A stretch of 64,000 nucleotides of DNA, taken from the NCBI GenBank assembly GCA_001771535.1, contig MEUB01000007.1:1386-65385 (forward strand). The letters run 5' to 3'. The translations under genes and the position numbers were made by a program. This DNA comes from a candidate division WOR-1 bacterium RIFOXYB2_FULL_37_13 (GTDB taxonomy: Bacteria > Margulisbacteria > WOR-1 > XYC2-FULL-46-14 > XYC2-FULL-37-10). The notes beneath the pieces were generated by a model, which had not been told where the DNA came from, did not search any database, and saw nothing but the letters and a program-made list of their open reading frames with translations. Shown here one piece after another: positions 1 through 64,000 of this stretch. How positions within the stretch are numbered: the first letter of the stretch is position 1; each line of letters opens with the position of its first letter.

Positions 1-722
1 CTCTTTGTTTAAACGAAGATCTGACAGAAGCAATAGCTTTGAGCCATGATTTGGGTCATACGCCATTTGGCCATTCAGGAGAAGAAGCATTAAGTGAAAT
101 TTTAGAGAAGAATTTTGGAATAAAATTTTATCATCATGAACAAAGTTTAAGGATTGTTGAAATCCTCGAAAAAGACGGAAAAGGGCTAAATCTTTGCAAA
201 GAAGTGCTGGAAGGAATAGGAGGCCACGGCAGCGACCAGCCAATGCCCAAAACACTTGAGGGAAAAGTTGTCCGATTATCAGACAGGTTTGCATACTTAC
301 GACATGATATAGAAGACGCTATTGCCGCAAAAATTTTAAATAAAAATGATCTTCCTAAAAAGACCATGAAAATTTTGGGAAGAAACATTTTGGATACGCT
401 GGTATCCGATATCATAGAAAACAGCAAAGACAAGCCAGAAATAAAAATGAGCAAAAAAATTTATAAAGCAATGAATGATTTATATGATTTTATGTATGAA
501 AACGTTTATACAAATCCGGAAGCAAAAAGAGAAGAGAAAAAGATCCCGTATCTTATTCATCAGTTGTTCAGATATTTTCATTATGACAAAAATTTCCAAA
601 AACGCGTCCCAAGAGAAAAGCAACTCCAGCATACTATCGATTTTATAGCAGGCATGACGGATCGTTTTGCAATCAACAAATTCCAGGAGCTTTTTGTACC
701 AAGCGAGTGGAAAAACAACTGA
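1..722 (+). CDS. dgt: dGTPase-like HD-domain triphosphohydrolase, 5'-truncated by window edge
   Basis: Frame is open from nt 3 (..AIALSHDLGHTPFGHSGE..). HD motif HDLGHxPFGH and RLSDRFAYLRHDIEDA are typical of Dgt-family dNTP triphosphohydrolases. Stop TGA at 720-722. Confidence 0.8.
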   Translation, partial: LCLNEDLTEAIALSHDLGHTPFGHSGEEALSEILEKNFGIKFYHHEQSLRIVEILEKDGKGLNLCKEVLEGIGGHGSDQPMPKTLEGKVVRLSDRFAYLRHDIEDAIAAKILNKNDLPKKTMKILGRNILDTLVSDIIENSKDKPEIKMSKKIYKAMNDLYDFMYENVYTNPEAKREEKKIPYLIHQLFRYFHYDKNFQKRVPREKQLQHTIDFIAGMTDRFAINKFQELFVPSEWKNN

Positions 723-2449
723 TGATCCCAAAAGAAAAAATTGATGAGCTACGAGAGAAGCTCGATATTGTGGACGTCATCTCATCGTATGTCCCTTCTT
801 TGCGAAAACGCGGGAAAAACCATATGGGATTATGTCCGTTCCATTCGGAAAAAACACCCTCTTTTACTGTTTCACAAGAAAAAGGGCTCTATCACTGTTT
901 TGGCTGCGGCAAAGGTGGAAACGTTTTCAGCTTCCTTATGGAAATGGAAAACATAAGCTTTGGAGAAGCTTTAAAAATTGCGGCTGACAAAGCGGGGATC
1001 CCAATAGAAGCAGGACAATTCGCAAAAGCACAAAATTCCGCGTCTCAAGCAACAAATAAACTTTTTACCATTATGGAGCTTGCTTGCAAGTTTTATGAAG
1101 GCAGTCTCGATAAGATTAAAGAATATCTTGATGAGCGAAAAATTTCCGATCCAAAATCTTTCAGGCTGGGATTCGCACGGGATGGATGGGACAATCTGCT
1201 TAATTTTCTTTTGGAAAAAGGGGCCAAAATAGAAGATATTGAAGCTGCGGGACTTATCTTAAAAAAGCAGTCAGGCAGCGGTTATTATGACAGATTTCGC
1301 AATCGATTGATGTTTCCCATAATGGACCAGCAAAACAGGGTTATAGGGTTTGGGGGGAGAGCTGTAAACAATGAAGAGCCCAAATATTTAAACTCTCCGG
1401 AATCAGCAATTTTTAATAAGGGAGCTAACCTCTATAATTTAGGCAAGGCAAAAGATTTTATAAAAAGACAAAAATTTGCGCTGCTTGTGGAAGGATACAT
1501 GGATACAATTGCCTGTTGCGAAATAGGCCTAGATAATTCCATTGCTCCATTAGGCACAGCAGTAACTTCAACACAGGCAAAACTGTTGAGCAGGTTTACA
1601 AAAGTTGTTGTATTGGCTTTTGATTCAGATGCGGCGGGGCTTTCTGCCAGCGAAAGAGCACAGGAAATCCTGGAAGAAGCCGGAATAAGCGTCAGGATCG
1701 CATCCTGTCAAGGAGGGAAAGATCCTGATGAGATAATAAAAAAATTGGGAAAAGAAGCTTTCATAAAAAGCGTTCAAACATCAATTCCGGCAACTGAATT
1801 TAAAATAAAAAGGGTTTTGGGCCGATTTAACATAAAAGAAATCGAAGATAAGGTTAAGGCCGCGTATGAAATCGCGCAGTTTTTATCAAAAGAAAAAGAC
1901 AACCTGCTGCAAAGTGAATACGCGAAATTTGCCGCAAAATTATTAAATTTACCGGTGGAAGAAATTACGGCCGCGATTAACAGCCGGAATAATTATCAAA
2001 AAGGAGGTAGTAACTTAAAGAGAGCAATACCAAAAGCTCCCTCAAAAGTCAAAGAAGCCGAAAAAAAAATATTGAAATTGATACTGGAATGGGATGAAGC
2101 TTTGTCTAAAATAAAAGAAGAATTAACTCTTAATGATTTTAATCAATATAAAGGCATTTTCGAACAAATCTGGACAATCAAAAACAATGATATACTGTCA
2201 TCTATTAATAATGAGAGTGACGCGAAAGTTTTAAGAGAGATTGCTTTAAGCGAAGAGCCCTTGAGCAATAAAGATCAGATGCTGAAGGATTGCATAAGCT
2301 CAATTAAAGCTTTCACCATACAAAATGAGATGGGGTTTATTAGGGAATCTCTTTTAATGGCAGAAAAAAATGGCGAAGAAGAAACAGTTAACGAGTTAAA
2401 GAAAAGGCAATTATATTTAAATGAAATTTTAAGAATGTTGATTCGATAG
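707..2449 (+). CDS. dnaG: DNA primase
   Basis: CHC2 zinc finger CPFHSEKTPSFTV..HCFGCGKGGN and TOPRIM motifs LLVEGYMD and LAFDSDAAG. Overlaps the dgt stop. An alternative ATG lies at 722. Confidence 0.95.
   Translation: MEKQLMIPKEKIDELREKLDIVDVISSYVPSLRKRGKNHMGLCPFHSEKTPSFTVSQEKGLYHCFGCGKGGNVFSFLMEMENISFGEALKIAADKAGIPIEAGQFAKAQNSASQATNKLFTIMELACKFYEGSLDKIKEYLDERKISDPKSFRLGFARDGWDNLLNFLLEKGAKIEDIEAAGLILKKQSGSGYYDRFRNRLMFPIMDQQNRVIGFGGRAVNNEEPKYLNSPESAIFNKGANLYNLGKAKDFIKRQKFALLVEGYMDTIACCEIGLDNSIAPLGTAVTSTQAKLLSRFTKVVVLAFDSDAAGLSASERAQEILEEAGISVRIASCQGGKDPDEIIKKLGKEAFIKSVQTSIPATEFKIKRVLGRFNIKEIEDKVKAAYEIAQFLSKEKDNLLQSEYAKFAAKLLNLPVEEITAAINSRNNYQKGGSNLKRAIPKAPSKVKEAEKKILKLILEWDEALSKIKEELTLNDFNQYKGIFEQIWTIKNNDILSSINNESDAKVLREIALSEEPLSNKDQMLKDCISSIKAFTIQNEMGFIRESLLMAEKNGEEETVNELKKRQLYLNEILRMLIR
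2422..2449 (+). promoter_or_regulatory. TGAAAT-N14-TTCGATAG bipartite promoter-like motif upstream of rpoD
   Basis: TGAAAT 2422-2427, 14-nt spacer, TTCGATAG 2442-2449, inside the dnaG 3' end and 19 nt before the rpoD GTG. Same architecture as 7 other copies in the window. Confidence 0.4.
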
Positions 2450-2467
2450 ATATTAAGGAGGCAAAAA

Positions 2468-3514
2468 GTGATAGATAAAAAAACAATAATTGAAAATCTA
2501 AGGTTTGGTAGAAAAAACTATATCACACCTGATGAGTTATTGGCAATCTACCCGGAGCCTGAAAAAAATCTCGATGAAATCGAGCAGCTTCTTTCAAATG
2601 GCTTTAAGATTACCGAACGCAAACCAAGGGCAGAAAAAAAAGTGGACGGAGCCAATGGAAACATAACGGAGATGCAGGGGATTGGCGTGGATGATACCGT
2701 CAGAATGTACCTGCGTGAAATAGGAAGGTTCCCCCTTTTAACCGGTGAAGAAGAAGTATCATTGGCAAAAAAGGTGTTACTCGGCGTCCGCGCCGCAAAG
2801 CACAAACTTGTCAATTCAAACCTGAGGCTTGTTGTTTCAATTGCAAAAAAATATACTGGCCGCGGCATGCTCTTTCTTGATCTTGTCCAGGAAGGGAATC
2901 TTGGATTGATTCGCGCGGTAGAAAAGTTTGATCATAAAAAAGGATATAAATTTTCAACCTATGCGACATGGTGGATAAGGCAGGCAATAACACGCGCTAT
3001 CGCGGATCAGGCTCGCACTATCCGAATTCCCGTGCATATGGTAGAAACAATAAACCGTTTGCGTAAAACCAGCAGGCAGCTGTTGCAAAAACTGGGGCGC
3101 AAACCTACAGAGGGAGAAATAGCAAAATATGCTCGAATGTCCAAAGATAAAGTTAGGGAAGTTATAAAGATTTCACAGGTTCCTCTTTCGCTTGAAATGC
3201 CTGTAGGAGATGAAGAATCTTCAAGGCTTGGAGATTTTGTTGAAGATGTGGGAGTCGCAGGCCCCAACGAAATTGTTATGCAGGGACTTTTGCGTGAAGA
3301 TTTAGAGGAAGTCATGCAAGCGTTGACTGACCGTGAACGTACAGTGCTTAAAATGCGCTTTGGCTTAGGGGATGGACGCCAACGAACTTTAGAAGAAGTG
3401 GGCAAAGCCTTTAATGTTACTCGCGAGAGGATAAGACAGATTGAGTCAAAAGCATTAAAAAAACTTAAACATCCGACACGAGCAAAAAAACTGCGCGAAT
3501 ATCTTCGCGACTAA
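2468..3514 (+). CDS. rpoD: RNA polymerase primary sigma factor (sigma-70 family)
   Basis: Regions 2-4 present: [38 protein letters not shown] and the C-terminal [26 protein letters not shown] start preceded by AAGGAGG. Confidence 0.95.
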
Positions 3515-3552
3515 TATTTGGCTGAAATATATTGACTCCATTTTACGCCCAT

Positions 3553-3580
3553 GTTATAAGTTATAGGTTATCAGTTAAAC
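3553..3580 (+). promoter_or_regulatory. GTTATAAGTTAT..AGTTAAAC leader/promoter motif abutting the tRNA 5' end
   Basis: GTTATAAGTTATAGGTTATCAGTTAAAC ends 1 nt before tRNA position +1. TTGACT (3532-3537)-N17-TATAAG gives a sigma-70-like promoter. The same motif family occurs at tRNA-Val and tRNA-Gly. Confidence 0.5.
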
Positions 3581-3652
3581 GGGCCCTTAGCTCAATGGTG
3601 GAGCGCTCGGCTCATAACCGATTGGTTATAGGTTCGAATCCTATAGGGCCCA
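3581..3652 (+). tRNA. tRNA with CAT anticodon (elongator Met or lysidine-modified Ile2)
   Basis: Cloverleaf folds by hand: acceptor GGGCCCT/AGGGCCC, D arm GCTC..GAGC, anticodon loop CTCATAA, T arm ATAGG-TTCGAAT-CCTAT, discriminator A, no encoded CCA. The anticodon stem lacks the three G-C pairs of an initiator. The 5' half resembles E. coli tRNA-Ile2. Confidence 0.9.
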
Positions 3653-3665
3653 ATAATGCTTCTTT

Positions 3666-3715
3666 AAATATTTTGCCAATTTTCCTTAATTTTCGCCCTT
3701 TAATCTTCGCCTGCG
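3666..3715 (-). repeat. Cassette-junction repeat R1 (remnant ..RRRRLKGEN-stop plus UTR GGCAAAATATTT)
   Basis: Minus-strand CGCAGGCGAAGATTAAAGGGCGAAAATTAAGGAAAATTGGCAAAATATTT matches R2 (4257-4344) and R3 (5371-5444). Confidence 0.85.
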
Positions 3716-4256
3716 AGTGATCTTCATCAAAAGTAAATCTTTTTTGGCGCGCTTCAAAGAGAAAGCCTTTCCCAAGCTCTAAAAGAAAACCTTCGAGCTT
3801 ATCAATAATGGCAGATTCCAATTCGGATTCAGAATATTTTGCTTTTTCATCAAATCCAAGAAATTCCAAAACATATTGTGCAGACAGTGTCTACGCTTTT
3901 TGTGTTTCAGTCAATTTGGCAGATGGCATCTGCCAAATCTGCTCAAAACGGTCTTGATACACCAGATAAAACTTGCGCATATTTCGCAAATTTCGTTCAG
4001 AAAAACCTGTTCCAAATTCAGCCTCCAAGTTAGCCGAAAGATCGATAATAAGCTCTTTCCCATATTGAGCCCTTGCAGAGCCTTTTTGTTCCTGCTCGAC
4101 TATCCTGCGGCCAATTTCAAAACAGGTATAAACTTGTATATAATCCACACTTTTAACAACAGCACTTCTTGCCGATGTAATTAGCTTGCGAATTTCTGTT
4201 ATAAAAGATGTATCTAAAACCTTTGTTTTTTTAACATGTTTAATTTGTTCTTTCAT
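3716..4256 (-). pseudogene. Decayed DUF1016/YhcG-type PDDEXK nuclease gene
   Basis: The 121-aa N-terminal fragment (4256-3891) resembles the YhcG N-domain. A second fragment in another frame (from 3869: EFLGFDEKAKYSESELESAIIDKLEGFLLELGKGFLFEARQ) resembles the start of the PDDEXK core. The central part is missing and the 3' end is cut off at repeat R1. Confidence 0.6.
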
Positions 4257-4344
4257 AAAATATTTTGCCGAGCCTCCTTATTATTCTTGAACCTCAATTC
4301 TCACCCTTTAATCTTCGCCTGCGTTCGTCTAATGTTTCCCCTTC
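4257..4344 (-). repeat. Cassette-junction repeat R2
   Basis: Minus strand reads GAAGGGGAAACATTAGACGAACGCAGGCGAAGATTAAAGGGTGAGAATTGA...GGCAAAATATTTTATG. In the R3 frame it still encodes EGETLDERRRRLKGEN-stop although no gene uses that frame here. Confidence 0.85.
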
Positions 4345-5387
4345 CTCAAAAGCTTCTTAACTTCGAGATCAAAATCAGAAACATAGTTTCTATCTTGCTC
4401 TTTTCTGAATTTATCATATTCTTCAAGTGCCAAGGCTTCGGCAACTTCGTGGCTTACTTTTCCAGAGTCACTCAATATTTGTCGTTCATTAAATTTAAGA
4501 AATGCGTCTAACTTTGAAACCCAGTCTTTCATATACATAACAATTCCGCGCTCTGCCTGTGTTTCCGCAAAATCAAGATACATTGTCACGATTCTGTTTA
4601 AATAATCAAGTTCTTTTTCATTCAAATAGTTTTTGGCAATTACAACATCTGTTTCTCGAATAGCCCCTTTGGGTGAGTTTTTCCAAACAGTAAGCCCCAT
4701 ATTAAGTTTTGTACTATCTACTCTTCCATGAATTATCTCTGCAGCAGTTTTCCCCGTGATTGCAAAGTGGAGCTTGTTTTGTACTGTTGCAAAAAATTGC
4801 TTGGTTATGTCGCTATTTGGAGAGTAATCCGCACTACATTGAGAGTAAATGTCAGTAACTTTCTGGTACATACGCCTTTCGCTTGATCGTATATTTCGTA
4901 TTCGGGCAAGCTGTTCCTCAAAATAATCTTTGCCAAAGATATTGTTAGGATTTTTGAGCCGTTCATCATCCATAGTGAAGCCTTTAATAATATACTCTTT
5001 AAGCCTTTCAGTCGCCCAGATGCGAAACTGTGTTGCTTGTACACTACTTACTCGATAACCAACAGAGAGAATGGCATCAAGATTATAAAACTCAATATCT
5101 CTTGTAACCTGTCTTTCTCCTTCAACTTGAACTTGTGCAATTTTTGCACAAGTTGATTCTTTATGAAGCTCATTCTCATCATAAATATTTTTCAAATGCT
5201 TTGTTACGACACTTCTATCTACGCCAAAAAGATCTGCGATTTTTGCTTGTGTTAGCCAAATATTTTCATCGCGCAAAAATATCTCCACCTTCACATTTCC
5301 ATTTGGGGTGGTATAGAGTAAAAACTCTGTAAAACTATTATTTGGAATAATCCGTTGTTTATTTTTTTTCATAAAATATTTTGCCAA
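4329..5387 (-). CDS. RhuM-family protein (defence-island-associated, DNA-binding N-terminus)
   Basis: N-terminus FLLYTTPNGNVKVEIFLRDENIWLTQAKIADLFGVDRSVVTKHLKNIY is the characteristic RhuM signature. Full-length 352-aa ORF. Confidence 0.75.
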   Translation of the reverse strand: MAKYFMKKNKQRIIPNNSFTEFLLYTTPNGNVKVEIFLRDENIWLTQAKIADLFGVDRSVVTKHLKNIYDENELHKESTCAKIAQVQVEGERQVTRDIEFYNLDAILSVGYRVSSVQATQFRIWATERLKEYIIKGFTMDDERLKNPNNIFGKDYFEEQLARIRNIRSSERRMYQKVTDIYSQCSADYSPNSDITKQFFATVQNKLHFAITGKTAAEIIHGRVDSTKLNMGLTVWKNSPKGAIRETDVVIAKNYLNEKELDYLNRIVTMYLDFAETQAERGIVMYMKDWVSKLDAFLKFNERQILSDSGKVSHEVAEALALEEYDKFRKEQDRNYVSDFDLEVKKLLRKGKH

Positions 5388-5444
5388 TTCTCCTTAATTT
5401 TCGCCCTTTAATCTCCTTCTGCGTTCGTCCAAGGTTTCCCCTTC
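5371..5444 (-). repeat. Cassette-junction repeat R3 (functional 3' end of the T5orf172 gene plus UTR of rhuM)
   Basis: GAAGGGGAAACCTTGGACGAACGCAGAAGGAGATTAAAGGGCGAAAATTAAGGAGAATTGGCAAAATATTTTATG. Confidence 0.85.
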
Positions 5445-5996
5445 ATACATCCAATAATCTGTTCCAGCAACCCCATAGCTGTATCCTAATATTTCCTTTG
5501 CGGACTTCGAAAGACTTGTTATCTCCTCGTTAAAATTAATTGAACGATTATCTACAACCTTTGCCTTTATATTTTCATCTCGGCTAAAAACTAGTTCTGC
5601 GCCAAGCGGAATATCCACCATGCTAAAATCAAATCTTTCACGAATAGTTCTAGCATTATCAAGGGCTTTTTGGTCTTCATGAGATTCCACAATATCGTTT
5701 TTGGGGGTAACATTTTCAATTTCTGCTAATTTTAAAGCTGCCACAATCCGTTCTGGCGCTATTTTAAAAAACTCTCTTTTTGGATTGATTCGATTATTGT
5801 CAAATGCATCGTGTAATTGATGTTCAACAAAACTCATATCTTTCACCGTGCAAGCATAGAAGCAAGTAAATGGGAGCGGAACACTTGTAGAGGCGCTAAG
5901 TTCTCTTATTCTTTGCTCAAGGCTAGTAGAAGTCTTGCCGATTTTTACATAACCAGGCATAGCTTCATTAGTAAGAACATAAACTATTTCACTCAT
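5394..5996 (-). CDS. T5orf172 (MUG113/GIY-YIG-like) domain protein with C-terminal DUF4357-like domain
   Basis: IVYVLTNEAMPGYVKIGKTSTSLEQRIRELSASTSVPLPFTCFYA..REFFKI matches the T5orf172 pattern. The likely ATG at 5996 overlaps the upstream stop (ATGAGTGA). Confidence 0.75.
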   Translation of the reverse strand: MSEIVYVLTNEAMPGYVKIGKTSTSLEQRIRELSASTSVPLPFTCFYACTVKDMSFVEHQLHDAFDNNRINPKREFFKIAPERIVAALKLAEIENVTPKNDIVESHEDQKALDNARTIRERFDFSMVDIPLGAELVFSRDENIKAKVVDNRSINFNEEITSLSKSAKEILGYSYGVAGTDYWMYEGETLDERRRRLKGEN

Positions 5997-6606
5997 TTTG
6001 AGCCTCACCTATTCTTAAAGGTTGAACAATACTTTTTATTTTCATTCCCCCCTCTTGATAATCTCTAGCCCATCGATAATTCAATTCATTATCAAGTCCC
6101 TTGAGGTAAATATAAAACGCCCTAATTTTATCCTTCACTTCCATTAATTTATTATCGTCAATTGACTCCCATAGTCCCTTAGCCTCAGTTAAAAGAATTT
6201 CTCTGTCTCTATGAGCTGATAATTTATTCCTAAGTTTGCGATAGAAAGCCCCTTTCCCAAAATCACTGATTTCACTCAAAAATTCATTAAACTTGACCAA
6301 TATTTGTTTCTGAACTAAACAATCAATATCGGTAGTTTCAATTATAAGGCATTTAAATTCAACAAACTTGTCATACAATGAACACAAGTCCATATAAATA
6401 TATTTTAAGAGTGCCTTTTTTTTATGAATATCTTTTTGAACTCTTGCAATCTCCGCCAAACAAAAAATGTCCTCCCATATTAATTTAATTAATACAAATT
6501 GTTTGGTTAGTGTTTCTTCCGGAAAATATTTATTATCGTTATTGTTACTAAAAGGGTGGAAAATATCATCCCTATTTCTATTATAAAAACATTCTTCCTC
6601 CATCAC
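5989..6606 (-). CDS. All-helical 205-aa protein with HEPN-like Rx5H motif (RNKLSAH)
   Basis: ATG overlaps the R-M stop (ATGA at 6603-6606). The motif YRKLRNKLSAHRD fits the HEPN RNase signature RN(x4)H. No other recognisable domain. Confidence 0.5.
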   Translation of the reverse strand: MMEEECFYNRNRDDIFHPFSNNNDNKYFPEETLTKQFVLIKLIWEDIFCLAEIARVQKDIHKKKALLKYIYMDLCSLYDKFVEFKCLIIETTDIDCLVQKQILVKFNEFLSEISDFGKGAFYRKLRNKLSAHRDREILLTEAKGLWESIDDNKLMEVKDKIRAFYIYLKGLDNELNYRWARDYQEGGMKIKSIVQPLRIGEAQNE

Positions 6607-9479
6607 TTCTCCCCCTCCACCACCCGAATCTCCGCCTCCGTCAGCCCATAGAGCTCATAAACCAGCTCATCGATTTGCTTATCAAGAATTTCTATCTTCT
6701 GCTGATAGTGCCTCTTGTCGGTTTCGGATTTGGCGGAATGATACTTTTTTTGAGTTTCAAGCATTTGATCGACATATTGAATAAGTTTATTTTCAACGGA
6801 TTTATTGACATTGAGCATGCATGGAAATCCATTTAAATCTTTAATTACTATTTTGGGAAATAATCTTCTAGAGCTTTTTATTGCACGATTTTTATAAAAC
6901 ACCGAAAACAATCTTGAGTTCAATTGCGCTAAAAGGATTTTAAGATTGTCATCATTATCATAAAAGTCGAGTATATTGAGAATGCTTTTATTGTTTAATA
7001 GTAATTTGTCGCTATAGCATCCAAGTATACAGCGAGGTGGCTTCCCTGTTATTTCTCTGATTAAAATTCGCTTTCTTGAAAATATATTTAATTTTCTTGG
7101 TTGCGAGAGCCAATTGCCATACCTTAGATATTTGCCATCAAATGATGAATAGTATCTCCCACAATTTTTCCCTTCAATATATGGATAAGTGTTTTTGTCA
7201 TACTTATAATCATAATCATATATTCTATTTTTGACATCTTCTAATGATTGCTTTGGGACACCTTTTCCCTGTTCATAAGCTTGTAAGCCTGTTTTCACAT
7301 CAAAAAACTTTCCAACCATGCCTGATGAATGAATTAGCTTAGACAAAACCTTATCTAAGCTAATATTTTCTGGTATATGAATTTTATATGTATCTGACCC
7401 AGCAAGCCAATCTCTTTGGGAATATTCAACATATTCCTTACTAATAATTTCAAATGGGAAAAAGACTTTTTTGCATTTTGTTTCCCCTTTTGAATTCTTT
7501 GATCTGTCTACTTGAAATATTGTCGTTTCAACCTTCGCGCCATCAAACACTTCATATAATATATCCAACAAGAATTCAAGATTATAATCTGAAAGGATAA
7601 GCTTTCGTAGTAACTGACCCGATTCAATCGTTAACCATGAATTTGGCACAATAAAAGAGAACTTTCCGTCCCTTGACAAAAAGCTCATGGCTCTTTCCAT
7701 AAACATGATAAAGGTATTTGGTTTCTCACGTAAAGTTTTATAAGTTCTTGAAAAATATTGTTTTTCAATATCAGAAAGATGTTCTCTTGATAATACATAC
7801 GGCGGATTCCCAATCACACAATCAAACCCTCCCGCTTTAAATATTTCAGGGAACTCTTTCTGCCAATCAAAAATATTGATCTTCTTCATCTCGTCATTAC
7901 CAAAAAGAGATAGGTTTTTGTCTTTGTAAAAATCAGATCCGATTAGAGAATTTCCGCATTTTACATTGTCAGAGAGTGTTGGAAGAAGTTTGGTATCGCT
8001 AAATTTAAATAGCTTCCCCGCACTTTCATCACTCTCCCCCTCAAGCAATTTGAGCATCAAAGAAAGCTTGGTTACCTCGACAGCCTGCGCGTCTATATCT
8101 ACCCCAAATATATTATTGAGCAAAATATTCTGCTTTTCTTTTATTGTCAGTTTGTAAGAATCCTTTTTGGCAAGATAAATAACTTCGTTTTTAAGAGCTT
8201 TGGATAGATTCTCTTTTTTCGCATAATAAGCCAAATGATAATTAAGCAAATAAGTATATGCGCCAAGCAAAAATGAGCCTGAACCGCACGCGGGATCAAC
8301 TATCTTGAGCTCCTTTATCTCTTTTGGAGTAAGTCCCTTTACTTTTTCGCCAACCGTATTCTTGACAATATAATCAACAATATACTTTGGCGTATAATAA
8401 ACACCGCCAGCCTTGCGCACCTCGGGCTTTTCCTCAATCTTTGCCATATGCGACTCGGTCAAGCGGATAGTCTTGCCAAGAAATTGTTCGTAAATATTGC
8501 CTAGAATTTCTACGGGCAATACGGAAAACGCATAAGGACATTCGGGATAATAAAGCCCTTTTATTATCTTTTCAAAAACATCATCATCAATATTAAGAGA
8601 ATTAATAGCTTCGTTTGGCTTAAAAAGTTCGCTGTTATATTTTTTATTGGCTTTATCAAAATATAAAACCAGATTTTCATACACACGCTTGTCATTGCCA
8701 ATATGTCGGAGATTCTCAAACTGCTCAATCCCTTTTTCTTCGCATATCCTCAAAAAAATTATCCTATCAATAATTTTCTGAACAGCCATATTGATACCAT
8801 AAAGATCGGTCTTCTTATTGTTTTTTGCTATATTTTTCGCCAGCTCGCTTCGCCACTCTTCAATAAGTTTTAAAAAATCTTTGTCTACTTCCGAATATCC
8901 TTTTTTGGTGCCGGAACCGACATAGTTGTTTATGCTCCCTTTTTTTATGGCATCTTTAGAAAACAGTCCATATAAAAAATCCCAATTCTTTTCATATTCT
9001 TCATATGTGCAATAAAAAAGCCTGGCAACAGAAGCTTTGTCATTTTTCCCTGGTTTTATTCTTGTGTCATAAATAGCAAACTCTTGGAAGTCAGTTAAAA
9101 TTGATATTTTTCTTTTCGCGGTATAGCCATAACGCCTTACCTGATATGCGGGGTCAATAGACTCTTTAAGGAAAATAGAAGGCTTTTTGGTTTCAACAAA
9201 AAAGACAGGCTCATTGCCTATTCTAAAAGTGTAGTCTGGATAATTTTGTGTTCCTGATATCTCAAGGTTGTCCTCAATTATGACATCGCGAAACTCTTCA
9301 ATAACCCCTTCTTTATTGCTTATATCCCAATCAAAAAGCTCAAAGAATTGATCAACAAAGTCCATCCTCAATCGTGTTTCTTTATAATTCTTTTCAGTAT
9401 ATTGAGAAAGATTGCCGTAAAATTTATCTACAAGCTTGCGCAGTTTTTCCAGTCTCTCTGATTTATTAATTGCTGTCAT
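6603..9479 (-). CDS. Type IIG restriction-modification enzyme (Eco57I/MmeI-like single chain: PD-ExK nuclease, N6-adenine MTase, TRD)
   Basis: N-terminal PDYTFRIGNEPVFFVETKKP (D..ExK). SAM motif I VDPACGSGSFLL and motif IV VIGNPPYV. C-terminal specificity region ends ELYGLTEAEIRVVE, typical of this family. Confidence 0.9.
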   Translation of the reverse strand: MTAINKSERLEKLRKLVDKFYGNLSQYTEKNYKETRLRMDFVDQFFELFDWDISNKEGVIEEFRDVIIEDNLEISGTQNYPDYTFRIGNEPVFFVETKKPSIFLKESIDPAYQVRRYGYTAKRKISILTDFQEFAIYDTRIKPGKNDKASVARLFYCTYEEYEKNWDFLYGLFSKDAIKKGSINNYVGSGTKKGYSEVDKDFLKLIEEWRSELAKNIAKNNKKTDLYGINMAVQKIIDRIIFLRICEEKGIEQFENLRHIGNDKRVYENLVLYFDKANKKYNSELFKPNEAINSLNIDDDVFEKIIKGLYYPECPYAFSVLPVEILGNIYEQFLGKTIRLTESHMAKIEEKPEVRKAGGVYYTPKYIVDYIVKNTVGEKVKGLTPKEIKELKIVDPACGSGSFLLGAYTYLLNYHLAYYAKKENLSKALKNEVIYLAKKDSYKLTIKEKQNILLNNIFGVDIDAQAVEVTKLSLMLKLLEGESDESAGKLFKFSDTKLLPTLSDNVKCGNSLIGSDFYKDKNLSLFGNDEMKKINIFDWQKEFPEIFKAGGFDCVIGNPPYVLSREHLSDIEKQYFSRTYKTLREKPNTFIMFMERAMSFLSRDGKFSFIVPNSWLTIESGQLLRKLILSDYNLEFLLDILYEVFDGAKVETTIFQVDRSKNSKGETKCKKVFFPFEIISKEYVEYSQRDWLAGSDTYKIHIPENISLDKVLSKLIHSSGMVGKFFDVKTGLQAYEQGKGVPKQSLEDVKNRIYDYDYKYDKNTYPYIEGKNCGRYYSSFDGKYLRYGNWLSQPRKLNIFSRKRILIREITGKPPRCILGCYSDKLLLNNKSILNILDFYDNDDNLKILLAQLNSRLFSVFYKNRAIKSSRRLFPKIVIKDLNGFPCMLNVNKSVENKLIQYVDQMLETQKKYHSAKSETDKRHYQQKIEILDKQIDELVYELYGLTEAEIRVVEGEK

Positions 9480-9665
9480 TATGTAGTATTATACGCTTTT
9501 AGCTTATATCGAGATAGTACAAAACACGGCACGCGTTAGAAATTTTTGTGCTCAATTCATCAGGGGTGTCCTAAGTCAGGAAATATGTAACCCTAAAATG
9601 TGGAATTCATCTTTTTGTAGGCATTCCTGTAGTTTTGAAAGTAAAAAAGCGTTTAAGCGTAGATG

Positions 9666-9890
9666 CTATACCGGCTGTGGTTCCGTGAGTAAATTCTTTT
9701 TTTCAATCAATTCTTTTCGTCGTTCAATAATTTTTTTGGTGACATTATTTTCAGGAATTTCATATACAACAATAGAATCTTTGTTGTACAGATTCATCGA
9801 TTTACATTTTGGACACTTAATTTCTACGTTGCTCCCCTCTCCAACCTTTGCCAATAACCTATTGCAAAAGCTGCACCTAAATTCTTTCAT
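9666..9890 (-). CDS. com: Com-family zinc-finger protein (phage Mu Com-like)
   Basis: MKEFRCSFCNRLLAKVGEGSNVEIKCPKCKSMN parallels Mu Com (RCxxCNKLL..EIxCPxCK). RBS AGGAGAGGTGA upstream. Same strand as the R-M gene and immediately upstream of it. Confidence 0.7.
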   Translation of the reverse strand: MKEFRCSFCNRLLAKVGEGSNVEIKCPKCKSMNLYNKDSIVVYEIPENNVTKKIIERRKELIEKKNLLTEPQPV

Positions 9891-10011
9891 AAAACCTTAT
9901 CACCTCTCCTAAAAATATAAATACTCAATAACTTTCACCCTATCAATACAACAGGATACCACAAAATAAAGCGCCTGTCCATGTATTTTTTACTGCTCTT
10001 TTGCTGTTTTT

Positions 10012-10039
10012 TTATCGTGCATATTTATATGAAATTTCA
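10012..10039 (-). promoter_or_regulatory. TGAAAT-N14-CACGATAA bipartite promoter-like motif upstream of the com/R-M operon
   Basis: Minus strand reads TGAAATTTCATATAAATATGCACGATAA, 122 nt upstream of the com ATG. Confidence 0.4.
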
Positions 10040-10106
10040 ATCTATTTTACAAGGCTCATCATTCTCTCACCTTAAAAACAATTTGAGTTTTATATCAGCC
10101 CTAACT

Positions 10107-10724
10107 TTAAGACTTTCTGATGACAACAAGAGATCTTGTAATCCCACCAACTGAAACTTTTTTTATTCCCTTTAATGTGGCATTAAATTTCTCCATCTGC
10201 AACTTGGCTTCCTTGAGCTCTTGTTCTACTACATCTTGTTTTTGAGCAATAAAAAAACCACCCTGTCTCAAAAAAGGAAGAGTGTAACCTAAAAGTTTTG
10301 ATAATTTTGCAACTGCTCTCGCTAATACAACATCAAAATGCTCTTTGTAGCCTGTTTTTTTTACAAGCTCTTCAGCTCTTCCCCAAACAGCGGTAACATT
10401 TTCAAGTTTTAGAATTTTTATAACATGATTCAAAAAATCTACTTTCTTGCGGGTAGAATCGATCAGAGTAAGTTTAATGTCAGGCCTTACTATTTTAAGA
10501 GGAATTCCAGGAAATCCCGCGCCAGTCCCCACATCAACAACATTTTGAGCCTTCAAATCAATAGCTTCTAAAATAGACAGAGAATCTTCAAAATGGCGGA
10601 TTCTTATCTCTTTTGGCTCTTTGACCGCCGTCAAATTAAACTTTTCGTTCCATGAAATTAATTCTTCAAGATACCTATCAAATTTTTCTTTCTCATTGGA
10701 TATTGGACATTGGACGTTGGACAT
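10107..10724 (-). CDS. rsmG: 16S rRNA (guanine527-N7)-methyltransferase
   Basis: WNEKFNLTAV and the SAM motif VVDVGTGAGFPGIPLKI are typical of RsmG/GidB. The first 10 codons are the TGTCCAA-type heptamer repeat. Confidence 0.9.
   Translation of the reverse strand: MSNVQCPISNEKEKFDRYLEELISWNEKFNLTAVKEPKEIRIRHFEDSLSILEAIDLKAQNVVDVGTGAGFPGIPLKIVRPDIKLTLIDSTRKKVDFLNHVIKILKLENVTAVWGRAEELVKKTGYKEHFDVVLARAVAKLSKLLGYTLPFLRQGGFFIAQKQDVVEQELKEAKLQMEKFNATLKGIKKVSVGGITRSLVVIRKS
10693..10724 (-). repeat. Imperfect heptamer tandem repeat (TGTCCAA-like x4) encoding MSNVQCPISN
   Basis: ATGTCCAACGTCCAATGTCCAATATCCAATG. The same 32-mer with 2 mismatches lies inside argC at 27296-27326. Confidence 0.9.
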
Positions 10725-10726
10725 TT

Positions 10727-12391
10727 CTAAAAGGCTTGCCCAATGCTAAAATGCAATATCCCCTGACTGGTATCTTTTCCAGAACCTACCCCATAATCCA
10801 ACCTAATAGGTCCTAAAGGAGTATTAAACCTAATACCCGGACCCCAGCCGGAAATAAAGTCAGACGGAACAGGCGCCCCACCATCCCACGCATTTCCCCA
10901 ATCATAGAAAAAGACACCTTGGAATGTTTCATTAAAAGTATAACGATACTCAAGGTTGCAAATAATCTTTTTTACCCCCCTGCGCATTTCATCTATCGAA
11001 AACCCTCGCACGGTATTTGGTCCTCCAGCCCAATAAAGCTCTCCAATAGGCACATCTCCAAAACCAATTCCGGAGCTGGCATGTCCGGCAAGCACCTGTT
11101 TTTCTGCCAATGGAATAAATGAATTAAAATCAAGCCCCAATTTTAAATAATTTGTCTGGATGTTTGTATACTTCCAGCCTTGTTTAATAGAAAAAACATT
11201 GTATACTCCTTTTGTAGGATTCATCCAATAATCTCTGGTATCAACAGATAAGGAATAGCCGACATAATTTGATGTGTAGGCCTCAAATGTAGCGTCATTT
11301 CTGGGTTCTACTCTTTCTGAGCCAAATGATATGCTGCTTCCCAGGTTTTCTTTTATCGTACGCCCAAACGCCATATCCCATCCTACATGCCATTCATCTT
11401 GTTGGGTAATATAAACATCTGTACCCATCGTATTCCAGAATTTAAGGGTATAAGAAGTTCGAGGCCCAAGTTTTTCAGGCCAAAACCATGGATTGGTATA
11501 TTTAAACTGATAAGTTGTAAGTTCCTGGCCGAATTGCCCTCTTATCAAAAGCCCCTGCGCGGTTCCCATTAAATTGTTTATGGATAAATCAGTAAAACCA
11601 AACCATCCCTCTTTCTCTCCATAACCACCGCCAAAATTAACGGTGTTTGACCTGGTTTCTTTTATTTTTAATACTAAAATAATTTTATCACTTGAAGAGC
11701 CGGGCTCAAACGCGGGAATAACCTCTGAAAAAAAACCGAGATTAAATATTCGTCTTAAATCTTTCCCTAAAACTTCTTCATTAAAAACTTTCCCCTGCTT
11801 AGTATCCATTTCCCGTAAAATCACATAGTCCAAAGTGCTTTCATTGCCTTCCAATGAAACACCTTCCACTATCCCCTCTATAATTTCAACCTTTACATCT
11901 CCTTTATCATGTTCAGCATCAACAATCCGGGCTAAAATATAACCACTATCTTTATATTTTGAGTTAACAGCGTTAATCCCCTCACGCAAGTCTTTATAAT
12001 TAAAAACCTCTCCGGTATTAAGCCCCATAGTTTTTATGATTTCAGATGTTGAATAAACCGTATTGCCTTTTATGGAAATATGATTCAAAATCGGATTTTC
12101 AGTAACTTTATAAATAACTTTTGACCCGTCAGAATATGGCGCAAACGCGACTTGTACATCATCAAAATAACCTAAAGCATATATGGCTTTAAGGTCATTT
12201 TGTATTTTTTCTTCATCTATGTTTTCTCCGACTTTACTAAAAACAGCTCCAAGGATTGGTTGGACTCCTATGTGAGCATTTCCCGAAACGTCAAAAGCAG
12301 TGATCTTGGCCGGAACATCTTTTTTGACAGCGTAAGATACCCCAACAAACAACGATAATATTAAAACAACCATCAATAAAACTTTCTTCAT
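10727..12391 (-). CDS. bamA: Omp85-family outer membrane protein assembly factor
   Basis: Signal peptide MKKVLLMVVLILSLFVGVSYA, POTRA-like repeats, C-terminal beta-barrel ending ..HFSIGQAF. Confidence 0.85.
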   Translation of the reverse strand: MKKVLLMVVLILSLFVGVSYAVKKDVPAKITAFDVSGNAHIGVQPILGAVFSKVGENIDEEKIQNDLKAIYALGYFDDVQVAFAPYSDGSKVIYKVTENPILNHISIKGNTVYSTSEIIKTMGLNTGEVFNYKDLREGINAVNSKYKDSGYILARIVDAEHDKGDVKVEIIEGIVEGVSLEGNESTLDYVILREMDTKQGKVFNEEVLGKDLRRIFNLGFFSEVIPAFEPGSSSDKIILVLKIKETRSNTVNFGGGYGEKEGWFGFTDLSINNLMGTAQGLLIRGQFGQELTTYQFKYTNPWFWPEKLGPRTSYTLKFWNTMGTDVYITQQDEWHVGWDMAFGRTIKENLGSSISFGSERVEPRNDATFEAYTSNYVGYSLSVDTRDYWMNPTKGVYNVFSIKQGWKYTNIQTNYLKLGLDFNSFIPLAEKQVLAGHASSGIGFGDVPIGELYWAGGPNTVRGFSIDEMRRGVKKIICNLEYRYTFNETFQGVFFYDWGNAWDGGAPVPSDFISGWGPGIRFNTPLGPIRLDYGVGSGKDTSQGILHFSIGQAF

Positions 12392-12451
12392 TTTTTTCTC
12401 CTTATTTATCAGCTATTCCTAATTTTAAAATAACAGACCAAAGCCCAAAGG

Positions 12452-15400
12452 TTAAAAACCAAAGGTTGCTTTAAGGCTTGTTTTAGAAAATCCGCTTATA
12501 GGCTCATTTATGCTCAATGGTTCTCTATAATACGAAAAAGAGAACACCTGTGTCAATCTATATGTGAGTTGATAATTAAAATATTCCGTGCTGCTTTGAT
12601 TCCCCGAATCTTCAAATCTTGCATATTTTATATCTATATAAAAACGATCAAACATTTCTTTCACAAAACCAACGCCAAGAGACTGAGTTTGCGCCTGACT
12701 GGTATCCTTGGCCCCTAAAGCTTTTCTCAAATCTTTACCAAAATTATACTCCAAGGTTAAACTCTCCAGGCCCAGCACTTGTTCAAGCTGGCGCTCAATG
12801 CCTCGAAAAACAACAGTCTGCAAACGGCTATTTAAATAATCCGCGACAACAGCGTTTGTTTCAACATTTGAAAGACTTTCATTGTTTAAGCCCATGGCAG
12901 ATTTTACAAAATCCGGCAATAAAAGCGCCCTTATCTCGTCTTTTGAATAAGCTGTCCGCTTGTAAGAGGAAGGAACGGTTGTAACATCCTCCTGAAAAGC
13001 GTCAAGATCAACATTTAACGCCTTATTTTTATCTTTGGAAAATGGGATTCCTGTAATGTGAGAAACAACTACAACTTCTTTTTTAACCGGCTCCGCCAAT
13101 ACCTCTAGCGGGGCAATAGAAGAAGCCTTCTTGGCCGTGGTATCTTCTACTTTAACCAACGCAAATAGATTCAGGTCAGGAATAATCCTCCCGGAAAACT
13201 CAGCATAATTATTAGCCGTACTATCTATGTTTAAAGGATAAAAACTTTCTAGGCGAGATGAGCTTAACAAAGTAAACTCACGATTAAAAATGCTGACTGA
13301 GCCGCGTTTAAAATAAATTCTGCCGTAAACATTAGGCTCTGTTAAAAGACCTGAAGCCTTAATGCCTTGCCCATAAATTTCCATATTCAAAAATATATTG
13401 CTAAGGTCTATGGTATTTACATTCCCTGCCGTAAGATAAACATTCTTTGTGATATCTATGTCTAAGTCCAGCAATATCGGCAGTTTCGTCCCTTTCCCGC
13501 CTCCCATTGCCGTATTTGAAGAAGATGTTGGCAGGGATATAATGGAATCCATCATTGTTACACGTCCAATTAATTTTGGAGAGTCAAATACCCCAGAAAA
13601 AGCCATGTTATCCATAGAAAGATTTCCTCTATACACATTTGGGACGTTAATATAATATTTTCCATTAGACATACTCAAATTGAATTTTTTTTCTCCCCAA
13701 TCAACATATCCGCTAAAGGAAACAGGTTCAGAGGCAGCCTTATCTCCTCCGTACCAAGAGCCTGAAAGATTGTGGAGTATCGCTTTTTTGCCATTGGCGG
13801 TAATGCTGACATTCCCGCTTCCAACATCTCCATTTAAAGCCTTTATATGCCAAACTCCATTTTTTATTGAAAGATTTCCGTTGGCAGAAAAATCTCCTTC
13901 TTTAGCAAAAAGATTCAAGTTCCCCACGGCATCTCCTTCCATCCACTTAAATTCATCATTAAATAAGTTAACAAGCCCCAAAGAGTGCCCTTCCAGCGTA
14001 ATAGAAAGCTTCAAGCCGTCAGTTTTAACCATTCCCGATAAAGCAGAAATATGGTCTTTTTCCTCAACAGTAAACTCTTTAACCGTTAAAACCTTGTCAG
14101 CATAAGTCATGTATCCTTTTATTCCATCAAAACTGACATCAGCTAGTTTCACGTTAGAGGTTCCAAATGAAAGCGTAACAATAGGAGCCTTAGCTGTTCC
14201 CCTTATTTCTGATTTTGCGTTGAATTTTCCGATAAACTCTTTCTTTGACAGGAGCATTAAAACATCTACAGGCATATCTTTTGCCGCGACTTCAACGCTA
14301 ATTACCTGTGTTTTAAGGTCATAAAAACCGGAAGCTGCCGCAGCCCCCTCTGATTTTTTTAGTTCCGCTTTTTCCAGAGTAACGAAGCCCGAATTGATTT
14401 TTAAGGAAGAATTTAATTTATCAAAATCATAACCCTTATAACTTCCATTTTTTATCTCGGCTTGGACATCAAAGTTGGGAGCCAAAAGTTTTCCGGAAAT
14501 TTTAATATCAGACTTGATTTCGCCGTTTATTGCTTCTATTATAGGTGGTTCCTGCGACAGTTTATACTGCAAAAGGCTCTTATTTAGTTTATCCCATACG
14601 ACGCCTTCCTCCTCAACAGATCTATTTTTTTCAAAAAATTGCCCGTCAAACTTAGGGAGATCAAATTTTGCAACATTAACTTTTTTTACGGAGACATCGC
14701 GCGATCTTGAAAATTGGCCATATATTTTATATCCTCTCGATAAGAGCTTGATTATTTCATTAACATCCCCTTTCTTTAAAGAGAGCTTAATATCAACTTT
14801 ATTTTCATCAGGGTTTTCTCCAAAATAAATATCCCCCAAACAGGTTATTTCATTTTTTCCTGTTTGTAATTCCAAAGGCTGTACAAATCTGATTTTTTTG
14901 TTCTTTAAATCTATCTTCCCTTTCGCTTTGTCCAAAACAATATCATTAAAGCGCCCACCCTTAAAATCCATAAAAAGGCTGGCTTCCTGTCCTTCTTTTT
15001 TTTCAACCGCCTCAAATTCAAGAATGCCCTGCCCCTCTATAACACCGTATTTTTGAGTAAAAAACTGAATATCCTTTAGATCCAATTTAGCTTGTAGATT
15101 AGCCACAACCCCATAGCTGTCATCTTCTTTTGAATATTTTATGGATCCATAAACCTCAGAGCTTTCTGTTTTAATATAGGCGTAATTGATATTAAAATCG
15201 CCATCATCAACAAAAGCTTCCAAAGAAATCAGTTTTATATGAGTATTGTCTATTTTTGCCCCGCCGGAATTAACCTCTATAGAAACATTAAGGGCTAAAA
15301 CATCCTCAAAGCTTTTAACATTGGAAAGGAACCCGTTAACTTTCGCGTAGAAATCAACAGTTCCTTCAAGGCTTAAAGATTCTAAAGAAAAAAATTGTCT

Positions 15401-17173
15401 AATAATTCCTAAATCTTTTAGATATATCCCCTTCCCTAATACCATTAAATCAGTTTGAACTCCAACCCCCGTTTCTCCCGAAGCAAAAATTGTTGACTCC
15501 CCTTGTTGCAAAAACATTTTTCTTGCCTGAATTTTTCCATGAGACAAAGAAACTTCTCCTCCCCCCCGTTTTATAAGCTGCTTTCCAATAAATCCTTTTG
15601 AAATTTCAATGCTTCCTGAAGCTGTTAGATTTTTTAACGGGTTTTTCAAGAACTCATCATTTAAATTAAAAGCCAAATCACCAAAAAATTTATCAATCCG
15701 CAATCCCATGGGTCCAAGCGGCCCTGCGCCTGAAAGTTTCAAACCTTTTGCCTCGGCATGGAAAGAAAATTCTTTTTGGGGAGACATTTGCCCTTTTCCG
15801 ATAAATTCCGCAGTATCGGAAGCAAACTTAAGCTGTTCAAATTCAATGTATCCGTCTTTTAAACGAATATTCGCAGAAAACAGATTAAGAGGCTGCCCCC
15901 ACAAAGATGCTTTTCCTAAAACACCGGACAGAGTTCCCTTTAAATCGCTCAAGCTGCCTTTTATTCTAAAATCACCCGTCAAATATCCTTCAACTCCCGG
16001 AGCATTTTGTGTTATCGCCGGCAGATATACGTTATAAGTTTTTCCATTAATATTAAAAATCGGAGACTTCCCGCTTAAAGCTACTTCTCCATAAACATTG
16101 ATCCTTCCTTTATAAACTTTAATATCTGAACTTTCTATCTTTACCTTTTTATCGGCATAAGTAATTACTGAAGATCCGGAAATACCAGTCCCAAAAAAAG
16201 AACCATCCCGAACAACTATTATTGAACGGATTTTTGGGTTGCCATAATGTCCGCTAAGCAAAACATTGGCACTCACAAGACCTTCTGCTTCTAATGAAAC
16301 TTTGTTTTTAAGTAGTTTATTTATTTTATCGACATCGGCATCTTGAAAACTCAAAATCAAATCAAGATCTTTAAATATTCTTCCTTTGACAGCAACAGGA
16401 ATAGAATCAACAATCCCTTTCAGGTTCAGTGTCATATTTTTTGCGTCAGCTTCAAAATCAACATCTATCGAGCCGGAAGAAAAGTTCACTTCAGGGGCAA
16501 AATAATTAACCCAGGCTGCGGCGGAAAGTTGTTTGGCGGAAACTTTTATGTTATAGGATAGGTCGCCTCCGTCAAATGATCCAATAAGGCTTATCGGAGA
16601 TTTTTTTTCATTAATCCCTTTAATATTAAATTCCATCTTAGGAGCTTTTGCAAAGTTTATTTCCCCTTTAACCTTTTCCAGTTTTGACAATATTTTCTGT
16701 TTTTTATAAGGCATTCCGGCCTTGTCTTCATAAACAACGTCAACCCCACTCAAAATTATTTTTGCTGTCAACGGGGGACTTTCATCTTCTCCCTTTTTTA
16801 ATATGTCAGAAATAACAAAACGGCCTTTTTTATCGCGGAGGATATAAAGGCGGCCTTTTTGAACAGTCAGTTTCGTAATGGCAGGAACTATATTCCCCTT
16901 GTTTGCAATAAACTTAATCGGGTTAAATTCCACTTTCAGGCTTTCAAGATGAACCTCATCGCCAATTGACACCCCTTCAAGCAAAACTTCTCCGATAATT
17001 CTTCCTGAAATTTTTTTGATTTTGACCTTACGGTTAAACGAGGCTTCCAGTCCTTTTGTCGTCTGTTCTTTTATGTTGGCGTAAAGGTCGTCAACAAAGG
17101 GCAAGGCAAAAGACGGTACTGCCAAAGCAGAAAAAAACACCATTATAAAAAATAAAATTTTAAGTTTTTGCAT
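12452..17173 (-). CDS. tamB: TamB/AsmA-like translocation and assembly module protein (DUF490 C-terminus)
   Basis: 1573 aa with an N-terminal signal anchor, long beta-rich repetitive body and a DUF490-like C-terminus (..YNFGKDLRK..QLTYRLTQVFSFSYYRE). Immediately upstream of bamA. Confidence 0.75.
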   Translation of the reverse strand: MQKLKILFFIMVFFSALAVPSFALPFVDDLYANIKEQTTKGLEASFNRKVKIKKISGRIIGEVLLEGVSIGDEVHLESLKVEFNPIKFIANKGNIVPAITKLTVQKGRLYILRDKKGRFVISDILKKGEDESPPLTAKIILSGVDVVYEDKAGMPYKKQKILSKLEKVKGEINFAKAPKMEFNIKGINEKKSPISLIGSFDGGDLSYNIKVSAKQLSAAAWVNYFAPEVNFSSGSIDVDFEADAKNMTLNLKGIVDSIPVAVKGRIFKDLDLILSFQDADVDKINKLLKNKVSLEAEGLVSANVLLSGHYGNPKIRSIIVVRDGSFFGTGISGSSVITYADKKVKIESSDIKVYKGRINVYGEVALSGKSPIFNINGKTYNVYLPAITQNAPGVEGYLTGDFRIKGSLSDLKGTLSGVLGKASLWGQPLNLFSANIRLKDGYIEFEQLKFASDTAEFIGKGQMSPQKEFSFHAEAKGLKLSGAGPLGPMGLRIDKFFGDLAFNLNDEFLKNPLKNLTASGSIEISKGFIGKQLIKRGGGEVSLSHGKIQARKMFLQQGESTIFASGETGVGVQTDLMVLGKGIYLKDLGIIRQFFSLESLSLEGTVDFYAKVNGFLSNVKSFEDVLALNVSIEVNSGGAKIDNTHIKLISLEAFVDDGDFNINYAYIKTESSEVYGSIKYSKEDDSYGVVANLQAKLDLKDIQFFTQKYGVIEGQGILEFEAVEKKEGQEASLFMDFKGGRFNDIVLDKAKGKIDLKNKKIRFVQPLELQTGKNEITCLGDIYFGENPDENKVDIKLSLKKGDVNEIIKLLSRGYKIYGQFSRSRDVSVKKVNVAKFDLPKFDGQFFEKNRSVEEEGVVWDKLNKSLLQYKLSQEPPIIEAINGEIKSDIKISGKLLAPNFDVQAEIKNGSYKGYDFDKLNSSLKINSGFVTLEKAELKKSEGAAAASGFYDLKTQVISVEVAAKDMPVDVLMLLSKKEFIGKFNAKSEIRGTAKAPIVTLSFGTSNVKLADVSFDGIKGYMTYADKVLTVKEFTVEEKDHISALSGMVKTDGLKLSITLEGHSLGLVNLFNDEFKWMEGDAVGNLNLFAKEGDFSANGNLSIKNGVWHIKALNGDVGSGNVSITANGKKAILHNLSGSWYGGDKAASEPVSFSGYVDWGEKKFNLSMSNGKYYINVPNVYRGNLSMDNMAFSGVFDSPKLIGRVTMMDSIISLPTSSSNTAMGGGKGTKLPILLDLDIDITKNVYLTAGNVNTIDLSNIFLNMEIYGQGIKASGLLTEPNVYGRIYFKRGSVSIFNREFTLLSSSRLESFYPLNIDSTANNYAEFSGRIIPDLNLFALVKVEDTTAKKASSIAPLEVLAEPVKKEVVVVSHITGIPFSKDKNKALNVDLDAFQEDVTTVPSSYKRTAYSKDEIRALLLPDFVKSAMGLNNESLSNVETNAVVADYLNSRLQTVVFRGIERQLEQVLGLESLTLEYNFGKDLRKALGAKDTSQAQTQSLGVGFVKEMFDRFYIDIKYARFEDSGNQSSTEYFNYQLTYRLTQVFSFSYYREPLSINEPISGFSKTSLKATFGF

Positions 17174-17239
17174 ATATTATTTTATGAAATATATTCGACA
17201 AATAATTATATATTTTAAAGATTATATAAGCAAGGAAGG

Positions 17240-18130
17240 TTATTGTTTTGCTCTTGGATGGGCGGAATCATACACTGCTTTCATTCTTTCTTTTGTAATG
17301 TGAGTATATACTTGAGTAGTTGAAAGAGAAGAGTGCCCCAAAAGCTCCTGGACTCCGCGCAAATCAGCCCCATTATCAAGCAGGTGTGTCGCAAATGAAT
17401 GGCGAAGGGTATGCGGCGTTACCTTTTTTTCTATGCCCGCGGCTTTAACCCATTTTTTAAGTATCCGCTCAATGCTTCTTTGTGTTAACCGCCCCCCCCT
17501 ACTCCCCAAAAAAACCGCCCTCGTATCGTCATCAATCAATTTATTTCGTCCATAACTTATATATGCTTTTAACGCGGCAACAGCCTTAGTTCCAATTAAT
17601 ACAATCCTCTCCTTAGAACCCTTGCCCAATACTCTGACTTCATAAGAAGCCAAATCAAGATCGCTTATATTTAATTTAACAACTTCACTTACGCGAATCC
17701 CGCTTCCATAAAGCAACTCAATAATAGCCTTATCCCTAAGGTCAAAAGGAGAGCTTCCTTTTAATGACAAAAAAAGCTTATCAATTTCATTTTTATATAA
17801 AAAGTTGGGAAGTTTCTTTTCCAGCTTCGGGGTAGTTAATAAGATAAAAGGATTTTCTTTCGCAAGCTTCTCTCTTAAAAGCCATGAATAAAAAGAGCGG
17901 CAGGCAGAAATTTTCCTAGCTAGAGACCTTCTTTTAAATTTTCGACCCTCAAGATAATAAAGAAACCCTTTAGCCTCGTTACGGGTTAAGGTCAATAAGG
18001 ACTTATCATTTAAAAAGCTTAAAAGATCATGCAAATCAATGCTGTAGCTTTTTATTGTATGCGGAGAAAAATTTCTCTCTGTTTTCAATGAATTTAAAAA
18101 ATCAGATACAAGCTTTATATCAGAGCCCAT
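17240..18130 (-). CDS. xerC: Tyrosine site-specific recombinase XerC/XerD
   Basis: HTLRHSFATHLLDNGADLRGVQELLGHSSLSTTQVYTHI contains the R-H-R-Y catalytic motifs. An N-terminal SAM-like core-binding domain is present. Confidence 0.9.
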   Translation of the reverse strand: MGSDIKLVSDFLNSLKTERNFSPHTIKSYSIDLHDLLSFLNDKSLLTLTRNEAKGFLYYLEGRKFKRRSLARKISACRSFYSWLLREKLAKENPFILLTTPKLEKKLPNFLYKNEIDKLFLSLKGSSPFDLRDKAIIELLYGSGIRVSEVVKLNISDLDLASYEVRVLGKGSKERIVLIGTKAVAALKAYISYGRNKLIDDDTRAVFLGSRGGRLTQRSIERILKKWVKAAGIEKKVTPHTLRHSFATHLLDNGADLRGVQELLGHSSLSTTQVYTHITKERMKAVYDSAHPRAKQ

Positions 18131-18548
18131 ATTGTCTGCGTTTATCGGCGCTTAAAGGAAAATAACTTTCGCCTTCTTTGATCCAAGCCTCTTTTTTATC
18201 TTCCGGCCGCGTATCAATGTGGATAAAATTATTTTTTGGATAAAAACCTATACCGTTGATTCCGGGGATTGTTTCCGCATATTTAAAAAGTTCCTTAATA
18301 TCTACTCCGTCAATTGCTATGTGAACAGCTTTCCCCATAGGATGGTAGCTGCGGTGATTTTTTTTCAAGCTTTCGTAATACTGGTCGCACCAATAAGCGG
18401 AAAAAATTTTGACCTGTTTTTTAAAATGCTCGGCAATCATCTCCAGTATCCCAACAAGCCCCAAATGAAGGCGGAAATCTTCTCTTTTACAAACATTACA
18501 TTTGCATCTAAAATCTTCTTCAAAAAAATGGTCTGATAGTTTTTTCAT
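18120..18548 (-). CDS. Peptidase M15A / YcbK-like zinc D-Ala-D-Ala carboxypeptidase family protein
   Basis: Pattern SAYWC..YY..SYHPMGKAVHIAI..IHIDTR resembles the H-x-D/H zinc site of the M15A (DUF882) family. Overlaps the xerC start. Confidence 0.6.
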   Translation of the reverse strand: MKKLSDHFFEEDFRCKCNVCKREDFRLHLGLVGILEMIAEHFKKQVKIFSAYWCDQYYESLKKNHRSYHPMGKAVHIAIDGVDIKELFKYAETIPGINGIGFYPKNNFIHIDTRPEDKKEAWIKEGESYFPLSADKRRQYGL

Positions 18549-18669
18549 AATTATATTATGCGCCTGCTAAAAACATATTATACCCTGATTTTTGATTGAA
18601 ACCAAATTTTGAACAATACCCCCATTAGCCTGCAATATAAATTTTCTTTGCTCTTTTGCAATAAATAAG

Positions 18670-18697
18670 TGAAATTTCGTTTTCTTTTATTCGATAA
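18670..18697 (+). promoter_or_regulatory. TGAAAT-N14-TTCGATAA bipartite promoter-like motif
   Basis: TGAAATTTCGTTTTCTTTTATTCGATAA, 40 nt upstream of the ATG at 18737. Confidence 0.45.
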
Positions 18698-18736
18698 TAA
18701 TGTAGAATATAATCATACATGGGAGGAATAATTTTT

Positions 18737-19939
18737 ATGACAAGTCAAATATACGGAGGAGTTCGGTTGCTTGATACTAGGTTTTCGACCCCAGTAGAAA
18801 AAAAAGAATCAGATCCATTAGAAGATATGCTCGCCGAGCTTGAAAAGGCACTCCCTAAGGAAGGAGATCAACTGCCAACAGCCAACGGGAAGAACCCGGA
18901 AAAAATAAATGGCAACGCCTTAGCTCAAGCTGAAACAACATTAGAAAAAGCCATAGAATTTTACAATAAAAAATATTCTCTTCTTCCAGAAATTAGCAGG
19001 GATCCTTCACTGCTAGCAATGCTGGCAACATATCAAAAAAGATTGGGGATACAATATGATTTAAGAGGCAGAACGAAAGAAGCAATTGCTTGCTATAAAC
19101 AAGCTTATGAGCTTGGCAACTATTCAGCTCCAGCAATCGCGGGAAGAATACAAAGATTAAGAATGGCTCAAGCAGATGAGAGGTACAACGAAATAGAAAG
19201 AGAGCATAATGTCTTACTCGCAGAGCGTTTATCTAAACAAAAAAACGAACCAGAATCAGGCTTAACCGAAGAAGCAATTGCAAGGCTTGGCGATACTGTA
19301 GCACGTAGTAGAATTCGCATGCTTGGCTCATTGCCTCCAACACAAGCATCAGCAGCCACCACAGCTTCACTAAAAATACCCGAAGCCGTAGCAAAAAGAG
19401 AACCAAAAACACCACCACCTCCTCCCCTAACAATGGTTCCCGGTCCGGAAATCAGCGCAGAAAGAGTCAGTAAAGTACCACGAGAACCAAGAAGGACTGA
19501 CGAGTCACAAGCTCTCCCTACTTTCGAATCAGGAAGAAGACCATCTGTTTTACCAAATATAGCAACTGTTGCAAACGCAGGAACAATAACAATTGATATA
19601 TCAGCAAACAACGTATTAACAGATGCGGCAAATAAATTAAATTTACAGATAAAAACACGGCTTCTTCCAAACATAAGAGACGTCTCGTTAATTCCTATTA
19701 CATTAACATGCGTTGTAGAATTAAAAGATGGCAACTACTATCTGAGGACAAAAAGCATTAAACCGGGGAGTGACATGGATTCATTCAGTCAAACTATAAT
19801 AAAGGCAAATAGCAGGAATGTCTATTCTGCCTTGCTTGGAAATCAAGAAAAAGCAGATGAAATCATTCAGGCGATTGCGGATAATGCTACTATTGATATT
19901 AACAACGGAACACAGTTGATAGAATTTATTTATAAATAG
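18737..19939 (+). CDS. Orphan protein with TPR-like segment and Pro-rich linker
   Basis: ORF opens at 18719, but GGGAGG at 18720-18725 favours the ATG at 18737 (MTSQIYGG..). No signal peptide. Contains KTPPPPPLTMVPGPE. Confidence 0.6.
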   Translation: MTSQIYGGVRLLDTRFSTPVEKKESDPLEDMLAELEKALPKEGDQLPTANGKNPEKINGNALAQAETTLEKAIEFYNKKYSLLPEISRDPSLLAMLATYQKRLGIQYDLRGRTKEAIACYKQAYELGNYSAPAIAGRIQRLRMAQADERYNEIEREHNVLLAERLSKQKNEPESGLTEEAIARLGDTVARSRIRMLGSLPPTQASAATTASLKIPEAVAKREPKTPPPPPLTMVPGPEISAERVSKVPREPRRTDESQALPTFESGRRPSVLPNIATVANAGTITIDISANNVLTDAANKLNLQIKTRLLPNIRDVSLIPITLTCVVELKDGNYYLRTKSIKPGSDMDSFSQTIIKANSRNVYSALLGNQEKADEIIQAIADNATIDINNGTQLIEFIYK

Positions 19940-19996
19940 AATTTCACAATTAATCGATGATCGAACAAAAAGAGCTGCTTTTAAGCCTGCCGTTAG

Positions 19997-20024
19997 TTGA
20001 CTTTTCAGGGCCAAAGACTATAAT
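19997..20024 (+). promoter_or_regulatory. Near-consensus sigma-70 promoter (TTGACT-N16-TATAAT)
   Basis: TTGACT 19997-20002 and TATAAT 20019-20024, upstream of the 385-aa gene. RBS GGGAGGGCGG. Confidence 0.6.
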
Positions 20025-20057
20025 TATTTTTATAGTATCTTCCAGGGAGGGCGGTAA

Positions 20058-21215
20058 ATGATACAACCAATTCCAATTGGTACACAACAAACTTCTTATC
20101 CGCGCAAACAGGAAGAAATCGCGTTTGAAACCCCTCAGGATTCAGCCATTACAGAAGATTTGTACGAAGTAACCCCTACACTGGTTGATTTTGTAAAAGA
20201 AATAATTTCAACATCCCGCATAACAAATAAAGAACAGTTGGCAAGAATACTTGTTATACACATAATCCCGCCAAGAAGTTCATTTAAAGTCAATGGCAAA
20301 AGATTTATTGGATCGCCCGTAGGCTTAAATCTGCAATTTGTCCTTTATTCGTCAAATCCAAAAGGCGAGGGAAGAACAAAGTTCGGTTTTTTTACCCCTA
20401 CAGAAATAATAAAAGCCCGGCAACAAGGTATTCTCGTAGAAACCGAATGCATGGAAGCAGCTGCTTTACTGACAACCCTATACAGGATAGGAGCTTGCGT
20501 TTTGGATAATAAAAATCCATATACCGCCGGCAGAGATGAAAAACTTGCCCACTTAGAAATAAACAGAAAAAGAACACATTCCTGGCCTGTAATAAATTTA
20601 CGAGTTGGGGATGAAAATAAATGGGTTAAAATAGATCTGACAAAAGAAGCTTTCAAGTTTGAACCGACAAGACAGAGGCTTAAAGCTTCAAAAAGCTTAT
20701 CCCCTAAAGAGGCATCACGCGAGCAACTAATTTCAGCCGCCTACCTTTTTTTGTTTCAAGAAAATCAGGAAAGGATGCTTAGCTGCTTAAAGGCCGCCTA
20801 TTCTTTGGACCCGTCAGATAAAAAAACAAAAGAAAAATACTTGGAGGCTCTCATGGCAAGCGGACTCACGGCTTTTACAAAAGGGGCTCTTGATACTTCC
20901 TATTCCTGCTACACACAAGCATATTCATTAAACCCTTATAACCCTGAAATTTTAATAAATATCGCAAATATCCTGGCAGAACAAAAAAATTATCAGGGGG
21001 CAATGCTTGCCTATGCAAACGCCGTAAACAGGTTAAACACGGGGCTGCTTACCTGGGAAAAAAGAAAATTACTGGGAATTGCTCACAAAAATATGGGCAC
21101 AATAAAAGAAAATCTGGGAGAAAAGAACGAAGCTGTTGAATATTATATGATGGCCGCTTCTTTTGGCAATAAAATTGCAGCTCAAAGACTTTCTGAAATA
21201 ACTCCACGCGAATAA
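20058..21215 (+). CDS. Putative transglutaminase-like cysteine protease core fused to C-terminal TPR repeats
   Basis: The spacing TECMEAAALLTTLYRIGAC .. AHLEI .. KWVKIDLT resembles the Cys-His-Asp arrangement of transglutaminase-like enzymes. The C-terminal approximately 130 aa are TPR. Confidence 0.45.
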   Translation: MIQPIPIGTQQTSYPRKQEEIAFETPQDSAITEDLYEVTPTLVDFVKEIISTSRITNKEQLARILVIHIIPPRSSFKVNGKRFIGSPVGLNLQFVLYSSNPKGEGRTKFGFFTPTEIIKARQQGILVETECMEAAALLTTLYRIGACVLDNKNPYTAGRDEKLAHLEINRKRTHSWPVINLRVGDENKWVKIDLTKEAFKFEPTRQRLKASKSLSPKEASREQLISAAYLFLFQENQERMLSCLKAAYSLDPSDKKTKEKYLEALMASGLTAFTKGALDTSYSCYTQAYSLNPYNPEILINIANILAEQKNYQGAMLAYANAVNRLNTGLLTWEKRKLLGIAHKNMGTIKENLGEKNEAVEYYMMAASFGNKIAAQRLSEITPRE

Positions 21216-21312
21216 ACAGGCCAAATGTCGACTTATTTCCGCAAGATTTTTCCCCTTCAAAACGATATATATAACAGGAGAGTTTTCTTGAATCTAAAGG
21301 GCAACTCTAGGA

Positions 21313-21340
21313 TGAAATAAAGCGCCATTTTTTTCGATAT
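21313..21340 (+). promoter_or_regulatory. TGAAAT-N14-TTCGATAT bipartite promoter-like motif
   Basis: TGAAATAAAGCGCCATTTTTTTCGATAT, 18 nt upstream of the ATG at 21358. Confidence 0.45.
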
Positions 21341-21357
21341 ATATGCAGGAGTTTTAG

Positions 21358-24300
21358 ATGGTTAACAATGATATTTCTATAGAAACTTTAAAAAACAACG
21401 GAATAATTCCCAAGCATGATAATGGGCTCGCTCCCGTTGGGACAGCAGGAGAAGACAGGTCTCAAGATAACAACCCTGAAAGAGAAGCTTTGTCCATCTT
21501 TGATTCAGCAAACATATCAGACACAGCACAAAAATCAAAATTAACTGCCGAAGAAATGGCAAAAAATCAAACAATCAGTGATTCAAGAAATGCTTTGCTT
21601 TCATTTAGTTATATTTCGGTGTATGACGAAAAAACTCACCAATATAAATTGGTGCCAAACTACGACACAGCCCCCAAAGATTTAAAATCAATAAAAAGCT
21701 GGGAAGAGAGCGCCAATAAAGCACTGCATGCCGCAAAAAGACTGAAGACAGATAACAAAGAAGTTGAAGAGATACGGTTTTTGGCAGAACGTCAAAAAAC
21801 AGTAGCAGAAGCTTTTAGGGCTTATTATAAAGGGAACTACAAAAAAACCGCCAGACTGTTTGAAAAAATACCTGAAAAAACAAGAAATGTTGAAATCCTG
21901 CAGGCAATGAATACCTGTTATTCGCGAATTGGAAATAAGCTTTTGGCAGACAAAACTTTTGACGCGCTGCAAAAAGCGGTTGCAACAAGAGAAAAAGTTG
22001 CGCGAGATCCAACATGGAGAATTATTCCGGAGGTTCCGATAGAACCCATTGCACAAGACAGAGGAGAAATACGGCTTGCAGAAAAAGCAATCATTAAAAA
22101 CCCGGCCATCGAAGCCAAGGCAAAACTGATAGCCGCAACAAAAAATAACAAAATACTTGAAGATGAAGAAGTTTTAAGGGATATTATTTTATCAGAAATT
22201 AAAGGGGCTTCAGAAGAATTAGCCACTCAAAGAAAAGAACTCACGGCGGGTAAAAGCGAGGATCCTGACATTCCAAGAATTTCTATAGAAAATCTTCAAG
22301 CAAGAATAACAACCGACGTTAAAATCATCGCAGACTATTATAAAAAAACAGCCGATACGCTTATTTATGCCGATGTTTATTATTTGGCAGCTCAAAATAT
22401 AAAAGATCCGCAACTTGCATCTGTTTTCCTTCAAAAACATTACGAAATAAAAACACCTTATGTAGCCCGCCTGGTTGAATTCAGGCTAATTACTACAAAC
22501 GAAGGAAAACAAAAATGTCCGCAAGGAAGCCTACTGCCAACAATTGGCAACAGAGAGGAAGCTGAAGCAATAATAGAAGACGCAGCGTCTGTCCTGGAAC
22601 TAACAAGCACGCTTTCTGAAGATAATCCGGATATCTATTTTTACAGAACAGTAGCAAAGGCTCATATAAAACTCGCAGAAATATATAAGAAACTTGACAG
22701 CGGAGACACAAATGGGACATTAATTGATCTTTTTGCCATGCTTGAAGAGCATAAAAACGATCCGGCTATATACCAGGCAATCTCACAATGCTATCAGGCA
22801 GAAAAAACAGAATCAGGAAAAGTACTTGCTGATTATTATAAAAACAAGGCTCAAGGGAAAAACACGGAAGAAAGCGTAAAACTATTGAGGCAAAAGCCAA
22901 CGATAAACGATTTTTCCACCGCGTATTCATCTCTGTTTGGTTATGAAACTACTCCGAAAACAGGATATATTTATGCCCTCCCTGAAATAAGCAATTTACA
23001 AACAGCATACGCTATCAGAAGTAATGCAATAGAAGTTGGAGATATTGCGCTTGCAGTTCCAGAAACATCAGGAAATGGCATTGATTTTGCGCTGGTAAAC
23101 AGGCTTTACGCAGAAGGAAATATCGCTTATTACAAAGGAGATTATGCCGCTGCGATTAATTCTTTTAATGATACGCTGGCTGTTTTTGAAAGCAGCTATT
23201 TACCCCCTCCAACAAATTATTCAATTTATAGGGATATGGCGGACTGTTATGAAAAAACCGGAGATACCGCAAACGCCCTTGTTGCATACGCAAAAGCAGA
23301 AAAACTATCCGAAAATTATACGGCCGAAGCTGACTGCCGGCAAAAGATAGAGTCATTAACAGAAAGAATTATAAACTCCGAAAATTTAAGCGTTCTTATC
23401 GAAAACAGAATGTTTTATACAAGAGAAGGAACTCCAAAATATATTTTAGATGATTCAACTCTCCCATATCCCAGAACAACCAAAGAAATAAATGAATTCA
23501 TAGAAGATTTAAGCTACGCCCTTGCATTGATAAAAACTCTTCCGGCAGGCAATCAACTATATGCATACGCAAAACCAATTGAAAAACAAATTGAATTTTT
23601 AAACATATGTCAAACTTTTTATCTGGGAGATGGGGAATCCGCGAAAATAAAACTTTTCGCGCTGCTTTCAGAAAAAAAAGATCCCGCCATATACAAAATG
23701 CTTGCTCAGTATTACCACCAAAGCAACGATCCTTACGGAGAAGTTATTGCCGCTTATTACAATGAAAAAGCGGAAGATTTTGGAAATATTTCAAGTTTAA
23801 CAGGACCCGCAGAAGTCGACCCTGATAAAATGCTAATCGCGCTAAGATCATTAATAGGATTTGCTCCCGAAATCGCCGGATTTACTCTTCCAAGCATAGC
23901 AAATGAACTGGAGGCAAAGGCAATGCAGGCAAATGCGGGGGAAGTGCTGGAAATGCTTGGATATTCATCTGAAGATTTAAGCAATATGTTAAACGTCGTG
24001 CAACTTAATCTGTATTACTCAACAGGTTGGATAAATCTTCATAACGGAAGTTACCGCGAAGCTGAAAAAAGCTTTCAAAATATAACAAAAGATACCATGC
24101 TGTCACTTATATTAACCTCCAATCATTGGCAGACAATCGCAGCCTGTTACGAAAAAGCCGGTAATAAGGAAGAAGCCCTCGCAGCTTATAAAAAGGCTGA
24201 AGAGATGGCGCAGGACAACGAAACAATGGTGGCAATGCAGACAGAAATTGACCGTTTAAGCAAACAAGGTGTTCGTTATCCCCAAATAGTGGATGCAAAA

Positions 24301-24360
24301 AAATCAGTTGCCCCTCCTAATGATAAAGAGTCTCTGCCTCAAACAGCAAAAAAACCTTAA
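21358..24360 (+). CDS. 1000-aa orphan TPR protein with internally duplicated approximately 300-aa module
   Basis: No signal peptide. Two collinear modules: ..NDPAIYQAISQCYQ..ADYYKNKA.. and ..KDPAIYKMLAQYYH..AAYYNEKA... Each is followed by a TPR pair ending ..CYEKTGDT/CYEKAGNK. Confidence 0.7.
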   Translation: MVNNDISIETLKNNGIIPKHDNGLAPVGTAGEDRSQDNNPEREALSIFDSANISDTAQKSKLTAEEMAKNQTISDSRNALLSFSYISVYDEKTHQYKLVPNYDTAPKDLKSIKSWEESANKALHAAKRLKTDNKEVEEIRFLAERQKTVAEAFRAYYKGNYKKTARLFEKIPEKTRNVEILQAMNTCYSRIGNKLLADKTFDALQKAVATREKVARDPTWRIIPEVPIEPIAQDRGEIRLAEKAIIKNPAIEAKAKLIAATKNNKILEDEEVLRDIILSEIKGASEELATQRKELTAGKSEDPDIPRISIENLQARITTDVKIIADYYKKTADTLIYADVYYLAAQNIKDPQLASVFLQKHYEIKTPYVARLVEFRLITTNEGKQKCPQGSLLPTIGNREEAEAIIEDAASVLELTSTLSEDNPDIYFYRTVAKAHIKLAEIYKKLDSGDTNGTLIDLFAMLEEHKNDPAIYQAISQCYQAEKTESGKVLADYYKNKAQGKNTEESVKLLRQKPTINDFSTAYSSLFGYETTPKTGYIYALPEISNLQTAYAIRSNAIEVGDIALAVPETSGNGIDFALVNRLYAEGNIAYYKGDYAAAINSFNDTLAVFESSYLPPPTNYSIYRDMADCYEKTGDTANALVAYAKAEKLSENYTAEADCRQKIESLTERIINSENLSVLIENRMFYTREGTPKYILDDSTLPYPRTTKEINEFIEDLSYALALIKTLPAGNQLYAYAKPIEKQIEFLNICQTFYLGDGESAKIKLFALLSEKKDPAIYKMLAQYYHQSNDPYGEVIAAYYNEKAEDFGNISSLTGPAEVDPDKMLIALRSLIGFAPEIAGFTLPSIANELEAKAMQANAGEVLEMLGYSSEDLSNMLNVVQLNLYYSTGWINLHNGSYREAEKSFQNITKDTMLSLILTSNHWQTIAACYEKAGNKEEALAAYKKAEEMAQDNETMVAMQTEIDRLSKQGVRYPQIVDAKKSVAPPNDKESLPQTAKKP

Positions 24361-24362
24361 AA

Positions 24363-24390
24363 TGAAATTCGGCCTCTTTCTTGTCGATAT
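24363..24390 (+). promoter_or_regulatory. TGAAAT-N14-GTCGATAT bipartite promoter-like motif
   Basis: TGAAATTCGGCCTCTTTCTTGTCGATAT, 27 nt upstream of the ATG at 24417. Confidence 0.45.
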
Positions 24391-24416
24391 TGTTATAAGT
24401 ATAAGAAAAAAACCTT

Positions 24417-25079
24417 ATGGCCATTTCTAATTCTATTCTTAATAACAATGCAAACATACCTGCCAATACGATAAAGCTGGAACCAGCTTCTCCCCAAAAA
24501 CAACCTTATGATGCAATAGAGCTGGATCTTTCATCAAAAGATCCCAAACAAAGAGAGGCGGAAATTCTGGCTGTAAGAGGGAAAAATGCTCTTAACAATG
24601 GAGATCTGGCTAAAGCTCAAATCTTTTTTAAACAGTCTCTTGCCATTCGGCCAAATTATATTCCCGCGATTTTTTTTATGGCAATGATAATGGATATGCG
24701 GGGACATTACGGAGATGCTGTGAAATTATATGAAAAAATAATACAATGTTCGGACAAGCCCGGATTTGTATCCGCTGCCAAAAAAAATATGGGGCAAATA
24801 TTTTTTGCTATGGGTAATTTTAATTATAAAAAAGAAGATTATGCCGCAGCTCTTTTCTATTATGCGAAAGCAACGACAGCTGATCCTAATTTTGCGGAAG
24901 CGTGGAACAATAAAGGGGTCGCGCATTTAAAGTTAAATCAATATCAAGAGGCGATAGAATCACTTGACAAAGCAATAAAGCTTAACTGTGATGAAGCTTT
25001 AAGCAATAAAGATATTGCCATAAGACTAAAAGAAATTTCAGAAGGGATTTATTCTTCGACCATCGTCCCAATGCCGTGA
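24417..25079 (+). CDS. TPR repeat protein (220 aa)
   Basis: Low-complexity N-terminus followed by 3-4 canonical TPRs (AEAWNNKGVAHLKLNQYQEAIESLDKAIKL). The 3' end overlaps argB convergently by 31 nt. Confidence 0.7.
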   Translation: MAISNSILNNNANIPANTIKLEPASPQKQPYDAIELDLSSKDPKQREAEILAVRGKNALNNGDLAKAQIFFKQSLAIRPNYIPAIFFMAMIMDMRGHYGDAVKLYEKIIQCSDKPGFVSAAKKNMGQIFFAMGNFNYKKEDYAAALFYYAKATTADPNFAEAWNNKGVAHLKLNQYQEAIESLDKAIKLNCDEALSNKDIAIRLKEISEGIYSSTIVPMP

Positions 25080-25918
25080 TCGGTAAATATTTCAAGAAGT
25101 ATCGCGTGAGGGATGCGTCCGTCAATTATATGGACTTTTTCTACTCCGTTTTTAATCGCATCCAGGCTTGATTTGATTTTAGGTATCATCCCACCGGAAA
25201 TGTGCCCCAATTTTATCATCCTGTCCGCCTTATCGGAATTGACAGAAGAGACAAGTTCGCCATCCTTATCCAAAACTCCCCGCACATTTGTCATTAAAAT
25301 CAATTTGGCCGCCTTTAAATGGACGGCAACCGCTTCCGCAGCCTGATCGGCATTAATATTATAAGATTGGCCTTTGTTCCCCACCCCTATAGGAGATAAA
25401 ACCGGTATATAGCCTATTTTCATCCATTTCTGCAGAAACCTGTATCTAATTCCGGCAACATCACCGGTAAAGCCAATGTCTATTGGCTCTCCCTTTTTAT
25501 TCTTTGCCAAATGTTTCCGCGCCTTAATGACCCTTCCTTTTTTTCCGAAAAATCCTTTTGCCTTTCCACCGTTTTTCTTAATAAGCGAAACGATCTCGGC
25601 GTTTATCCTGTTTCCCAAAACATGTTCAACAACTTCCATCACTTCTTTTGTCGTAACGCGCAACCCGTGGACAAACTCTGTTTCTATGTTCCTGCGTTTT
25701 AAGAACCTGTTAATCTCAGGCCCGCCGCCATGGACAATAATCGGGTTCATCCCGGCATATTTTAAAAGGACAACATCACGCATAACCGCGTTTTTAAGCT
25801 CGGGGTTCTCCATAGCCGCCCCGCCATATTTTATGACAATAGTTTTACCGCTGAATTTTATCAGGTACGGCAAAGCTTCCATTACCGTCGCGGCACGTTT
25901 AATTAAATGAGTAAACAT
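25049..25918 (-). CDS. argB: Acetylglutamate kinase
   Basis: GKTIVIKYGGAAM, IIVHGGGPEI and the amino-acid kinase fold pattern. Confidence 0.92.
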   Translation of the reverse strand: MFTHLIKRAATVMEALPYLIKFSGKTIVIKYGGAAMENPELKNAVMRDVVLLKYAGMNPIIVHGGGPEINRFLKRRNIETEFVHGLRVTTKEVMEVVEHVLGNRINAEIVSLIKKNGGKAKGFFGKKGRVIKARKHLAKNKKGEPIDIGFTGDVAGIRYRFLQKWMKIGYIPVLSPIGVGNKGQSYNINADQAAEAVAVHLKAAKLILMTNVRGVLDKDGELVSSVNSDKADRMIKLGHISGGMIPKIKSSLDAIKNGVEKVHIIDGRIPHAILLEIFTDHGIGTMVEE

Positions 25919-27036
25919 TATGTATGATACCTTGCGTTAATTTTTATATATCCTTCGGTTAAATCACAACCCCAGGCAAAAGATTCCGATGCGCCCGCAC
26001 CAAGGTCGCAAATAATTATCGCTTCTTTTTTTAGGAATTTCATTGATGTCGTAATTTTTTCAGGATTAATTTTGGCGCCAGTCGCTCCAACTGCCGCCAA
26101 AATGCGGCCCGGATTGTTGTCGTTGCCATAAACAGCGCATTTTAATAAATCAGATCCAGCAATGGCGCGAGCGGCGATTTTAGCTTCTTTTTCATTACGC
26201 GCCCCTGTCACTTTTACCGTTATAAGCTTTGTAGCTCCTTCTCCATCACGCGCGATTTCCCGTGCCAGATACTTGCAGACAAATTCAACAGCTTCTGAGA
26301 ATTCCCGCATATTAGAGTTGTCGATCTTTATGTTCGAAAGCCCATTGGCAAGAATAAAAACACAGTCGTTTGTCGACATGCATTGGTCAACAGTTGTCAT
26401 GTTAAAAGAGATATCCACCGCTCTTTTCAACACAGACTGAAGATTTTTTTTGTCTATTAACGCGTCAGTTGTTATAAAAGCATGCATTGTGGCCATATTT
26501 GGATGGATCATTCCAGATCCCTTTGCAATGCCACCCACAAAAAAATCCCCGACTTTAACTGCAATTTCTTTTTTTCTAAGATCAGTCGTCATGATAGCAT
26601 CGGCAGCAGAAGAGCTTCCGTTTTTTGAAAGTTTTTTAACAAGGAGTGGCATCCCATGTATTATTTTTGACATAGGCAAAACCTCCCCTATCTTGCCTGT
26701 AGATGTAACAAGAACATGGTTTGATTTAATATTTAATGCCTTTGCGATACTGCTTGCAGTTTTCCTTGCATCCAAAATCCCCTGCTCGCCTGTGCCGCAA
26801 TTTGCGTTTCCCGCGTTCGCAATAACAGCCTGACATAATCCTGACTTAATATTTTCTTCCGAGACAATAATGGGTGCAGCCTTGTATTGGTTTGTAGTAA
26901 AAACTCCCGCCGCAACTGCCGGCACATCGGAACAAACAAGAGCCAAATCTTTTTTGCCTGACTTTTTTATTCCGCACGCAATCCCTGAAGCCTTAAATCC
27001 GCGAGGCGCTGTGATTCCACCTTTTGTTTTTTTCAT
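25918..27036 (-). CDS. argJ: Bifunctional ornithine acetyltransferase / N-acetylglutamate synthase
   Basis: Autoprocessing-site motif PNMATMHAFITTDA, GFKASGIACGIKK, C-terminal ..INARYHT. Confidence 0.9.
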   Translation of the reverse strand: MKKTKGGITAPRGFKASGIACGIKKSGKKDLALVCSDVPAVAAGVFTTNQYKAAPIIVSEENIKSGLCQAVIANAGNANCGTGEQGILDARKTASSIAKALNIKSNHVLVTSTGKIGEVLPMSKIIHGMPLLVKKLSKNGSSSAADAIMTTDLRKKEIAVKVGDFFVGGIAKGSGMIHPNMATMHAFITTDALIDKKNLQSVLKRAVDISFNMTTVDQCMSTNDCVFILANGLSNIKIDNSNMREFSEAVEFVCKYLAREIARDGEGATKLITVKVTGARNEKEAKIAARAIAGSDLLKCAVYGNDNNPGRILAAVGATGAKINPEKITTSMKFLKKEAIIICDLGAGASESFAWGCDLTEGYIKINARYHT

Positions 27037-28079
27037 GGGAATAATGCAATTCCTTTCAATCCAGATGTTTCATCCATACCAAACATCAAGTTCATATTCT
27101 GTATAGCCTGACCCGCGGCTCCTTTTATCAAATTATCAATCACGGACATTACAATTATAGTCTTCGTCTCGGAATTGATGGAAATTCCTATATCACAATA
27201 ATTTGTACCCGAAACATTTTTAGTACAAGGCTCTCCTGCTTCATAAACTCTTACAAACGGCACATCGGAGTAAAATTCTTTGTAACTTTCTAAAACATTG
27301 GATATTGAACATTGGACATTGGACATTCTTGCGTACACAGTAGCAAGTATCCCTCGGTTCATGGGAATAAGATGCGGAGTAAAAGTTGTGCTGATATTTT
27401 CCCCTCCTATCTTGCTTAATTGATAATTAATTTCCCCCATATGGCGATGATTGTTAACAGAATATGGAACAACCCCTTCGTCCCTTTCACAAAAATGGGT
27501 TTTAAGCGATAAGCCTCTCCCCGCGCCGGAAATCCCCGATTTCGCGTCAATAATAATAGATTCAATATTGATTAGTTTCTCTTTCACAAGAGGGGCCAGC
27601 CCCAAAATAGAAGCAGTCGGATAACATCCGGGGTTCCCTACCAGCCGCGCTTTTTTGATATCTTTGGCATAGATCTCCGGCAGGCCAAAAACCGCTTCTT
27701 TTAAAAGTTTTTTGTCCTGATGTTCAAGCTTATACCACTTTTTAAAAACCGCTTCATCGTTAAATCGATAATCAGCCCCAAGATCGACAACTTTTTTGCC
27801 TTCGTTAATAATTAAAGGAACATATTTTATGGAAAGCCCGTGAGGAAGAGCAAGGAAAACAACATCTATTTTTTTAATAAGTTCAGGTAAATCATCATAT
27901 GATTCCGACGCAAGATCACAAACTTTTTTTAAATGGGGATAACGATCCGCAATTTTTACGCCATTATTTTCATCCCCTGACATTATCCAAGCAACTTCCG
28001 CCTCGGCATGATTGAGCAGCAAAGAAAGAACTGTTTGTCCTGCATACCCTCCTACGCCTATAATTCCGACTTTTATCAT
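27033..28079 (-). CDS. argC: N-acetyl-gamma-glutamyl-phosphate reductase
   Basis: N-terminal Rossmann motif IIGVGGYAGQ and active-site GNPGCYPTA. Contains the heptamer repeat (MSNVQCSISN) at 27296-27326. Confidence 0.92.
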   Translation of the reverse strand: MIKVGIIGVGGYAGQTVLSLLLNHAEAEVAWIMSGDENNGVKIADRYPHLKKVCDLASESYDDLPELIKKIDVVFLALPHGLSIKYVPLIINEGKKVVDLGADYRFNDEAVFKKWYKLEHQDKKLLKEAVFGLPEIYAKDIKKARLVGNPGCYPTASILGLAPLVKEKLINIESIIIDAKSGISGAGRGLSLKTHFCERDEGVVPYSVNNHRHMGEINYQLSKIGGENISTTFTPHLIPMNRGILATVYARMSNVQCSISNVLESYKEFYSDVPFVRVYEAGEPCTKNVSGTNYCDIGISINSETKTIIVMSVIDNLIKGAAGQAIQNMNLMFGMDETSGLKGIALFP

Positions 28080-28095
28080 GACAGCTCCTTTTTTT

Positions 28096-28205
28096 TGTAC
28101 GGGCGTATCGCGATGCGACCCCCTGTACGGGCGTATCGCGATGCGATCCCCTGTACGGGCGTATCGCGATGCGATCCCCTGTACGGGCGTATCGCGATAC
28201 GCCCC
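28096..28205. repeat. 4 x 28-bp GC-rich tandem repeat with palindromic core
   Basis: Unit TGTACGGGCGTATCGCGATGCGATCCCC at 28096, 28124, 28152 and 28180. The last copy contains the perfect 20-nt palindrome GGGCGTATCGCGATACGCCC. It lies between the stop of the 716-aa gene and the argC start. There are no spacers. Confidence 0.9.
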
Positions 28206-30355
28206 TACCTTATCACCGCGATCTTCCCTCCCCCGACAACCCTGCCTCCCTGGACAACCTTAAACAAATACGCGCCATTTCCTAATGTGTCACCCCATGA
28301 ATTCTTGCCGTTAAATTCTACATTATTCTCGCCTGCTTGTCCTCCGTTTGTTCCTGATGGATACGTACTCTTCCAAACCAAAACTCCATTCATGTTCATT
28401 ATATATATCGTTGTATCCGCGGAACTGCTCAGCCAATACCAGATTCTTGCGCTCCCATTGTTTGGATTGTATGGATTTGGTCCAAACCTGAAACTATTTT
28501 CTGTTGTTATCCCCATTGGCACAAACGTTGTAAAATGGGTTGTTGTAAATGTTACGCTGTTTGTCGTATACGACACGATTGTTATTCCTCTTGTACTCCA
28601 GCTTGATGTTGTTGCATCCCAATAATATACTTTTGGGTTATTTGTTCCGCTCTCTATTGAAATAGTTACGGTCACCGGATTCAAAAACTCTGATGTTGGA
28701 CTGCTTGTAAGGCTTATCATCTTTCCTCCGATTTTAAATCCTGTTGGAGGATTGACAGGCTGTGTTATTTCCACAATTGTTACTTCTAAACTTGAAGATA
28801 CAGCATTTGCCGGAATTGTCACTGCAACTCCCAAACTACTGTCGCTAAACTCCTGCGTTGCGTGGGAGGTTGTTTCTGTGGTTGGAGTAGGTTCCGGTTC
28901 TGGCTCTGGGGTTGGCTCTGATGTTGGGGTTGCTGCAATTGATGTTATTGTCACCTCTCTCGTACTGCTAAATTCACTTGTATTATTGCTCGCATCCGTT
29001 TGTGTTACAGTTACGGTTTCTCCTGTTATAAATATTACTCCGCTTGACGAGATATCTAGTGTTGTCTCAAAACTTCCCAACGAATTAGATTCAACGCTTC
29101 CAAGATAATATCTCCCTTGATTCCCAGATGCTTTAAAGATTTCTACAACAGCATTTGATGTGCCTGTTCCTGTTATATTTAACATCTCACTTGTTCCTGC
29201 GTATGTCACGGATGTTATCTCGGGAGTTGGGATGTTTTGATTAGCACTATTTTTTAAGGTTATTCCCTTGTTGTAATTAGAATATATAGAATTTTGCGTG
29301 ATTTTGTTGTTTATATGTGAAACATTATCAATATAAATTCCACCAAGGGATTCACCGCTTCCATTACAAGCAATTAAATTTCTAGGGCCTATAATGTTAT
29401 TTCTAGCATTATTGACATAGCTTGGCAGTAAAATGCCGCATTGTGAGTTAGTAAGATTTGTAATCCCATCTGGGTTGACGCCTATGTAATTACCTGACAC
29501 CTCATTCCCTACTACATCTGCCATAAAAATCCCTGTCCTATTGCCTGAAATTATATTCCTTCCATTTTCCATCCCATTTCCTATTATATTACTATCCCCA
29601 TCATTTAGGTTTATTCCAATATAGTTAGCCACAGAGAAATATCCTGAGGCTGATGTTCCAATATAATTTCCAAAAACTTCATTACTGTTTGAGCTAATTA
29701 ACAGTCCCGAGCTGTTGCCTGAAATTATATTCCTTTCACTTTGATTTATCCCTCCTATAATGTTAAAAGTACTGTTACCTTGAATTGTTATTCCATAATA
29801 ATTTCCACATATCCCCTCGCCTGAAGCAGTTACGCCTACATAGCATGATTTTATAACATTTCTATTCCCATCAAATATTTGTATGCCACTTTGGGCAATA
29901 TGAATACCTGAAAAATTAACTATCACTAGCCCCTCTATTGTGCAATTGCTAGCACCACTTAACATTAGTCCATCTATTTCTCCTGCAGTACCCCTTATCT
30001 CCACCTCCGGCCCCAACGCGTTATTGTTTCCCTCGCTTGTAGGCTGGCTAAATCCTTTTATGTATATATTATTTTTACTTATCATAGGCAATTCGGAATT
30101 AACTATTATCCTAAACCATTTATTGCTCCCTGCTTCGTTTGTCACAACCCCCGCCGAGTATTCCCCCGTCGACGCGGTTGTATCCCACGGTATATTAAAC
30201 TCTATGGCATCCCCCGTCGTAACATCCGTCAACGCCTGCCGCAATGACCCAGCGCCGCTGTCGGCACAGTTTGTTACAGTCAGCGTCACAGCAAAACTAA
30301 ACGACTGAAAAAATACCAAGAAGCAAAAGACGAAAAAGATGATTTTTGATTTCAT
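28205..30355 (-). CDS. Secreted right-handed beta-helix (NosD/CASH-like) repeat protein with Thr/Pro linker and FlgD-Ig/T9SS-CTD-like C-terminal domain
   Basis: Signal peptide MKSKIIFFVFCFLVFFQSFSFA. Many GN.IGxN..GI repeats. Linker TPTSEPTPEPEPEPTPTTE. C-terminus GPNPYNPNNGSARIWYWL..GAYLFKVV..KIAVIR. Confidence 0.65.
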   Translation of the reverse strand: MKSKIIFFVFCFLVFFQSFSFAVTLTVTNCADSGAGSLRQALTDVTTGDAIEFNIPWDTTASTGEYSAGVVTNEAGSNKWFRIIVNSELPMISKNNIYIKGFSQPTSEGNNNALGPEVEIRGTAGEIDGLMLSGASNCTIEGLVIVNFSGIHIAQSGIQIFDGNRNVIKSCYVGVTASGEGICGNYYGITIQGNSTFNIIGGINQSERNIISGNSSGLLISSNSNEVFGNYIGTSASGYFSVANYIGINLNDGDSNIIGNGMENGRNIISGNRTGIFMADVVGNEVSGNYIGVNPDGITNLTNSQCGILLPSYVNNARNNIIGPRNLIACNGSGESLGGIYIDNVSHINNKITQNSIYSNYNKGITLKNSANQNIPTPEITSVTYAGTSEMLNITGTGTSNAVVEIFKASGNQGRYYLGSVESNSLGSFETTLDISSSGVIFITGETVTVTQTDASNNTSEFSSTREVTITSIAATPTSEPTPEPEPEPTPTTETTSHATQEFSDSSLGVAVTIPANAVSSSLEVTIVEITQPVNPPTGFKIGGKMISLTSSPTSEFLNPVTVTISIESGTNNPKVYYWDATTSSWSTRGITIVSYTTNSVTFTTTHFTTFVPMGITTENSFRFGPNPYNPNNGSARIWYWLSSSADTTIYIMNMNGVLVWKSTYPSGTNGGQAGENNVEFNGKNSWGDTLGNGAYLFKVVQGGRVVGGGKIAVIR

Positions 30356-30416
30356 GATTTATTTGCTCCTTTTACTATCTTCTAAATGAACTATTTGTTC
30401 AACCGCGTTTTTTGGA

Positions 30417-30923
30417 TTATTTGTATCTCTTGACTTCAAACTTAAACAATTCAACAGCTTCGTCTTTCCCTATTCCGCCCTTGCGCCTGCAAATTTCAAT
30501 TTGTTCTTCCGGCGTGTTGACTCCTTCTAAATCAGGGAGAAGCAAGCCGCGCCTCATTTGAGCTTTTACTATAACACCAAAACGTTTTGAATCCAATTCA
30601 GAAACACTATGAACAGGAACAGGATCAGTTAAGATATCTACAGAAATCTTAAGATATGGCAGCTCTTCTTTTGTTACTGGAGGAAACCGCGGATCAAAGG
30701 TCGCAGCCTCTATAGCATTTCGAATAATCTCTTCCACAATACTATCGGTAGTAGGGGCAAAAGTCCCAATGCAGCCTCTAAGAGCATTGTCTTTTTTTAT
30801 AGAAACAAAAACGCCTGCAACTCCCTTAATCTCCGATAAAAGTTTTTTATCGGGCAAAAGTTTCTTTTTCTCTTTCACATAAAGTTCTATTGCATTTCTT
30901 GCCAATTCAACTATTTTATTCAA
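30417..30923 (-). CDS. AMMECR1 domain protein
   Basis: GVFVSIKKDNALRGCIGTFAPT and LLPDLEGV match the AMMECR1 core. Confidence 0.75.
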   Translation of the reverse strand: MNKIVELARNAIELYVKEKKKLLPDKKLLSEIKGVAGVFVSIKKDNALRGCIGTFAPTTDSIVEEIIRNAIEAATFDPRFPPVTKEELPYLKISVDILTDPVPVHSVSELDSKRFGVIVKAQMRRGLLLPDLEGVNTPEEQIEICRRKGGIGKDEAVELFKFEVKRYK

Positions 30924-31695
30924 ATTTTGCCACCATGTACCCTACACCAAAAGGCCCTTCGTATGACAAAACTTCCTGCTTTAAATTAATCCCATCTATA
31001 GCCCCAAGAAGAAGGGCAATAGACCACAAGGCATCCTGTCCCGCAGAAGAAGCAAGTCCAACAGGAAAATCAAGTATTTTTTTAACATCATATTTTTTTA
31101 TGAGATCAACAAGTTTTTCATCAAATTCTTTTCCGCTCGGGTGATAGCCCGAAGGAGCCTCTTTTGTTAAGCGATGAGACATGTCCGCTGAAGCTATAAT
31201 TACAACCCGACGATTAAGTTTTTCGGCCGCCTGCGCGATCATTTTTCCATAGAAAAATAGCTGCTTTAAAGATAAAAAAGCTATCGCTATCGGAAGAATC
31301 GGTTTGTGGATTCCAGCTTTCGCAATAAAATATAACGGAACAAGGGCTCCATGGTCAAGAATTGTTTCAGGAATTCTTGCCGTATTTTCAGGATTATTTT
31401 TTACTATGGCAAGCGCAAGTTCGGTATCCCCTTTAAAATGAAACGAAACTTCGGGAGCTCCAAATGCCGAAAAATCCCCGTCAAATACAGGGCTGCCATA
31501 TACAGGCAGTGCGACACTGGAAACAGCGCCATGAGGAGTTATTACAATTAACGTATCAAAGTCTTTGCTCTTTATGAGGCTTGAAATTTCATGTAAAGAC
31601 TTTTCTGAACACTTAGCCTCTTTTATTCTTTCGCCTCCGATTTCAGGGATAAGAATAGGAGGATGAGGCATTATTGCGCCAAAAATTATGGACAT
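30916..31695 (-). CDS. Memo/LigB-like class III extradiol dioxygenase family protein
   Basis: MSIIFGAIMPHPPILIPEIGG is typical of the LigB/Memo superfamily. The ORF opens at 31731, but the ATG at 31695 is the conserved N-terminus. Confidence 0.6.
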   Translation of the reverse strand: MSIIFGAIMPHPPILIPEIGGERIKEAKCSEKSLHEISSLIKSKDFDTLIVITPHGAVSSVALPVYGSPVFDGDFSAFGAPEVSFHFKGDTELALAIVKNNPENTARIPETILDHGALVPLYFIAKAGIHKPILPIAIAFLSLKQLFFYGKMIAQAAEKLNRRVVIIASADMSHRLTKEAPSGYHPSGKEFDEKLVDLIKKYDVKKILDFPVGLASSAGQDALWSIALLLGAIDGINLKQEVLSYEGPFGVGYMVAKFE

Positions 31696-31735
31696 GGACA
31701 CATAGTATAACAAACTGTTATAATAATTCAAGATT

Positions 31736-33064
31736 ATGTTAAAAATTTCAATTTCAGGGATACGTGGAATGGTGCCTGACTCGTTAACTCCAGAAGTATG
31801 CCTTAATTTTGCAAAAGCGTTTGGAACTTACATGCAGGGAGAAACAATTGTCGTAGGCACAGATACAAGATCTTCTTCTGAATTTATAAAAGGAATTGTT
31901 CTTCAAGGCTTATTGTCCTCTGGCTGCAAAGTCATAGATTTGGGGGTAGCAACAACCCCAACGGTTGGAATTGTCGTTAGAGAACTACAGGCTCAGGGGG
32001 GGCTTGTTGTAACTGCTTCCCATAATCCTGAGCCATGGAATGGGTTGAAATTTATACGCAAGGACGGGATCTTCTTGAATTCTCAACAGACAAAAAAGCT
32101 TTTAGAAATTTATGAAAACAAAACATTTGAAGAAGCTCCGGGCGGAAGCGCAAAAACTTACAACAAAGCATCGGAAATTCATATAAATAAAATACTAAAA
32201 GCTATAGATCCAAAAAAAATACGCAAGGCAAAATTCAAAGTAGTTATAGATTCATGCAATGGCGCCGGATCTGTAATAACTCCCCTTCTCTTAAAAGAGC
32301 TCGGATGTATTGTCATTGAACTTAATACCAACACAAAAAAACTTTTCCCGAGAGGAGCAGAGCCAACGCCTGAGAATTTGACAGAACTTGCCGCCATTGT
32401 AAAAAAAGAAGGAGCCGATATTGGGTTTGCCCAGGATCCGGACGCGGACAGGCTTGCAATTGTGACAGAAACAGGGGTTCCTGTATCAGAGGAATATACT
32501 TTGGCTTTATCTGTAAAATACATCCTCCAAACAACTTCTTCATCAAGAAGAATAGTGGTTACAAACCTTTCTACAACTTCGGCAATCGACCATATAGCGC
32601 GCGAATTTGGAGCTGTCGTCATACGCACAAAAATCGGGGAAGTGCATGTCGCGGAAGAAATTAAAGCAAAAAAAGCGCTTATAGGAGGAGAAGGGAATGG
32701 GGGGGTAATCTATCCAAAGGTCGGATTTAACAGGGACAGTTTATCAGGCATAGCGCTTATTTTAATGTATCTTGCGAATCAAAAAAATAAAATAAGTGAA
32801 CTTGTTGGGGCTATTCCAGAGTACGTGCTCATAAAAAAGAAGATAACCTGCGATTCTTCCCGCGAAGCTCTCGATTTTCTGGAAAACTCAAAGTTGAAAT
32901 TTCAAAAAGATTCTTTGGATTTAACAGAAGGAGTAAAAGTAATCAGAAAAATCGGATGGCTTCATTTAAGAGCCTCAAATACTGAACCGATAATTAGGAT
33001 ATTTGCAGAATGCAAAGACAAAAAAACAGCGGAAGAGTTTATTCAAGAAGCCCTAGAGTCTTAA
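31736..33064 (+). CDS. alpha-D-phosphohexomutase (phosphoglucosamine/phosphomannomutase type)
   Basis: Active-site TASHNPEPWNGLKF, metal loop FAQDPDADR, sugar-binding GGEGNGG. No Shine-Dalgarno; TATAAT (31719-31724) sits about 11 nt before the ATG. Confidence 0.85.
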   Translation: MLKISISGIRGMVPDSLTPEVCLNFAKAFGTYMQGETIVVGTDTRSSSEFIKGIVLQGLLSSGCKVIDLGVATTPTVGIVVRELQAQGGLVVTASHNPEPWNGLKFIRKDGIFLNSQQTKKLLEIYENKTFEEAPGGSAKTYNKASEIHINKILKAIDPKKIRKAKFKVVIDSCNGAGSVITPLLLKELGCIVIELNTNTKKLFPRGAEPTPENLTELAAIVKKEGADIGFAQDPDADRLAIVTETGVPVSEEYTLALSVKYILQTTSSSRRIVVTNLSTTSAIDHIAREFGAVVIRTKIGEVHVAEEIKAKKALIGGEGNGGVIYPKVGFNRDSLSGIALILMYLANQKNKISELVGAIPEYVLIKKKITCDSSREALDFLENSKLKFQKDSLDLTEGVKVIRKIGWLHLRASNTEPIIRIFAECKDKKTAEEFIQEALES

Positions 33065-34319
33065 TCCTTTCAGAAAATACTGCATGAGGTATATCTAAAA
33101 ATCGTCCCGCGACATTAGGGTTTTGGTTGACTTTTTCCATAACAATTTCTATCAGCCCTTTTTCAAACCTGGCTCTTACTTCGTTCAGGCTATATTTTTG
33201 ATGCGCAAAAATTTTATTCTGTATTACGTTTTTAAAAAATGAAAGATCAACAGGCAAGTTTTTGAAATTTAAAACTTCAGACCCCGGGAAGCGCGAAGCT
33301 GCAATTTGAATTAAATCCCTTAATTCATCATAGTTGCCCGGAAAATCGTAATACATCAAAAAATCAAAGACTTCAGGCGCAATATATTTAATCTGAGGTG
33401 TATATTTTTTAAGATAGGATAACGCAATAATAGGGATATCTTCGCGGCGGGACCGAAGAGTTGGCAATTGAAAAATTTCAAATCCCGAAAAAAGCTCTCT
33501 ATTATTTCCGGACAAAATTATTCTTATAGGGCTTTTTTTGTTTTTGATGAATTGAATCACGCTCATGCGAAAAGCGTCAGGAATAAATTCAATCCCGGAG
33601 AGAAAAATAGTACCGGGAAGATTGCTTTTATTGTAAAATTCTTCCTCGTCTGAAGAAGAAAGAAGTTCTTTTAATGTAAGAAAAAAATGAGATTCGGAAA
33701 CATCTTTATCAAACGAAGTAAGATCAATCAAAGCAAAACGCCTATCTGAATTTTTCCCGTGCCTATGCAAAAGCTTCGCGATATTTTCTCTGTTAATGCC
33801 TTTTTCAGAACATATTGCCAGATCAGTTGTTCCGATAGCAAAACGTTTGATATTTTCAAGAGTGGTTGATATTACCTGGCTAACCCCTCTTAACCACTCT
33901 GTATCATCTAATCCAGCAAGATCAAGGTCAAATATCTCATATGTTTTTACCGCTCTGTCTATTGCCTTGGATAAAATAGCAAAGTCAAAAGGCTTGCGCA
34001 AAAAGTCCATGACGCCAAGCTTAGTCGCCTGAACCGCGAGAGGAATGCTGTTTGACGAAGAAAACATTATGGTTTTATTTGAAGGAACTATTTGTCTAAG
34101 GTCACGAAAAACAAGTAATCCGTCTTTTTCTTTAAGGTCAAAATCAATTAAAATAAGAGCATATTTAAAACCGGATGCCTTTTGAAGAAAATTTTCGCTT
34201 TCTGCAACAGTGGTTATTTCATAATCAGGCAAAGCATCTACAATCTTTTCTGCAATTTCAGGATCATCTTCCAATAAAAGAATTTTTTCGTTTGTTTTAT
34301 TAATTACACCTTTTGCCAT
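33039..34319 (-). CDS. NtrC-like response regulator with degenerate AAA+ core and Fis-type HTH
   Basis: REC domain with acceptor Asp in LILIDFDL and K in LRKPF. The central domain aligns to sigma-54 activators, but Walker A is ICSEKGINRE, Walker B is FLSGIEFI and there is no GAFTGA. C-terminal HTH AGRFLDIPHAVFSERIKTLGL. Confidence 0.7.
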   Translation of the reverse strand: MAKGVINKTNEKILLLEDDPEIAEKIVDALPDYEITTVAESENFLQKASGFKYALILIDFDLKEKDGLLVFRDLRQIVPSNKTIMFSSSNSIPLAVQATKLGVMDFLRKPFDFAILSKAIDRAVKTYEIFDLDLAGLDDTEWLRGVSQVISTTLENIKRFAIGTTDLAICSEKGINRENIAKLLHRHGKNSDRRFALIDLTSFDKDVSESHFFLTLKELLSSSDEEEFYNKSNLPGTIFLSGIEFIPDAFRMSVIQFIKNKKSPIRIILSGNNRELFSGFEIFQLPTLRSRREDIPIIALSYLKKYTPQIKYIAPEVFDFLMYYDFPGNYDELRDLIQIAASRFPGSEVLNFKNLPVDLSFFKNVIQNKIFAHQKYSLNEVRARFEKGLIEIVMEKVNQNPNVAGRFLDIPHAVFSERIKTLGLLE

Positions 34320-34334
34320 TGGCTTTAGATTATA

Positions 34335-35099
34335 TCAATTTCCGATTAAAGGGTAAAGTTGTTTTTTTATCCCATGGCAATTTCCAAAATAGATCTCATA
34401 AGTAACGCAAATATTACGACCAAAATCAGGAAATAAAGAAGCTATCTTGCTTTTAGTAAAAAGCCCCTTGTTTTTTGCTCCAAAAGAATATCTTGCGCCT
34501 ATACCTTTAAGATACGCAAACAAGTCAAATATGCTCTGATATTTTTTCTTTACTATCATCTTATTAATTGATATTTCATCAAAACAAGAAGATAAAAGCC
34601 CGTAAAGTTTTTCTTTAGGCAAAAAATTATTGACAGAAAAACCGGCCTGTTTTAATTCGCAAAAAGTCGCAGGCCCGTAGGTAGAAAAGCAAAAAGTCCC
34701 TTTTGGCTGTAAAACGCGCGCGATTTCCAGAAAAAATTTTTCGCAATTCATCCATTGCATTGAAGCATTTGATATGACAAGATCAAATTGCGAGTCTTCT
34801 AGAGGAATTTCTTCTCCATCGCCAAGCATAAAATCGATATTATTATTTCCCCTTTTCCCCAAAGAGGCCTGTTTAATCATTCCGGGAGCTATATCTATCC
34901 CAGTCACTTTAGCCTCAGGAAATTTTTTTGAGGCTTCTATAGTAGAAAAGCCTGTTCCACATCCTACATCTAATATGTTTTGAAATGCAAAAGACAAATT
35001 ACTCAAAAGAGCCGCTATCATTTCTTTCTGGATATCAGCATATTGATCATAAGTTGGGGCGCTTTTTGAAAAATTATTTTTTATTTTGTCTTTGTCCAT
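34335..35099 (-). CDS. Class I SAM-dependent methyltransferase, BioC-like
   Basis: FSKSAPTYDQYADIQKEM, motif I ILDVGCGTGFST, post-I TGIDIAPGM. Confidence 0.7.
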   Translation of the reverse strand: MDKDKIKNNFSKSAPTYDQYADIQKEMIAALLSNLSFAFQNILDVGCGTGFSTIEASKKFPEAKVTGIDIAPGMIKQASLGKRGNNNIDFMLGDGEEIPLEDSQFDLVISNASMQWMNCEKFFLEIARVLQPKGTFCFSTYGPATFCELKQAGFSVNNFLPKEKLYGLLSSCFDEISINKMIVKKKYQSIFDLFAYLKGIGARYSFGAKNKGLFTKSKIASLFPDFGRNICVTYEIYFGNCHGIKKQLYPLIGN

Positions 35100-35128
35100 A
35101 GTTATTTTTTATATTATGGCACAAAACA

Positions 35129-35974
35129 CTAACCTTCATCAAAGACCTCTTTTTGCATAAACCCATATTTTCTCAAAAACGTATAATCGCCCAATAAAGC
35201 TGCTTTATTGGCAATTCTGCGGAATTTGGGGTTTTGATTGACATACCATTCATAGGCCCACGCAAAGGCCTCAAGCGGGTTTTCGTCCATTGGGTGCTTT
35301 TTGTCCTTGCTAAGCTTTAAAACAATCTCGCCAAAAACATCACTGTTCATGGCAAGCGATTTCATGGTAAACCGATCTATTACAGATTCCCAGTCTTCTT
35401 TATCCAAATCGACTTTTTTTAATCCGATCTGATGCAGTTTATTTCCCGGAATAAAAAACTTTCTAAATTCACTCATATTATAGCCGGCTTTTTTAACAAA
35501 CTCCATAAACTCTTTAAACTCAAGGTTAAAATGAGAAACTGCATGTCCCACCTCATGCACCAAAACTTGGGGGATCTCCTGAGGTTCGGTATTGTCAAAA
35601 ATATAAACTCGTTTGCTATCCGCGTCATAAGCCCCTCCCGCGTCAATTCTTAATCCAGAAAGCAAACGAATCCGATGTTCGCGGTTCTTGATAATCTGCT
35701 TAACTCCCATCAAATGCTGGCGTTTCTTTTTTTGAATCTCCTCAAGAGTCTCACCAATTATCGCAACCTCAATGGCTGAAAATTTAACATCGGAATCAAC
35801 AATAAAAACGCCAAACTCTTTTGCTATTTTTTTGCGTAAAATTATCCCCTCAGGAATAACTATAGGCTGAGTATTTATTCCCTGAATCCCAAGTTGATTA
35901 TAGGGAAGCGAAACTCCTGCCCGATTTATTCCATACGCGCCGATACTGTTTGGATTTATAGGATCAATAGCCAA
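35129..35974 (-). CDS. Putative zinc metalloprotease (HExxH) without signal peptide
   Basis: VLVHEVGHAVSH motif. TTG start (35974-35972) after RBS GGGAGATGG. N-terminus AIDPINPNSIGAYGINRAG is low-complexity. Confidence 0.5.
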   Translation of the reverse strand: MAIDPINPNSIGAYGINRAGVSLPYNQLGIQGINTQPIVIPEGIILRKKIAKEFGVFIVDSDVKFSAIEVAIIGETLEEIQKKKRQHLMGVKQIIKNREHRIRLLSGLRIDAGGAYDADSKRVYIFDNTEPQEIPQVLVHEVGHAVSHFNLEFKEFMEFVKKAGYNMSEFRKFFIPGNKLHQIGLKKVDLDKEDWESVIDRFTMKSLAMNSDVFGEIVLKLSKDKKHPMDENPLEAFAWAYEWYVNQNPKFRRIANKAALLGDYTFLRKYGFMQKEVFDEG

Positions 35975-36077
35975 GACACACCATCTCCCGTTCTAATCAT
36001 CGTAAGAAACAGGTTAAATCTTGCAATTTATAAAAAATCATGAGAAAATAAATCCCCGCGTCAAAAAGGGTAGTTAT

Positions 36078-36419
36078 ATGGCAAAGAAAAAAATGACACA
36101 AGACCATTTTGAAATTATATTGGAAGACATTAATTCCAAAATTGATCTTATTCTTGAAAAAGATTACGTTTCAAAAAGCGACCTGCAAAACACTGAAGAC
36201 AGATTAATGGAAAAAATTGACACAAATAGCCTTGCCATAAAAGCAAACAATTTTGCAATCAAAGCATTAAACAATAAAATTGATGAGGTCGAAATAAGGT
36301 TATCCAAAAGAATTGATGAGGTTGGTCAGAAAATAGATAGGGTTGAAACAAATTTAAGCGATAAAATTGATGAGGTTAAAGAAATTCTCATCCATCATAT
36401 GGCTCTTCCTGTACATTAA
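36078..36419 (+). CDS. Small coiled-coil protein with KIDEV repeats
   Basis: Repeated NKIDEVEIRLSKRIDEVGQKIDRVETNLSDKIDEVKE. Start chosen at the ATG at 36078 (MAKKKM..). Confidence 0.5.
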   Translation: MAKKKMTQDHFEIILEDINSKIDLILEKDYVSKSDLQNTEDRLMEKIDTNSLAIKANNFAIKALNNKIDEVEIRLSKRIDEVGQKIDRVETNLSDKIDEVKEILIHHMALPVH

Positions 36420-36544
36420 CTCGAGTTACCCCCCCAAAAATTTGACAAACTCCTGTTCATAAGTTATTATTTTAAATAATTAAATAAAATATAAATTATT
36501 TTCATATAAAAACCGGTCCGCTTATTATAAGGGAGGAAATAAAA

Positions 36545-37741
36545 ATGAAAAAAAGTTATCTTTTTACGTCTGAATCTGTGACAGAAGGCCATCCTGATAA
36601 AGTCTGCGATCAAATTTCCGACTCTATCCTCGACGCCATAATGGAAAAAGATCCTGTTGGAAGGGTCGCTGTAGAAGCACTTGTAACAAACGGTCTCTGC
36701 GTTGTGGCAGGAGAGGTTACAACGGGCTGCTATGTTGATATTCCCCAAATAGTCCGAAATACAATAAAAGACATAGGCTATACAAGAGCCAAATACGGGT
36801 TTGATTATGAAACCTGCGGCGTATTGGTTTCTTTAAAAGAACAAAGCAAAGATATAGCAAGAGGCGTTGATAAGGCCCTCGAAATCCGCGGAGGAGAGGT
36901 AATAAAAGAAGACCTGGAAGGTTTGGGCGCCGGAGATCAAGGACTTATGTTTGGATATGCCTGCGATGAAACAGAAGAACTTATGCCTCTTCCGATAACT
37001 CTATCCCATAAGCTGGCAAAAAAGTTAGCCGACGTCAGAAAAACAGGCGAGTTGTCATATCTTAGACCCGATGGAAAATCTCAAGTTACCATAGAATACG
37101 AGAATGGTAACCCTGTGAGGATCGATACTGTTCTAATTGCTGCGCAACACGCTCCTGAAGTTGATTCAAAACAGATAAGAGACGATATTATAGAAAGGGT
37201 TATAATCCCCACCCTTCCCGAAAAACTGATAGACGATAAAATTAAATACTATGTCAACCCGACAGGTCGTTTTGTAATAGGTGGCCCTCAAGGCGACACA
37301 GGGGTTACCGGCAGAAAAATCATAGTTGATACGTATGGCGGATATGCGAGGCATGGTGGCGGGGCTTTCAGTGGAAAAGATCCAACCAAGGTTGACAGAT
37401 CAGGAACCTACGCGGCCAGATGGGTCGCCAAAAATGTTGTTGCCGCGGGACTCGCGAAAAAATGCGAAGTACAGCTTGCTTATGCGATAGGCGTAGCAAA
37501 GCCTCTTTCCATAATGGTTGACACTTTTGGCACAGGAGAGATAGCAGACACCAAAATAGCAAAGCTTATAGACGACCATTTTGATTTAAGGCCCGGTTTA
37601 ATTATCAAACATCTGAGCTTAAGAAAACCTATATACAAACAGGTTGCGGCATATGGACATTTTGGCAGGCCCGAATTAAAGCTTCCATGGGAAAATACGG
37701 ATAAAGCCAAAGAACTAAAAAAAGCGGCAGCAAAAATTTAA
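36545..37741 (+). CDS. metK: S-adenosylmethionine synthetase
   Basis: [48 protein letters not shown]. Confidence 0.97.
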
Positions 37742-37775
37742 ATAAATAGTAGTTTAAAATATTGTTTTACGGTTG

Positions 37776-37812
37776 CGCGGTCAAGAATGTTTTTTTTGGC
37801 CGCGTATTTTTT
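37776..37812 (+). terminator. Rho-independent terminator after metK
   Basis: 9-bp stem CGCGGTCAA/TTGGCCGCG (one G-U pair), 11-nt loop, then TATTTTTT. Confidence 0.65.
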
Positions 37813-37835
37813 ATAATGGGGTAAGCATCTGCCTT

Positions 37836-39767
37836 TTATTTTGTCGTATATGATTTTAAGTTGTCAATTAACCTGCCTAAGATTGTCGACATTTCAACTA
37901 AAGCTGTAGCCCTATCTCCAGAACTTTTTAATGGGGTTGTCACTTGCCCTTTCCTATTTAAAAAACTAACTCTATTTAAATAATTAGGAGTGCCTGCAGC
38001 CTCAAGTAGGAGAGGAGCTACTATATTTGTTTCCGAATTGGCCTGTACCACCTGTATCAAAGTATTACCATGCGTAAGCATCCCCTCGGATATAACAGGA
38101 ATAACAACCCGTACGGCTGTTTTATCGATTAATTCATCTATGTGTGCGGTACCCCTAGGAGACATATTTCTATCATATACATTGATCTTTCCATCGCTGG
38201 AAAGCTCATAACAAAGAAGTTCCCAGTTATCTTGCGATGCCCGATTGCCAAAGCTTTCCAAAACTTTATCTAAAATTCTTGAATCTATCCCTTTATTTAC
38301 AACAACTGCAATTTGCCGTTGTATTTTAGGCACAGGCCTAGAAGGTGGCAAAACCTCCGCAACAGGAGAAAGACTTCCAACAGAAGGAGAATAATGCAAG
38401 TCCACCCACATCCTTAATGCATATAACGATTTTCTGCCAGGGGCAGCGGTATCAACTAATTCAAATGATATAGCATTTTTATCTATTTTTTCCTCAAGAA
38501 GATATCTATAAAATTCTAACGCAGCGTAAGCTAGATATTCTTCTGGATTGTTTGTAACATAAAAATGCAAATTTGCTTTCACATTTCGGTTAAAAGCAGC
38601 CTCAGCAAAATGCTTTCTGTCAATAGAAAAATCAACAGAAACGACTTGATTCACAGCACGGCCTGGACGCCTAATTGTATTAGCCTCTCCTACTTTTCTA
38701 TAAAACTCTGCTTTAATTTCAGTTAATTCATTTTTTGCCTGAAATAGCTTTAATCCGTCTGCCTGTAGAGCTTCTGCATCCTGCTTTACTCTTTGCTCAT
38801 TTCTAGCCGACTCTGTTTTTGTCTTTAATAAGCTCAAATGTAAATCATTTCCTTTATAGCCTACTTCTGTCCCATCCCAATAAGCTTCTAAGACTAAATA
38901 CGCGGAAGACCGCCCGTACTCTTCTCCTCTGTTTTTTTCAACAACTCTAAGAGAAATATTTTTAATTAATTCCCTTACAACTTCACGAGTATTTCCTATA
39001 AACAAATCCGGCAATAAATCAAACTGACCTCGTTGTACAAGATCATTGGCCGTCAGGAAAAAAAGCTCAGGAGTTGAATATTTATTCCCATCATAATCAG
39101 AAAGAACAGATATATTCATAATTTCCGCAAATGGAAATCCTGCTTCTGCTATAGGAATAAGACCCATTAAGATATCATTTGCTATTTCCACAACTGGCTT
39201 GACTGGTTGCGGGGAGGTATCTCTCCCAATAGCTGCCGCAAAGGAAGAAGTGGAACTTGCTACTGACTGACCGCCCAAGCCTGAAACACTTTGATAAGGA
39301 GCTGTTTCCAATCCCTGGCATTTTGCCGATATATCTTTATAAACTTCCTCCCAAGCTGACATCCTTGCCCTCTCATCTAATGAACTAAGCCACTTCCGAT
39401 TAGGAATTCCGTCTGGAACCCAATTATCCCGAGAAAAAGGTCGACGATTAACAAATGTAAGGTGCTTATTTCTATCCGCAGTTTCCAAGGCTGCCTGGAA
39501 AGCAACCATTTCATCAATAGCGCACTCCTTGCTCCCTACAACAAGAAACAAATCAGCGTGATATATCTGGCGATTATATGTAGCAATATCATCTCCAGGA
39601 AGTTCCCCCCAAGAAGTAATTACTTCAATACCTTGGCTGTTAAACATACCCAGCATTGCAGTAAAATGCGCATCGGAATTCAATCCCCCTTGCCCGTGCA
39701 AGTCTTTTGCATTAGCAATAACAGCTAATTTTACAGGCCTTCCTAAACCACTTATTTTATTCATCAT
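37836..39767 (-). CDS. 643-aa orphan protein with two terminal alpha/beta (TIR/NDT-like pattern) domains
   Basis: ORF opens at 39794 (TTG), but AAGGAG precedes the ATG at 39767 (MMNKISG..). N-terminus: VKLAVIANAKD..ADLFLVVGSKECAIDEMVAFQAA. C-terminus: IAVVVNKGIDS..VRVVIPVISEGMLTHG. No signal peptide or TM segment. Confidence 0.55.
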   Translation of the reverse strand: MMNKISGLGRPVKLAVIANAKDLHGQGGLNSDAHFTAMLGMFNSQGIEVITSWGELPGDDIATYNRQIYHADLFLVVGSKECAIDEMVAFQAALETADRNKHLTFVNRRPFSRDNWVPDGIPNRKWLSSLDERARMSAWEEVYKDISAKCQGLETAPYQSVSGLGGQSVASSTSSFAAAIGRDTSPQPVKPVVEIANDILMGLIPIAEAGFPFAEIMNISVLSDYDGNKYSTPELFFLTANDLVQRGQFDLLPDLFIGNTREVVRELIKNISLRVVEKNRGEEYGRSSAYLVLEAYWDGTEVGYKGNDLHLSLLKTKTESARNEQRVKQDAEALQADGLKLFQAKNELTEIKAEFYRKVGEANTIRRPGRAVNQVVSVDFSIDRKHFAEAAFNRNVKANLHFYVTNNPEEYLAYAALEFYRYLLEEKIDKNAISFELVDTAAPGRKSLYALRMWVDLHYSPSVGSLSPVAEVLPPSRPVPKIQRQIAVVVNKGIDSRILDKVLESFGNRASQDNWELLCYELSSDGKINVYDRNMSPRGTAHIDELIDKTAVRVVIPVISEGMLTHGNTLIQVVQANSETNIVAPLLLEAAGTPNYLNRVSFLNRKGQVTTPLKSSGDRATALVEMSTILGRLIDNLKSYTTK

Positions 39768-39814
39768 TTGTCCATCACTCCTTATAAGACTCAAAACATG
39801 TACCCACTGTATCT

Positions 39815-39842
39815 TTTTCGATAAATGACTTATGAAATTTCA
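39815..39842 (-). promoter_or_regulatory. TGAAAT-N14-ATCGAAAA bipartite promoter-like motif
   Basis: Minus strand reads TGAAATTTCATAAGTCATTTATCGAAAA, 48 nt upstream of the ATG at 39767. Confidence 0.4.
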
Positions 39843-39904
39843 TTATTTCTACAGACATTTTTAGTATAGATACAAACTCCCCGCAAATGCTATAATTGGT
39901 TCAA

Positions 39905-40864
39905 ATGGATCGCCTGTTAAAAAGTAAATTTAAAACCGGTAAAAAAATCGGCGAGAATTTCTTTTCTCTTACATACGACGGAACAACCCTTTCGGGGGAA
40001 CACCCCGTAATTATAAAAATTTATAAGCGGGGAACGCTTAATTCTCCTCTAATCAAAAACATGAAACAAAAAGTAAAAGTTCTTCAGGGCGAAATCCATC
40101 CCCGCATCGTCAAACTTCTGGACGGGGACTACGGTTGGCAGGGATTTTATTACGTCCGCCATTTCATAAAAGGACGCCCTCTGAAAGATTTAATAAAGGC
40201 CAAATCGCTTTCCGCGGAAGACGCGGAAACTTTTACGCTTCAAATCTGCGAAGCTCTAAACGCGGCCCACAAAAGAGGAATCGTTCATGGAGCCTTATCT
40301 GACAATAACATCCTTATCGATGAAAAAGGAGCCAAAGTAACCGACTTTGTTATAGAAGGAGAAATAAAAGAATCTCCGGCGCAAAAAGCTTTGGCAATAG
40401 TTGAAAACGAAGAAACATTGTCTCCCGAAGAAATATCAGGACAACATACTTCTTTTTCATCCGATATTTTCGCAGTTGGAATGCTTCTTTATAAAATGCT
40501 GGCTTTTAATCCCCCGTTTCGTTCACAACTAGAAAAATTACAGGGGAAATTTACTCTCCCGTCAAATTTACCAAAATACCAGAAAGATATAATCCAAAAA
40601 GCATTGGATCCTGATCCGCTTTTAAGATTTAAAACTATTTCAGAATTATCAGAGAGTTTAAAAAACAAAGCAATAATTGATTTTTCACAAAATATTGAAT
40701 TCCCGGCGATTGAGCTGGAAAACACACCAAACCCCGAAGAAAAAGAAACTCATATCATAAAGCAGGAAAGAGAAAAAAGCTTTTTTATAGCAAAAGTAAT
40801 TTTATTGGCGGCTTTTGCCGGCGTTGTATACGCGATTATCAGCTCTCTTTTTACAGGAAAATAA
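39905..40864 (+). CDS. Hanks-type Ser/Thr kinase-like protein with degenerate catalytic motifs and C-terminal TM helix (probable pseudokinase)
   Basis: VIIKIYK keeps the beta3 Lys. The G-loop is IGENFFS, the catalytic loop is HGALSDNN instead of HRDLKPxN, and DFV replaces DFG. TM segment FFIAKVILLAAFAGVVYAIISSLF. TGcTATAAT (39891-39896) lies 8 nt before the ATG. Confidence 0.65.
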   Translation: MDRLLKSKFKTGKKIGENFFSLTYDGTTLSGEHPVIIKIYKRGTLNSPLIKNMKQKVKVLQGEIHPRIVKLLDGDYGWQGFYYVRHFIKGRPLKDLIKAKSLSAEDAETFTLQICEALNAAHKRGIVHGALSDNNILIDEKGAKVTDFVIEGEIKESPAQKALAIVENEETLSPEEISGQHTSFSSDIFAVGMLLYKMLAFNPPFRSQLEKLQGKFTLPSNLPKYQKDIIQKALDPDPLLRFKTISELSESLKNKAIIDFSQNIEFPAIELENTPNPEEKETHIIKQEREKSFFIAKVILLAAFAGVVYAIISSLFTGK

Positions 40865-40918
40865 AAGCTTTACCTTGTTGTTTAATATGGGAGCCATAAA
40901 TGGCCTAGAGGTGTAAAA

Positions 40919-41359
40919 ATGTATAGTACCCTTTTAACATATTTCATATTTCTTTTTATTGTGGCCGTTATTCTATTATATATAGTCCTAAAACTACACA
41001 TCAAAAATCCTGTTCGTTTCATAGGAATTATAATGGCAATTATTATACTCCCCTTTTTTGTCGGATATTTTTATTTTACATATTTCAATGCGATTCCGGA
41101 AACTATGGTTCCCGATGTTATTGGTCTTAGCAAAAATGAAGCCGTCTCCCGAATAGAAAACATGGGTCTTAAAATAAAAATAACGGAAATGGACAAAGAG
41201 CCAAAGCTTGTTACAAACCAGCGCCCTGAACCTGGGAAAATAGTAAAATCAGGGAGGATTATTTCTGTTACAATAGGAAGCCCTGTAGAAATTTCAATTC
41301 CATCGCCAATAAGCGTAAGTGAAGAATTAAATAATGAGGAGACGGGCAGCAATGATTAA
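40919..41359 (+). CDS. Membrane-anchored single PASTA domain protein
   Basis: Two N-terminal TM helices, then VPDVIGLSKNEAVSRIENMGLKIKITE..GKIVKSGRIISVTIG, which fits PASTA. Confidence 0.7.
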   Translation: MYSTLLTYFIFLFIVAVILLYIVLKLHIKNPVRFIGIIMAIIILPFFVGYFYFTYFNAIPETMVPDVIGLSKNEAVSRIENMGLKIKITEMDKEPKLVTNQRPEPGKIVKSGRIISVTIGSPVEISIPSPISVSEELNNEETGSND

Positions 41360-41996
41360 AATAGCGCCATCAATATTGTCCGCTGATTTTTGTAATCTGG
41401 AAAAAGAAATAAAAAAAGTCGAAGAGGCCGGCGCGGACATGATACATGTGGACGTAATGGACGGCCATTTTGTTCCAAATATAACAATAGGCCCGTTAAT
41501 AGTAAAAGCATGCCGAAAAATCACAAAACTCCCTTTGGATGTACACCTTATGATAGAAAATCCCGACCGATTCATCCCTGATTTCGCGAGAGCAGGGGCA
41601 GATATCATAACAATACACGTTGAAGCGTCAAAAAACCTTAAGGAAGACATCGAACTTATAAAACAAAACGGGGTAAAGCCAGGAGTTGTCGTCAACCCGG
41701 GAACTCCGGTTGAAAATATCTTCAACATTTTAAATGATATAGTAATGGTTCTAATAATGTCTGTTAACCCCGGATTTGAAGCTCAAAAATTTATGCCGGA
41801 AGTTTTGCCGAAAATAAAAAGATTAAAAGATGAAATCAATAAGCAAAATGTAAAAGTTGACATAGAAGTAGACGGGGGAATCAACCTAGAAACAGCTCCA
41901 AAAGCAATATCTGCCGGAGCAACTATTCTGGTAGCAGGTTCCGCGATTTTTTACGATAAAAATTTCCCTGAAACATTAAAAAAAATGAAACATTGA
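41352..41996 (+). CDS. rpe: Ribulose-phosphate 3-epimerase
   Basis: IAPSILSADF, HVDVMDGHFVPN, MSVNPGF, VDGGI. Confidence 0.95.
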   Translation: MIKIAPSILSADFCNLEKEIKKVEEAGADMIHVDVMDGHFVPNITIGPLIVKACRKITKLPLDVHLMIENPDRFIPDFARAGADIITIHVEASKNLKEDIELIKQNGVKPGVVVNPGTPVENIFNILNDIVMVLIMSVNPGFEAQKFMPEVLPKIKRLKDEINKQNVKVDIEVDGGINLETAPKAISAGATILVAGSAIFYDKNFPETLKKMKH

Positions 41997-42048
41997 TTTT
42001 TGAGGAATTTATGTAGGTTTAAAAGCAAGAAAAATCAGTTTCCACCCA

Positions 42049-42077
42049 TTGACACGCCATGGCAAAAATGTTAAAAT
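42049..42077 (+). promoter_or_regulatory. Sigma-70 promoter of the hrcA operon (TTGACA-N17-TAAAAT)
   Basis: TTGACA 42049-42054 and TAAAAT 42072-42077, abutting the CIRCE operator. Confidence 0.7.
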
Positions 42078-42103
42078 TAGCACTCAATAGCTTGGAGTGC
42101 TAA
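42077..42103 (+). promoter_or_regulatory. CIRCE operator (HrcA binding site)
   Basis: Perfect consensus TTAGCACTC-N9-GAGTGCTAA, 4 nt upstream of the hrcA ATG. Confidence 0.95.
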
Positions 42104-42106
42104 ACT

Positions 42107-42856
42107 ATGACAAAAGACCAAATTACCGAAAGAAAAAGAGAGATTTTAGGAGCCGTGGTAGAAGACTATATAAACACCGCGGAACCTGTTGGCTCTTTTA
42201 CAATTACAAAACATTACCTAAAATCCATCTCTCCTGCTACTGTACGCAATGAAATGCAGGAGCTCGAACAATGCGGCTACATAACACATCCGCATACAAG
42301 CTCAGGAAGAATCCCGACAGATAATGGCTATAGATATTATATAGACAATATTATGGAAACAAAAAAAATATCAGGCAGGGAAATTACTTTAATAAAAAGC
42401 GGTATAAAAAAAATAGGAAGAGGAATTGAAGAAATAATGAGAGGCTCTCTTAAAATGCTTTCCTCGCTTTTAAACTATGCAACAGTATTTGTCTCTTTTG
42501 GGAAAAAAGAAAGGACAATGTCATCAGGTATTTCAAAGATATTAAACCAGCCTGAGTTTCAAAGCGTGGAAAACATAAAAAATGTCATAGAAACGCTGGA
42601 ACATGAACAATTAATTTGCAGGATACTGGAAGAATATTCAAAATTTGAGCCTTTAACAATTCATATAGGACATGAAAATAAATTTAAACATATGAAAGAT
42701 CTTTCTATTGTTGTGGCGCATCACAACCTAAGAGGGTTTGATCCGTGCGCTATAGGAATAATAGGGCCTACAAGAATGGACTACAATAGGGTTACTTCTG
42801 TTTTAAGGCAAATTTCTGAAGAAATGGAAACTTTGATTAATGGGGAGGGTTTTTGA
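42107..42856 (+). CDS. hrcA: Heat-inducible transcription repressor HrcA (short form, 249 aa)
   Basis: N-terminal wHTH LTERKREILGAVVEDYINTAEPVGS, C-terminal GIIGPTRMDYNRV. Sits in the CIRCE/grpE/dnaK context. Confidence 0.9.
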   Translation: MTKDQITERKREILGAVVEDYINTAEPVGSFTITKHYLKSISPATVRNEMQELEQCGYITHPHTSSGRIPTDNGYRYYIDNIMETKKISGREITLIKSGIKKIGRGIEEIMRGSLKMLSSLLNYATVFVSFGKKERTMSSGISKILNQPEFQSVENIKNVIETLEHEQLICRILEEYSKFEPLTIHIGHENKFKHMKDLSIVVAHHNLRGFDPCAIGIIGPTRMDYNRVTSVLRQISEEMETLINGEGF

Positions 42857-43407
42857 TGTCTGACGAACAAGAAACAAGAGACGAAATGCAAAAGGAAGAA
42901 AATACAGAAGAGGAATTAACCACTGTTCAAAATGATCTTGAGGCTTTAAAAGAAGAAATCATTAAAAAAGAAAATGAAAATAAAGAGTTAAAAGATAAAT
43001 TCTTGAGAACCCTTGCCGATTTTGACAATTACAAAAAACGAATATCAAAAGAAAAAGAAGATCTTCTGAAATTCGGCAATGAAACCCTTATCTGCGAACT
43101 GCTTCCGGTATTGGATTGTTTTGATCACGCTATCGCCTCTGCAAAAAAGTCAAATGATGAAAACATCATAAAAGGCATAGAACTTGTAAAAAAACAGATG
43201 ATAGATACTCTTTTAAAATTAGGGGTACAAGAGATTGAATCTCTGGATAAGCCGTATGACCCTCATTTCCATGAAGCTATGAGCAAACAGGAGTCAGATA
43301 AGCCTGAAAATACAATTATTCAGGAATTGCGAAAGGGATATATACTAAACGAAAAATTAATAAGGCCGGCAATGGTAATTGTCTCGGCCGAAAAAGGGGG
43401 AAAATAA
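42853..43407 (+). CDS. grpE: Nucleotide exchange factor GrpE
   Basis: [41 protein letters not shown]. Confidence 0.95.
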
Positions 43408-43408
43408 A

Positions 43409-45340
43409 ATGGCAAAAGAAAAAATCATAGGAATAGATTTGGGGACTACAAATTCCTGCGTGGCAGTAATGTCGGGAGGGGAAGCGGTCGTAATTCCAAA
43501 TTCTGAAGGGGGACGCACCACCCCATCGATAGTTTCTTTCCCAAAAGAGGGCGAGCGAATCGTAGGACAAGTCGCCAAAAGACAGGCGATAACCCATCCT
43601 GAAAATACGATATTTTCTATAAAAAGATTTATGGGAAGGCTTTTTAACGAAATAACAGAAGAGACAAAACATATCCCCTATAAGGTCGTAGCGGGAAGAA
43701 ATAACGCGGCCTCGGTTGAAATTTCAGGAAAACAATATACCCCGCCCGAAATTTCGGCAATCATACTCCAAAAGCTAAAAAAGTCAGCGGAAGATTTTCT
43801 TGGCGAACCTGTTAAGAAGGCCGTAATTACTGTTCCGGCCTATTTTAACGATTCTCAACGCCAGGCAACCAAAGACGCGGGGACAATCGCGGGGCTTGAA
43901 GTTGTGCGTATTATTAACGAACCTACAGCCGCTTCGCTTGCTTATGGTATGGATAAGAAAAAAAATGAAAAGATTGCTATATATGACCTTGGTGGAGGCA
44001 CTTTTGACATATCAATTCTTGAGCTTGGAGATGGTGTTTTTGAGGTTAAAGCGACAAACGGAGATACGCATCTGGGAGGAGATAATTTTGACCACACAAT
44101 TATCGAATGGCTTCTTGATGAATTTAAAAAAGATACCGGCATGGATTTATCAAAAGATAAAATGGCTCTTCAAAGATTTAAAGAATCAGCGGAAAAAGCA
44201 AAAATAGAGCTCTCTACAACAACGGAAACAGAAATCAATCTCCCTTTTATCACGGCAGACGCGTCAGGACCAAAACATCTGGTGGTAAAACTGACAAGAG
44301 CCAAACTTGAACAAATTGTAGCAACTTTAGTAGAAAGGACACTCGCGCCATGCAAGCAGGCTCTTGCCGATGCGGGGTTGTCAACAAACGAAATAAACGA
44401 AGTTATTTTAGTTGGCGGACAGACAAGGATGCCAAAAGTCCAGGAAACGGTAAAAAGTTTTTTTGGAAAAGAGCCTCATAAGGGGGTAAACCCTGATGAA
44501 GTGGTAGCAATAGGCGCCGCAATTCAAGGCGGTGTTTTGGCAGGAGACTTTGGGACAGATATGGTTCTTTTGGATGTAACACCGCTAACGCTTGGGATTG
44601 AAACGCTGGGCGGGGTTATGACTCCTTTGATTGAAAAAAACACAACCATTCCTACAAAGAAATCACAAGTGTTTTCAACCGCGGCCGACGGACAAACCTC
44701 GGTCGAAGTACATGTATTGCAGGGAGAACGTCCAATGGCAAACGACAACAGATCTCTTGGCCGTTTTCATCTGGAAGGGATTCCTCCGGCGCCAAGGGGG
44801 ATTCCGCAAGTCGAAGTTACCTTTGATATAGATGCCAATGGAATTGTCAACGTCTCCGCAAGAGATAAAGGAACAGGAAAAGAGCAAAAGATTACGATAA
44901 CAGCCTCTTCCGGACTTTCAAAAGATGACATCGAAAAAATGAAAAAAGAGGCATCCGCACACGAAACAGAAGATAAAAAGAAAAGAGAAGAAATAGATCT
45001 TCGCAACCAGGCGGATGGGATGGTTTATACCGTCGAAAAAACCTTAAAAGATTCAGGCGACAAAGTCGACGCGGCGACAAAGGAAAAAGTTGAGAAAGAG
45101 ATAAACGAAATGAAAGAGGTTTTAAAGGGGACTGACTCTTCTAAGATAAAAGAGCAGCTTGAAAAGCTCCAAAAAGAAGTTTACGCGATGTCTGAACAGC
45201 TTTACAAAGCACAAGCTCCGGAAGGACAACCAGAAGGAGCTCAGGGACAAGATACAGGACAAGAAGCCAAAAAAGATAATGACGGCAAAACAATTGACGC
45301 CGACTACGAAATGAAGAAGGATGATGAAGAGAAGAAGTAG
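43409..45340 (+). CDS. dnaK: Molecular chaperone DnaK (Hsp70)
   Basis: [40 protein letters not shown]. Start at ATG 43409 after GGGGGAAAA. The ORF track start at 43379 lies inside grpE. Confidence 0.97.
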
Positions 45341-45354
45341 TTTTTTGTTTTATA

Positions 45355-45828
45355 TTAATTGTCGCCGGACAAAAAATTAAAAATTTCTTCAGTGTCGGGG
45401 ATTTCTTTATTTGGATATACTTTTATCCATTTAACAATGCCTGTTTCATCTATTAATATATTGGCACGTTTTGAAACCCCCGTTTTTTCATCAAAAATTC
45501 CCAGTTTCTTGGCCAAGTCCCCATGCGCCCAAAAATCAGCAAGCAAGCGCGTCCTGTTTATTCTAAGGTTTTTTGACCACGCTTCTTTTGACGGCTGTGA
45601 ATCAATGCTTATTCCCAAAGGAACAGTGTTTAATTTATTAAAACGATCATAATTTTTTTCCAAAGACTGCATTTGTATTGAACAAACAGATGTCCAAGCC
45701 AATGGATGGAAAGAAAGCAAAACTTTTTTTCCTATAAATTGGGATAATTTAATATTATTCCCATTTTGATCTATCAACGCAAATAAAGGAGCCTTATCCC
45801 CAACTTTTATTATTTCCATTTTAAGCAA
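45355..45828 (-). CDS. Peroxiredoxin (AhpC/TSA family, Bcp/PrxQ-like)
   Basis: KVLLSFHPLAWTSVCSIQM carries the PxxxTxxC peroxidatic-Cys motif. Confidence 0.8.
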   Translation of the reverse strand: MLKMEIIKVGDKAPLFALIDQNGNNIKLSQFIGKKVLLSFHPLAWTSVCSIQMQSLEKNYDRFNKLNTVPLGISIDSQPSKEAWSKNLRINRTRLLADFWAHGDLAKKLGIFDEKTGVSKRANILIDETGIVKWIKVYPNKEIPDTEEIFNFLSGDN

Positions 45829-45945
45829 CCCCTTTTATATAAGAAAAACAAATCTATTATTTACATGATTTTATCTCAAAAAAGAAGGGAAGTAACTGAC
45901 TCAATTCAACTTTCAATTGATTTTCACGGGGAGCATTAAAGTCAA

Positions 45946-46788
45946 TTAACTAGGGCTTCCGTCTCTAGCAGTTTTAGCTCTTTCAAGCTCTTTTTTTACA
46001 GCGTCAATTTCTTCTTTTTTTATAAGTTTCTCAAGAGTGGCAAGTGACACCTTAAATGCTTTTATCATCCTTAAAACAGCTTTTTTGTTAGTCATAAACA
46101 TATCAACGCCAAGAAGAGGGTCGCCAGAAGCAATTCTGGTTGTATCACGAAATCCGGACGCGGCACAATAGAGCATTAAAGTTTTTTCAGTTTGGGATTC
46201 CACCGTATTTATGAGAGAAACCGCGACAGCCAGCGGCATATGGCTTATGGCAGCTACAACAAGATCATGCTTCTTTGGATCAAGGTACAAGATTTTTGCG
46301 CCTGTAGTTAATATAATATTTTCAAGGCGAGAAATAGCGTTTGTTCTTGTTTTAGAAGTTTTAATCAACATCCAAATTTTATCTTTGAACAATCCGTCTT
46401 CTGCTTCTTCAAATTTAACCTTTTCTTTTCCTGTCATCGGATGTCCGCCGACAAAATATCTCCCTTTGGGCATTAGTTTTTCAGCTTGAGAGACTATTTC
46501 CTGTTTTGTAGACCCAACATCAGAAACAATGGCTCCCTTTTTTAAATAAGGAGTCGTTTCTTTTAATATTGGGATAATAAGACTGATCGGCGTACAGATA
46601 AAAACAAAATCAGCATCTGAAATATCTTTTATATCGCATGAACCCTCATCAATTGCTCCGCTATTTTTCGCTTTTTCAACAGTCTCCCCTCTCCTTGCGA
46701 TCCCAACAACATAAAAACCCGCTTTTCTTAATGATAAAGCAAGCGATCCTCCGATTAACCCTAAACCGATTATAGCTATTTTATTCAT
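45946..46788 (-). CDS. tyrA: Prephenate/arogenate dehydrogenase
   Basis: IAIIGLGLIGGSLALSL Rossmann motif, DVGSTK, GGHPMTG. Confidence 0.88.
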   Translation of the reverse strand: MNKIAIIGLGLIGGSLALSLRKAGFYVVGIARRGETVEKAKNSGAIDEGSCDIKDISDADFVFICTPISLIIPILKETTPYLKKGAIVSDVGSTKQEIVSQAEKLMPKGRYFVGGHPMTGKEKVKFEEAEDGLFKDKIWMLIKTSKTRTNAISRLENIILTTGAKILYLDPKKHDLVVAAISHMPLAVAVSLINTVESQTEKTLMLYCAASGFRDTTRIASGDPLLGVDMFMTNKKAVLRMIKAFKVSLATLEKLIKKEEIDAVKKELERAKTARDGSPS

Positions 46789-46828
46789 GAGAGCATTTTA
46801 CAACAAGTCAGGTAAAATAAAAATAGGG

Positions 46829-46856
46829 TGAAATTCTCTGAATTTCATTTCGAGGG
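46829..46856 (+). promoter_or_regulatory. TGAAAT-N14-TTCGAGGG bipartite promoter-like motif
   Basis: TGAAATTCTCTGAATTTCATTTCGAGGG, 32 nt upstream of the ATG at 46888. It contains the inverted repeat TGAAATTC/GAATTTCA. Confidence 0.35.
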
Positions 46857-46887
46857 ATATACAAATAAACAGGAGGCATTGATAATA

Positions 46888-48207
46888 ATGATAACACCAA
46901 TAACACCAAGGGTATCATCAGCAATAAGGAAAAGCATCATTCCCAACATAATAAGAAACGGACAGAGACTCCCTGTTCCAACCATACAAATGGCAAGAGT
47001 TAACCATAAAGAGATAAAAAATGGAGGATTATTAAGGCTTGTACGCACAGCATTCCCTGAAATTGCTTTAACAGCAATTAACAACCTAAAAAAAAGAAAT
47101 GTTTCAGAAGAAACAATTATGGAGAGTGCGGCGCAAAGTCCTTATGAGGCGATAATGGAAATAGCTGCTGATTCCAGTCAAACCACAATACCAACCCTTA
47201 TTAAGTTATCAGAAAAGATTATATGTGACAAGCTAAAAGATCGTGTTGCTGAAGCAACTGAAAGCGATTTAATAGCAATGGCAAAAAGTGATCAGTGCCT
47301 GCTAAACTTAATAGCCGCTCGCTGTGAAAGAACTCCAATGAACGAATTAATGCATTTAGTCAAGAAATCTACTGATAGTCTCGTTCAAATTATTGCATGG
47401 GATAATTTAGTCCGCTGGTGTAGTTCTATTGAAATAAAAGATGTATCGACTATTTACAACGCAGCAAGCAACCCCGATAAAAGCAGAATATATCTTGCTC
47501 TAAAAACCAGGACTTCAACAATTACACAAGAAGAAGCATCATTATTGGTCAAACAAAACGACATACAGCTATGGGAGGTCGCTCTTGCATCGCCAGATGT
47601 TTCCGTTGAAGATCTACTTTTCTTATCTTCACTCTATCATTTTGGCATGTCAAAAATAGCAAGAGATGCTAATGAAGTGCTAGCAACAAGGAATGTAAGC
47701 CCTGAAGAAATAAAGTCAAAATCTAAGGCTGCTTTTTTACGGGCTTCAGCAACATTAGAAATTAAAAATTATGAAAACCCCATAAAAGACTGGATTCGCG
47801 GTATCTTTTTTCGCAAAAGTAAAGTTCCTTTATTCGAGCAGCTTGGAGTTTCAAACATCGAATTCATGGAAGCCGCGGTAAGAAGTCCGATGGTCGATAT
47901 TCAAATAGAAGCAATAAAATCGGGCTTAGTTTCCACTGTTATTCTTTTAGAAATTATTAAAAGCAAATACCTGTTAAAAAGATATTCTGTTAGATGTATT
48001 ATTATGGCAGCAGTTGAAGCTCTATATAAAAAGAATGTACCAATTGAAACAATACTGGAGGCCGCAGTAAGCAGTTCAAATAGCAACCACTTGCGAGAAG
48101 CTGTCGTATGTTTCTATAATCCCTCTGCAGAAGCTTTGGCGCAAAGAACTGATCTCGAATATTCAGCAATAGAGGCATTAATTAAAGCCTTAAACAAAGA
48201 AGGTTAA
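46888..48207 (+). CDS. Orphan alpha-solenoid protein with leucine-rich-variant/HEAT-like repeats
   Basis: Recurrent approximately 24-aa units: AAQSPYEAIMEIAAD, ALASPDVSVEDLLFL, AVRSPMVDIQIEAIK, AASNPDKSRIYLAL. The ORF track start at 46828 lies inside the promoter motif. AGGAGG precedes the ATG at 46888 (MITPITPRV..). Confidence 0.55.
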   Translation: MITPITPRVSSAIRKSIIPNIIRNGQRLPVPTIQMARVNHKEIKNGGLLRLVRTAFPEIALTAINNLKKRNVSEETIMESAAQSPYEAIMEIAADSSQTTIPTLIKLSEKIICDKLKDRVAEATESDLIAMAKSDQCLLNLIAARCERTPMNELMHLVKKSTDSLVQIIAWDNLVRWCSSIEIKDVSTIYNAASNPDKSRIYLALKTRTSTITQEEASLLVKQNDIQLWEVALASPDVSVEDLLFLSSLYHFGMSKIARDANEVLATRNVSPEEIKSKSKAAFLRASATLEIKNYENPIKDWIRGIFFRKSKVPLFEQLGVSNIEFMEAAVRSPMVDIQIEAIKSGLVSTVILLEIIKSKYLLKRYSVRCIIMAAVEALYKKNVPIETILEAAVSSSNSNHLREAVVCFYNPSAEALAQRTDLEYSAIEALIKALNKEG

Positions 48208-48222
48208 ATTTTATATCAAATC

Positions 48223-48258
48223 AACGCCTGTTTATAACAAGACAGGCGTTATGATTTT
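48223..48258 (+). terminator. Rho-independent terminator
   Basis: Perfect 9-bp stem AACGCCTGT/ACAGGCGTT with a 10-nt loop, followed by ATGATTTT. Confidence 0.65.
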
Positions 48259-48328
48259 GCAGCATCTCATCATTGCAAAACCCCTCTATAAATAGTAATA
48301 TTATAAAATAACTATTGGACATTAAATC

Positions 48329-48886
48329 ATGGCAGTATCTATAACAGAAATAAGACAAGGAAATACTTTTGAATATAAAGGTGATATCTTCCGTTGCGTG
48401 GAATATAACCACATAAAATGGGCTCAACAGGCTAGAATTCGGCTTAAAATGAAAAATCTTCGCACCGGAGCTATTATAGAAGAAACCTTTAATGTAGGCG
48501 TGAAACTGGAAAAGATACACATTGAATACCGCCCCATGCAATACTTATATAACGACGGCGAAAAATACCACTTTATGGATCAGGAAACCTTTAACCAAAT
48601 TGAACTTAAAAAAGAACAGCTTGGCGGGACGGAACGATTTATAAAAGAAGGCTTTATTGTAAACATCGCTTTTCATGAAGAAGAGGCACTGGATATAACA
48701 CTGCCTGCCTCTGTAGACTTGAAAGTGACAGAAACAACTCCGGAATTTAAAGGAAATACCGTCTCCGGAGGAAAGCCTGCTACCGTAGAAACGGGTTATA
48801 CAATTCCGTCTGTCCCATTTTTTACAAAAGTCGGAGATGTTTTAAAAGTTGACACAAGAGACGGGAAATATTTGGGACGGTCATAA
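48329..48886 (+). CDS. efp: Elongation factor P with non-canonical beta3-beta4 loop
   Basis: Full three-domain EF-P pattern ([36 protein letters not shown]). The loop reads HIKWAQQA where KPGKGxA is expected. Sits in efp-accB synteny. Confidence 0.88.
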
Positions 48887-48900
48887 ATGGAGGAAATAAA

Positions 48901-49344
48901 ATGGTTGACTTTGATTTACTGAAAAAGCTTATTGAAATGGTTAAAAATGAAGATATATCAGGTATTACTATCGAAGATAAAGGAACAAAATATGAAATAA
49001 AACGTGAACGTGGAGGCGTTGTTATGTCAAACCCGCCCTCACTCCAAACATCTAATACCCCAGTCTCTCATATCCAACAGTCAACACCTGATGTAGATGA
49101 AGATTTGCTGGCTATAACTTCTCCAATGGTAGGCACTTTTTATTCTGCCCCTTCGCCGGATTCTCCTGCATTTGTAAAAGTTGGAGACAATGTAAACTCC
49201 GGCAAAGTTGTCTGCATCGTAGAAGCTATGAAATTGTTTAATGAAATAGAATCTGAAGTTTCGGGTACAATCGTAAAAATCTTGGTCGAAAACGGCAAAC
49301 CTGTTGAATATGGCCAGAAACTAATGCTGGTCAAAAAGGGATGA
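48901..49344 (+). CDS. accB: Biotin carboxyl carrier protein
   Basis: Biotinylation motif [13 protein letters not shown] and SPMVGTFY. Confidence 0.92.
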
Positions 49345-51032
49345 AAAGGTGGGATCTACTCCCCCCAAATGATGAAATCAGCCGCACCCTTTCAAAAGAG
49401 CTGAATATCTCTCCCATTACAGCCCAGATACTGATAAATAGAAAAATACTGGATCCAAAAAATGCTCAGGAGTTTCTCTCTCCTCGATTAATGAACTTAA
49501 ACGATCCCTTTAATATCCCTGATATCAAAAAAGGGGCTGAAAGGATAATCCTCGCCAAACAAAGAGGAGAAAAAGTTGTCGTTTATGGCGATTATGATGT
49601 TGACGGAGTTACGGGAACCGCGATTTTGCTTGAAACTCTAAAGCACATTGGAATGAATCCTTCTTATTATATTCCCTACCGTTACGGCGAAGGATATTCT
49701 TTGAATATAGGTGCCGTCAAAAAGCTTAAAGAGGAAGGAACCAATCTTATAATAACCGTCGATTGCGGGATTTCAAGCTTCTTAGAAATTGAAGAGGCAA
49801 ATTCTTTAGGAATGGAAGTAATTGTTACCGATCATCACAATATACCAAAAGAACTTCCAAATGCCTACGCGATTATAAATCCAAAATTGATAAAAGAAGA
49901 AAATACGAGCAGGAACCTTTCAGGCGCCGGAGTCGCCTTTAAATTTGCCTGGGGATTGTTAAGAACCCTTGGAAATAATGAAAACGGCTTTTTAACAAGT
50001 CTGCTGGACTTGGCTGCGCTTGGAACTATCGCGGACGTCGTCCCCTTAACTGGAGAAAACAGGATATTGGCAAAAAAAGGCCTTGAGGTTTTAAAAGAAA
50101 GGAAAAGGCTCGGAATAGCAGCCCTTGCACTAGCCGCGGGGTTAAAAGAAGACCTTTCGATCAGGGATATAAATTTTGGGCTGGCTCCCAGGATTAATGC
50201 CGCAGGGAGACTGGAACATGCTTCGCTGGCAGTAAATCTCCTTATTTCCAAAGAAGCCTTTGAAGCTGAAACACTGGCCAAACAGCTGCATGGCATTAAC
50301 ATAAAAAGACAGGAAATCGGAGAAATTATGAATAAAGAAATCTCCTTAAAAATAAAAGAAGCCGATATAGCAAAAGAAAAAATAATTGTAATGTCAGGAG
50401 AAAACTGGCATGCCGGAGTCATAGGCATTATTGCTTCAAGAATTGTAGAAAAATATTACAGGCCTGTGGTGCTTATAAGCATAAATGAAGGGCTTGGCCG
50501 CGGATCAGCAAGATCAATTGACGGATTTAATGTTTTTAATCTCCTTGATTCCTGCCGTGATCTTTTTATAGATTTCGGCGGCCATGCGGCGGCGGCTGGT
50601 TTTGCGATAGAGCCCATGAAAATACCGGAATTACAAAAAAGACTGGCTGAAGCTTTGCTTACTTTGGATATAGACTTTACGCCAAGAATAACAATTGACG
50701 CATTGCTTAACCCGGAACAGGCAACTCTCGGGTTAGTTGAAGAACTGGCTCTTTTAGGACCTTATGGCCAAGACAACCCATCGCCTATTTTTATAAGCTC
50801 CGATCTTCACCCTATTGATATAAAATCGGTAGGAAATGACGGCGCGCATCTTAAAATAAAATTTATCGGAAAGAACTCCGCGACAGTAGACGCTATTGGT
50901 TTTGGGCTTGGAAAACTAAAAGATTCTATAAATCTCAATTCAAACTGCGATATTGTTTATTCTTTGGAAAGGAACCTATGGAATGGGTTTGAATCTGTCC
51001 AGTTTAATCTTGTTGATGTAAAAGAGCATTAA
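49341..51032 (+). CDS. recJ: Single-stranded-DNA-specific exonuclease RecJ
   Basis: DHH motifs [27 protein letters not shown]1 motif GGHAAAAGF. Confidence 0.93.
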
Positions 51033-51050
51033 ATTTTATATAATAAGCTT

Positions 51051-52352
51051 ATGAAAATACTAATTATCGGATCTGGAGGAAGAGAACATGCCCTTGTCTG
51101 GAAAGTTGCCCAAAGCCCGCGCGTTTCAGAAATATTCTGCGCGCCGGGGAACGCGGGAACTTCGCAAATAGCCGTCAATGTCAACATACAGGCAGATAAT
51201 ATCCCTGCGTTGCTTGAGTTCGCTAAAAAAAACAAAATCGACCTGACAATAGTAGGGCCTGAAGTCGCGCTTATTTTAGGGATTGTGGATCAGTTTAAAG
51301 CTGCCGGGTTGAAAATATTTGGTCCGTCAAAAGGGGCGGCGCAAATCGAAGGGAGCAAGGTTTTTTCAAAAAATCTGATGCGCAAATACAAAATACCGAC
51401 TGCCGATTACCTCTCTTTTAAAGATCCTAAAGAAGCAAAGGCTTTTTTAAAAAAAATAGGAACCCCTGTCGTCATAAAAGCAGACGGGCTGGCCGCGGGG
51501 AAAGGGGTTTTGATCTGCAAAACAGAAGATGAGGCTGAACTTGCCATAGAAAATATCCTGTGCAAAAAATCGTTTGGAGAAGCAGGAAACGAAGTTGTGA
51601 TTGAAGAATTTCTTTGCGGAGAAGAAGCTTCTATCCTTTGCTTTACAGACGGGACAACAATTATCCCCATGGCTTCAGCTCAGGATCATAAACGCGCGTT
51701 CGACAATGATGAAGGCTTAAATACCGGAGGGATGGGCGCCTACTCCCCCGCCCCTATCGTTACAAAAGAGCTTCTTAACTATGTAGATTCACAAATTTTA
51801 AAGCCGACTATAACAGCCATGGAGCAAGAGGGCTACAAATACAGCGGAATTCTTTACGTCGGAATTATGGTCACAAAAGACGGGCCAAAAGTTTTGGAAT
51901 ACAACGCAAGGTTTGGAGATCCTGAAACTCAATGCATATTGCCCAGACTTAAAGGGGATATTATAGATATTATAGAAAAGATACTCGACGAAAAGCTCAC
52001 GTCAGCAACTTTAGAATGGGATCCCCGCCCCGCAGTCTGTGTAGTCATTGCGGCCGGCGGATATCCGGGCACATACAAAAAAGGACTTGAAATTACCGGG
52101 CTTGATAAAGCAAGAGAGCTTGACGATGTTATTGTCTTCCACGCGGGAACAAAACTGGACAGCAGCAAAGAAAAAACAGAAACCAGATGCCTGACAAACG
52201 GAGGAAGAGTTCTTAATATCGTCGGAATTGGGGATGACATTAAAGCCGCGATTGATCATGCGTATAAAGCTGTAGAGCTAATTCATTTTGAAGGAATGCA
52301 TTACAGAAAAGATATAGGCAAAAAAGCTCTTATTAAAATTTTAAAAACTTGA
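51051..52352 (+). CDS. purD: Phosphoribosylamine-glycine ligase
   Basis: MKILIIGSGGREHAL, VIKADGLAAGKGV, EYNARFGDPE. Confidence 0.96.
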   Translation: MKILIIGSGGREHALVWKVAQSPRVSEIFCAPGNAGTSQIAVNVNIQADNIPALLEFAKKNKIDLTIVGPEVALILGIVDQFKAAGLKIFGPSKGAAQIEGSKVFSKNLMRKYKIPTADYLSFKDPKEAKAFLKKIGTPVVIKADGLAAGKGVLICKTEDEAELAIENILCKKSFGEAGNEVVIEEFLCGEEASILCFTDGTTIIPMASAQDHKRAFDNDEGLNTGGMGAYSPAPIVTKELLNYVDSQILKPTITAMEQEGYKYSGILYVGIMVTKDGPKVLEYNARFGDPETQCILPRLKGDIIDIIEKILDEKLTSATLEWDPRPAVCVVIAAGGYPGTYKKGLEITGLDKARELDDVIVFHAGTKLDSSKEKTETRCLTNGGRVLNIVGIGDDIKAAIDHAYKAVELIHFEGMHYRKDIGKKALIKILKT

Positions 52353-52914
52353 CGTTGTTATAGCCTGATTTTTTAGGGTTGGGCTTTTGCGGTTGCGGTG
52401 TTTCGGGAAGCGAAGCACCATGTTTTTCAGGTAAAGGAGAAACTATAAAAGAATCTTTAGCAGGTTTTTCTTCTTTTTGCGGGACTTGGTTTGTAATTAA
52501 AATCTTCCGTCTTATAATGGTAAGCGTCTCACTATTCTGCGGGTTGGCAACATTATTAAAAATAGGCTTAAACGACTCTTCCTTTTTTGCAGGAACCGTT
52601 TCAAGCAGAGTTGGTTGAACGGCTTTTAAAACTTGAAAGCCTTCTTTGACTTCTTTGACAACTTTTAATCCGATTTCAGATTTTCCCCTGGCTGACAAAA
52701 TATTCTTATGGTTAACCTGGATAGATTCTACAAGCTGGCAAAAACTTTCTTCTCCGTTTTTAAATTCAATATAATCACCGACTTTCAAAGGAGCGGAAAG
52801 TTTTACAGCAGCAACATTGATTTTGCCAAAATAATGGGTAACAACACCCAAAAGATTAGTTTTTTTTGGCTTTCTTTTTTTGCTGCCTAAGACCTTTTTA
52901 ATTTTTTTCGGCAT
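52333..52914 (-). CDS. EF-Tu-domain-2-like beta-barrel protein with Lys-rich N-terminus and Pro-rich tail
   Basis: GVVTHYFGKINVAAVKLSAPLKVGDYIEF..GKSEIGLKV resembles translation-factor domain II-like small proteins. Overlaps the purD 3' end by 20 nt. Confidence 0.45.
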   Translation of the reverse strand: MPKKIKKVLGSKKRKPKKTNLLGVVTHYFGKINVAAVKLSAPLKVGDYIEFKNGEESFCQLVESIQVNHKNILSARGKSEIGLKVVKEVKEGFQVLKAVQPTLLETVPAKKEESFKPIFNNVANPQNSETLTIIRRKILITNQVPQKEEKPAKDSFIVSPLPEKHGASLPETPQPQKPNPKKSGYNNVKFLKF

Positions 52915-53060
52915 AAAATCTCCGTCTGCAGATAATCTTACATAAAAACATAAAGCATTTCAATCAAAATCTGTTTTAAGATTCGCACAATTTACTAAGA
53001 ATTCTTCTTATGGTATTATTATACTGTGTGAATCATTGGTTTTTCACTAAATACTTGACT

Positions 53061-53134
53061 GTCCCCGTAGCTCAACCGGATAGAGCAACAGATTTCTAAT
53101 CTGTAGGCTGGAGGTTCGATTCCTCTCGGGGACG
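53061..53134 (+). tRNA. tRNA-Arg (anticodon TCT)
   Basis: Acceptor GTCCCCG/CGGGGAC, D arm GCTC..GAGC, anticodon stem ACAGA/TCTGT with loop TTTCTAA, T arm GGAGG-TTCGATT-CCTCT, discriminator G. Confidence 0.9.
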
Positions 53135-53139
53135 AGGTT

Positions 53140-54405
53140 TTATCTCCAAATAAACCATACAAACAAAGCCGAAGCAGAAACCGCGATTATAGTGAATGGA
53201 AGACCAATTTTGACAAATTCCATAAAAGAGACGGGCGTTCCTTCTTTTTTCAAAATGCCGCAAGCAGCAATATTCGCGGATGCCCCTATTGGCGTAACAT
53301 TACCGCCAACACTGGCACCTATCAGCAGACCAAAAAACAAAAGATAGGGGCTTACAGTCATACTTTCGGACATGGTAGCAATAACAGGAAGCATTGTAAG
53401 CAAAAAAGGGACATTATCAACAAATGCTGACACAAAAACAGATATAACAACTATTAATAGATAACCCAGAAGAGCATTTTGTCCCACGATTCCCGACAAA
53501 AAAACTGCAAACGAAGTTATCCAGCCTGTTAAGGTAAGCCCTCCAACCAAAACAAAAACCCCTAAAAGAAAAAAAGTCGTCTCCCAATCAAGCTTTTTTA
53601 GCCCTTCAAGCATTTTGACGCCATCAACAAGTTTTGCCCAAATAAGAGAAAGCAAGCCAAACAACATACACAAAACACCAGGTTGCGGAATAATGGTAAA
53701 AAACGAAGAGAGGGCTAAAAGTACTATTAGCAAACATAGTATAACTGTGGGTACCCAAGATTTTATTTTTTCTTCGGAAATAATATTGACATTTTCTTTA
53801 TGTTCCCTAAAAACAAAATATAAAAAGACAAAAGAGGCCAAAGCTCCCGCCTGAATAGCCCAAAATATGCTGGGGCGACCCATAAAAAAGAAGAAATCAT
53901 TAAATGTCATACCTGTAAAACTGCCAAGGAGCATACTTGGAGGATCACCTATTAAAGTCGCTGCTCCTTGAAGATTGCTTGTAATTGCTATTGCGATAAG
54001 CATTTTGGCAGGATTAAAGTTAAGTTTTCTTGCCAAAGATAAAGCGATTGGCGCGACAATTAAAACGGTCGCGACATTTTCAACAAACGCGGATATAAAA
54101 CTCGTCAAAACACAAATAAATAAAATAGCCCATACGGTTTTTTTGGTCTTATTGACAATAACCTCAGCAAAATAAGCGGGTACACGGCTTTGCATAAAGA
54201 TATCGGCAATTATGAGCATGCCGACAAACATCCCCATTACATTCCAGCTAATGGAGTAAAAAGCGTCAATAGGCAAAACAGTCCCCGTAACAATTAAAAG
54301 AAAAGCGCCAAGAAGCGCGATATGCGTGCGATAGATTGGGAAAAATATAAAACACAAATAAGAAAGAACAAATATTACCAATGAAACAATTTTCGGATCC
54401 AACAC
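53140..54405 (-). CDS. ArsB/NhaD-superfamily anion permease
   Basis: 421 aa with about 10-12 TM helices. The general pattern fits the YbiR/ArsB/NhaD (citrate-transporter-like) family. Confidence 0.6.
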   Translation of the reverse strand: MLDPKIVSLVIFVLSYLCFIFFPIYRTHIALLGAFLLIVTGTVLPIDAFYSISWNVMGMFVGMLIIADIFMQSRVPAYFAEVIVNKTKKTVWAILFICVLTSFISAFVENVATVLIVAPIALSLARKLNFNPAKMLIAIAITSNLQGAATLIGDPPSMLLGSFTGMTFNDFFFFMGRPSIFWAIQAGALASFVFLYFVFREHKENVNIISEEKIKSWVPTVILCLLIVLLALSSFFTIIPQPGVLCMLFGLLSLIWAKLVDGVKMLEGLKKLDWETTFFLLGVFVLVGGLTLTGWITSFAVFLSGIVGQNALLGYLLIVVISVFVSAFVDNVPFLLTMLPVIATMSESMTVSPYLLFFGLLIGASVGGNVTPIGASANIAACGILKKEGTPVSFMEFVKIGLPFTIIAVSASALFVWFIWR

Positions 54406-54483
54406 AGTTCAGCCTCCTGTTTCCAACAATTTAAATTTTATCATGAAATAAGGAAAAGGAAAGAGTATGTTATAATTAAATAC

Positions 54484-54831
54484 ATGCAAATTATAAAAAA
54501 CAAAACAACAATTAATGAACTCAAAAAAATGTCCGCAAAAATGTTTGGCAATATGGTAAAGGCCGTTGTAGATATAGAAAAAAACATTATGGCAGTTGAT
54601 GCAGGGCTTCATGCGGACGAAGAAGCACTGCTTATTGAAAACGGATCAAATAATGCCAATTTATGGGGAATAAACATATATCCTGAACTTTATGGAACAT
54701 CTGATTATATTGAATTTGATTCAATGATAAATATTCGACCTCTTCAAGAGAATAAAACAAGAAATGTTGAAAATGCTGCGGTCAGAGAAAAAATTTTAAA
54801 GACAATAAATCAATTGATCAAAAATGAATAA
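54484..54831 (+). CDS. DUF5674-like small protein
   Basis: MQIIKNKTTINELKKMS..VKAVVDIEKNIMAVDAGLHADEEALLIENGS..LWGINIYP resembles the DUF5674 family. TGtTATAAT extended -10 at 54463-54471. Confidence 0.5.
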   Translation: MQIIKNKTTINELKKMSAKMFGNMVKAVVDIEKNIMAVDAGLHADEEALLIENGSNNANLWGINIYPELYGTSDYIEFDSMINIRPLQENKTRNVENAAVREKILKTINQLIKNE

Positions 54832-55162
54832 TTACCAGCATAAAGATTTGGCAAACGGAAGATGGAACGAGCTTTCTTTTTTTGAACAGATGGCAAATAT
54901 CGGGAGTGAAGTTATAAGGGCTATAAGCTGGAGGAACAAGGGGAACAAGAAATTTTCCGATCTGTCCTTTGAAAGGGCATTAGAACTTTTTGATCTTACC
55001 ATTTCCGACTCAAAAAACAGGAAAAGGTTAAAGGAAGTAACAAGAGGAAGAGAGGTCTTTGTAGATTATTTAGTATGCGACAATATTTATGGATCTGACG
55101 ACAAATTTTTTCAAAATTACTTCCATGCTTTTAATTATGCGGCCAGAATTGGTCACGCTTAA
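54824..55162 (+). CDS. Hypothetical 112-aa protein translationally coupled to the DUF5674-like gene
   Basis: Start overlaps the upstream stop (ATGAATAA). Helical protein with no recognisable motif. Confidence 0.5.
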   Translation: MNNYQHKDLANGRWNELSFFEQMANIGSEVIRAISWRNKGNKKFSDLSFERALELFDLTISDSKNRKRLKEVTRGREVFVDYLVCDNIYGSDDKFFQNYFHAFNYAARIGHA

Positions 55163-55181
55163 TTAACCCGAGATCTTTACC

Positions 55182-55490
55182 CTAAATCCTCCCAATAAAA
55201 TAACCAAGCAAACTCCCCAAAATCAAAGTCATAATTATAATCGGAATTCTTTGTGTGAATCCGCCATTAATGATAGGAAGTACAGGCAGAACCAAAAGAA
55301 ATGAAACCAGAACTCCTTTAGCAATACTGTTTAACGCAATGTTGGAAGTTGCTATAAAAAAAGCCGCAATGACCCATGTTAAAAAAGCTGCAAGATTGGC
55401 GTTCCATGGCAATTTCATAATGAGCATTGGCGTAATATCAATAAGCCCCGCAATAATTCCAAAAATGAGTACAAGATAAATTTTTTCCAT
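55182..55490 (-). CDS. Small integral membrane protein (3 TM helices)
   Basis: 102 aa and hydrophobic throughout. A decayed second copy lies at 58956-59119. Confidence 0.6.
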   Translation of the reverse strand: MEKIYLVLIFGIIAGLIDITPMLIMKLPWNANLAAFLTWVIAAFFIATSNIALNSIAKGVLVSFLLVLPVLPIINGGFTQRIPIIIMTLILGSLLGYFIGRI

Positions 55491-55576
55491 GGTTTGGCTC
55501 CTTATGTTTAAATAATTATAGAAATAATAGCATATTTTTGTGGGGTAGAGGTATCCTAGAAATTAGAGCCAGGGAC

Positions 55577-55613
55577 AGAGATTGGAAATTAGAGATTCGA
55601 TATTGGAAATTGG
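55577..55613. repeat. Solo arm of the heptad-periodic repeat
   Basis: AGAGATT GGAAATT AGAGATT CGATATT GGAAATT GG. The same arm occurs at 57053-57089 and 59603-59639. Confidence 0.85.
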
Positions 55614-55721
55614 CATGAACACTGTTGGGAAACTCAAAATAAGTAAGGGTATCATCAAAATTCATAGCAAAATATTTTTAAGTCAACAGTAAATTTACGC
55701 ATTATATCAATTACAAATTCA

Positions 55722-56816
55722 TCAACGACTTTTTAAAGCAAACACTCCAAGCCCCGTATAATCATAAACAGGTTCAAAATTTGTGCCAACTCTTTCTATG
55801 TCTGGCCAAAGCTCTTTCTCAAAATAGTACTCATTATATAACCTCTTATGGCCCGAAGTAGTGTTAAGTCGTTTCTCTCGAGGAAGAGAAATACATAATA
55901 GAGATCTTGTATGTTTCAACAATTCAAGAATAAGACTTGCTGTTGGAAGGTCTATATGTTCTAAAACATGGTTAATCGTAATTGCATCAACCATTGGCTC
56001 TCCAGTTTGAGTTTGTATAAGTCTACATAAAGGCTCTGTATTTACTCTTGTTTCACCGTATATTTGATCTTTTGCGGCACTAGTCTGAGCATCATCTAAT
56101 CTTCCTTCTAGAAAATCATGTTCTGCAAATCTAACTTTATTTAATGAACTATTCAAATGTTGGAAACTACCTCCAGCACATTGAAATCTTTGGCCCATTA
56201 AATCAGTTCCAATCACTGTCGAAAGAGGGAAGCTTTGAGCAAATAACAATGGAGCCTCTCCATGTCCACAACCAATATCCATTATTGATCCATTTTTTTT
56301 AACAACTCTTCGCATGACATCAACTTCTGCATAATAAATAGCAGAAAAAAGCTGAATATGCGAATACCCTTCTTCATATGGGTCTGTAGGAATTGGTGAA
56401 GAAGTTCCTCCGTTAACAGATTCTCCATACCTATGAAATTGAAAAACAAATTCTCTCATAGTTTGCTCAAAATATCTGTAATGATGCTCTTCATCGGCAA
56501 TGAATCTTCCTTGGTTATTTTCAAATATTAAGCGAACCATATATGTTCCAACTGAATGTGGGTTTTCTATCCCTAATTTTTCCAAAGCTACTTTTATAGG
56601 CCAATAAGTTTCTTTATTTACATCTGCTGCTTTTATCAAAGGATATATCGTAAGATTATTTCCTTGTATAAGATAAGCAAAAAGAGGTTTCTGTCTATAA
56701 TAAATGGTTTTTGCATTATAAAGGGGGCTTTCAAACTTAAAATTAATTTTTTCTGAAATGGATAAATGATATAGAGTTGATGCAGATTTACTTACTGCAG
56801 ACGCAGACAAACTCAT
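55722..56816 (-). CDS. Two-domain protein: unknown N-domain plus class I SAM methyltransferase
   Basis: Motif I IMDIGCGHGEAPL, an acidic residue in VRFAEHDF, and VDAITINHVLEHI. No signal peptide. Confidence 0.6.
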   Translation of the reverse strand: MSLSASAVSKSASTLYHLSISEKINFKFESPLYNAKTIYYRQKPLFAYLIQGNNLTIYPLIKAADVNKETYWPIKVALEKLGIENPHSVGTYMVRLIFENNQGRFIADEEHHYRYFEQTMREFVFQFHRYGESVNGGTSSPIPTDPYEEGYSHIQLFSAIYYAEVDVMRRVVKKNGSIMDIGCGHGEAPLLFAQSFPLSTVIGTDLMGQRFQCAGGSFQHLNSSLNKVRFAEHDFLEGRLDDAQTSAAKDQIYGETRVNTEPLCRLIQTQTGEPMVDAITINHVLEHIDLPTASLILELLKHTRSLLCISLPREKRLNTTSGHKRLYNEYYFEKELWPDIERVGTNFEPVYDYTGLGVFALKSR

Positions 56817-56949
56817 AAATTTTCTTTAACTCCTTTATTCACTAATTTTAAAACCATCAACAGGAGATTCAGAGCCTTCAAGATTCATTGGCAACCGCTT
56901 TCCCCTACACACATGTTTCGCCAATGAATAATAATAATTTCACTCACAT

Positions 56950-57036
56950 GCCAAAGAAACTTTTGATGACATATATTCAATTGCTGAAAGCATTGGCAAA
57001 ATGATTAATGGCTTGATAAATTTTTTAAAAGAGTGA
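56950..57036 (+). pseudogene. 3' fragment of a four-helix-bundle (23S IVS protein family) gene
   Basis: CCAAAGAAACTTTTGATGACATATATTCAATTGCTGAAAGCATTGGCAAAATGATTAATGGCTTGATAAATTTTTTAAAAGAGTGA is near-identical to 59500-59586. The upstream coding part is absent. Confidence 0.8.
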
Positions 57037-57052
57037 GTAAGGAAAAGGGGAA

Positions 57053-57141
57053 AGAGATTGGAAATTAGAGATTCGATATTAGAAATTGGTGTGCTTTTTC
57101 CAACCTAATCTCCAATCTCCAATTTCTAATCTCTAATCTCT
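57053..57141. repeat. Heptad-periodic imperfect inverted repeat (long hairpin)
   Basis: Left arm AGAGATTGGAAATTAGAGATTCGATATTAGAAATTGG. Right arm CCAACCTAATCTCCAATCTCCAATTTCTAATCTCTAATCTCT. Confidence 0.8.
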
Positions 57142-57149
57142 AAATAGAA

Positions 57150-57189
57150 TGCGCGCTACTGGGATCGAACCAGTGACCCCTTGCCTGTC
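57150..57189 (-). repeat. Partial copy of the tRNA-Val 3' half (att-like direct repeat)
   Basis: TGCGCGCTACTGGGATCGAACCAGTGACCCCTTGCCTGTC is identical to 59695-59734. Confidence 0.9.
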
Positions 57190-57289
57190 TGTCAAAAGAC
57201 ATGAATAAAAACTTCTATTTTTCTCTCTTTCAAAACTAAATAATCGTTAATTGACTTGCAATAATCAATTAATTTAGTAACATTGTTGT

Positions 57290-58144
57290 ATGACAGCTGT
57301 AGTGAGTATACCGAAGAAATTGAGAGATGTTTTTGAACTTCTCTGTAAAGGTAAAATTAAAGAAGGAATAGAACAACTTAAAGCTATCCCAGGGTTTGAG
57401 GCTCATAAAGCGATCGCTTTAGCTGAAATTGCTTATTTCCAACATGATTTTGAAAGCGCAATGGATTATGATGAACAAGCGTTGCCGCATCATGAGGAGT
57501 GGTATGCCGGAAATATTGTTAATGAACATTTCTTTGCATATGTACGCGCTGCTATTGCATTAAAATGTATTGACAGGGCAAAAAGGGTTTTAACCGCTTT
57601 CTTAAAGCGAGAACAGGATACAAAGGTTCCAGCAAATGACATGGATAGACATAAATTTCATGTTGAACGCTACCAATATATAATAGGGCAACACTTGTTA
57701 AAACTAAAAGGCAGAGAAAATCTAGAGATATACAATTCTCCTTATCAAGTTATTAGTAACGGTGATTCTATGGATAAGTTTATCGCACAGTTAAAAAAAT
57801 ATCGACCTAAATTTTTAAGCGATAGTATCGATGGAGCAATGTATATGTTGAATTTTATTTATAAAACAGGAAACACCACAGATTATGTTAAGATTTATGA
57901 AAAATTTTCAGATAAGATAGATGATGAATCTCTTCATATTAAAGCCTCTAAAGTATATTTAGCATTAAAACATCCTGAAAAAGCTAAAGAGGCTATTCGA
58001 ACATTGACTTCCAAGGCGTGGTTCCCAATTGAACATCCTCAAATAACTCCAATGAAGCTTTGGGCAGAAGATGATTTGCAAAAAATTATGAAGCGTGATT
58101 TCTGTAAAGAAATTTTATATTTGCCTAAAGTTCAAAACAGATGA
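57290..58144 (+). CDS. All-alpha TPR-like hypothetical protein (284 aa)
   Basis: Intact ORF with TPR-like helical pairs (AIALAEIAYFQHDFESAMDYDEQAL). Lies between tRNA-Val fragments. Confidence 0.5.
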   Translation: MTAVVSIPKKLRDVFELLCKGKIKEGIEQLKAIPGFEAHKAIALAEIAYFQHDFESAMDYDEQALPHHEEWYAGNIVNEHFFAYVRAAIALKCIDRAKRVLTAFLKREQDTKVPANDMDRHKFHVERYQYIIGQHLLKLKGRENLEIYNSPYQVISNGDSMDKFIAQLKKYRPKFLSDSIDGAMYMLNFIYKTGNTTDYVKIYEKFSDKIDDESLHIKASKVYLALKHPEKAKEAIRTLTSKAWFPIEHPQITPMKLWAEDDLQKIMKRDFCKEILYLPKVQNR

Positions 58145-58145
58145 A

Positions 58146-58163
58146 AGATTGCGCGCTACTGGG
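58146..58163 (-). repeat. 18-nt fragment matching the tRNA-Val 3' end plus 4 flanking nt
   Basis: AGATTGCGCGCTACTGGG is identical to 59691-59708. Confidence 0.7.
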
Positions 58164-58186
58164 TTCTCCCGATGGACATTATTACC

Positions 58187-58810
58187 TCAACGGGCGATAG
58201 AGGCTTTTCCAAAGCGTGGGCATAAACAAATTCCCCAAAACGATTGGATCGGGTTAATATTTGCATATCCAATAAGATCCAAGCCAAAATCAAAATTGGA
58301 AGGAAAAATAAAGACTTGCATTTCAATCGGCACTCCAACTGTGGTAAAAGGTGAGCTTTCAAAATCACTGGGTGAACTAGCATTGTCCAGGTCTGGCGGC
58401 CCTATATATGCCCCTCTTTTTTTGCCTGTTACAACACTCGCTCCAAACCCCAAAGATACCAGCATATTATTGCCTTTTAAAAAACCGTCCCATTCAGGTT
58501 CGAATATTTTATTAAATAAAAAACCAAATTCATTAACCTCATCAGGGGTATATAAGAGTGCTCCGCTTAACGCCCGTAGCGAATAAGAGTGGCTCTGATT
58601 TTTTATGGTATAATTAAGCATCAGCAAGAAGCCTATCCCGACGACACCTCCCTGATCTTCTATGATTCCGCCCAAGCCCAGATGACTCCATGAAAACTCA
58701 TTTTTTGGCGGTTCAGCAAAAGCACAAACACCTCTGGGTAAAATAGCAGTAAGAAAAATTATAAGCATAAAAGCCCTAAAAAACATATTTTTTAGTAGCA
58801 ACTGCATCAC
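58187..58810 (-). CDS. Secreted or outer-membrane beta-rich hypothetical protein
   Basis: Signal peptide ..FMLIIFLTAILPRGVCAFA, followed by Gly/aromatic-rich alternating segments. Confidence 0.45.
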   Translation of the reverse strand: MMQLLLKNMFFRAFMLIIFLTAILPRGVCAFAEPPKNEFSWSHLGLGGIIEDQGGVVGIGFLLMLNYTIKNQSHSYSLRALSGALLYTPDEVNEFGFLFNKIFEPEWDGFLKGNNMLVSLGFGASVVTGKKRGAYIGPPDLDNASSPSDFESSPFTTVGVPIEMQVFIFPSNFDFGLDLIGYANINPIQSFWGICLCPRFGKASIAR

Positions 58811-58955
58811 CCCTTATTTTCAGAAAAGAGAAGATTGCTTACTCAAAAGCATTATTATAAAGTATGTGTGCCGCTTTCTCTTCCAAGCTCGGATACTATC
58901 GCTCCACCGGATACCTGATAAATGACCAGTTGTTTTTCTGCTTTCTTCATTTAAC

Positions 58956-59119
58956 CTAAATCCTCCCAATAAAATAACCAAGCAAACTCCCCAAAATCAA
59001 AGTCATAATTATAAAGCTGAAAGATTGGCGTTCCATGGCAATTTCATAATGAGCATTGGCGTAATATCAATAAGCCCCGCAAGAATTCCAAAAATGAGTA
59101 CCAGATAAATTTTTTCCAT
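58956..59119 (-). pseudogene. Decayed copy of the 55182-55490 membrane protein gene
   Basis: Both ends match copy 1, including the stop CTA and the start CAT. An internal deletion of about 145 nt lies near 59015. The remaining 164 nt are out of frame. Confidence 0.8.
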
Positions 59120-59241
59120 GGCGACAGCTCCTTGGGTTTAAATGATTATGGAAATAATAGCATATTTTTGTGGGGTAGTGGGATCTAAATTACTTTGGCA
59201 TGAAAATTGCTATATCTCCTCATAAGGAGGTCGAAAAACCC

Positions 59242-59586
59242 ATGTTTTTATTCGAAAATCTGGAAGTTTATAAGAAATCTGTTGAATTAGTGACGAAAAC
59301 TCATCAGTGCATGAAAACCATAAATGATAGAGACATCAAAAACCAACTAAAAAGAGCCGCGCTTTCCGTTCCGTTGAACATTGCGGAAGGAAATGGGCGA
59401 AATACCCCCAAGGAAAAACAGCAATTTTATAAAATGGCCAGAGGCTCGCTGTTTGAGTGTATTCCACTAATTGAAATATGCTTAAAACTCGGCTTTATTC
59501 CAAAAGAAACTTTTGATGATATATATTCAATTGCTGAAAGTATTGGAAAAATGATTAATGGCTTGATAAATTCTTTAAAAGAGTGA
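59242..59586 (+). CDS. Four-helix-bundle protein (23S rRNA intervening-sequence protein / Avd-like family)
   Basis: MFLFENLEVYKKS..QLKRAALSVPLNIAEGNGRNTPKEKQQFYKMARGSLFEC matches the family signature. RBS AAGGAGG. Confidence 0.85.
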   Translation: MFLFENLEVYKKSVELVTKTHQCMKTINDRDIKNQLKRAALSVPLNIAEGNGRNTPKEKQQFYKMARGSLFECIPLIEICLKLGFIPKETFDDIYSIAESIGKMINGLINSLKE

Positions 59587-59602
59587 GTAAGGAGAAGGGG
59601 AA

Positions 59603-59686
59603 AGAGATTGGAAATTAGAGATTAGATATTAGAAATTGGTGTGTCTTAACTAATATCCAATCTCTAATATCTAATCTCCAATATCT
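59603..59686. repeat. Heptad-periodic imperfect inverted repeat (37-nt arms, about 30/37 complementary) between the four-helix gene and tRNA-Val
   Basis: Left arm 59603-59639 AGAGATTGGAAATTAGAGATTAGATATTAGAAATTGG. Right arm 59650-59686 CTAATATCCAATCTCTAATATCTAATCTCCAATATCT. Confidence 0.8.
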
Positions 59687-59694
59687 AAATAGAT

Positions 59695-59768
59695 TGCGCG
59701 CTACTGGGATCGAACCAGTGACCCCTTGCCTGTCAAGCAAGTACTCTAACCAGCTGAGCTAAGCGCGC
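59695..59768 (-). tRNA. tRNA-Val (anticodon GAC)
   Basis: Minus strand GCGCGCTTAGCTCAGCTGGTTAGAGTACTTGCTTGACAGGCAAGGGGTCACTGGTTCGATCCCAGTAGCGCGCA folds as a cloverleaf with anticodon loop TTGACAG. Confidence 0.92.
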
Positions 59769-59802
59769 GTTTAACTTATAACCGATAACTTATAACAAAT
59801 AA
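59769..59802 (-). promoter_or_regulatory. GTTATAAGTTAT..AGTTAAAC leader motif abutting the tRNA-Val 5' end (segment Y)
   Basis: Minus strand reads GTTATTTGTTATAAGTTATCGGTTATAAGTTAAAC, then tRNA +1. Confidence 0.5.
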
Positions 59803-59837
59803 CAAAGACAAAAAGACAAAAAACAAATAACTAATAA

Positions 59838-60194
59838 CTAACTTTTTAAGAGAGAACGCCTAAAACCATTAATTTGTTTGCAAAGACTTTCAGCTTTTGT
59901 TTCTAATTCCTCTTGTATTTTAACATCTATAATGCCCAGTTCCAAGGCTATATCAAAGGCAGCAACAACTTCATGAACTGAACGTAGGGACATTTCCAAA
60001 AATCTACGGAATTCTTTATCTGAATCACAACTAGAACCTTCGGCAATGTTTAAAGTTATTGAAAGATATGCACTTCTAATTTGACTTGCAAGCGCCCTGT
60101 TTTCTTGTGAGGAAAAATTTTTTATCACATTCTCACAAAACGCACAAAATTCCTTTGCATCTTTGTAAACCTTAAAATTCTTAAACCTGAACAC
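59838..60194 (-). CDS. Four-helix-bundle protein (23S rRNA intervening-sequence protein / Avd-like family)
   Basis: MFRFKNFKVYKDA..QIRSAYLSITLNIAEGSSCDSDKEFRRFLEMSLRSVHE matches the family signature. Flanked by inverted copies of the GTTATAAGTTAT motif. Confidence 0.85.
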   Translation of the reverse strand: MFRFKNFKVYKDAKEFCAFCENVIKNFSSQENRALASQIRSAYLSITLNIAEGSSCDSDKEFRRFLEMSLRSVHEVVAAFDIALELGIIDVKIQEELETKAESLCKQINGFRRSLLKS

Positions 60195-60249
60195 TTCCCC
60201 CTGCCTTTATTTGCTTTTTCTTGTTTTCTTTCCCTTTTTTTCCCTGCCT

Positions 60250-60286
60250 CTGTTATAAGTTATTAGTTATAGGTTATAAGTTAAAC
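60250..60286 (-). repeat. Antisense copy of the tRNA leader motif (segment X) abutting the tRNA-Cys 3' end
   Basis: Minus strand GTTTAACTTATAACCTATAACTAATAACTTATAACAG. Its first 15 nt are perfectly complementary to the last 15 nt of segment Y (59769-59783). Confidence 0.8.
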
Positions 60287-60358
60287 AGGCGCGGGGCGGA
60301 TTTGAACCGCCGAATGACTGTTTTGCAGACAGTTCCCTTACCACTTGGGTACCGCGCC
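60287..60358 (-). tRNA. tRNA-Cys (anticodon GCA)
   Basis: Minus strand GGCGCGGTACCCAAGTGGTAAGGGAACTGTCTGCAAAACAGTCATTCGGCGGTTCAAATCCGCCCCGCGCCT. Anticodon loop CTGCAAA. Discriminator U73, as expected for Cys. Confidence 0.9.
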
Positions 60359-60366
60359 AAGGAAAA

Positions 60367-60439
60367 AGCGGGAGACGGGGTTCGAACCCGCGACATTCAG
60401 CTTGGGAAGCTGATACTCTACCAACTGAGCTACTCCCGC
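60367..60439 (-). tRNA. tRNA-Gly (anticodon CCC)
   Basis: Minus strand GCGGGAGTAGCTCAGTTGGTAGAGTATCAGCTTCCCAAGCTGAATGTCGCGGGTTCGAACCCCGTCTCCCGCT. Anticodon loop TTCCCAA. Discriminator U. Confidence 0.9.
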
Positions 60440-60476
60440 ATGTTAACTGATAACTTATAACTAATAACCGATAACA
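60440..60476 (-). promoter_or_regulatory. GTTATAAGTTAT leader motif upstream of tRNA-Gly (segment Z)
   Basis: Minus strand GTTATCGGTTATTAGTTATAAGTTATCAGTTAACAT, then tRNA-Gly +1. Inverted relative to segment X, with about 31/36 complementary. Confidence 0.5.
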
Positions 60477-60528
60477 CTTGGAATATTAATATCTTACTAG
60501 AAAAGCAATAAAGTAGCAAGATTGCGGA

Positions 60529-62316
60529 TTAGCACACAGAGAGTGGGTTCGGCTTAGAAAAGTTTTTCCACAAAAAATCATCCAAAGATTCATCGGTTAT
60601 CTTTTCGACCATAATAGCAGCATTTTCAGCGCTTTTGTCTTCCGCTTGCAGAGACTTAGCAAGTAAATAATTCTCCAAAGCTTCCTCTTTCATGCCCAAA
60701 GAATAGAGCGCGTTGCCTTGAAGATATAAAAGCCTGCTATAAAGAGCCCTGATCTTCGGCATTGTTTCAATTAATTCTATATTGCTTCTGATTAAATCCA
60801 ACGCTTTTTCTGAAAAAGCCAATATCTCAATAGCGTTTGCGGTAAAATTCTCAATTTCCATTTTCGCTGAAAACATTTTAATCATAAAAACATAAGCACT
60901 TAAAACCTCTTCAAGATGCCTGTTGAATTCGATTATTCGTCTATTAAATAAAATGGCAGAATCATAAGCAGCGATCGCTTCTTTTCGAAAATCTCTTTCT
61001 TCCGTTAACAATTCCGACCGGAGCTCCCGTAATGATTCTTTTATTGCCAAATAATTTACTTTCAAACTTTTATACTGCCAAGCAAGAAGATTCCCCTTCT
61101 GCGCAAAAGCTTTTGCCTGAAGCTTTAAGTCAATATCTCCAACGGCATTAATAATTCCATCAAAACATTGAATCGCTTCTAAATGTTCTCCTTTTTCCAT
61201 CAAAATACCGCCCAATTCAAACCATGCGGGATAACAATCATCACGCGAAGCAACCGCGTCACGGAAAAAAATTTCCGCCCTTTCTCTGTCATTTGCTTTT
61301 TTAAAATCGAGTCCCATTTTATAATTAGCCGCGGCAAGATGCTTTTTCCCATCATCTTTAAAGCCTAAAGAGATTAATGCCGTTCCTTTCCCCATAGCCG
61401 CCCAATGAGCTGAAATATCTCTTTTAAGCGCCTTATCAAAAGAATTCAAGGCTTTAGCAAAATATTGAGAGGGATTACCTTCCACACAGGGTTTTTGACC
61501 ATAGCTTAGCTGCTCAAATCCGATTGTGGTATAAAAATCAGCAATTTCAGAATCGGGAATACTGCCAAGAGTTTTAGTTAAAAACTGTTGAAGCAGATAA
61601 TCTATTTGAGCTTGGGTTCTGTTGATATAATCAACATATCTATTTTTCAGATCGAATCTGTATCCTGCCGGATATATTATGGCTCTATTCTCATACAAAA
61701 TACGCCATAAATGAATTATATTTTTATTAATTAAAGGAGCATCAAAGCTCTGCAGTTCATTCAAAACTTCTCCTCCCAACACAATCAATAAAGCAAAATC
61801 AATCTTTCTTGTACTTTTCAAAGCATCTAAAGCAAGTCGTTCGCGTTCAAGCTGCTGTTCCCCAATATAATTTGCTAATAAAAGGATTTTCTCCGGATCG
61901 GAAGATTGAGAATAAGCTGTATATAAAGGGCCATTTTCAGCATGAGCCATGGCACGCAATCTTTGAGGATTTGAGACATCATAATTTGCATAAGCTAAAT
62001 AAGATACGGCATAATTCAAAATCGAAGAATGTCCATCAACGAAAATCCCCATACGTTCAAAAAAGCTGCTATGCCCATATACAAGATCTGAAAGTTGCCC
62101 TTCCTCCAAAAACATTGCATTGGAAGAAATTCGCGTAAATAAGTCCGCCGCTTTTAACGCCTCTCTTGTTAAATCGACCCCCAAGTTTAAATGGTCCGCT
62201 ATAAGACGACTATTTTCTAAAAGACGATGAGGAGTAAATCTTCTTTCTCCAGTTCTTGGTGATTCAATCATTTTCTGGCTAGTAGGAAGAACGATTTTAA
62301 AACGTTTAATCTCCAA
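60529..62316 (-). CDS. 595-aa orphan TPR protein
   Basis: Multiple TPRs in the C-terminal half (YPAWFELGGILMEKGEHLEAIQCFDG, YLQGNALYSLGMKEEALENYLLAKSL). TTG start 7 nt after GGAGG. No signal peptide. Confidence 0.65.
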   Translation of the reverse strand: MEIKRFKIVLPTSQKMIESPRTGERRFTPHRLLENSRLIADHLNLGVDLTREALKAADLFTRISSNAMFLEEGQLSDLVYGHSSFFERMGIFVDGHSSILNYAVSYLAYANYDVSNPQRLRAMAHAENGPLYTAYSQSSDPEKILLLANYIGEQQLERERLALDALKSTRKIDFALLIVLGGEVLNELQSFDAPLINKNIIHLWRILYENRAIIYPAGYRFDLKNRYVDYINRTQAQIDYLLQQFLTKTLGSIPDSEIADFYTTIGFEQLSYGQKPCVEGNPSQYFAKALNSFDKALKRDISAHWAAMGKGTALISLGFKDDGKKHLAAANYKMGLDFKKANDRERAEIFFRDAVASRDDCYPAWFELGGILMEKGEHLEAIQCFDGIINAVGDIDLKLQAKAFAQKGNLLAWQYKSLKVNYLAIKESLRELRSELLTEERDFRKEAIAAYDSAILFNRRIIEFNRHLEEVLSAYVFMIKMFSAKMEIENFTANAIEILAFSEKALDLIRSNIELIETMPKIRALYSRLLYLQGNALYSLGMKEEALENYLLAKSLQAEDKSAENAAIMVEKITDESLDDFLWKNFSKPNPLSVC

Positions 62317-62341
62317 AAAAATGCCTCCAATTTCTAATTAT

Positions 62342-62369
62342 TTATCGAAATAAAAAACAAAAAATTTCA
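62342..62369 (-). promoter_or_regulatory. TGAAAT-N14-TTCGATAA bipartite promoter-like motif
   Basis: Minus strand TGAAATTTTTTGTTTTTTATTTCGATAA, 26 nt upstream of the TTG start at 62316. Confidence 0.45.
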
Positions 62370-62413
62370 AAAATATAAGGGATTTAAGCCAAAAGAGCGG
62401 TCAAAATAAGAGG

Positions 62414-64000
<1,587 letters not shown>

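Follow-up and report, generated by a model that had tools for sequence, protein, structure and literature searches.

Our analysis suggests that the run of minus-strand genes between rsmG and a plus-strand tRNA-Met gene is probably a defense island, in which a Type IIG restriction-modification (R-M) enzyme acts as an anchor for independent, swappable accessory genes that do not make up a dedicated, co-evolving four-gene system. In the window, by which we mean the whole 64,000-nucleotide stretch of WOR-1 DNA that was analyzed, the order on the minus strand is Com, Type IIG R-M, HEPN, T5orf172, RhuM, and a decayed DUF1016 gene. The E-values of the domain matches in the island, and the lengths of its ORFs, lie far outside what chance would give. 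The island and its boundary are made up of the following features:

9666..9890, minus strand: Com-type zinc-ribbon protein, 74 aa (PF10122 Zn_ribbon_Com, E 6e-9)
9480..9665, minus strand: spacer between the Com and R-M genes, 186 nt, with a TATAAT box that ends 9 nt short of the R-M ATG
6603..9479, minus strand: Type IIG single-chain R-M enzyme, 958 aa (PADLOC REase_MTase_IIG, 5e-182)
5989..6603 or 6606, minus strand: AbiU2-like HEPN protein, 204 aa from ATG or 205 aa from GTG at 6606 (assigned by family conservation)
5394..5996, minus strand: T5orf172 protein (GIY-YIG-related), 200 aa (PF10544, 3e-17; PADLOC PDC-S57, 2.6e-73)
5364..5444, minus strand: junction repeat R1, comprising the true T5orf172 3' end (EGETLDERRRRLKGEN and stop), a Shine-Dalgarno sequence, and ATGAAA as the RhuM start
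4329..5372 or 5387, minus strand: RhuM-family protein, 347 aa from ATG at 5372 or 352 aa from TTG at 5387 (PF13310, 1e-112; PADLOC PDC-S05, 2.8e-149)
4248..4344, minus strand: junction repeat R2 at the RhuM/DUF1016 boundary, comprising EGETLDERRRRLKGEN and stop with synonymous changes, a Shine-Dalgarno sequence, and ATGAAA as the DUF1016 start
3612..4256, minus strand: decayed DUF1016/YhcG PD-(D/E)xK pseudogene (PF17761, 8e-26; PF06250, 4e-11; PADLOC PDC-S02, 1e-33)
3656..3736, minus strand: junction repeat R3, which cuts the YhcG fragment short and adjoins the tRNA-Met 3' end
3581..3652, plus strand: tRNA-Met (CAT), called by ARAGORN, marking the island boundary
3494..3509, bidirectional: terminator-like hairpin; past the island, no other minus-strand site of this type lies outside coding sequence

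The initial annotation had described a tightly coupled operon of four minus-strand genes (Com, R-M, a 205-aa ORF, and T5orf172). The four ORFs are confirmed in strand and position, but the description of the whole is not, since 186 nt separate the upstream Com gene from the R-M start, with no overlap, and the run does not end with T5orf172 but continues through RhuM and the split, truncated DUF1016/YhcG pseudogene up to tRNA-Met. Downstream of the R-M start, the packing is dense. The R-M and HEPN genes meet at GTGATG, which gives an overlap of 4 nt with a GTG start and 1 nt with an ATG start; the ATG is the choice of gene callers, and the GTG at 6606 is the alternative. An overlap therefore exists as had been claimed, but bases 6606-6603 read GTGA rather than ATGA. 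A Shine-Dalgarno sequence, GGTGGAGG, sits within the 3' end of the R-M gene. The T5orf172 ATG had correctly been placed across the preceding HEPN stop, with which it shares 8 nt (ATGAGTGA, 5989-5996), and RhuM, preceded by an AAGGAG Shine-Dalgarno sequence, begins 6 to 21 nt after T5orf172. Between 9479 and 3509, all minus-strand terminator-like sites fall inside the R-M ORF, and the R-M gene and the genes downstream of it are probably carried on one transcript. Start/stop overlaps are frequent in compact genomes and alone are no proof of functional coupling.

There is strong support from sequence for the 958-aa ORF being a Type IIG enzyme, one that looks intact and has every architectural feature of the class. 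Pfam domains include Eco57I (7e-43), N6_Mtase (1e-19), MmeI_Mtase (9e-15), TaqI_C (1e-13), and HSDR_N (4e-5). Specifically, an N-terminal PD..ExK nuclease (9180-9239) contains PDY at 9231-9239 and FVETKKP at 9180-9200, and is followed by the gamma-class m6A methyltransferase, whose motif I (VDPACGSGSFLL) lies at 8265-8300 and whose NPPY motif, in the form GNPPYV, lies at 7794-7811, and by a TaqI_C-type target-recognition domain with LYGLTEAEI at 6627-6653. The Type IIG identity and the motifs first listed for it are thus borne out by the PADLOC and Pfam matches and by the motifs as located. The same set of parts, with the PD-ExK nuclease, the NPPY-bearing gamma-class m6A methyltransferase, and target recognition at the C-terminus all on one polypeptide, is found in Eco57I/MmeI-type Type IIG enzymes, from which the protein shows no architectural difference. 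Its homologues number more than 8000, and the nearest of them share 56-62% identity with it.

The 204-aa protein is supported as a HEPN protein and is best described as AbiU2-like. Its ORF holds YRKLRNKLSAHRD at 6205-6243, with a predicted RNase motif, R125-N-K-L-S-A-H131, at 6211-6231. HEPN proteins are defined by Rx4-6H with a polar residue (N, D, or H) following the Arg (PMC3710099), and this pattern (R125-N...H131) is found family-wide. Among 48 relatives at ~20% identity, P28, D45, R125, and H131 are invariant, and 19 of the 48 match PF18734 HEPN_AbiU2 at E<0.01 (best 2.9e-7). The island protein itself scores 17 bits (E 0.004) over a span that takes in the R..H region, which is below the 26.8-bit Pfam gathering cut-off, and it has no match in PADLOC or NCBIfam. 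The family is a small divergent clade, with 72 clusters at 50% identity among 1.8 billion representatives and no relatives in the viral contig collection. It shares with AbiU2 (PF18734; Lactococcus AbiU) the R-N-x-x-x-A-H motif, an all-helical character, a length of ~200 aa, and the weak to moderate profile matches of those 19 relatives, but the island protein differs from AbiU2 in its subthreshold score, its divergent clade, an N-terminal P..P segment that is conserved, a small beta element at the C-terminus, and the lack of a PADLOC model.

Structure prediction agreed in part with this assignment. Two AF2 models were built, with pLDDT 68 from 7 sequences and pLDDT 86 from 48 sequences. The latter is a helical bundle (helices 31-55, 59-89, 95-111 as an insert, 119-128, and 138-168), in which R125 lies near the end of helix 119-128 and H131 in a loop, and the modeled helix topology fits the HEPN superfamily. 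Foldseek searches with the models (PDB twice, BFVD once) returned no significant match, with none in PDB at E<=0.001; weak matches to the HEPN toxins 8yuf, 8xdj, 2hsb, and 8xeh (E 0.3-1, target TM 0.5-0.6) appeared amid designed helical bundles, and a family profile run against PDB sequences found nothing relevant. Of the AlphaFold and Foldseek check that the initial annotation had proposed, the fold half is favorable, and the search half, while compatible with HEPN, gave no significant match. Since many designed proteins match helical bundles equally well, the HEPN call rests on sequence conservation and topology, and it holds because this is a small AbiU2-like family with invariant Arg125 and His131. 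The reading of the 205-aa ORF as HEPN accordingly stands on the invariant R/H pair, the AbiU2 matches of 19 of the 48 relatives, and the model topology. The predicted activity is that of a metal-independent RNase, for which the protein would use Arg125 and His131. As a candidate for a conserved upstream partner of HEPN in Patescibacteria, we compared three proteins of ~520 aa encoded upstream of HEPN genes, at gaps of 13-178 nt; their similarity to one another is only partial, over ~100 aa.

The identity of T5orf172 is strongly supported by the PF10544 match and by a full-length match to PDC-S57 (residues 2-197 aligned to profile positions 5-207 of 212), in keeping with its first description. 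Its homologues fall into 2677 clusters, the best 120 of which are 75-90% identical and include Margulisiibacteriota and several Patescibacteria lineages. The viral contig collection yielded only three relatives, all distant; distant relatives do occur in phages. At the far end of the island, the DUF1016 gene is broken into an N-domain ORF (3891-4256) and a C-domain fragment (3612-3869) that ends after ~59 of 157 profile positions, the PF06250 match spanning positions 10-59 only. The T5orf172 3' end is present in three diverged copies (R1 to R3) that mark cassette boundaries within the island. When this repeat was searched for in ~110 loci, no copy was found beyond the island.

If these genes formed one system, they would be expected to travel together, and in the loci sampled they do not. 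The sample is small, consisting of 10 other HEPN-family loci, 3 independent T5orf172 loci, and 84 R-M homologue loci; ORF calling in 80 metagenome loci was crude, and the HEPN scan of the genome collection used as its query a 12-sequence subset of the 48-sequence alignment. None of the 10 HEPN-family loci (L001, L003, L005, L017-L023) has T5orf172, RhuM, Com, or a linked or adjacent Type IIG gene, and in L017-L022 the neighbors are mostly housekeeping genes such as those for ClpB, GatA, Topo I, RelA, and SecA. The three T5orf172 homologues (79-90% identity) occupy unrelated contexts: one neighbors KilA-N, another lies within a SIR2-HerA/Type III island, and the third belongs to a methyltransferase island carried by an integrative element; HEPN is absent from all three. 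Likewise, this HEPN family, T5orf172, and Com were found in 0 of the 84 R-M homologue loci. The four-gene arrangement was found solely in copies of the one genome. The recurrent linkage of HEPN to Eco57I/MmeI-family R-M and T5orf172 genes that the initial annotation had proposed to look for is thus missing from the sampled loci, and the idea of a hard-wired composite system fails with it, because the homologues sit in unrelated contexts, a finding that the annotation had itself named as refuting its proposal. We also considered HEPN and T5orf172 as a toxin-antitoxin-like pair and rejected this, because each occurs without the other at every other locus sampled.

What does recur is the position behind the R-M gene. 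Among 65 homologue loci with downstream room, 25 have a same-strand ORF of >=100 aa starting between -50 and +40 nt of the R-M stop. The occupants include DUF4145/MtlR HEPN (L063; weakly in L031), TPR with HEPN_LA2681 (L091, 3e-73), and ApeA-HEPN (L096), as well as Shedu SduA_C (L033), RhuM (L090), Fic-like_C (L079), PDC-S32 (L060), and PDC-S11 (L075). In L076 a TIR gene follows at +56 nt, and L032 has a gene that is REP-transposase-like by our reading of its sequence and has no Pfam match. In all, at least four other HEPN families occupy this position behind R-M orthologues. The 3' end of the clade is conserved (..LTEEEI.VVEG) and often encodes the same Shine-Dalgarno sequence seen in the island. 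Because this clade often packs a differing gene against its stop codon, we regard the position as an R-M-anchored slot for interchangeable accessory defense genes, of which the AbiU2-like HEPN gene is the occupant in this genome. The earlier proposal of layered defense, with R-M backed up by an RNase, survives at the level of the HEPN superfamily, because other HEPN families recur behind R-M orthologues; as a hard-wired four-gene unit it does not.

The gene at the other end of the run is a more peripheral matter. Its Com-like identity is confirmed by PF10122 and by its CxxC pairs at residues 6 and 26, and over its N-terminal 33-57 aa it is 40-50% identical to phage Com translational regulators, whose homologues in phages have varied contexts. 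In phage Mu, com and mom overlap, and a hairpin occludes the downstream start codon. The island resembles that arrangement in having, ahead of a DNA-modification gene, a gene for a small zinc-ribbon protein with CxxC...CxxC, but instead of an overlap and an occluding hairpin it has the 186-nt unstructured spacer and likely a separate promoter. No stable RNA structure was found in the spacer (z-score +1.68; 195 of 200 shuffles fold at least as well), and no Com-like ORF was found near any of the 84 R-M homologues, even at E<=10. We therefore rejected the idea that Com activates translation of the R-M gene as in Mu, and did not count it as a component of a system. Com is peripheral and is no conserved partner of that gene.

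These observations bear differently on the ways in which the island might work. Under the reading that we favor, the Type IIG enzyme would be a self-sufficient anchor, cleaving foreign DNA that lacks methylation and methylating its own site. The genes that follow would be independently mobile single-gene defense candidates, namely HEPN, the nuclease-like T5orf172 (PDC-S57), RhuM (PDC-S05), and the dead DUF1016 (PDC-S02). The likeliest logic would be a layered defense, in which restriction would come first and the RNase or another effector would follow, stopping translation if restriction fails. A dedicated four-gene system, with Com controlling R-M translation and HEPN and T5orf172 as obligate partner effectors, would account for the shared strand, the overlapping junctions of three of the genes, and the defense-type domains of all four. 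It is largely refuted, and we give it very little credence, given an arrangement known only from copies of one genome, the failure to co-occur across the 10 HEPN, 3 T5orf172, and 84 R-M loci, and a Com gene that is set 186 nt off, has an unstructured leader, and is missing from all R-M homologue loci.

It is also possible, if rather unlikely, that the Type IIG enzyme is a PrrC-like guard that binds and silences the HEPN RNase, such that an anti-restriction factor disabling the enzyme would release the RNase and bring about abortive infection, with translational coupling holding the two at a fixed ratio. This would make sense of the HEPN start overlapping the R-M stop, of a Shine-Dalgarno sequence inside the R-M 3' end, and of at least four other HEPN families in the same position, and it is the logic that Anantharaman et al. 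proposed for all R-M-linked HEPNs (PMC3710099). However, the same HEPN family is found alone among housekeeping genes in other genomes and therefore requires no R-M partner to be tolerated, the protein is without the regulatory ABC-ATPase domain of PrrC, and the slot also houses non-HEPN, non-toxin genes such as the REP-transposase-like gene. We think it improbable that the accessory genes are selfish passengers, with T5orf172 as a homing-type GIY-YIG-like mobile gene and HEPN as an addiction toxin that serve island maintenance and spread rather than phage defense. PDC-S57 is defined by embedding in defense systems, the contexts seen here are defense islands, viral contigs yield three T5orf172 relatives and no HEPN, and no target-site or intein/intron-like features were seen. 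Such mobility would nevertheless fit the high identity of T5orf172 from distant phyla (75-90% in the best 120 of 2677 clusters), its differing loci in related genomes, the three diverged copies of its 3' end at cassette boundaries, and its distant relatives in phages.

The concept of swappable accessories, like that of layered defense, is already published, both in the PrrC paradigm (Anantharaman 2013) and as guilt-by-embedding (Payne 2024). Anantharaman 2013 (PMC3710099) reported R-M linkage for at least 16 HEPN clades, recorded the AbiU2 family in R-M operons (Table 1), and described R-M with HEPN and RhuM as multi-level defense. As with PrrC-EcoprrI, an anticodon nuclease in a Type Ic R-M operon, the island links an HEPN-type RNase gene to R-M with a plausible restriction-then-RNase logic (PMC3710099). 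In contrast to PrrC-EcoprrI, the partner is a single-chain Type IIG enzyme rather than HsdMSR, the HEPN protein is a stand-alone 204 aa with no N-terminal ABC-ATPase domain, and its gene follows the R-M gene instead of lying within the operon, and has relatives that also live without an R-M gene. The PDC families are genes embedded in R-M, BREX, or DISARM (Payne 2024 preprint, bioRxiv 10.1101/2024.01.29.577857). T5orf172, RhuM, and DUF1016 match PDC-S57, PDC-S05, and PDC-S02 strongly and adjoin the R-M gene, but these families were defined in Type I R-M, BREX, and DISARM, whereas here they trail a Type IIG enzyme. We found no tests of the three in that preprint, and they are candidate defense genes.

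The island is a clear Type IIG example of the association of R-M with HEPN RNases and embedded defense candidates, which has been described mostly for Type I R-M, BREX, and DISARM. In addition, it brings to light a small AbiU2-like HEPN family that lies outside current defense-finding models, and an R-M clade in which differing effector genes repeatedly sit tightly against the stop codon of the R-M gene. Should the R-M enzyme not regulate these effectors, this would be an ordinary defense island, and the stop/start overlap would be no evidence of a system. If it does, the clade would be a natural series for testing the coupling of restriction and abortive infection. We consider it unlikely, though worth stating, that the Type IIG clade is a docking platform, whose 3' end would drive translation of any effector recombined in behind it and whose R-M enzyme would guard that effector until restriction is disabled. 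Were this the case, the PrrC principle would be extended to swappable effectors of single-chain R-M enzymes, and the AbiU2-like family would be one such uncharacterized effector.

The window is matched by contig MEUH01000053.1 of assembly GCA_001771655.1, and 21 contigs from groundwater-type metagenomes carry the same locus. Between rsmG (10107-10724) and tRNA-Met (3581-3652) lies a minus-strand gene run, in which every motif quoted by the initial annotation was found where expected:

9666-9890, minus: Com-type zinc ribbon (PF10122, E = 6e-9)
6603-9479, minus: R-M enzyme, 958 aa (PADLOC REase_MTase_IIG, 5e-182; Pfam Eco57I, N6_Mtase, MmeI_Mtase, TaqI_C, weak HSDR_N)
5989-6603, minus: HEPN-family protein, 204 aa (weak Pfam HEPN_AbiU2; conserved R125/H131)
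5394-5996, minus: T5orf172 protein, 200 aa (PF10544, 3e-17; PADLOC phage defence candidate family PDC-S57, 2.6e-73)
4329-5387, minus: RhuM (PF13310, 1e-112; PDC-S05)
3891-4256 and 3612-3869, minus: DUF1016/YhcG gene, split and truncated (PDC-S02)

The DUF1016/YhcG gene (3612-4256) is dead. It is broken between its N and C domains, its nuclease domain stops near profile position 59 of 157, and the ORF of the fragment runs into the tRNA-Met gene, which is encoded on the other strand.

The coupling proposed for the first four genes holds in part. The HEPN and T5orf172 genes overlap by 8 nt (ATGAGTGA), as claimed, and RhuM starts 6-21 nt after T5orf172 with AAGGAG in front. At the R-M stop, where an ATGA overlap had been reported, the sequence is instead GTGATG, so that the HEPN gene overlaps by 4 nt if it begins at GTG, or by 1 nt if it begins at the ATG that gene callers chose. 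Com, described as a tightly coupled member, lies 186 nt upstream of the R-M gene, and the spacer is no more stably folded than its shuffled versions (z = +1.68). Because a TATAAT box in this spacer (9480-9500, minus) ends 9 nt ahead of the R-M ATG with no Shine-Dalgarno sequence visible there, the sequence suggests an R-M transcript that is very short-leadered or leaderless and starts independently of com. The only non-coding terminator-like site on the minus strand is a bidirectional hairpin at 3494-3509, common to rpoD; thus, R-M through DUF1016 could form one transcript.

Our comparisons reveal that the recurring feature of the R-M clade is a variable accessory slot rather than a constant group of partners. 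The gene that overlaps the R-M stop differs among all four of the closest homologue loci (L031-L034), and a same-strand ORF (at least 100 aa, starting -50 to +40 nt from the stop) is packed against that stop in 25 of 65 homologue loci with downstream room. The occupants, by locus, are as follows:

L031, overlapping the stop: 243-aa DUF4145-like protein with an RNRFLH motif
L032, overlapping the stop: 148-aa protein, REP-transposase-like by sequence reading, no Pfam match
L033, overlapping the stop: Shedu SduA_C nuclease
L034, overlapping the stop: small protein, membrane-spanning by sequence reading
L063: DUF4145/MtlR HEPN
L091: TPR + HEPN_LA2681
L096: ApeA_NTD1 + HEPN_Apea
L090: RhuM
L079: Fic-like_C
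L060: PDC-S32
L075: PDC-S11
Further R-M homologue loci: DUF2321; a weak Schlafen-like match

HEPN domains occupy the slot repeatedly but come from different families, and L076 has a TIR gene at +56 nt. Just ahead of the downstream start, the codons for the conserved R-M C-terminus (..VVEG) often include a GGTGGAGG-type sequence, as in the window (6606-6625) and at R-M 3' ends in L031, L032, L034, and others, and this sequence might serve the following gene as a ready-made ribosome-binding site. In 34 of 76 homologue loci, the last 35 nt of the R-M gene include a Shine-Dalgarno-like string; that it was selected for coupling is speculation.

On sequence, the initial HEPN call stands. Alone, the 204-aa protein matches HEPN_AbiU2 weakly (17 bits, cut-off 26.8; E = 0.004) across the R..H region, and it matches no PADLOC or NCBIfam model. 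The family is small (7 close relatives; 72 cluster representatives among 1.8 billion searched). Across 48 members (about 20% identity), the sole invariant residues are P28, D45, R125, and H131, with [IV]RN[KR][IL][GSA]AHR as the motif; 19 of these members match HEPN_AbiU2 (best E = 2.9e-7). An AF2 model from the 48-member alignment is confident (pLDDT 86, pTM 0.82). Long helices span residues 31-55 and 59-89, followed by an additional one at 95-111 and another at 119-128, which carries R125 close to its end; H131 falls in the next loop, before helices at 138-168. Foldseek against PDB and BFVD returned nothing significant, and HEPN toxins (8yuf, 8xdj, 2hsb, 8xeh) appeared only among weak matches (TM about 0.5-0.6). 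The predicted fold is compatible with HEPN, and by its sequence we accept the protein as an AbiU2-like HEPN that is probably active as an RNase.

The island contains, on the minus strand, three instances of a roughly 75-nt junction element. The element runs from the final 17 T5orf172 codons (EGETLDERRRRLKGEN*) through a Shine-Dalgarno sequence to ATGAAA:

R1, 5364-5444, minus: genuine T5orf172/RhuM junction
R2, 4248-4344, minus: RhuM/DUF1016 junction; synonymous changes, peptide kept
R3, 3656-3736, minus: DUF1016/tRNA-Met boundary; cuts the YhcG fragment short and adjoins the tRNA-Met 3' end

Neither the rest of the window nor about 110 other loci searched contained a further copy. Because the copies mark gene boundaries, with the R2 peptide kept synonymously and R3 cutting the YhcG fragment, they suggest that cassettes recombined one after another at a site similar to the 3' end of T5orf172.

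T5orf172 matches 2677 clusters (E <= 1e-10), of which the best 120 (P0079-P0198), from Margulisiibacteriota and several Patescibacteria lineages, are 75-90% identical. Such conservation implies that the gene either spread widely by horizontal transfer in recent times or is very strongly constrained. Homologues adjoin KilA-N beside dnaE, lie within a SIR2-HerA/Type III island, or belong to a methyltransferase island on an element bearing serine recombinases; the HEPN family is absent from all three contexts. In L026 (436-6451), the homologue, flanked by unannotated ORFs of 176 and 188 aa, ends a dense island of N6_N4 methyltransferase, SIR2_2 and HerA-like ATPase, ResIII/RE_endonuc protein, and DUF2726 genes. 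The dnaE-uvrA interval of related genomes is another variable hotspot, holding a 90%-identical T5orf172 plus KilA-N in L024/L025 and, in L032, a 60%-identical R-M orthologue, the putative REP-transposase-like gene, a TPR gene, KilA-N, and Bro-N.

The proposal of a dedicated four-gene system is essentially refuted. Its exact arrangement was seen only in copies of the window's own genome. The 10 other HEPN-family loci examined (L001, L003, L005, L017-L023), from Patescibacteria, Gallionellaceae, Methanobacteria, and a cyanobacterium, show no recurrent linkage; all lack T5orf172, RhuM, Com, and an adjacent Type IIG gene. Their neighbors are mostly housekeeping genes (ClpB, amidase, topoisomerase I, RelA/SpoT, SecA), with a Mrr-type nuclease near one of the 10. 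Conversely, the HEPN family, T5orf172, and Com are absent from all R-M homologue loci, that is, the four closest (56-62% identity) and 80 from a metagenome scan. Upstream of the closest HEPN homologues in Patescibacteria (L001, L003, and L017) are proteins of about 520 aa, 46-65% identical over only about 100 aa, with a beta-helix domain in L001 and no Pfam match in L003 or L017; their presence may reflect either synteny or a functional partner.

We lean toward a layered reading, at somewhat better than even odds. The Type IIG enzyme would be the first line against unmethylated DNA, and the predicted HEPN RNase, co-expressed from the same transcription unit, would be an autonomous second-line or abortive-infection module; T5orf172 and RhuM are perhaps likewise autonomous modules stacked in that unit. 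A PrrC-like arrangement, in which the HEPN would be masked by direct binding of the R-M enzyme, is weakened because the family is tolerated alone in other genomes and the protein lacks the ATPase domain of PrrC, and we regard it as unlikely. That T5orf172 is a selfish passenger would suit its extreme conservation and mobility, yet we give this only a slim chance. An obligate four-gene system is highly improbable, falling by the initial annotation's own standard, since homologues occur in unrelated contexts.

AbiU2 is a HEPN family recorded in R-M operons, at least 16 HEPN clades are R-M-linked, and PrrC-style multi-pronged defence, including R-M + HEPN + RhuM combinations, has been proposed (Anantharaman et al. 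2013, PMC3710099). PDC families were defined by embedding in Type I R-M, BREX, and DISARM, and defence by the HEPN candidate HEC-08 requires its motif histidine (Payne et al. 2024, bioRxiv 10.1101/2024.01.29.577857). The island's pairing of R-M with HEPN and accessory genes is therefore already known in kind; two features are mildly new, namely that the anchor is a Type IIG enzyme and that the AbiU2-like clade has no PADLOC model.

Follow-up and report, generated by a model that had tools for sequence, protein, structure and literature searches.

A repeated 28-base motif, TGAAAT-N14-TTCGATAW, is confirmed in a Saganbacteria/WOR-1 genome from Rifle groundwater, and its properties are those expected of a promoter for a second, non-housekeeping sigma factor that would be used across Margulisiibacteriota/Saganbacteria, an uncultured phylum. 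The DNA that was analyzed, here called the window, is a stretch of 64,000 nt from this genome. A sequence-only reading of the window had assigned the motif to a promoter class of its own, which has a sigma-28/ECF-like architecture and defines a regulon apart from the canonical sigma-70 promoters, and this proposal is upheld by the fixed spacing and orientation of the sites, their orthologous conservation and their restriction to the lineage.

Occurrence and conservation of the motif

The eight sites named by the sequence-only reading were all found at the given positions and strands (Table 1), and all are oriented toward a start codon 17-122 nt downstream, essentially the 18-122 nt that had been claimed. 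Six of the eight are copies with an exact CGATA core; the other two, at 39815 and 46829, have a degenerate second box and are ranked as weaker because they break this core, from which none of the other collected sites departs. At 46829 the -10 core keeps no more than C-G-A. The antisense match at 44100, which lies inside the dnaK coding sequence and had been described as a weaker hit, is indeed weaker; it is probably due to chance and was left out of the regulon. As had also been noted, canonical promoters coexist with the motif in the window; TTGACA-N17-TATAAT promoters are located at metK, hrcA/CIRCE and the 20058 gene.

Table 1. Class-1 and class-2 sites in the window, with the dnaK antisense match
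Site	Class and match	Positions	Strand	Context
rpoD	class 1	2422-2449	+	within the last dnaG codons; 18 nt before the rpoD GTG (rpoD 2468-3514)
com	class 1	10012-10039	-	122 nt upstream of com (9666-9890, Zn_ribbon_Com); conserved leader
18737 gene	class 1, perfect match	18670-18697	+	39 nt upstream of 400-aa orphan 18737-19939
21358 gene	class 1, perfect match	21313-21340	+	17 nt upstream of 1000-aa TPR orphan 21358-24360
24417 gene	class 1	24363-24390	+	26 nt upstream of 220-aa TPR gene 24417-25079
643-aa gene	weaker class 1, -10 box CGAAAA	39815-39842	-	47 nt upstream of orphan 37836-39767 (ATG at 39767)
46888 gene	weakest of the eight, -10 box CGAGGG	46829-46856	+	31 nt upstream of 439-aa orphan 46888-48207
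595-aa TPR gene	class 1, perfect match, top PWM score	62342-62369	-	25 nt upstream of 60529-62316
dnaK antisense	TTAAAT, one mismatch	44100-44127	-	PWM score 14.2, under every accepted site
Upstream of 21313 site	class 2, GCAAGATTT-N13-CGATAT	21241-21268	+	in tandem with the 21313 site, 72 nt ahead of it
HExxH gene	class 2, GCAAGATTT-N13-CGATGA	35997-36024	-	22 nt upstream of HExxH orphan 35129-35974

In the window, TGAAAT-N16-CGATA occurs in six exact copies (0.67 expected). The strict core, GAAA-N17-CGATA, likewise has six matches against 0.67 expected, a number reached by none of 100 shuffles, and all six are sites of the sequence-only reading. With up to two mismatches to TGAAAT-N14-TTCGATAW, 13 matches were found in the window against 3.3 expected, and again no shuffle out of 100 reached this count. 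CGATA occurs 610 times in 258 kb of lineage DNA, and in 26 of these cases TGAAAT stands exactly 22 nt upstream, while the runner-up hexamer does so in 3. The location upstream of genes also holds in the same DNA: for 24 of the 26 sites, a ribosome-binding site and ORF follow within 150 nt, compared with 23% of random positions.

The site in front of rpoD is kept in ten related lineages, at DnaG identities down to 43%, and is present in L001, L086, L089, L090, L211, L212, L213 (where the spacer is longer by one), L118 and L168. The com motif, together with a leader of about 25 nt, is kept in L086/L214. In WOR-1 36_8, the divergent intergenic region orthologous to that of the 18670 site has a site before a 435-aa TPR gene (L214 9921-9948), the orthologous TPR-gene position of the closest relative. 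In 68.5 kb of relatives, a PWM made only from the window sites gave 9 matches, against 0 matches in 1.22 Mb of other phyla. Further independent sites came to light on contigs from a metagenome scan, and one of these contigs is annotated by NCBI as Margulisiibacteriota.

It may be asked whether the motif is a chance likeness or has arisen secondarily, through the duplication of upstream regions or from the coding sequence of the DnaG C-terminus. The rpoD site does overlap a peptide that is conserved at the DnaG C-terminus, ...L(N/T)EI(L/F)R..R*. However, the arginine codon is invariably CGA and synonymous positions are fixed. The L118 rpoD site is wholly intergenic, outside dnaG, and therefore the motif is not a coding artefact. 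Also against this explanation are spacers and flanks that are unrelated, downstream proteins that are mutually dissimilar, the shuffle controls and the contrast between lineage and control DNA. We give this explanation virtually no weight; it is refuted by the shuffles, the PWM scan of other phyla, the L118 intergenic site and the excess of the TGAAAT hexamer.

Architecture of the two site classes

Among 41 class-1 sites C23, G24 and A25 are invariant, followed by T26 (38/41), A27 (40/41) and A28 (30/41). The base preceding AAA is G in all sites and the base after it is T (position 6, 41/41, reading AAT). The spacing GAAA-N15-nnCGATAA, with exactly N16 between TGAAAT and CGA, is found in all sites, with the L213 rpoD site as the one exception. 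The flanks, though unselected, are non-random, with an A-rich stretch upstream and a purine 8 nt beyond the second box. We infer that RNA polymerase would bind at the motif and would start transcription at this purine; the base at the predicted +1 is G in 27/41 sites and a purine in 37/41 (p = 2e-10), and it is located at or just ahead of the Shine-Dalgarno sequence.

Another option is that the motif is not a promoter but an operator for a repressor or activator, or a leader element that acts at the RNA level. In some sites fewer than 20 nt separate the motif from the start codon, and TGAAATTTCA is perfectly palindromic in a few copies. Yet the palindromy is not kept (T at position 9 in 29/41 sites, with position 10 variable), there is no sequence relation between the two boxes and the spacer between them is free, as is typical of sigma contacts, and Rfam gave no match. 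Moreover, the distance from the motif end to the start codon varies over 17-132 nt whereas the distance to the purine is fixed. We consider this option very improbable. The related fallback of the sequence-only reading, in which the sites less than 20 nt from a start codon are regulator sites, is also unlikely, because the predicted +1 falls 8 nt past the -10 box, at or before the Shine-Dalgarno sequence, and is nearly always a purine.

The looser GCAAGATTT...ACGAT variants, which had been reported at 21241-21268 and about 35995-36025, do exist, at 21241 and 35999, and turned out to be a second class that is specific to the lineage, with 2 matches in the window against 0.05 expected. The class-2 -35 carries AGT or AGA. 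The two -35 classes have the -10 box and discriminator in common and sometimes stand in tandem; the 21241/21313 arrangement is repeated in L126.

Likeness to known promoters and candidate readers

The CGATAA -10 core of the motif is identical to that of sigma-28 promoters (FliA/SigD/WhiG; -35 TAAA(GTTT), -10 GCCGATAA). The P. aeruginosa fliC promoter has TCTAAAG at -36 to -30 and GCCGATAA at -15 to -8, and the register of AAA (-33 to -31) against CGATAA (-13 to -8) is the same in that promoter structure and in our motif (PMC12784957). An equal register was found in the promoter of the L149 flagellin gene, TAAAGTTT-N11-GTCGATAT. The fixed spacing of about 15 nt from TAAA to GCCGATAA is matched here, and the TTT tract after the -35 core and the purine where +1 is expected add to the likeness. 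In contrast, the sigma-28 -35 (TAAA; TCTAAAG / TAAAGTTT) is not matched, with G at -34 and T at -30 in our sites; upstream of CGATA in the 258 kb of lineage DNA, TAAA occupies the -35 register in 7/610 cases, which equals chance, and GAAA in 28. The extended -10 GC of sigma-28 at -15/-14 is not conserved either (position 22 is C in 4/41). The targets differ as well, since Pfam analysis of about 35 downstream genes, a sample of about 10% of one genome equivalent, found none for flagella, chemotaxis or motility, and the most conserved target is rpoD. No flagellin, MotA, CheY or pilin ORFs were found in the lineage loci. The regulon also appears to be much larger than that of sigma-28 and rich in orphan genes. 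Non-flagellar regulons of sigma-28-family factors are documented, for WhiG and for the Rubrobacter type IV pili (PMC8325347).

A serious rival is an ECF (group 4) sigma as reader, in which the TGAAATTTT and GCAAGTTTT -35 flavours would each have an ECF sigma of their own, two paralogs that overlap in -10 specificity, like B. subtilis sigma-W/-V/-M/-X. It is known that sigma-W promoters read TGAAAC-N16-CGTA with a T-tract next to the -35 (tGAAACnTTTt), that the sigma-V -35 box is GCAAAC and that CGAC is a sigma-X -10 box (PMC5758882). The TGAAA(C/T) box with its T-tract, the N16 spacing, here exact from TGAAAT to CGA, and a -10 that starts with CG are all matched by our motif, and its -35 box with the T-tract resembles ECF promoters at least as much as sigma-28 ones. 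The B. subtilis ECF promoters also have two sibling -35 flavours (TGAAA- and GCAA-) with a similar -10, as in our two classes with their common, sometimes tandem, -10 box and discriminator, and the GCAAGTTTT class parallels the sigma-V box. In addition, ECF sigmas often drive the genes of other sigma factors, which counts for this reading. On the other hand, the near-universal AAC of ECF -35 boxes is never present and is replaced by AAT or by AGT/AGA in every site, and the -10 is not CGT(A/C) but the longer sigma-28-type core CGATAA, with A as third base in 41/41 and A25, T26 and A27 almost invariant. The targets look cytoplasmic and orphan rather than related to envelope stress, and downstream of the sites the search yielded no autoregulated sigma/anti-sigma operon, in a small fraction of any genome and with an RpoE seed search that is not very sensitive. 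We hold an ECF reader to be possible, though somewhat doubtful.

The sites may also be unusual, weak RpoD promoters (nTGAAA-N18-GATAAn) whose extra conserved bases are contacted by an activator or another DNA-binding protein. The best sigma-70 match, given by a scanner for site 18670, is GTGAAA-N18-GATAAT with 9/12 positions, and the two readings agree on the -11 A and on the predicted +1. But C-13, G-12, G-34 and the TTT tract are invariant and yet lie outside sigma-70 recognition, both -12 (always G) and -7 lack the T, and the boxes are neither palindromic nor directly repeated, unlike the sites of dimeric regulators. Regions 2.3-2.4 and 4.2 of RpoD are identical to those of SigA of Geobacillus and Sporosarcina. 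These DNA-reading regions are thus canonical and strong canonical promoters occur nearby, and therefore the extra invariant bases need another sigma. We regard the RpoD reading as unlikely.

A sigma-gene inventory had been suggested for FliA/WhiG-type or ECF factors. In the window and all fetched lineage loci RpoD is the sole sigma, and no alternative sigma gene was found there. Margulisbacteria have flagellar superoperons, a kind that usually includes sigma-28 (PMC11607428).

A putative sigma-28-type class and its regulon

Taking the promoter likeness and the base pattern together, we see about an even chance that the motif defines a promoter class of an alternative sigma-70-family factor other than RpoD, most likely read by a group-3 sigma of the sigma-28 type and used throughout Saganbacteria/Margulisiibacteriota. 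Such a promoter would have an A-rich stretch upstream, a -35 box TGAAATTT with AAA at -33 to -31, a non-conserved spacer of 14 nt, a -10 box CGATA(A/T) with A at -11 and an AT-rich discriminator of the form A-n-A-n-A. The transcript would start at a purine 8 nt past the -10 box, and leaders would be short, starting at or just ahead of the Shine-Dalgarno sequence. Region 4 of the reader, a FliA/SigD/WhiG-type group-3 sigma, would favour G over T at -34 and T over G at -30.

The regulon would be non-flagellar, and its most conserved target would be the primary sigma gene rpoD, driven from a promoter at the dnaG 3' end. Promoters of rpoD inside dnaG are known from E. coli, where Phs is read by sigma-32, and from the B. 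subtilis sigA operon, where P3 is read by sigma-H. Here too a non-housekeeping promoter in the 3' part of dnaG would drive rpoD independently of the upstream operon; the consensus differs from Phs and P3, the sigma family presumably as well, and our arrangement is conserved across the whole candidate phylum. The remaining regulon may comprise com and, by rough extrapolation, about 100-200 transcription units per genome, which exceeds the typical size for sigma-28 and counts against the sigma-28 reading. Most of these units would encode lineage-specific orphan or TPR proteins without a signal peptide.

The targets that were found are mostly orphan or TPR proteins. For the 1000-aa TPR orphan 21358-24360 no homolog was found beyond its own species, and the 'LRV-repeat' label previously attached to the 46888 gene has no Pfam support. 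Of the proposed com/R-M operon, com is confirmed by its Zn_ribbon_Com domain; the R-M partner is missing in the closest relative, where com is solitary.

A further, tentative suggestion is that the reader is a phylum-specific sigma, or a paralog pair reading TGAAATTTT or GCAAGTTTT at -35 with a common sigma-28-like -10, which has been uncoupled from flagella and might serve as a global switch for the primary sigma gene and 100-200 fast-evolving orphan/TPR genes without signal peptides. If this is true, a phylum-specific sigma would run a programme of lifestyle or development in this uncultured phylum.

The motif and its anatomy

The two-box motif TGAAAT-N14-TTCGATAW (the main class) is found in the window at all eight sites that the sequence-only reading had listed, with coordinates and strands as it gave them when checked on the sequence, and each lies 17-122 nt upstream of a start codon and is oriented towards it, essentially as proposed. 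With up to two mismatches the window holds 13 matches where 3.3 are expected, a number that none of 100 shuffles reaches, while the stricter core GAAA-N17-CGATA gives six matches against 0.67 expected, all six belonging to these eight sites. The sites at 39815 and 46829 are weaker, because in both the core that is invariant elsewhere is broken (Table). The antisense match in dnaK looks like chance. A variant whose spacer is one base short lies in the 3' end of argJ, ~70 nt before argB, and may be either an internal promoter or a chance match.

Alignment of 41 sites shows a first box in which T1, G2, A4-5 and T6-7 are invariant, A3 is kept in 40/41 and T8 and T9 in most, followed by a free spacer of 13-14 nt and a second box with invariant C23 and A25, G24 and A27 in 40/41, T26 in 38/41 and A28 in 30/41. 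Positions that were never used for selection are also non-random: there is an A-rich upstream stretch, A recurs at 29, 31 and 33, and position 36, likewise unused in site selection, is G in 27 sites and a purine in 37 of the 41 (p = 2e-10). Should A25 be the base flipped at -11, position 36 would be +1; leaders would then be short, and the predicted rpoD transcript would start at or just before the AGGAGG in every lineage. A palindromic transcription-factor site (TGAAATTTCA) is ruled out by the lack of conservation at positions 9-10, and no known Rfam family overlaps any site.

Table. Coordinates of sites and neighbouring features (window positions unless a locus from a relative or metagenome contig, L-number, is given).
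Feature	Position	Strand	Remark
Main motif, rpoD	2422		
Main motif, com	10012		
Main motif, 18737 gene (400-aa orphan)	18670		
Main motif, 1000-aa TPR gene (21358-24360)	21313		
Main motif	24363		
Main motif	39815		-10 box CGAAAA
Main motif	46829		-10 box CGAGGG
Main motif	62342		
Short-spacer variant	26017-26043	-	TGAAAT-N15-CGATAA
Class 2	21241-21268	+	in tandem with 21313 site
Class 2	35997-36024	-	
Class 2	L092 10815		
Class 2	L126 2630-2655		
Class 2	L129 966-991		
Class 2	L134 497		
Class 2	L141 9379		
Class 2	L141 9475		
com leader	9891-10011		compared with L086 13372-13449 (minus strand)
Island	3876-9479		DUF1016 fragment, RhuM, T5orf172, orphan, Eco57I/MmeI-type restriction-modification fusion
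TPR/orphan cluster	18549-25079		four genes
argC-like gene	27033-28079		
28-nt repeat array	28096-28205		four tandem copies, 95% matches
Big_6-domain gene	28205-30355	-	
Direct repeats	55176-55613		88-98% identical
Direct repeats	56953-57189		88-98% identical
Direct repeats	58950-59185		88-98% identical
Direct repeats	59503-59734		88-98% identical
Adjacent orphans	L138 3318; 4945		525 and 546 aa

Conservation and lineage restriction

The window sequence is matched by GCA_001771655.1 (contig MEUH01000053.1) and by several contigs from Rifle groundwater metagenomes. The nearest match of its RpoD is a Margulisiibacteriota MAG (77% identity), and that of its DnaG is 'candidate division WOR-1 bacterium RIFOXYD2_FULL_36_8' (61%), with Saganbacteria and Margulisiibacteriota coming next. 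A PWM trained only on the two boxes of the eight window sites found nine matches scoring at least 18 in 68.5 kb from four relatives, and none scoring at least 17 in 1.22 Mb from other phyla (76 loci). The 258 kb of lineage DNA hold 610 CGATA occurrences; at 26 of them TGAAAT stands exactly 22 nt upstream, and the next-commonest hexamer at this distance is seen three times. Of these 26 sites, 24 are followed within 150 nt, on the same strand, by an ORF start with a Shine-Dalgarno sequence before it (23% for random positions). A metagenome scan with the pattern TGAAATTTT-N13-CGATAA returned 80 loci, 11 of which carry further independent high-scoring sites; NCBI assigns the proteins of one, L152, to Candidatus Margulisiibacteriota. 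Many single-match loci of the scan, probably chance matches from unrelated organisms, were left out.

The site before rpoD is kept in the loci L001, L086, L089, L090, L211, L212, L213 (with a spacer longer by one), L118 and L168, with DnaG identity down to 43% and G+C from 32% to 52%. It mostly overlaps the conserved DnaG C-terminal peptide, which raises the option of a coding artefact. This is ruled out, since CGA is the only codon used for the arginine, the -35 box does not vary at synonymous positions and L118 has the motif wholly downstream of the dnaG stop codon; the constraint therefore acts on DNA. At the dnaG-rpoD junction the motif is missing from Termititenax, Melainabacteria, Firmicutes and others. 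An origin through duplication of upstream regions or through gene paralogy is also ruled out by the unrelated spacers and by downstream proteins without mutual blastp matches. Chance, coding artefact and duplication artefact are thus all excluded as the origin of the motif.

In WOR-1 36_8 the com site is conserved together with ~25 nt of its leader, and a site precedes another TPR gene in the orthologous intergenic region beside the M15 peptidase gene. For the 1000-aa TPR protein no relative turned up in the metagenome scan, and none of its homologs lies outside its own species, so footprinting through it yielded nothing. The com leader (CGATAAAAAAA[C/T]AGCAAAAGAGCAGTAAAA...) is almost identical between the window and L086, the closest relative. 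As DnaG identity between these genomes is only 61%, the leader may be a functional 5' UTR or a small RNA.

The sequence-only reading had placed com in an operon with restriction-modification genes; its com site holds, but com directly follows rpoD in L086, so the restriction-modification block, in the island between tRNA-Met/rpoD and com, is an insertion and the operon may be a secondary arrangement. On comparison with L215/L216 9780-10010, the TPR/orphan cluster, which adjoins an M15 peptidase-xerC-tamB-bamA block, is found only in the window and, in different form, in its closest relative, and so is part of a variable region; more distant Saganbacteria have metK at this position, with a canonical promoter. 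Between the stop of the Big_6-domain gene and the start of the argC-like gene lies an array of a G+C-rich 28-nt unit (TGTACGGGCGTATCGCGATGCGACCCCC). The direct repeats, of several families, which include duplicated tRNA-Val 3' fragments and a 42-nt GGAAATTAGAGATT unit and flank 23S_rRNA_IVP-family genes, look like scars of elements integrated at tRNA-Val.

The candidate sigma factor

The only sigma gene within the window is rpoD. In regions 2.3-2.4 and 4.2 the RpoD protein does not differ from Geobacillus and Sporosarcina SigA, and the housekeeping sigma should therefore read canonical promoters. Such TTGACA-N17-TATAAT promoters are seen before tRNA-Met, the 20058 gene, metK and hrcA (with its CIRCE operator), which bears out the earlier claim that the motif is distinct from canonical sigma-70 promoters and makes it a second class. 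Only individual best matches are informative here, the global count of sigma-70-like matches (26) being not above shuffles (22.7). Most likely the motif represents promoters read by an alternative factor of the sigma-70 family and kept throughout Saganbacteria/Margulisiibacteriota; a weak RpoD promoter with an activator, or a pure operator, are minor possibilities.

As to which factor, we give about even chances to a sigma-28-type sigma with altered -35 specificity and a non-flagellar regulon, because of the exact -10 core and register. In the open complex of sigma-28 at P. aeruginosa fliC, TCTAAAG lies at -36 to -30 and GCCGATAA at -15 to -8 (PMC12784957), so that AAA and CGATAA stand in exactly the register of the motif. 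The same register is seen upstream of a flagellin gene in L149 (phmmer E = 3.5e-30), as TAAAGTTT-N11-GTCGATAT; the -10 of the motif is thus a perfect sigma-28 core. Yet its -35 box, with G at -34 and T at -30, departs from that of sigma-28 at two positions, and the GC extension of the -10 element is missing. The -35 half is in fact at least as ECF-like as sigma-28-like, because it resembles the boxes of B. subtilis sigma-W (tGAAACnTTTt-N-CGTA, N16 spacing) and sigma-V (GCAAAC), sigma-X having CGAC as its -10 box (PMC5758882). The hallmark AAC, however, is never present, and we hold an ECF-type reader to be the less likely one, though a serious rival. WhiG and Rubrobacter are precedents for a non-flagellar regulon of a sigma-28-type factor (PMC8325347), and Margulisbacteria have flagellar superoperons of a type in which sigma-28 is usually included (PMC11607428). 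The Chlamydia sigma-28 regulon was set aside as a model, since ChIP-seq assigns only hctB and tsp to it (PMC12282069), which makes it no precedent for a large regulon. No second sigma and no flagellar, chemotaxis or pilus genes were found in any lineage locus searched, the Riflemargulisbacteria and Saganbacteria literature is silent on motility and sigma factors, and the FlgV paper supplements are without Margulisbacteria sequences.

A second, likewise lineage-specific promoter-like motif, class 2, reads GCAAG(A/T)TTT-N13-CGAT(A), with the -10 box, register and 'ATATAG' discriminator of the main class. Besides the window it occurs at six places in contigs with the main motif, and was not found in control phyla (1.2 Mb). 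Two of its copies, one of them that at 21241 in the window, sit in tandem with the main motif. Its downstream genes are again orphans, one encoding an HExxH protein. Class 2 suggests either two related sigmas or one sigma that accepts two -35 boxes.

Targets and meaning of the proposed regulon

In the window the motif lies before rpoD, com, the genes of four TPR proteins and two to three genes whose products have no Pfam domain. No specific domain is found in 6/8 first genes versus 8/47 other genes (Fisher p = 0.002), and the target proteins, mutually dissimilar, have no signal peptides. Genes downstream of sites in relatives are mostly orphans again, the others encoding a LacI-type regulator, methyltransferases, alanine dehydrogenase, a PfkB kinase, a GH8 enzyme, a Ser/Thr kinase and an arginase-TPR fusion. 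Two adjacent motif-preceded orphans in L138 (metagenome contig Ga0315291_10000025) both combine a polar N-terminus rich in Ser and Ala with a bilobed hydrophobic hairpin at about residues 100-150, recalling chlamydial Inc-type secreted membrane proteins. Site density is ~1 per 10-15 kb over ~245 kb, part of it chosen for carrying the motif, which extrapolates to roughly one to two hundred sites per genome.

To our knowledge, transcriptional regulation in this phylum, which is without cultured members, is wholly uncharted. Promoters of alternative sigmas are familiar elements; new in this case are the consensus itself, its phylum-wide use, rpoD as the most conserved target, the orphan-dominated regulon and the sibling class with a different -35 box. 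Such a high-information motif is a direct computational handle on a large co-regulated and mostly unannotated gene set, and a practical marker, its score being met every 10-15 kb in the lineage and never in 1.2 Mb of other phyla. It predicts a specific sigma factor with altered -35 specificity, to which rpoD would be wired across the whole lineage. If this reader is a sigma-28 relative, it would represent another, unusually broad co-option of the flagellar sigma for other programmes.
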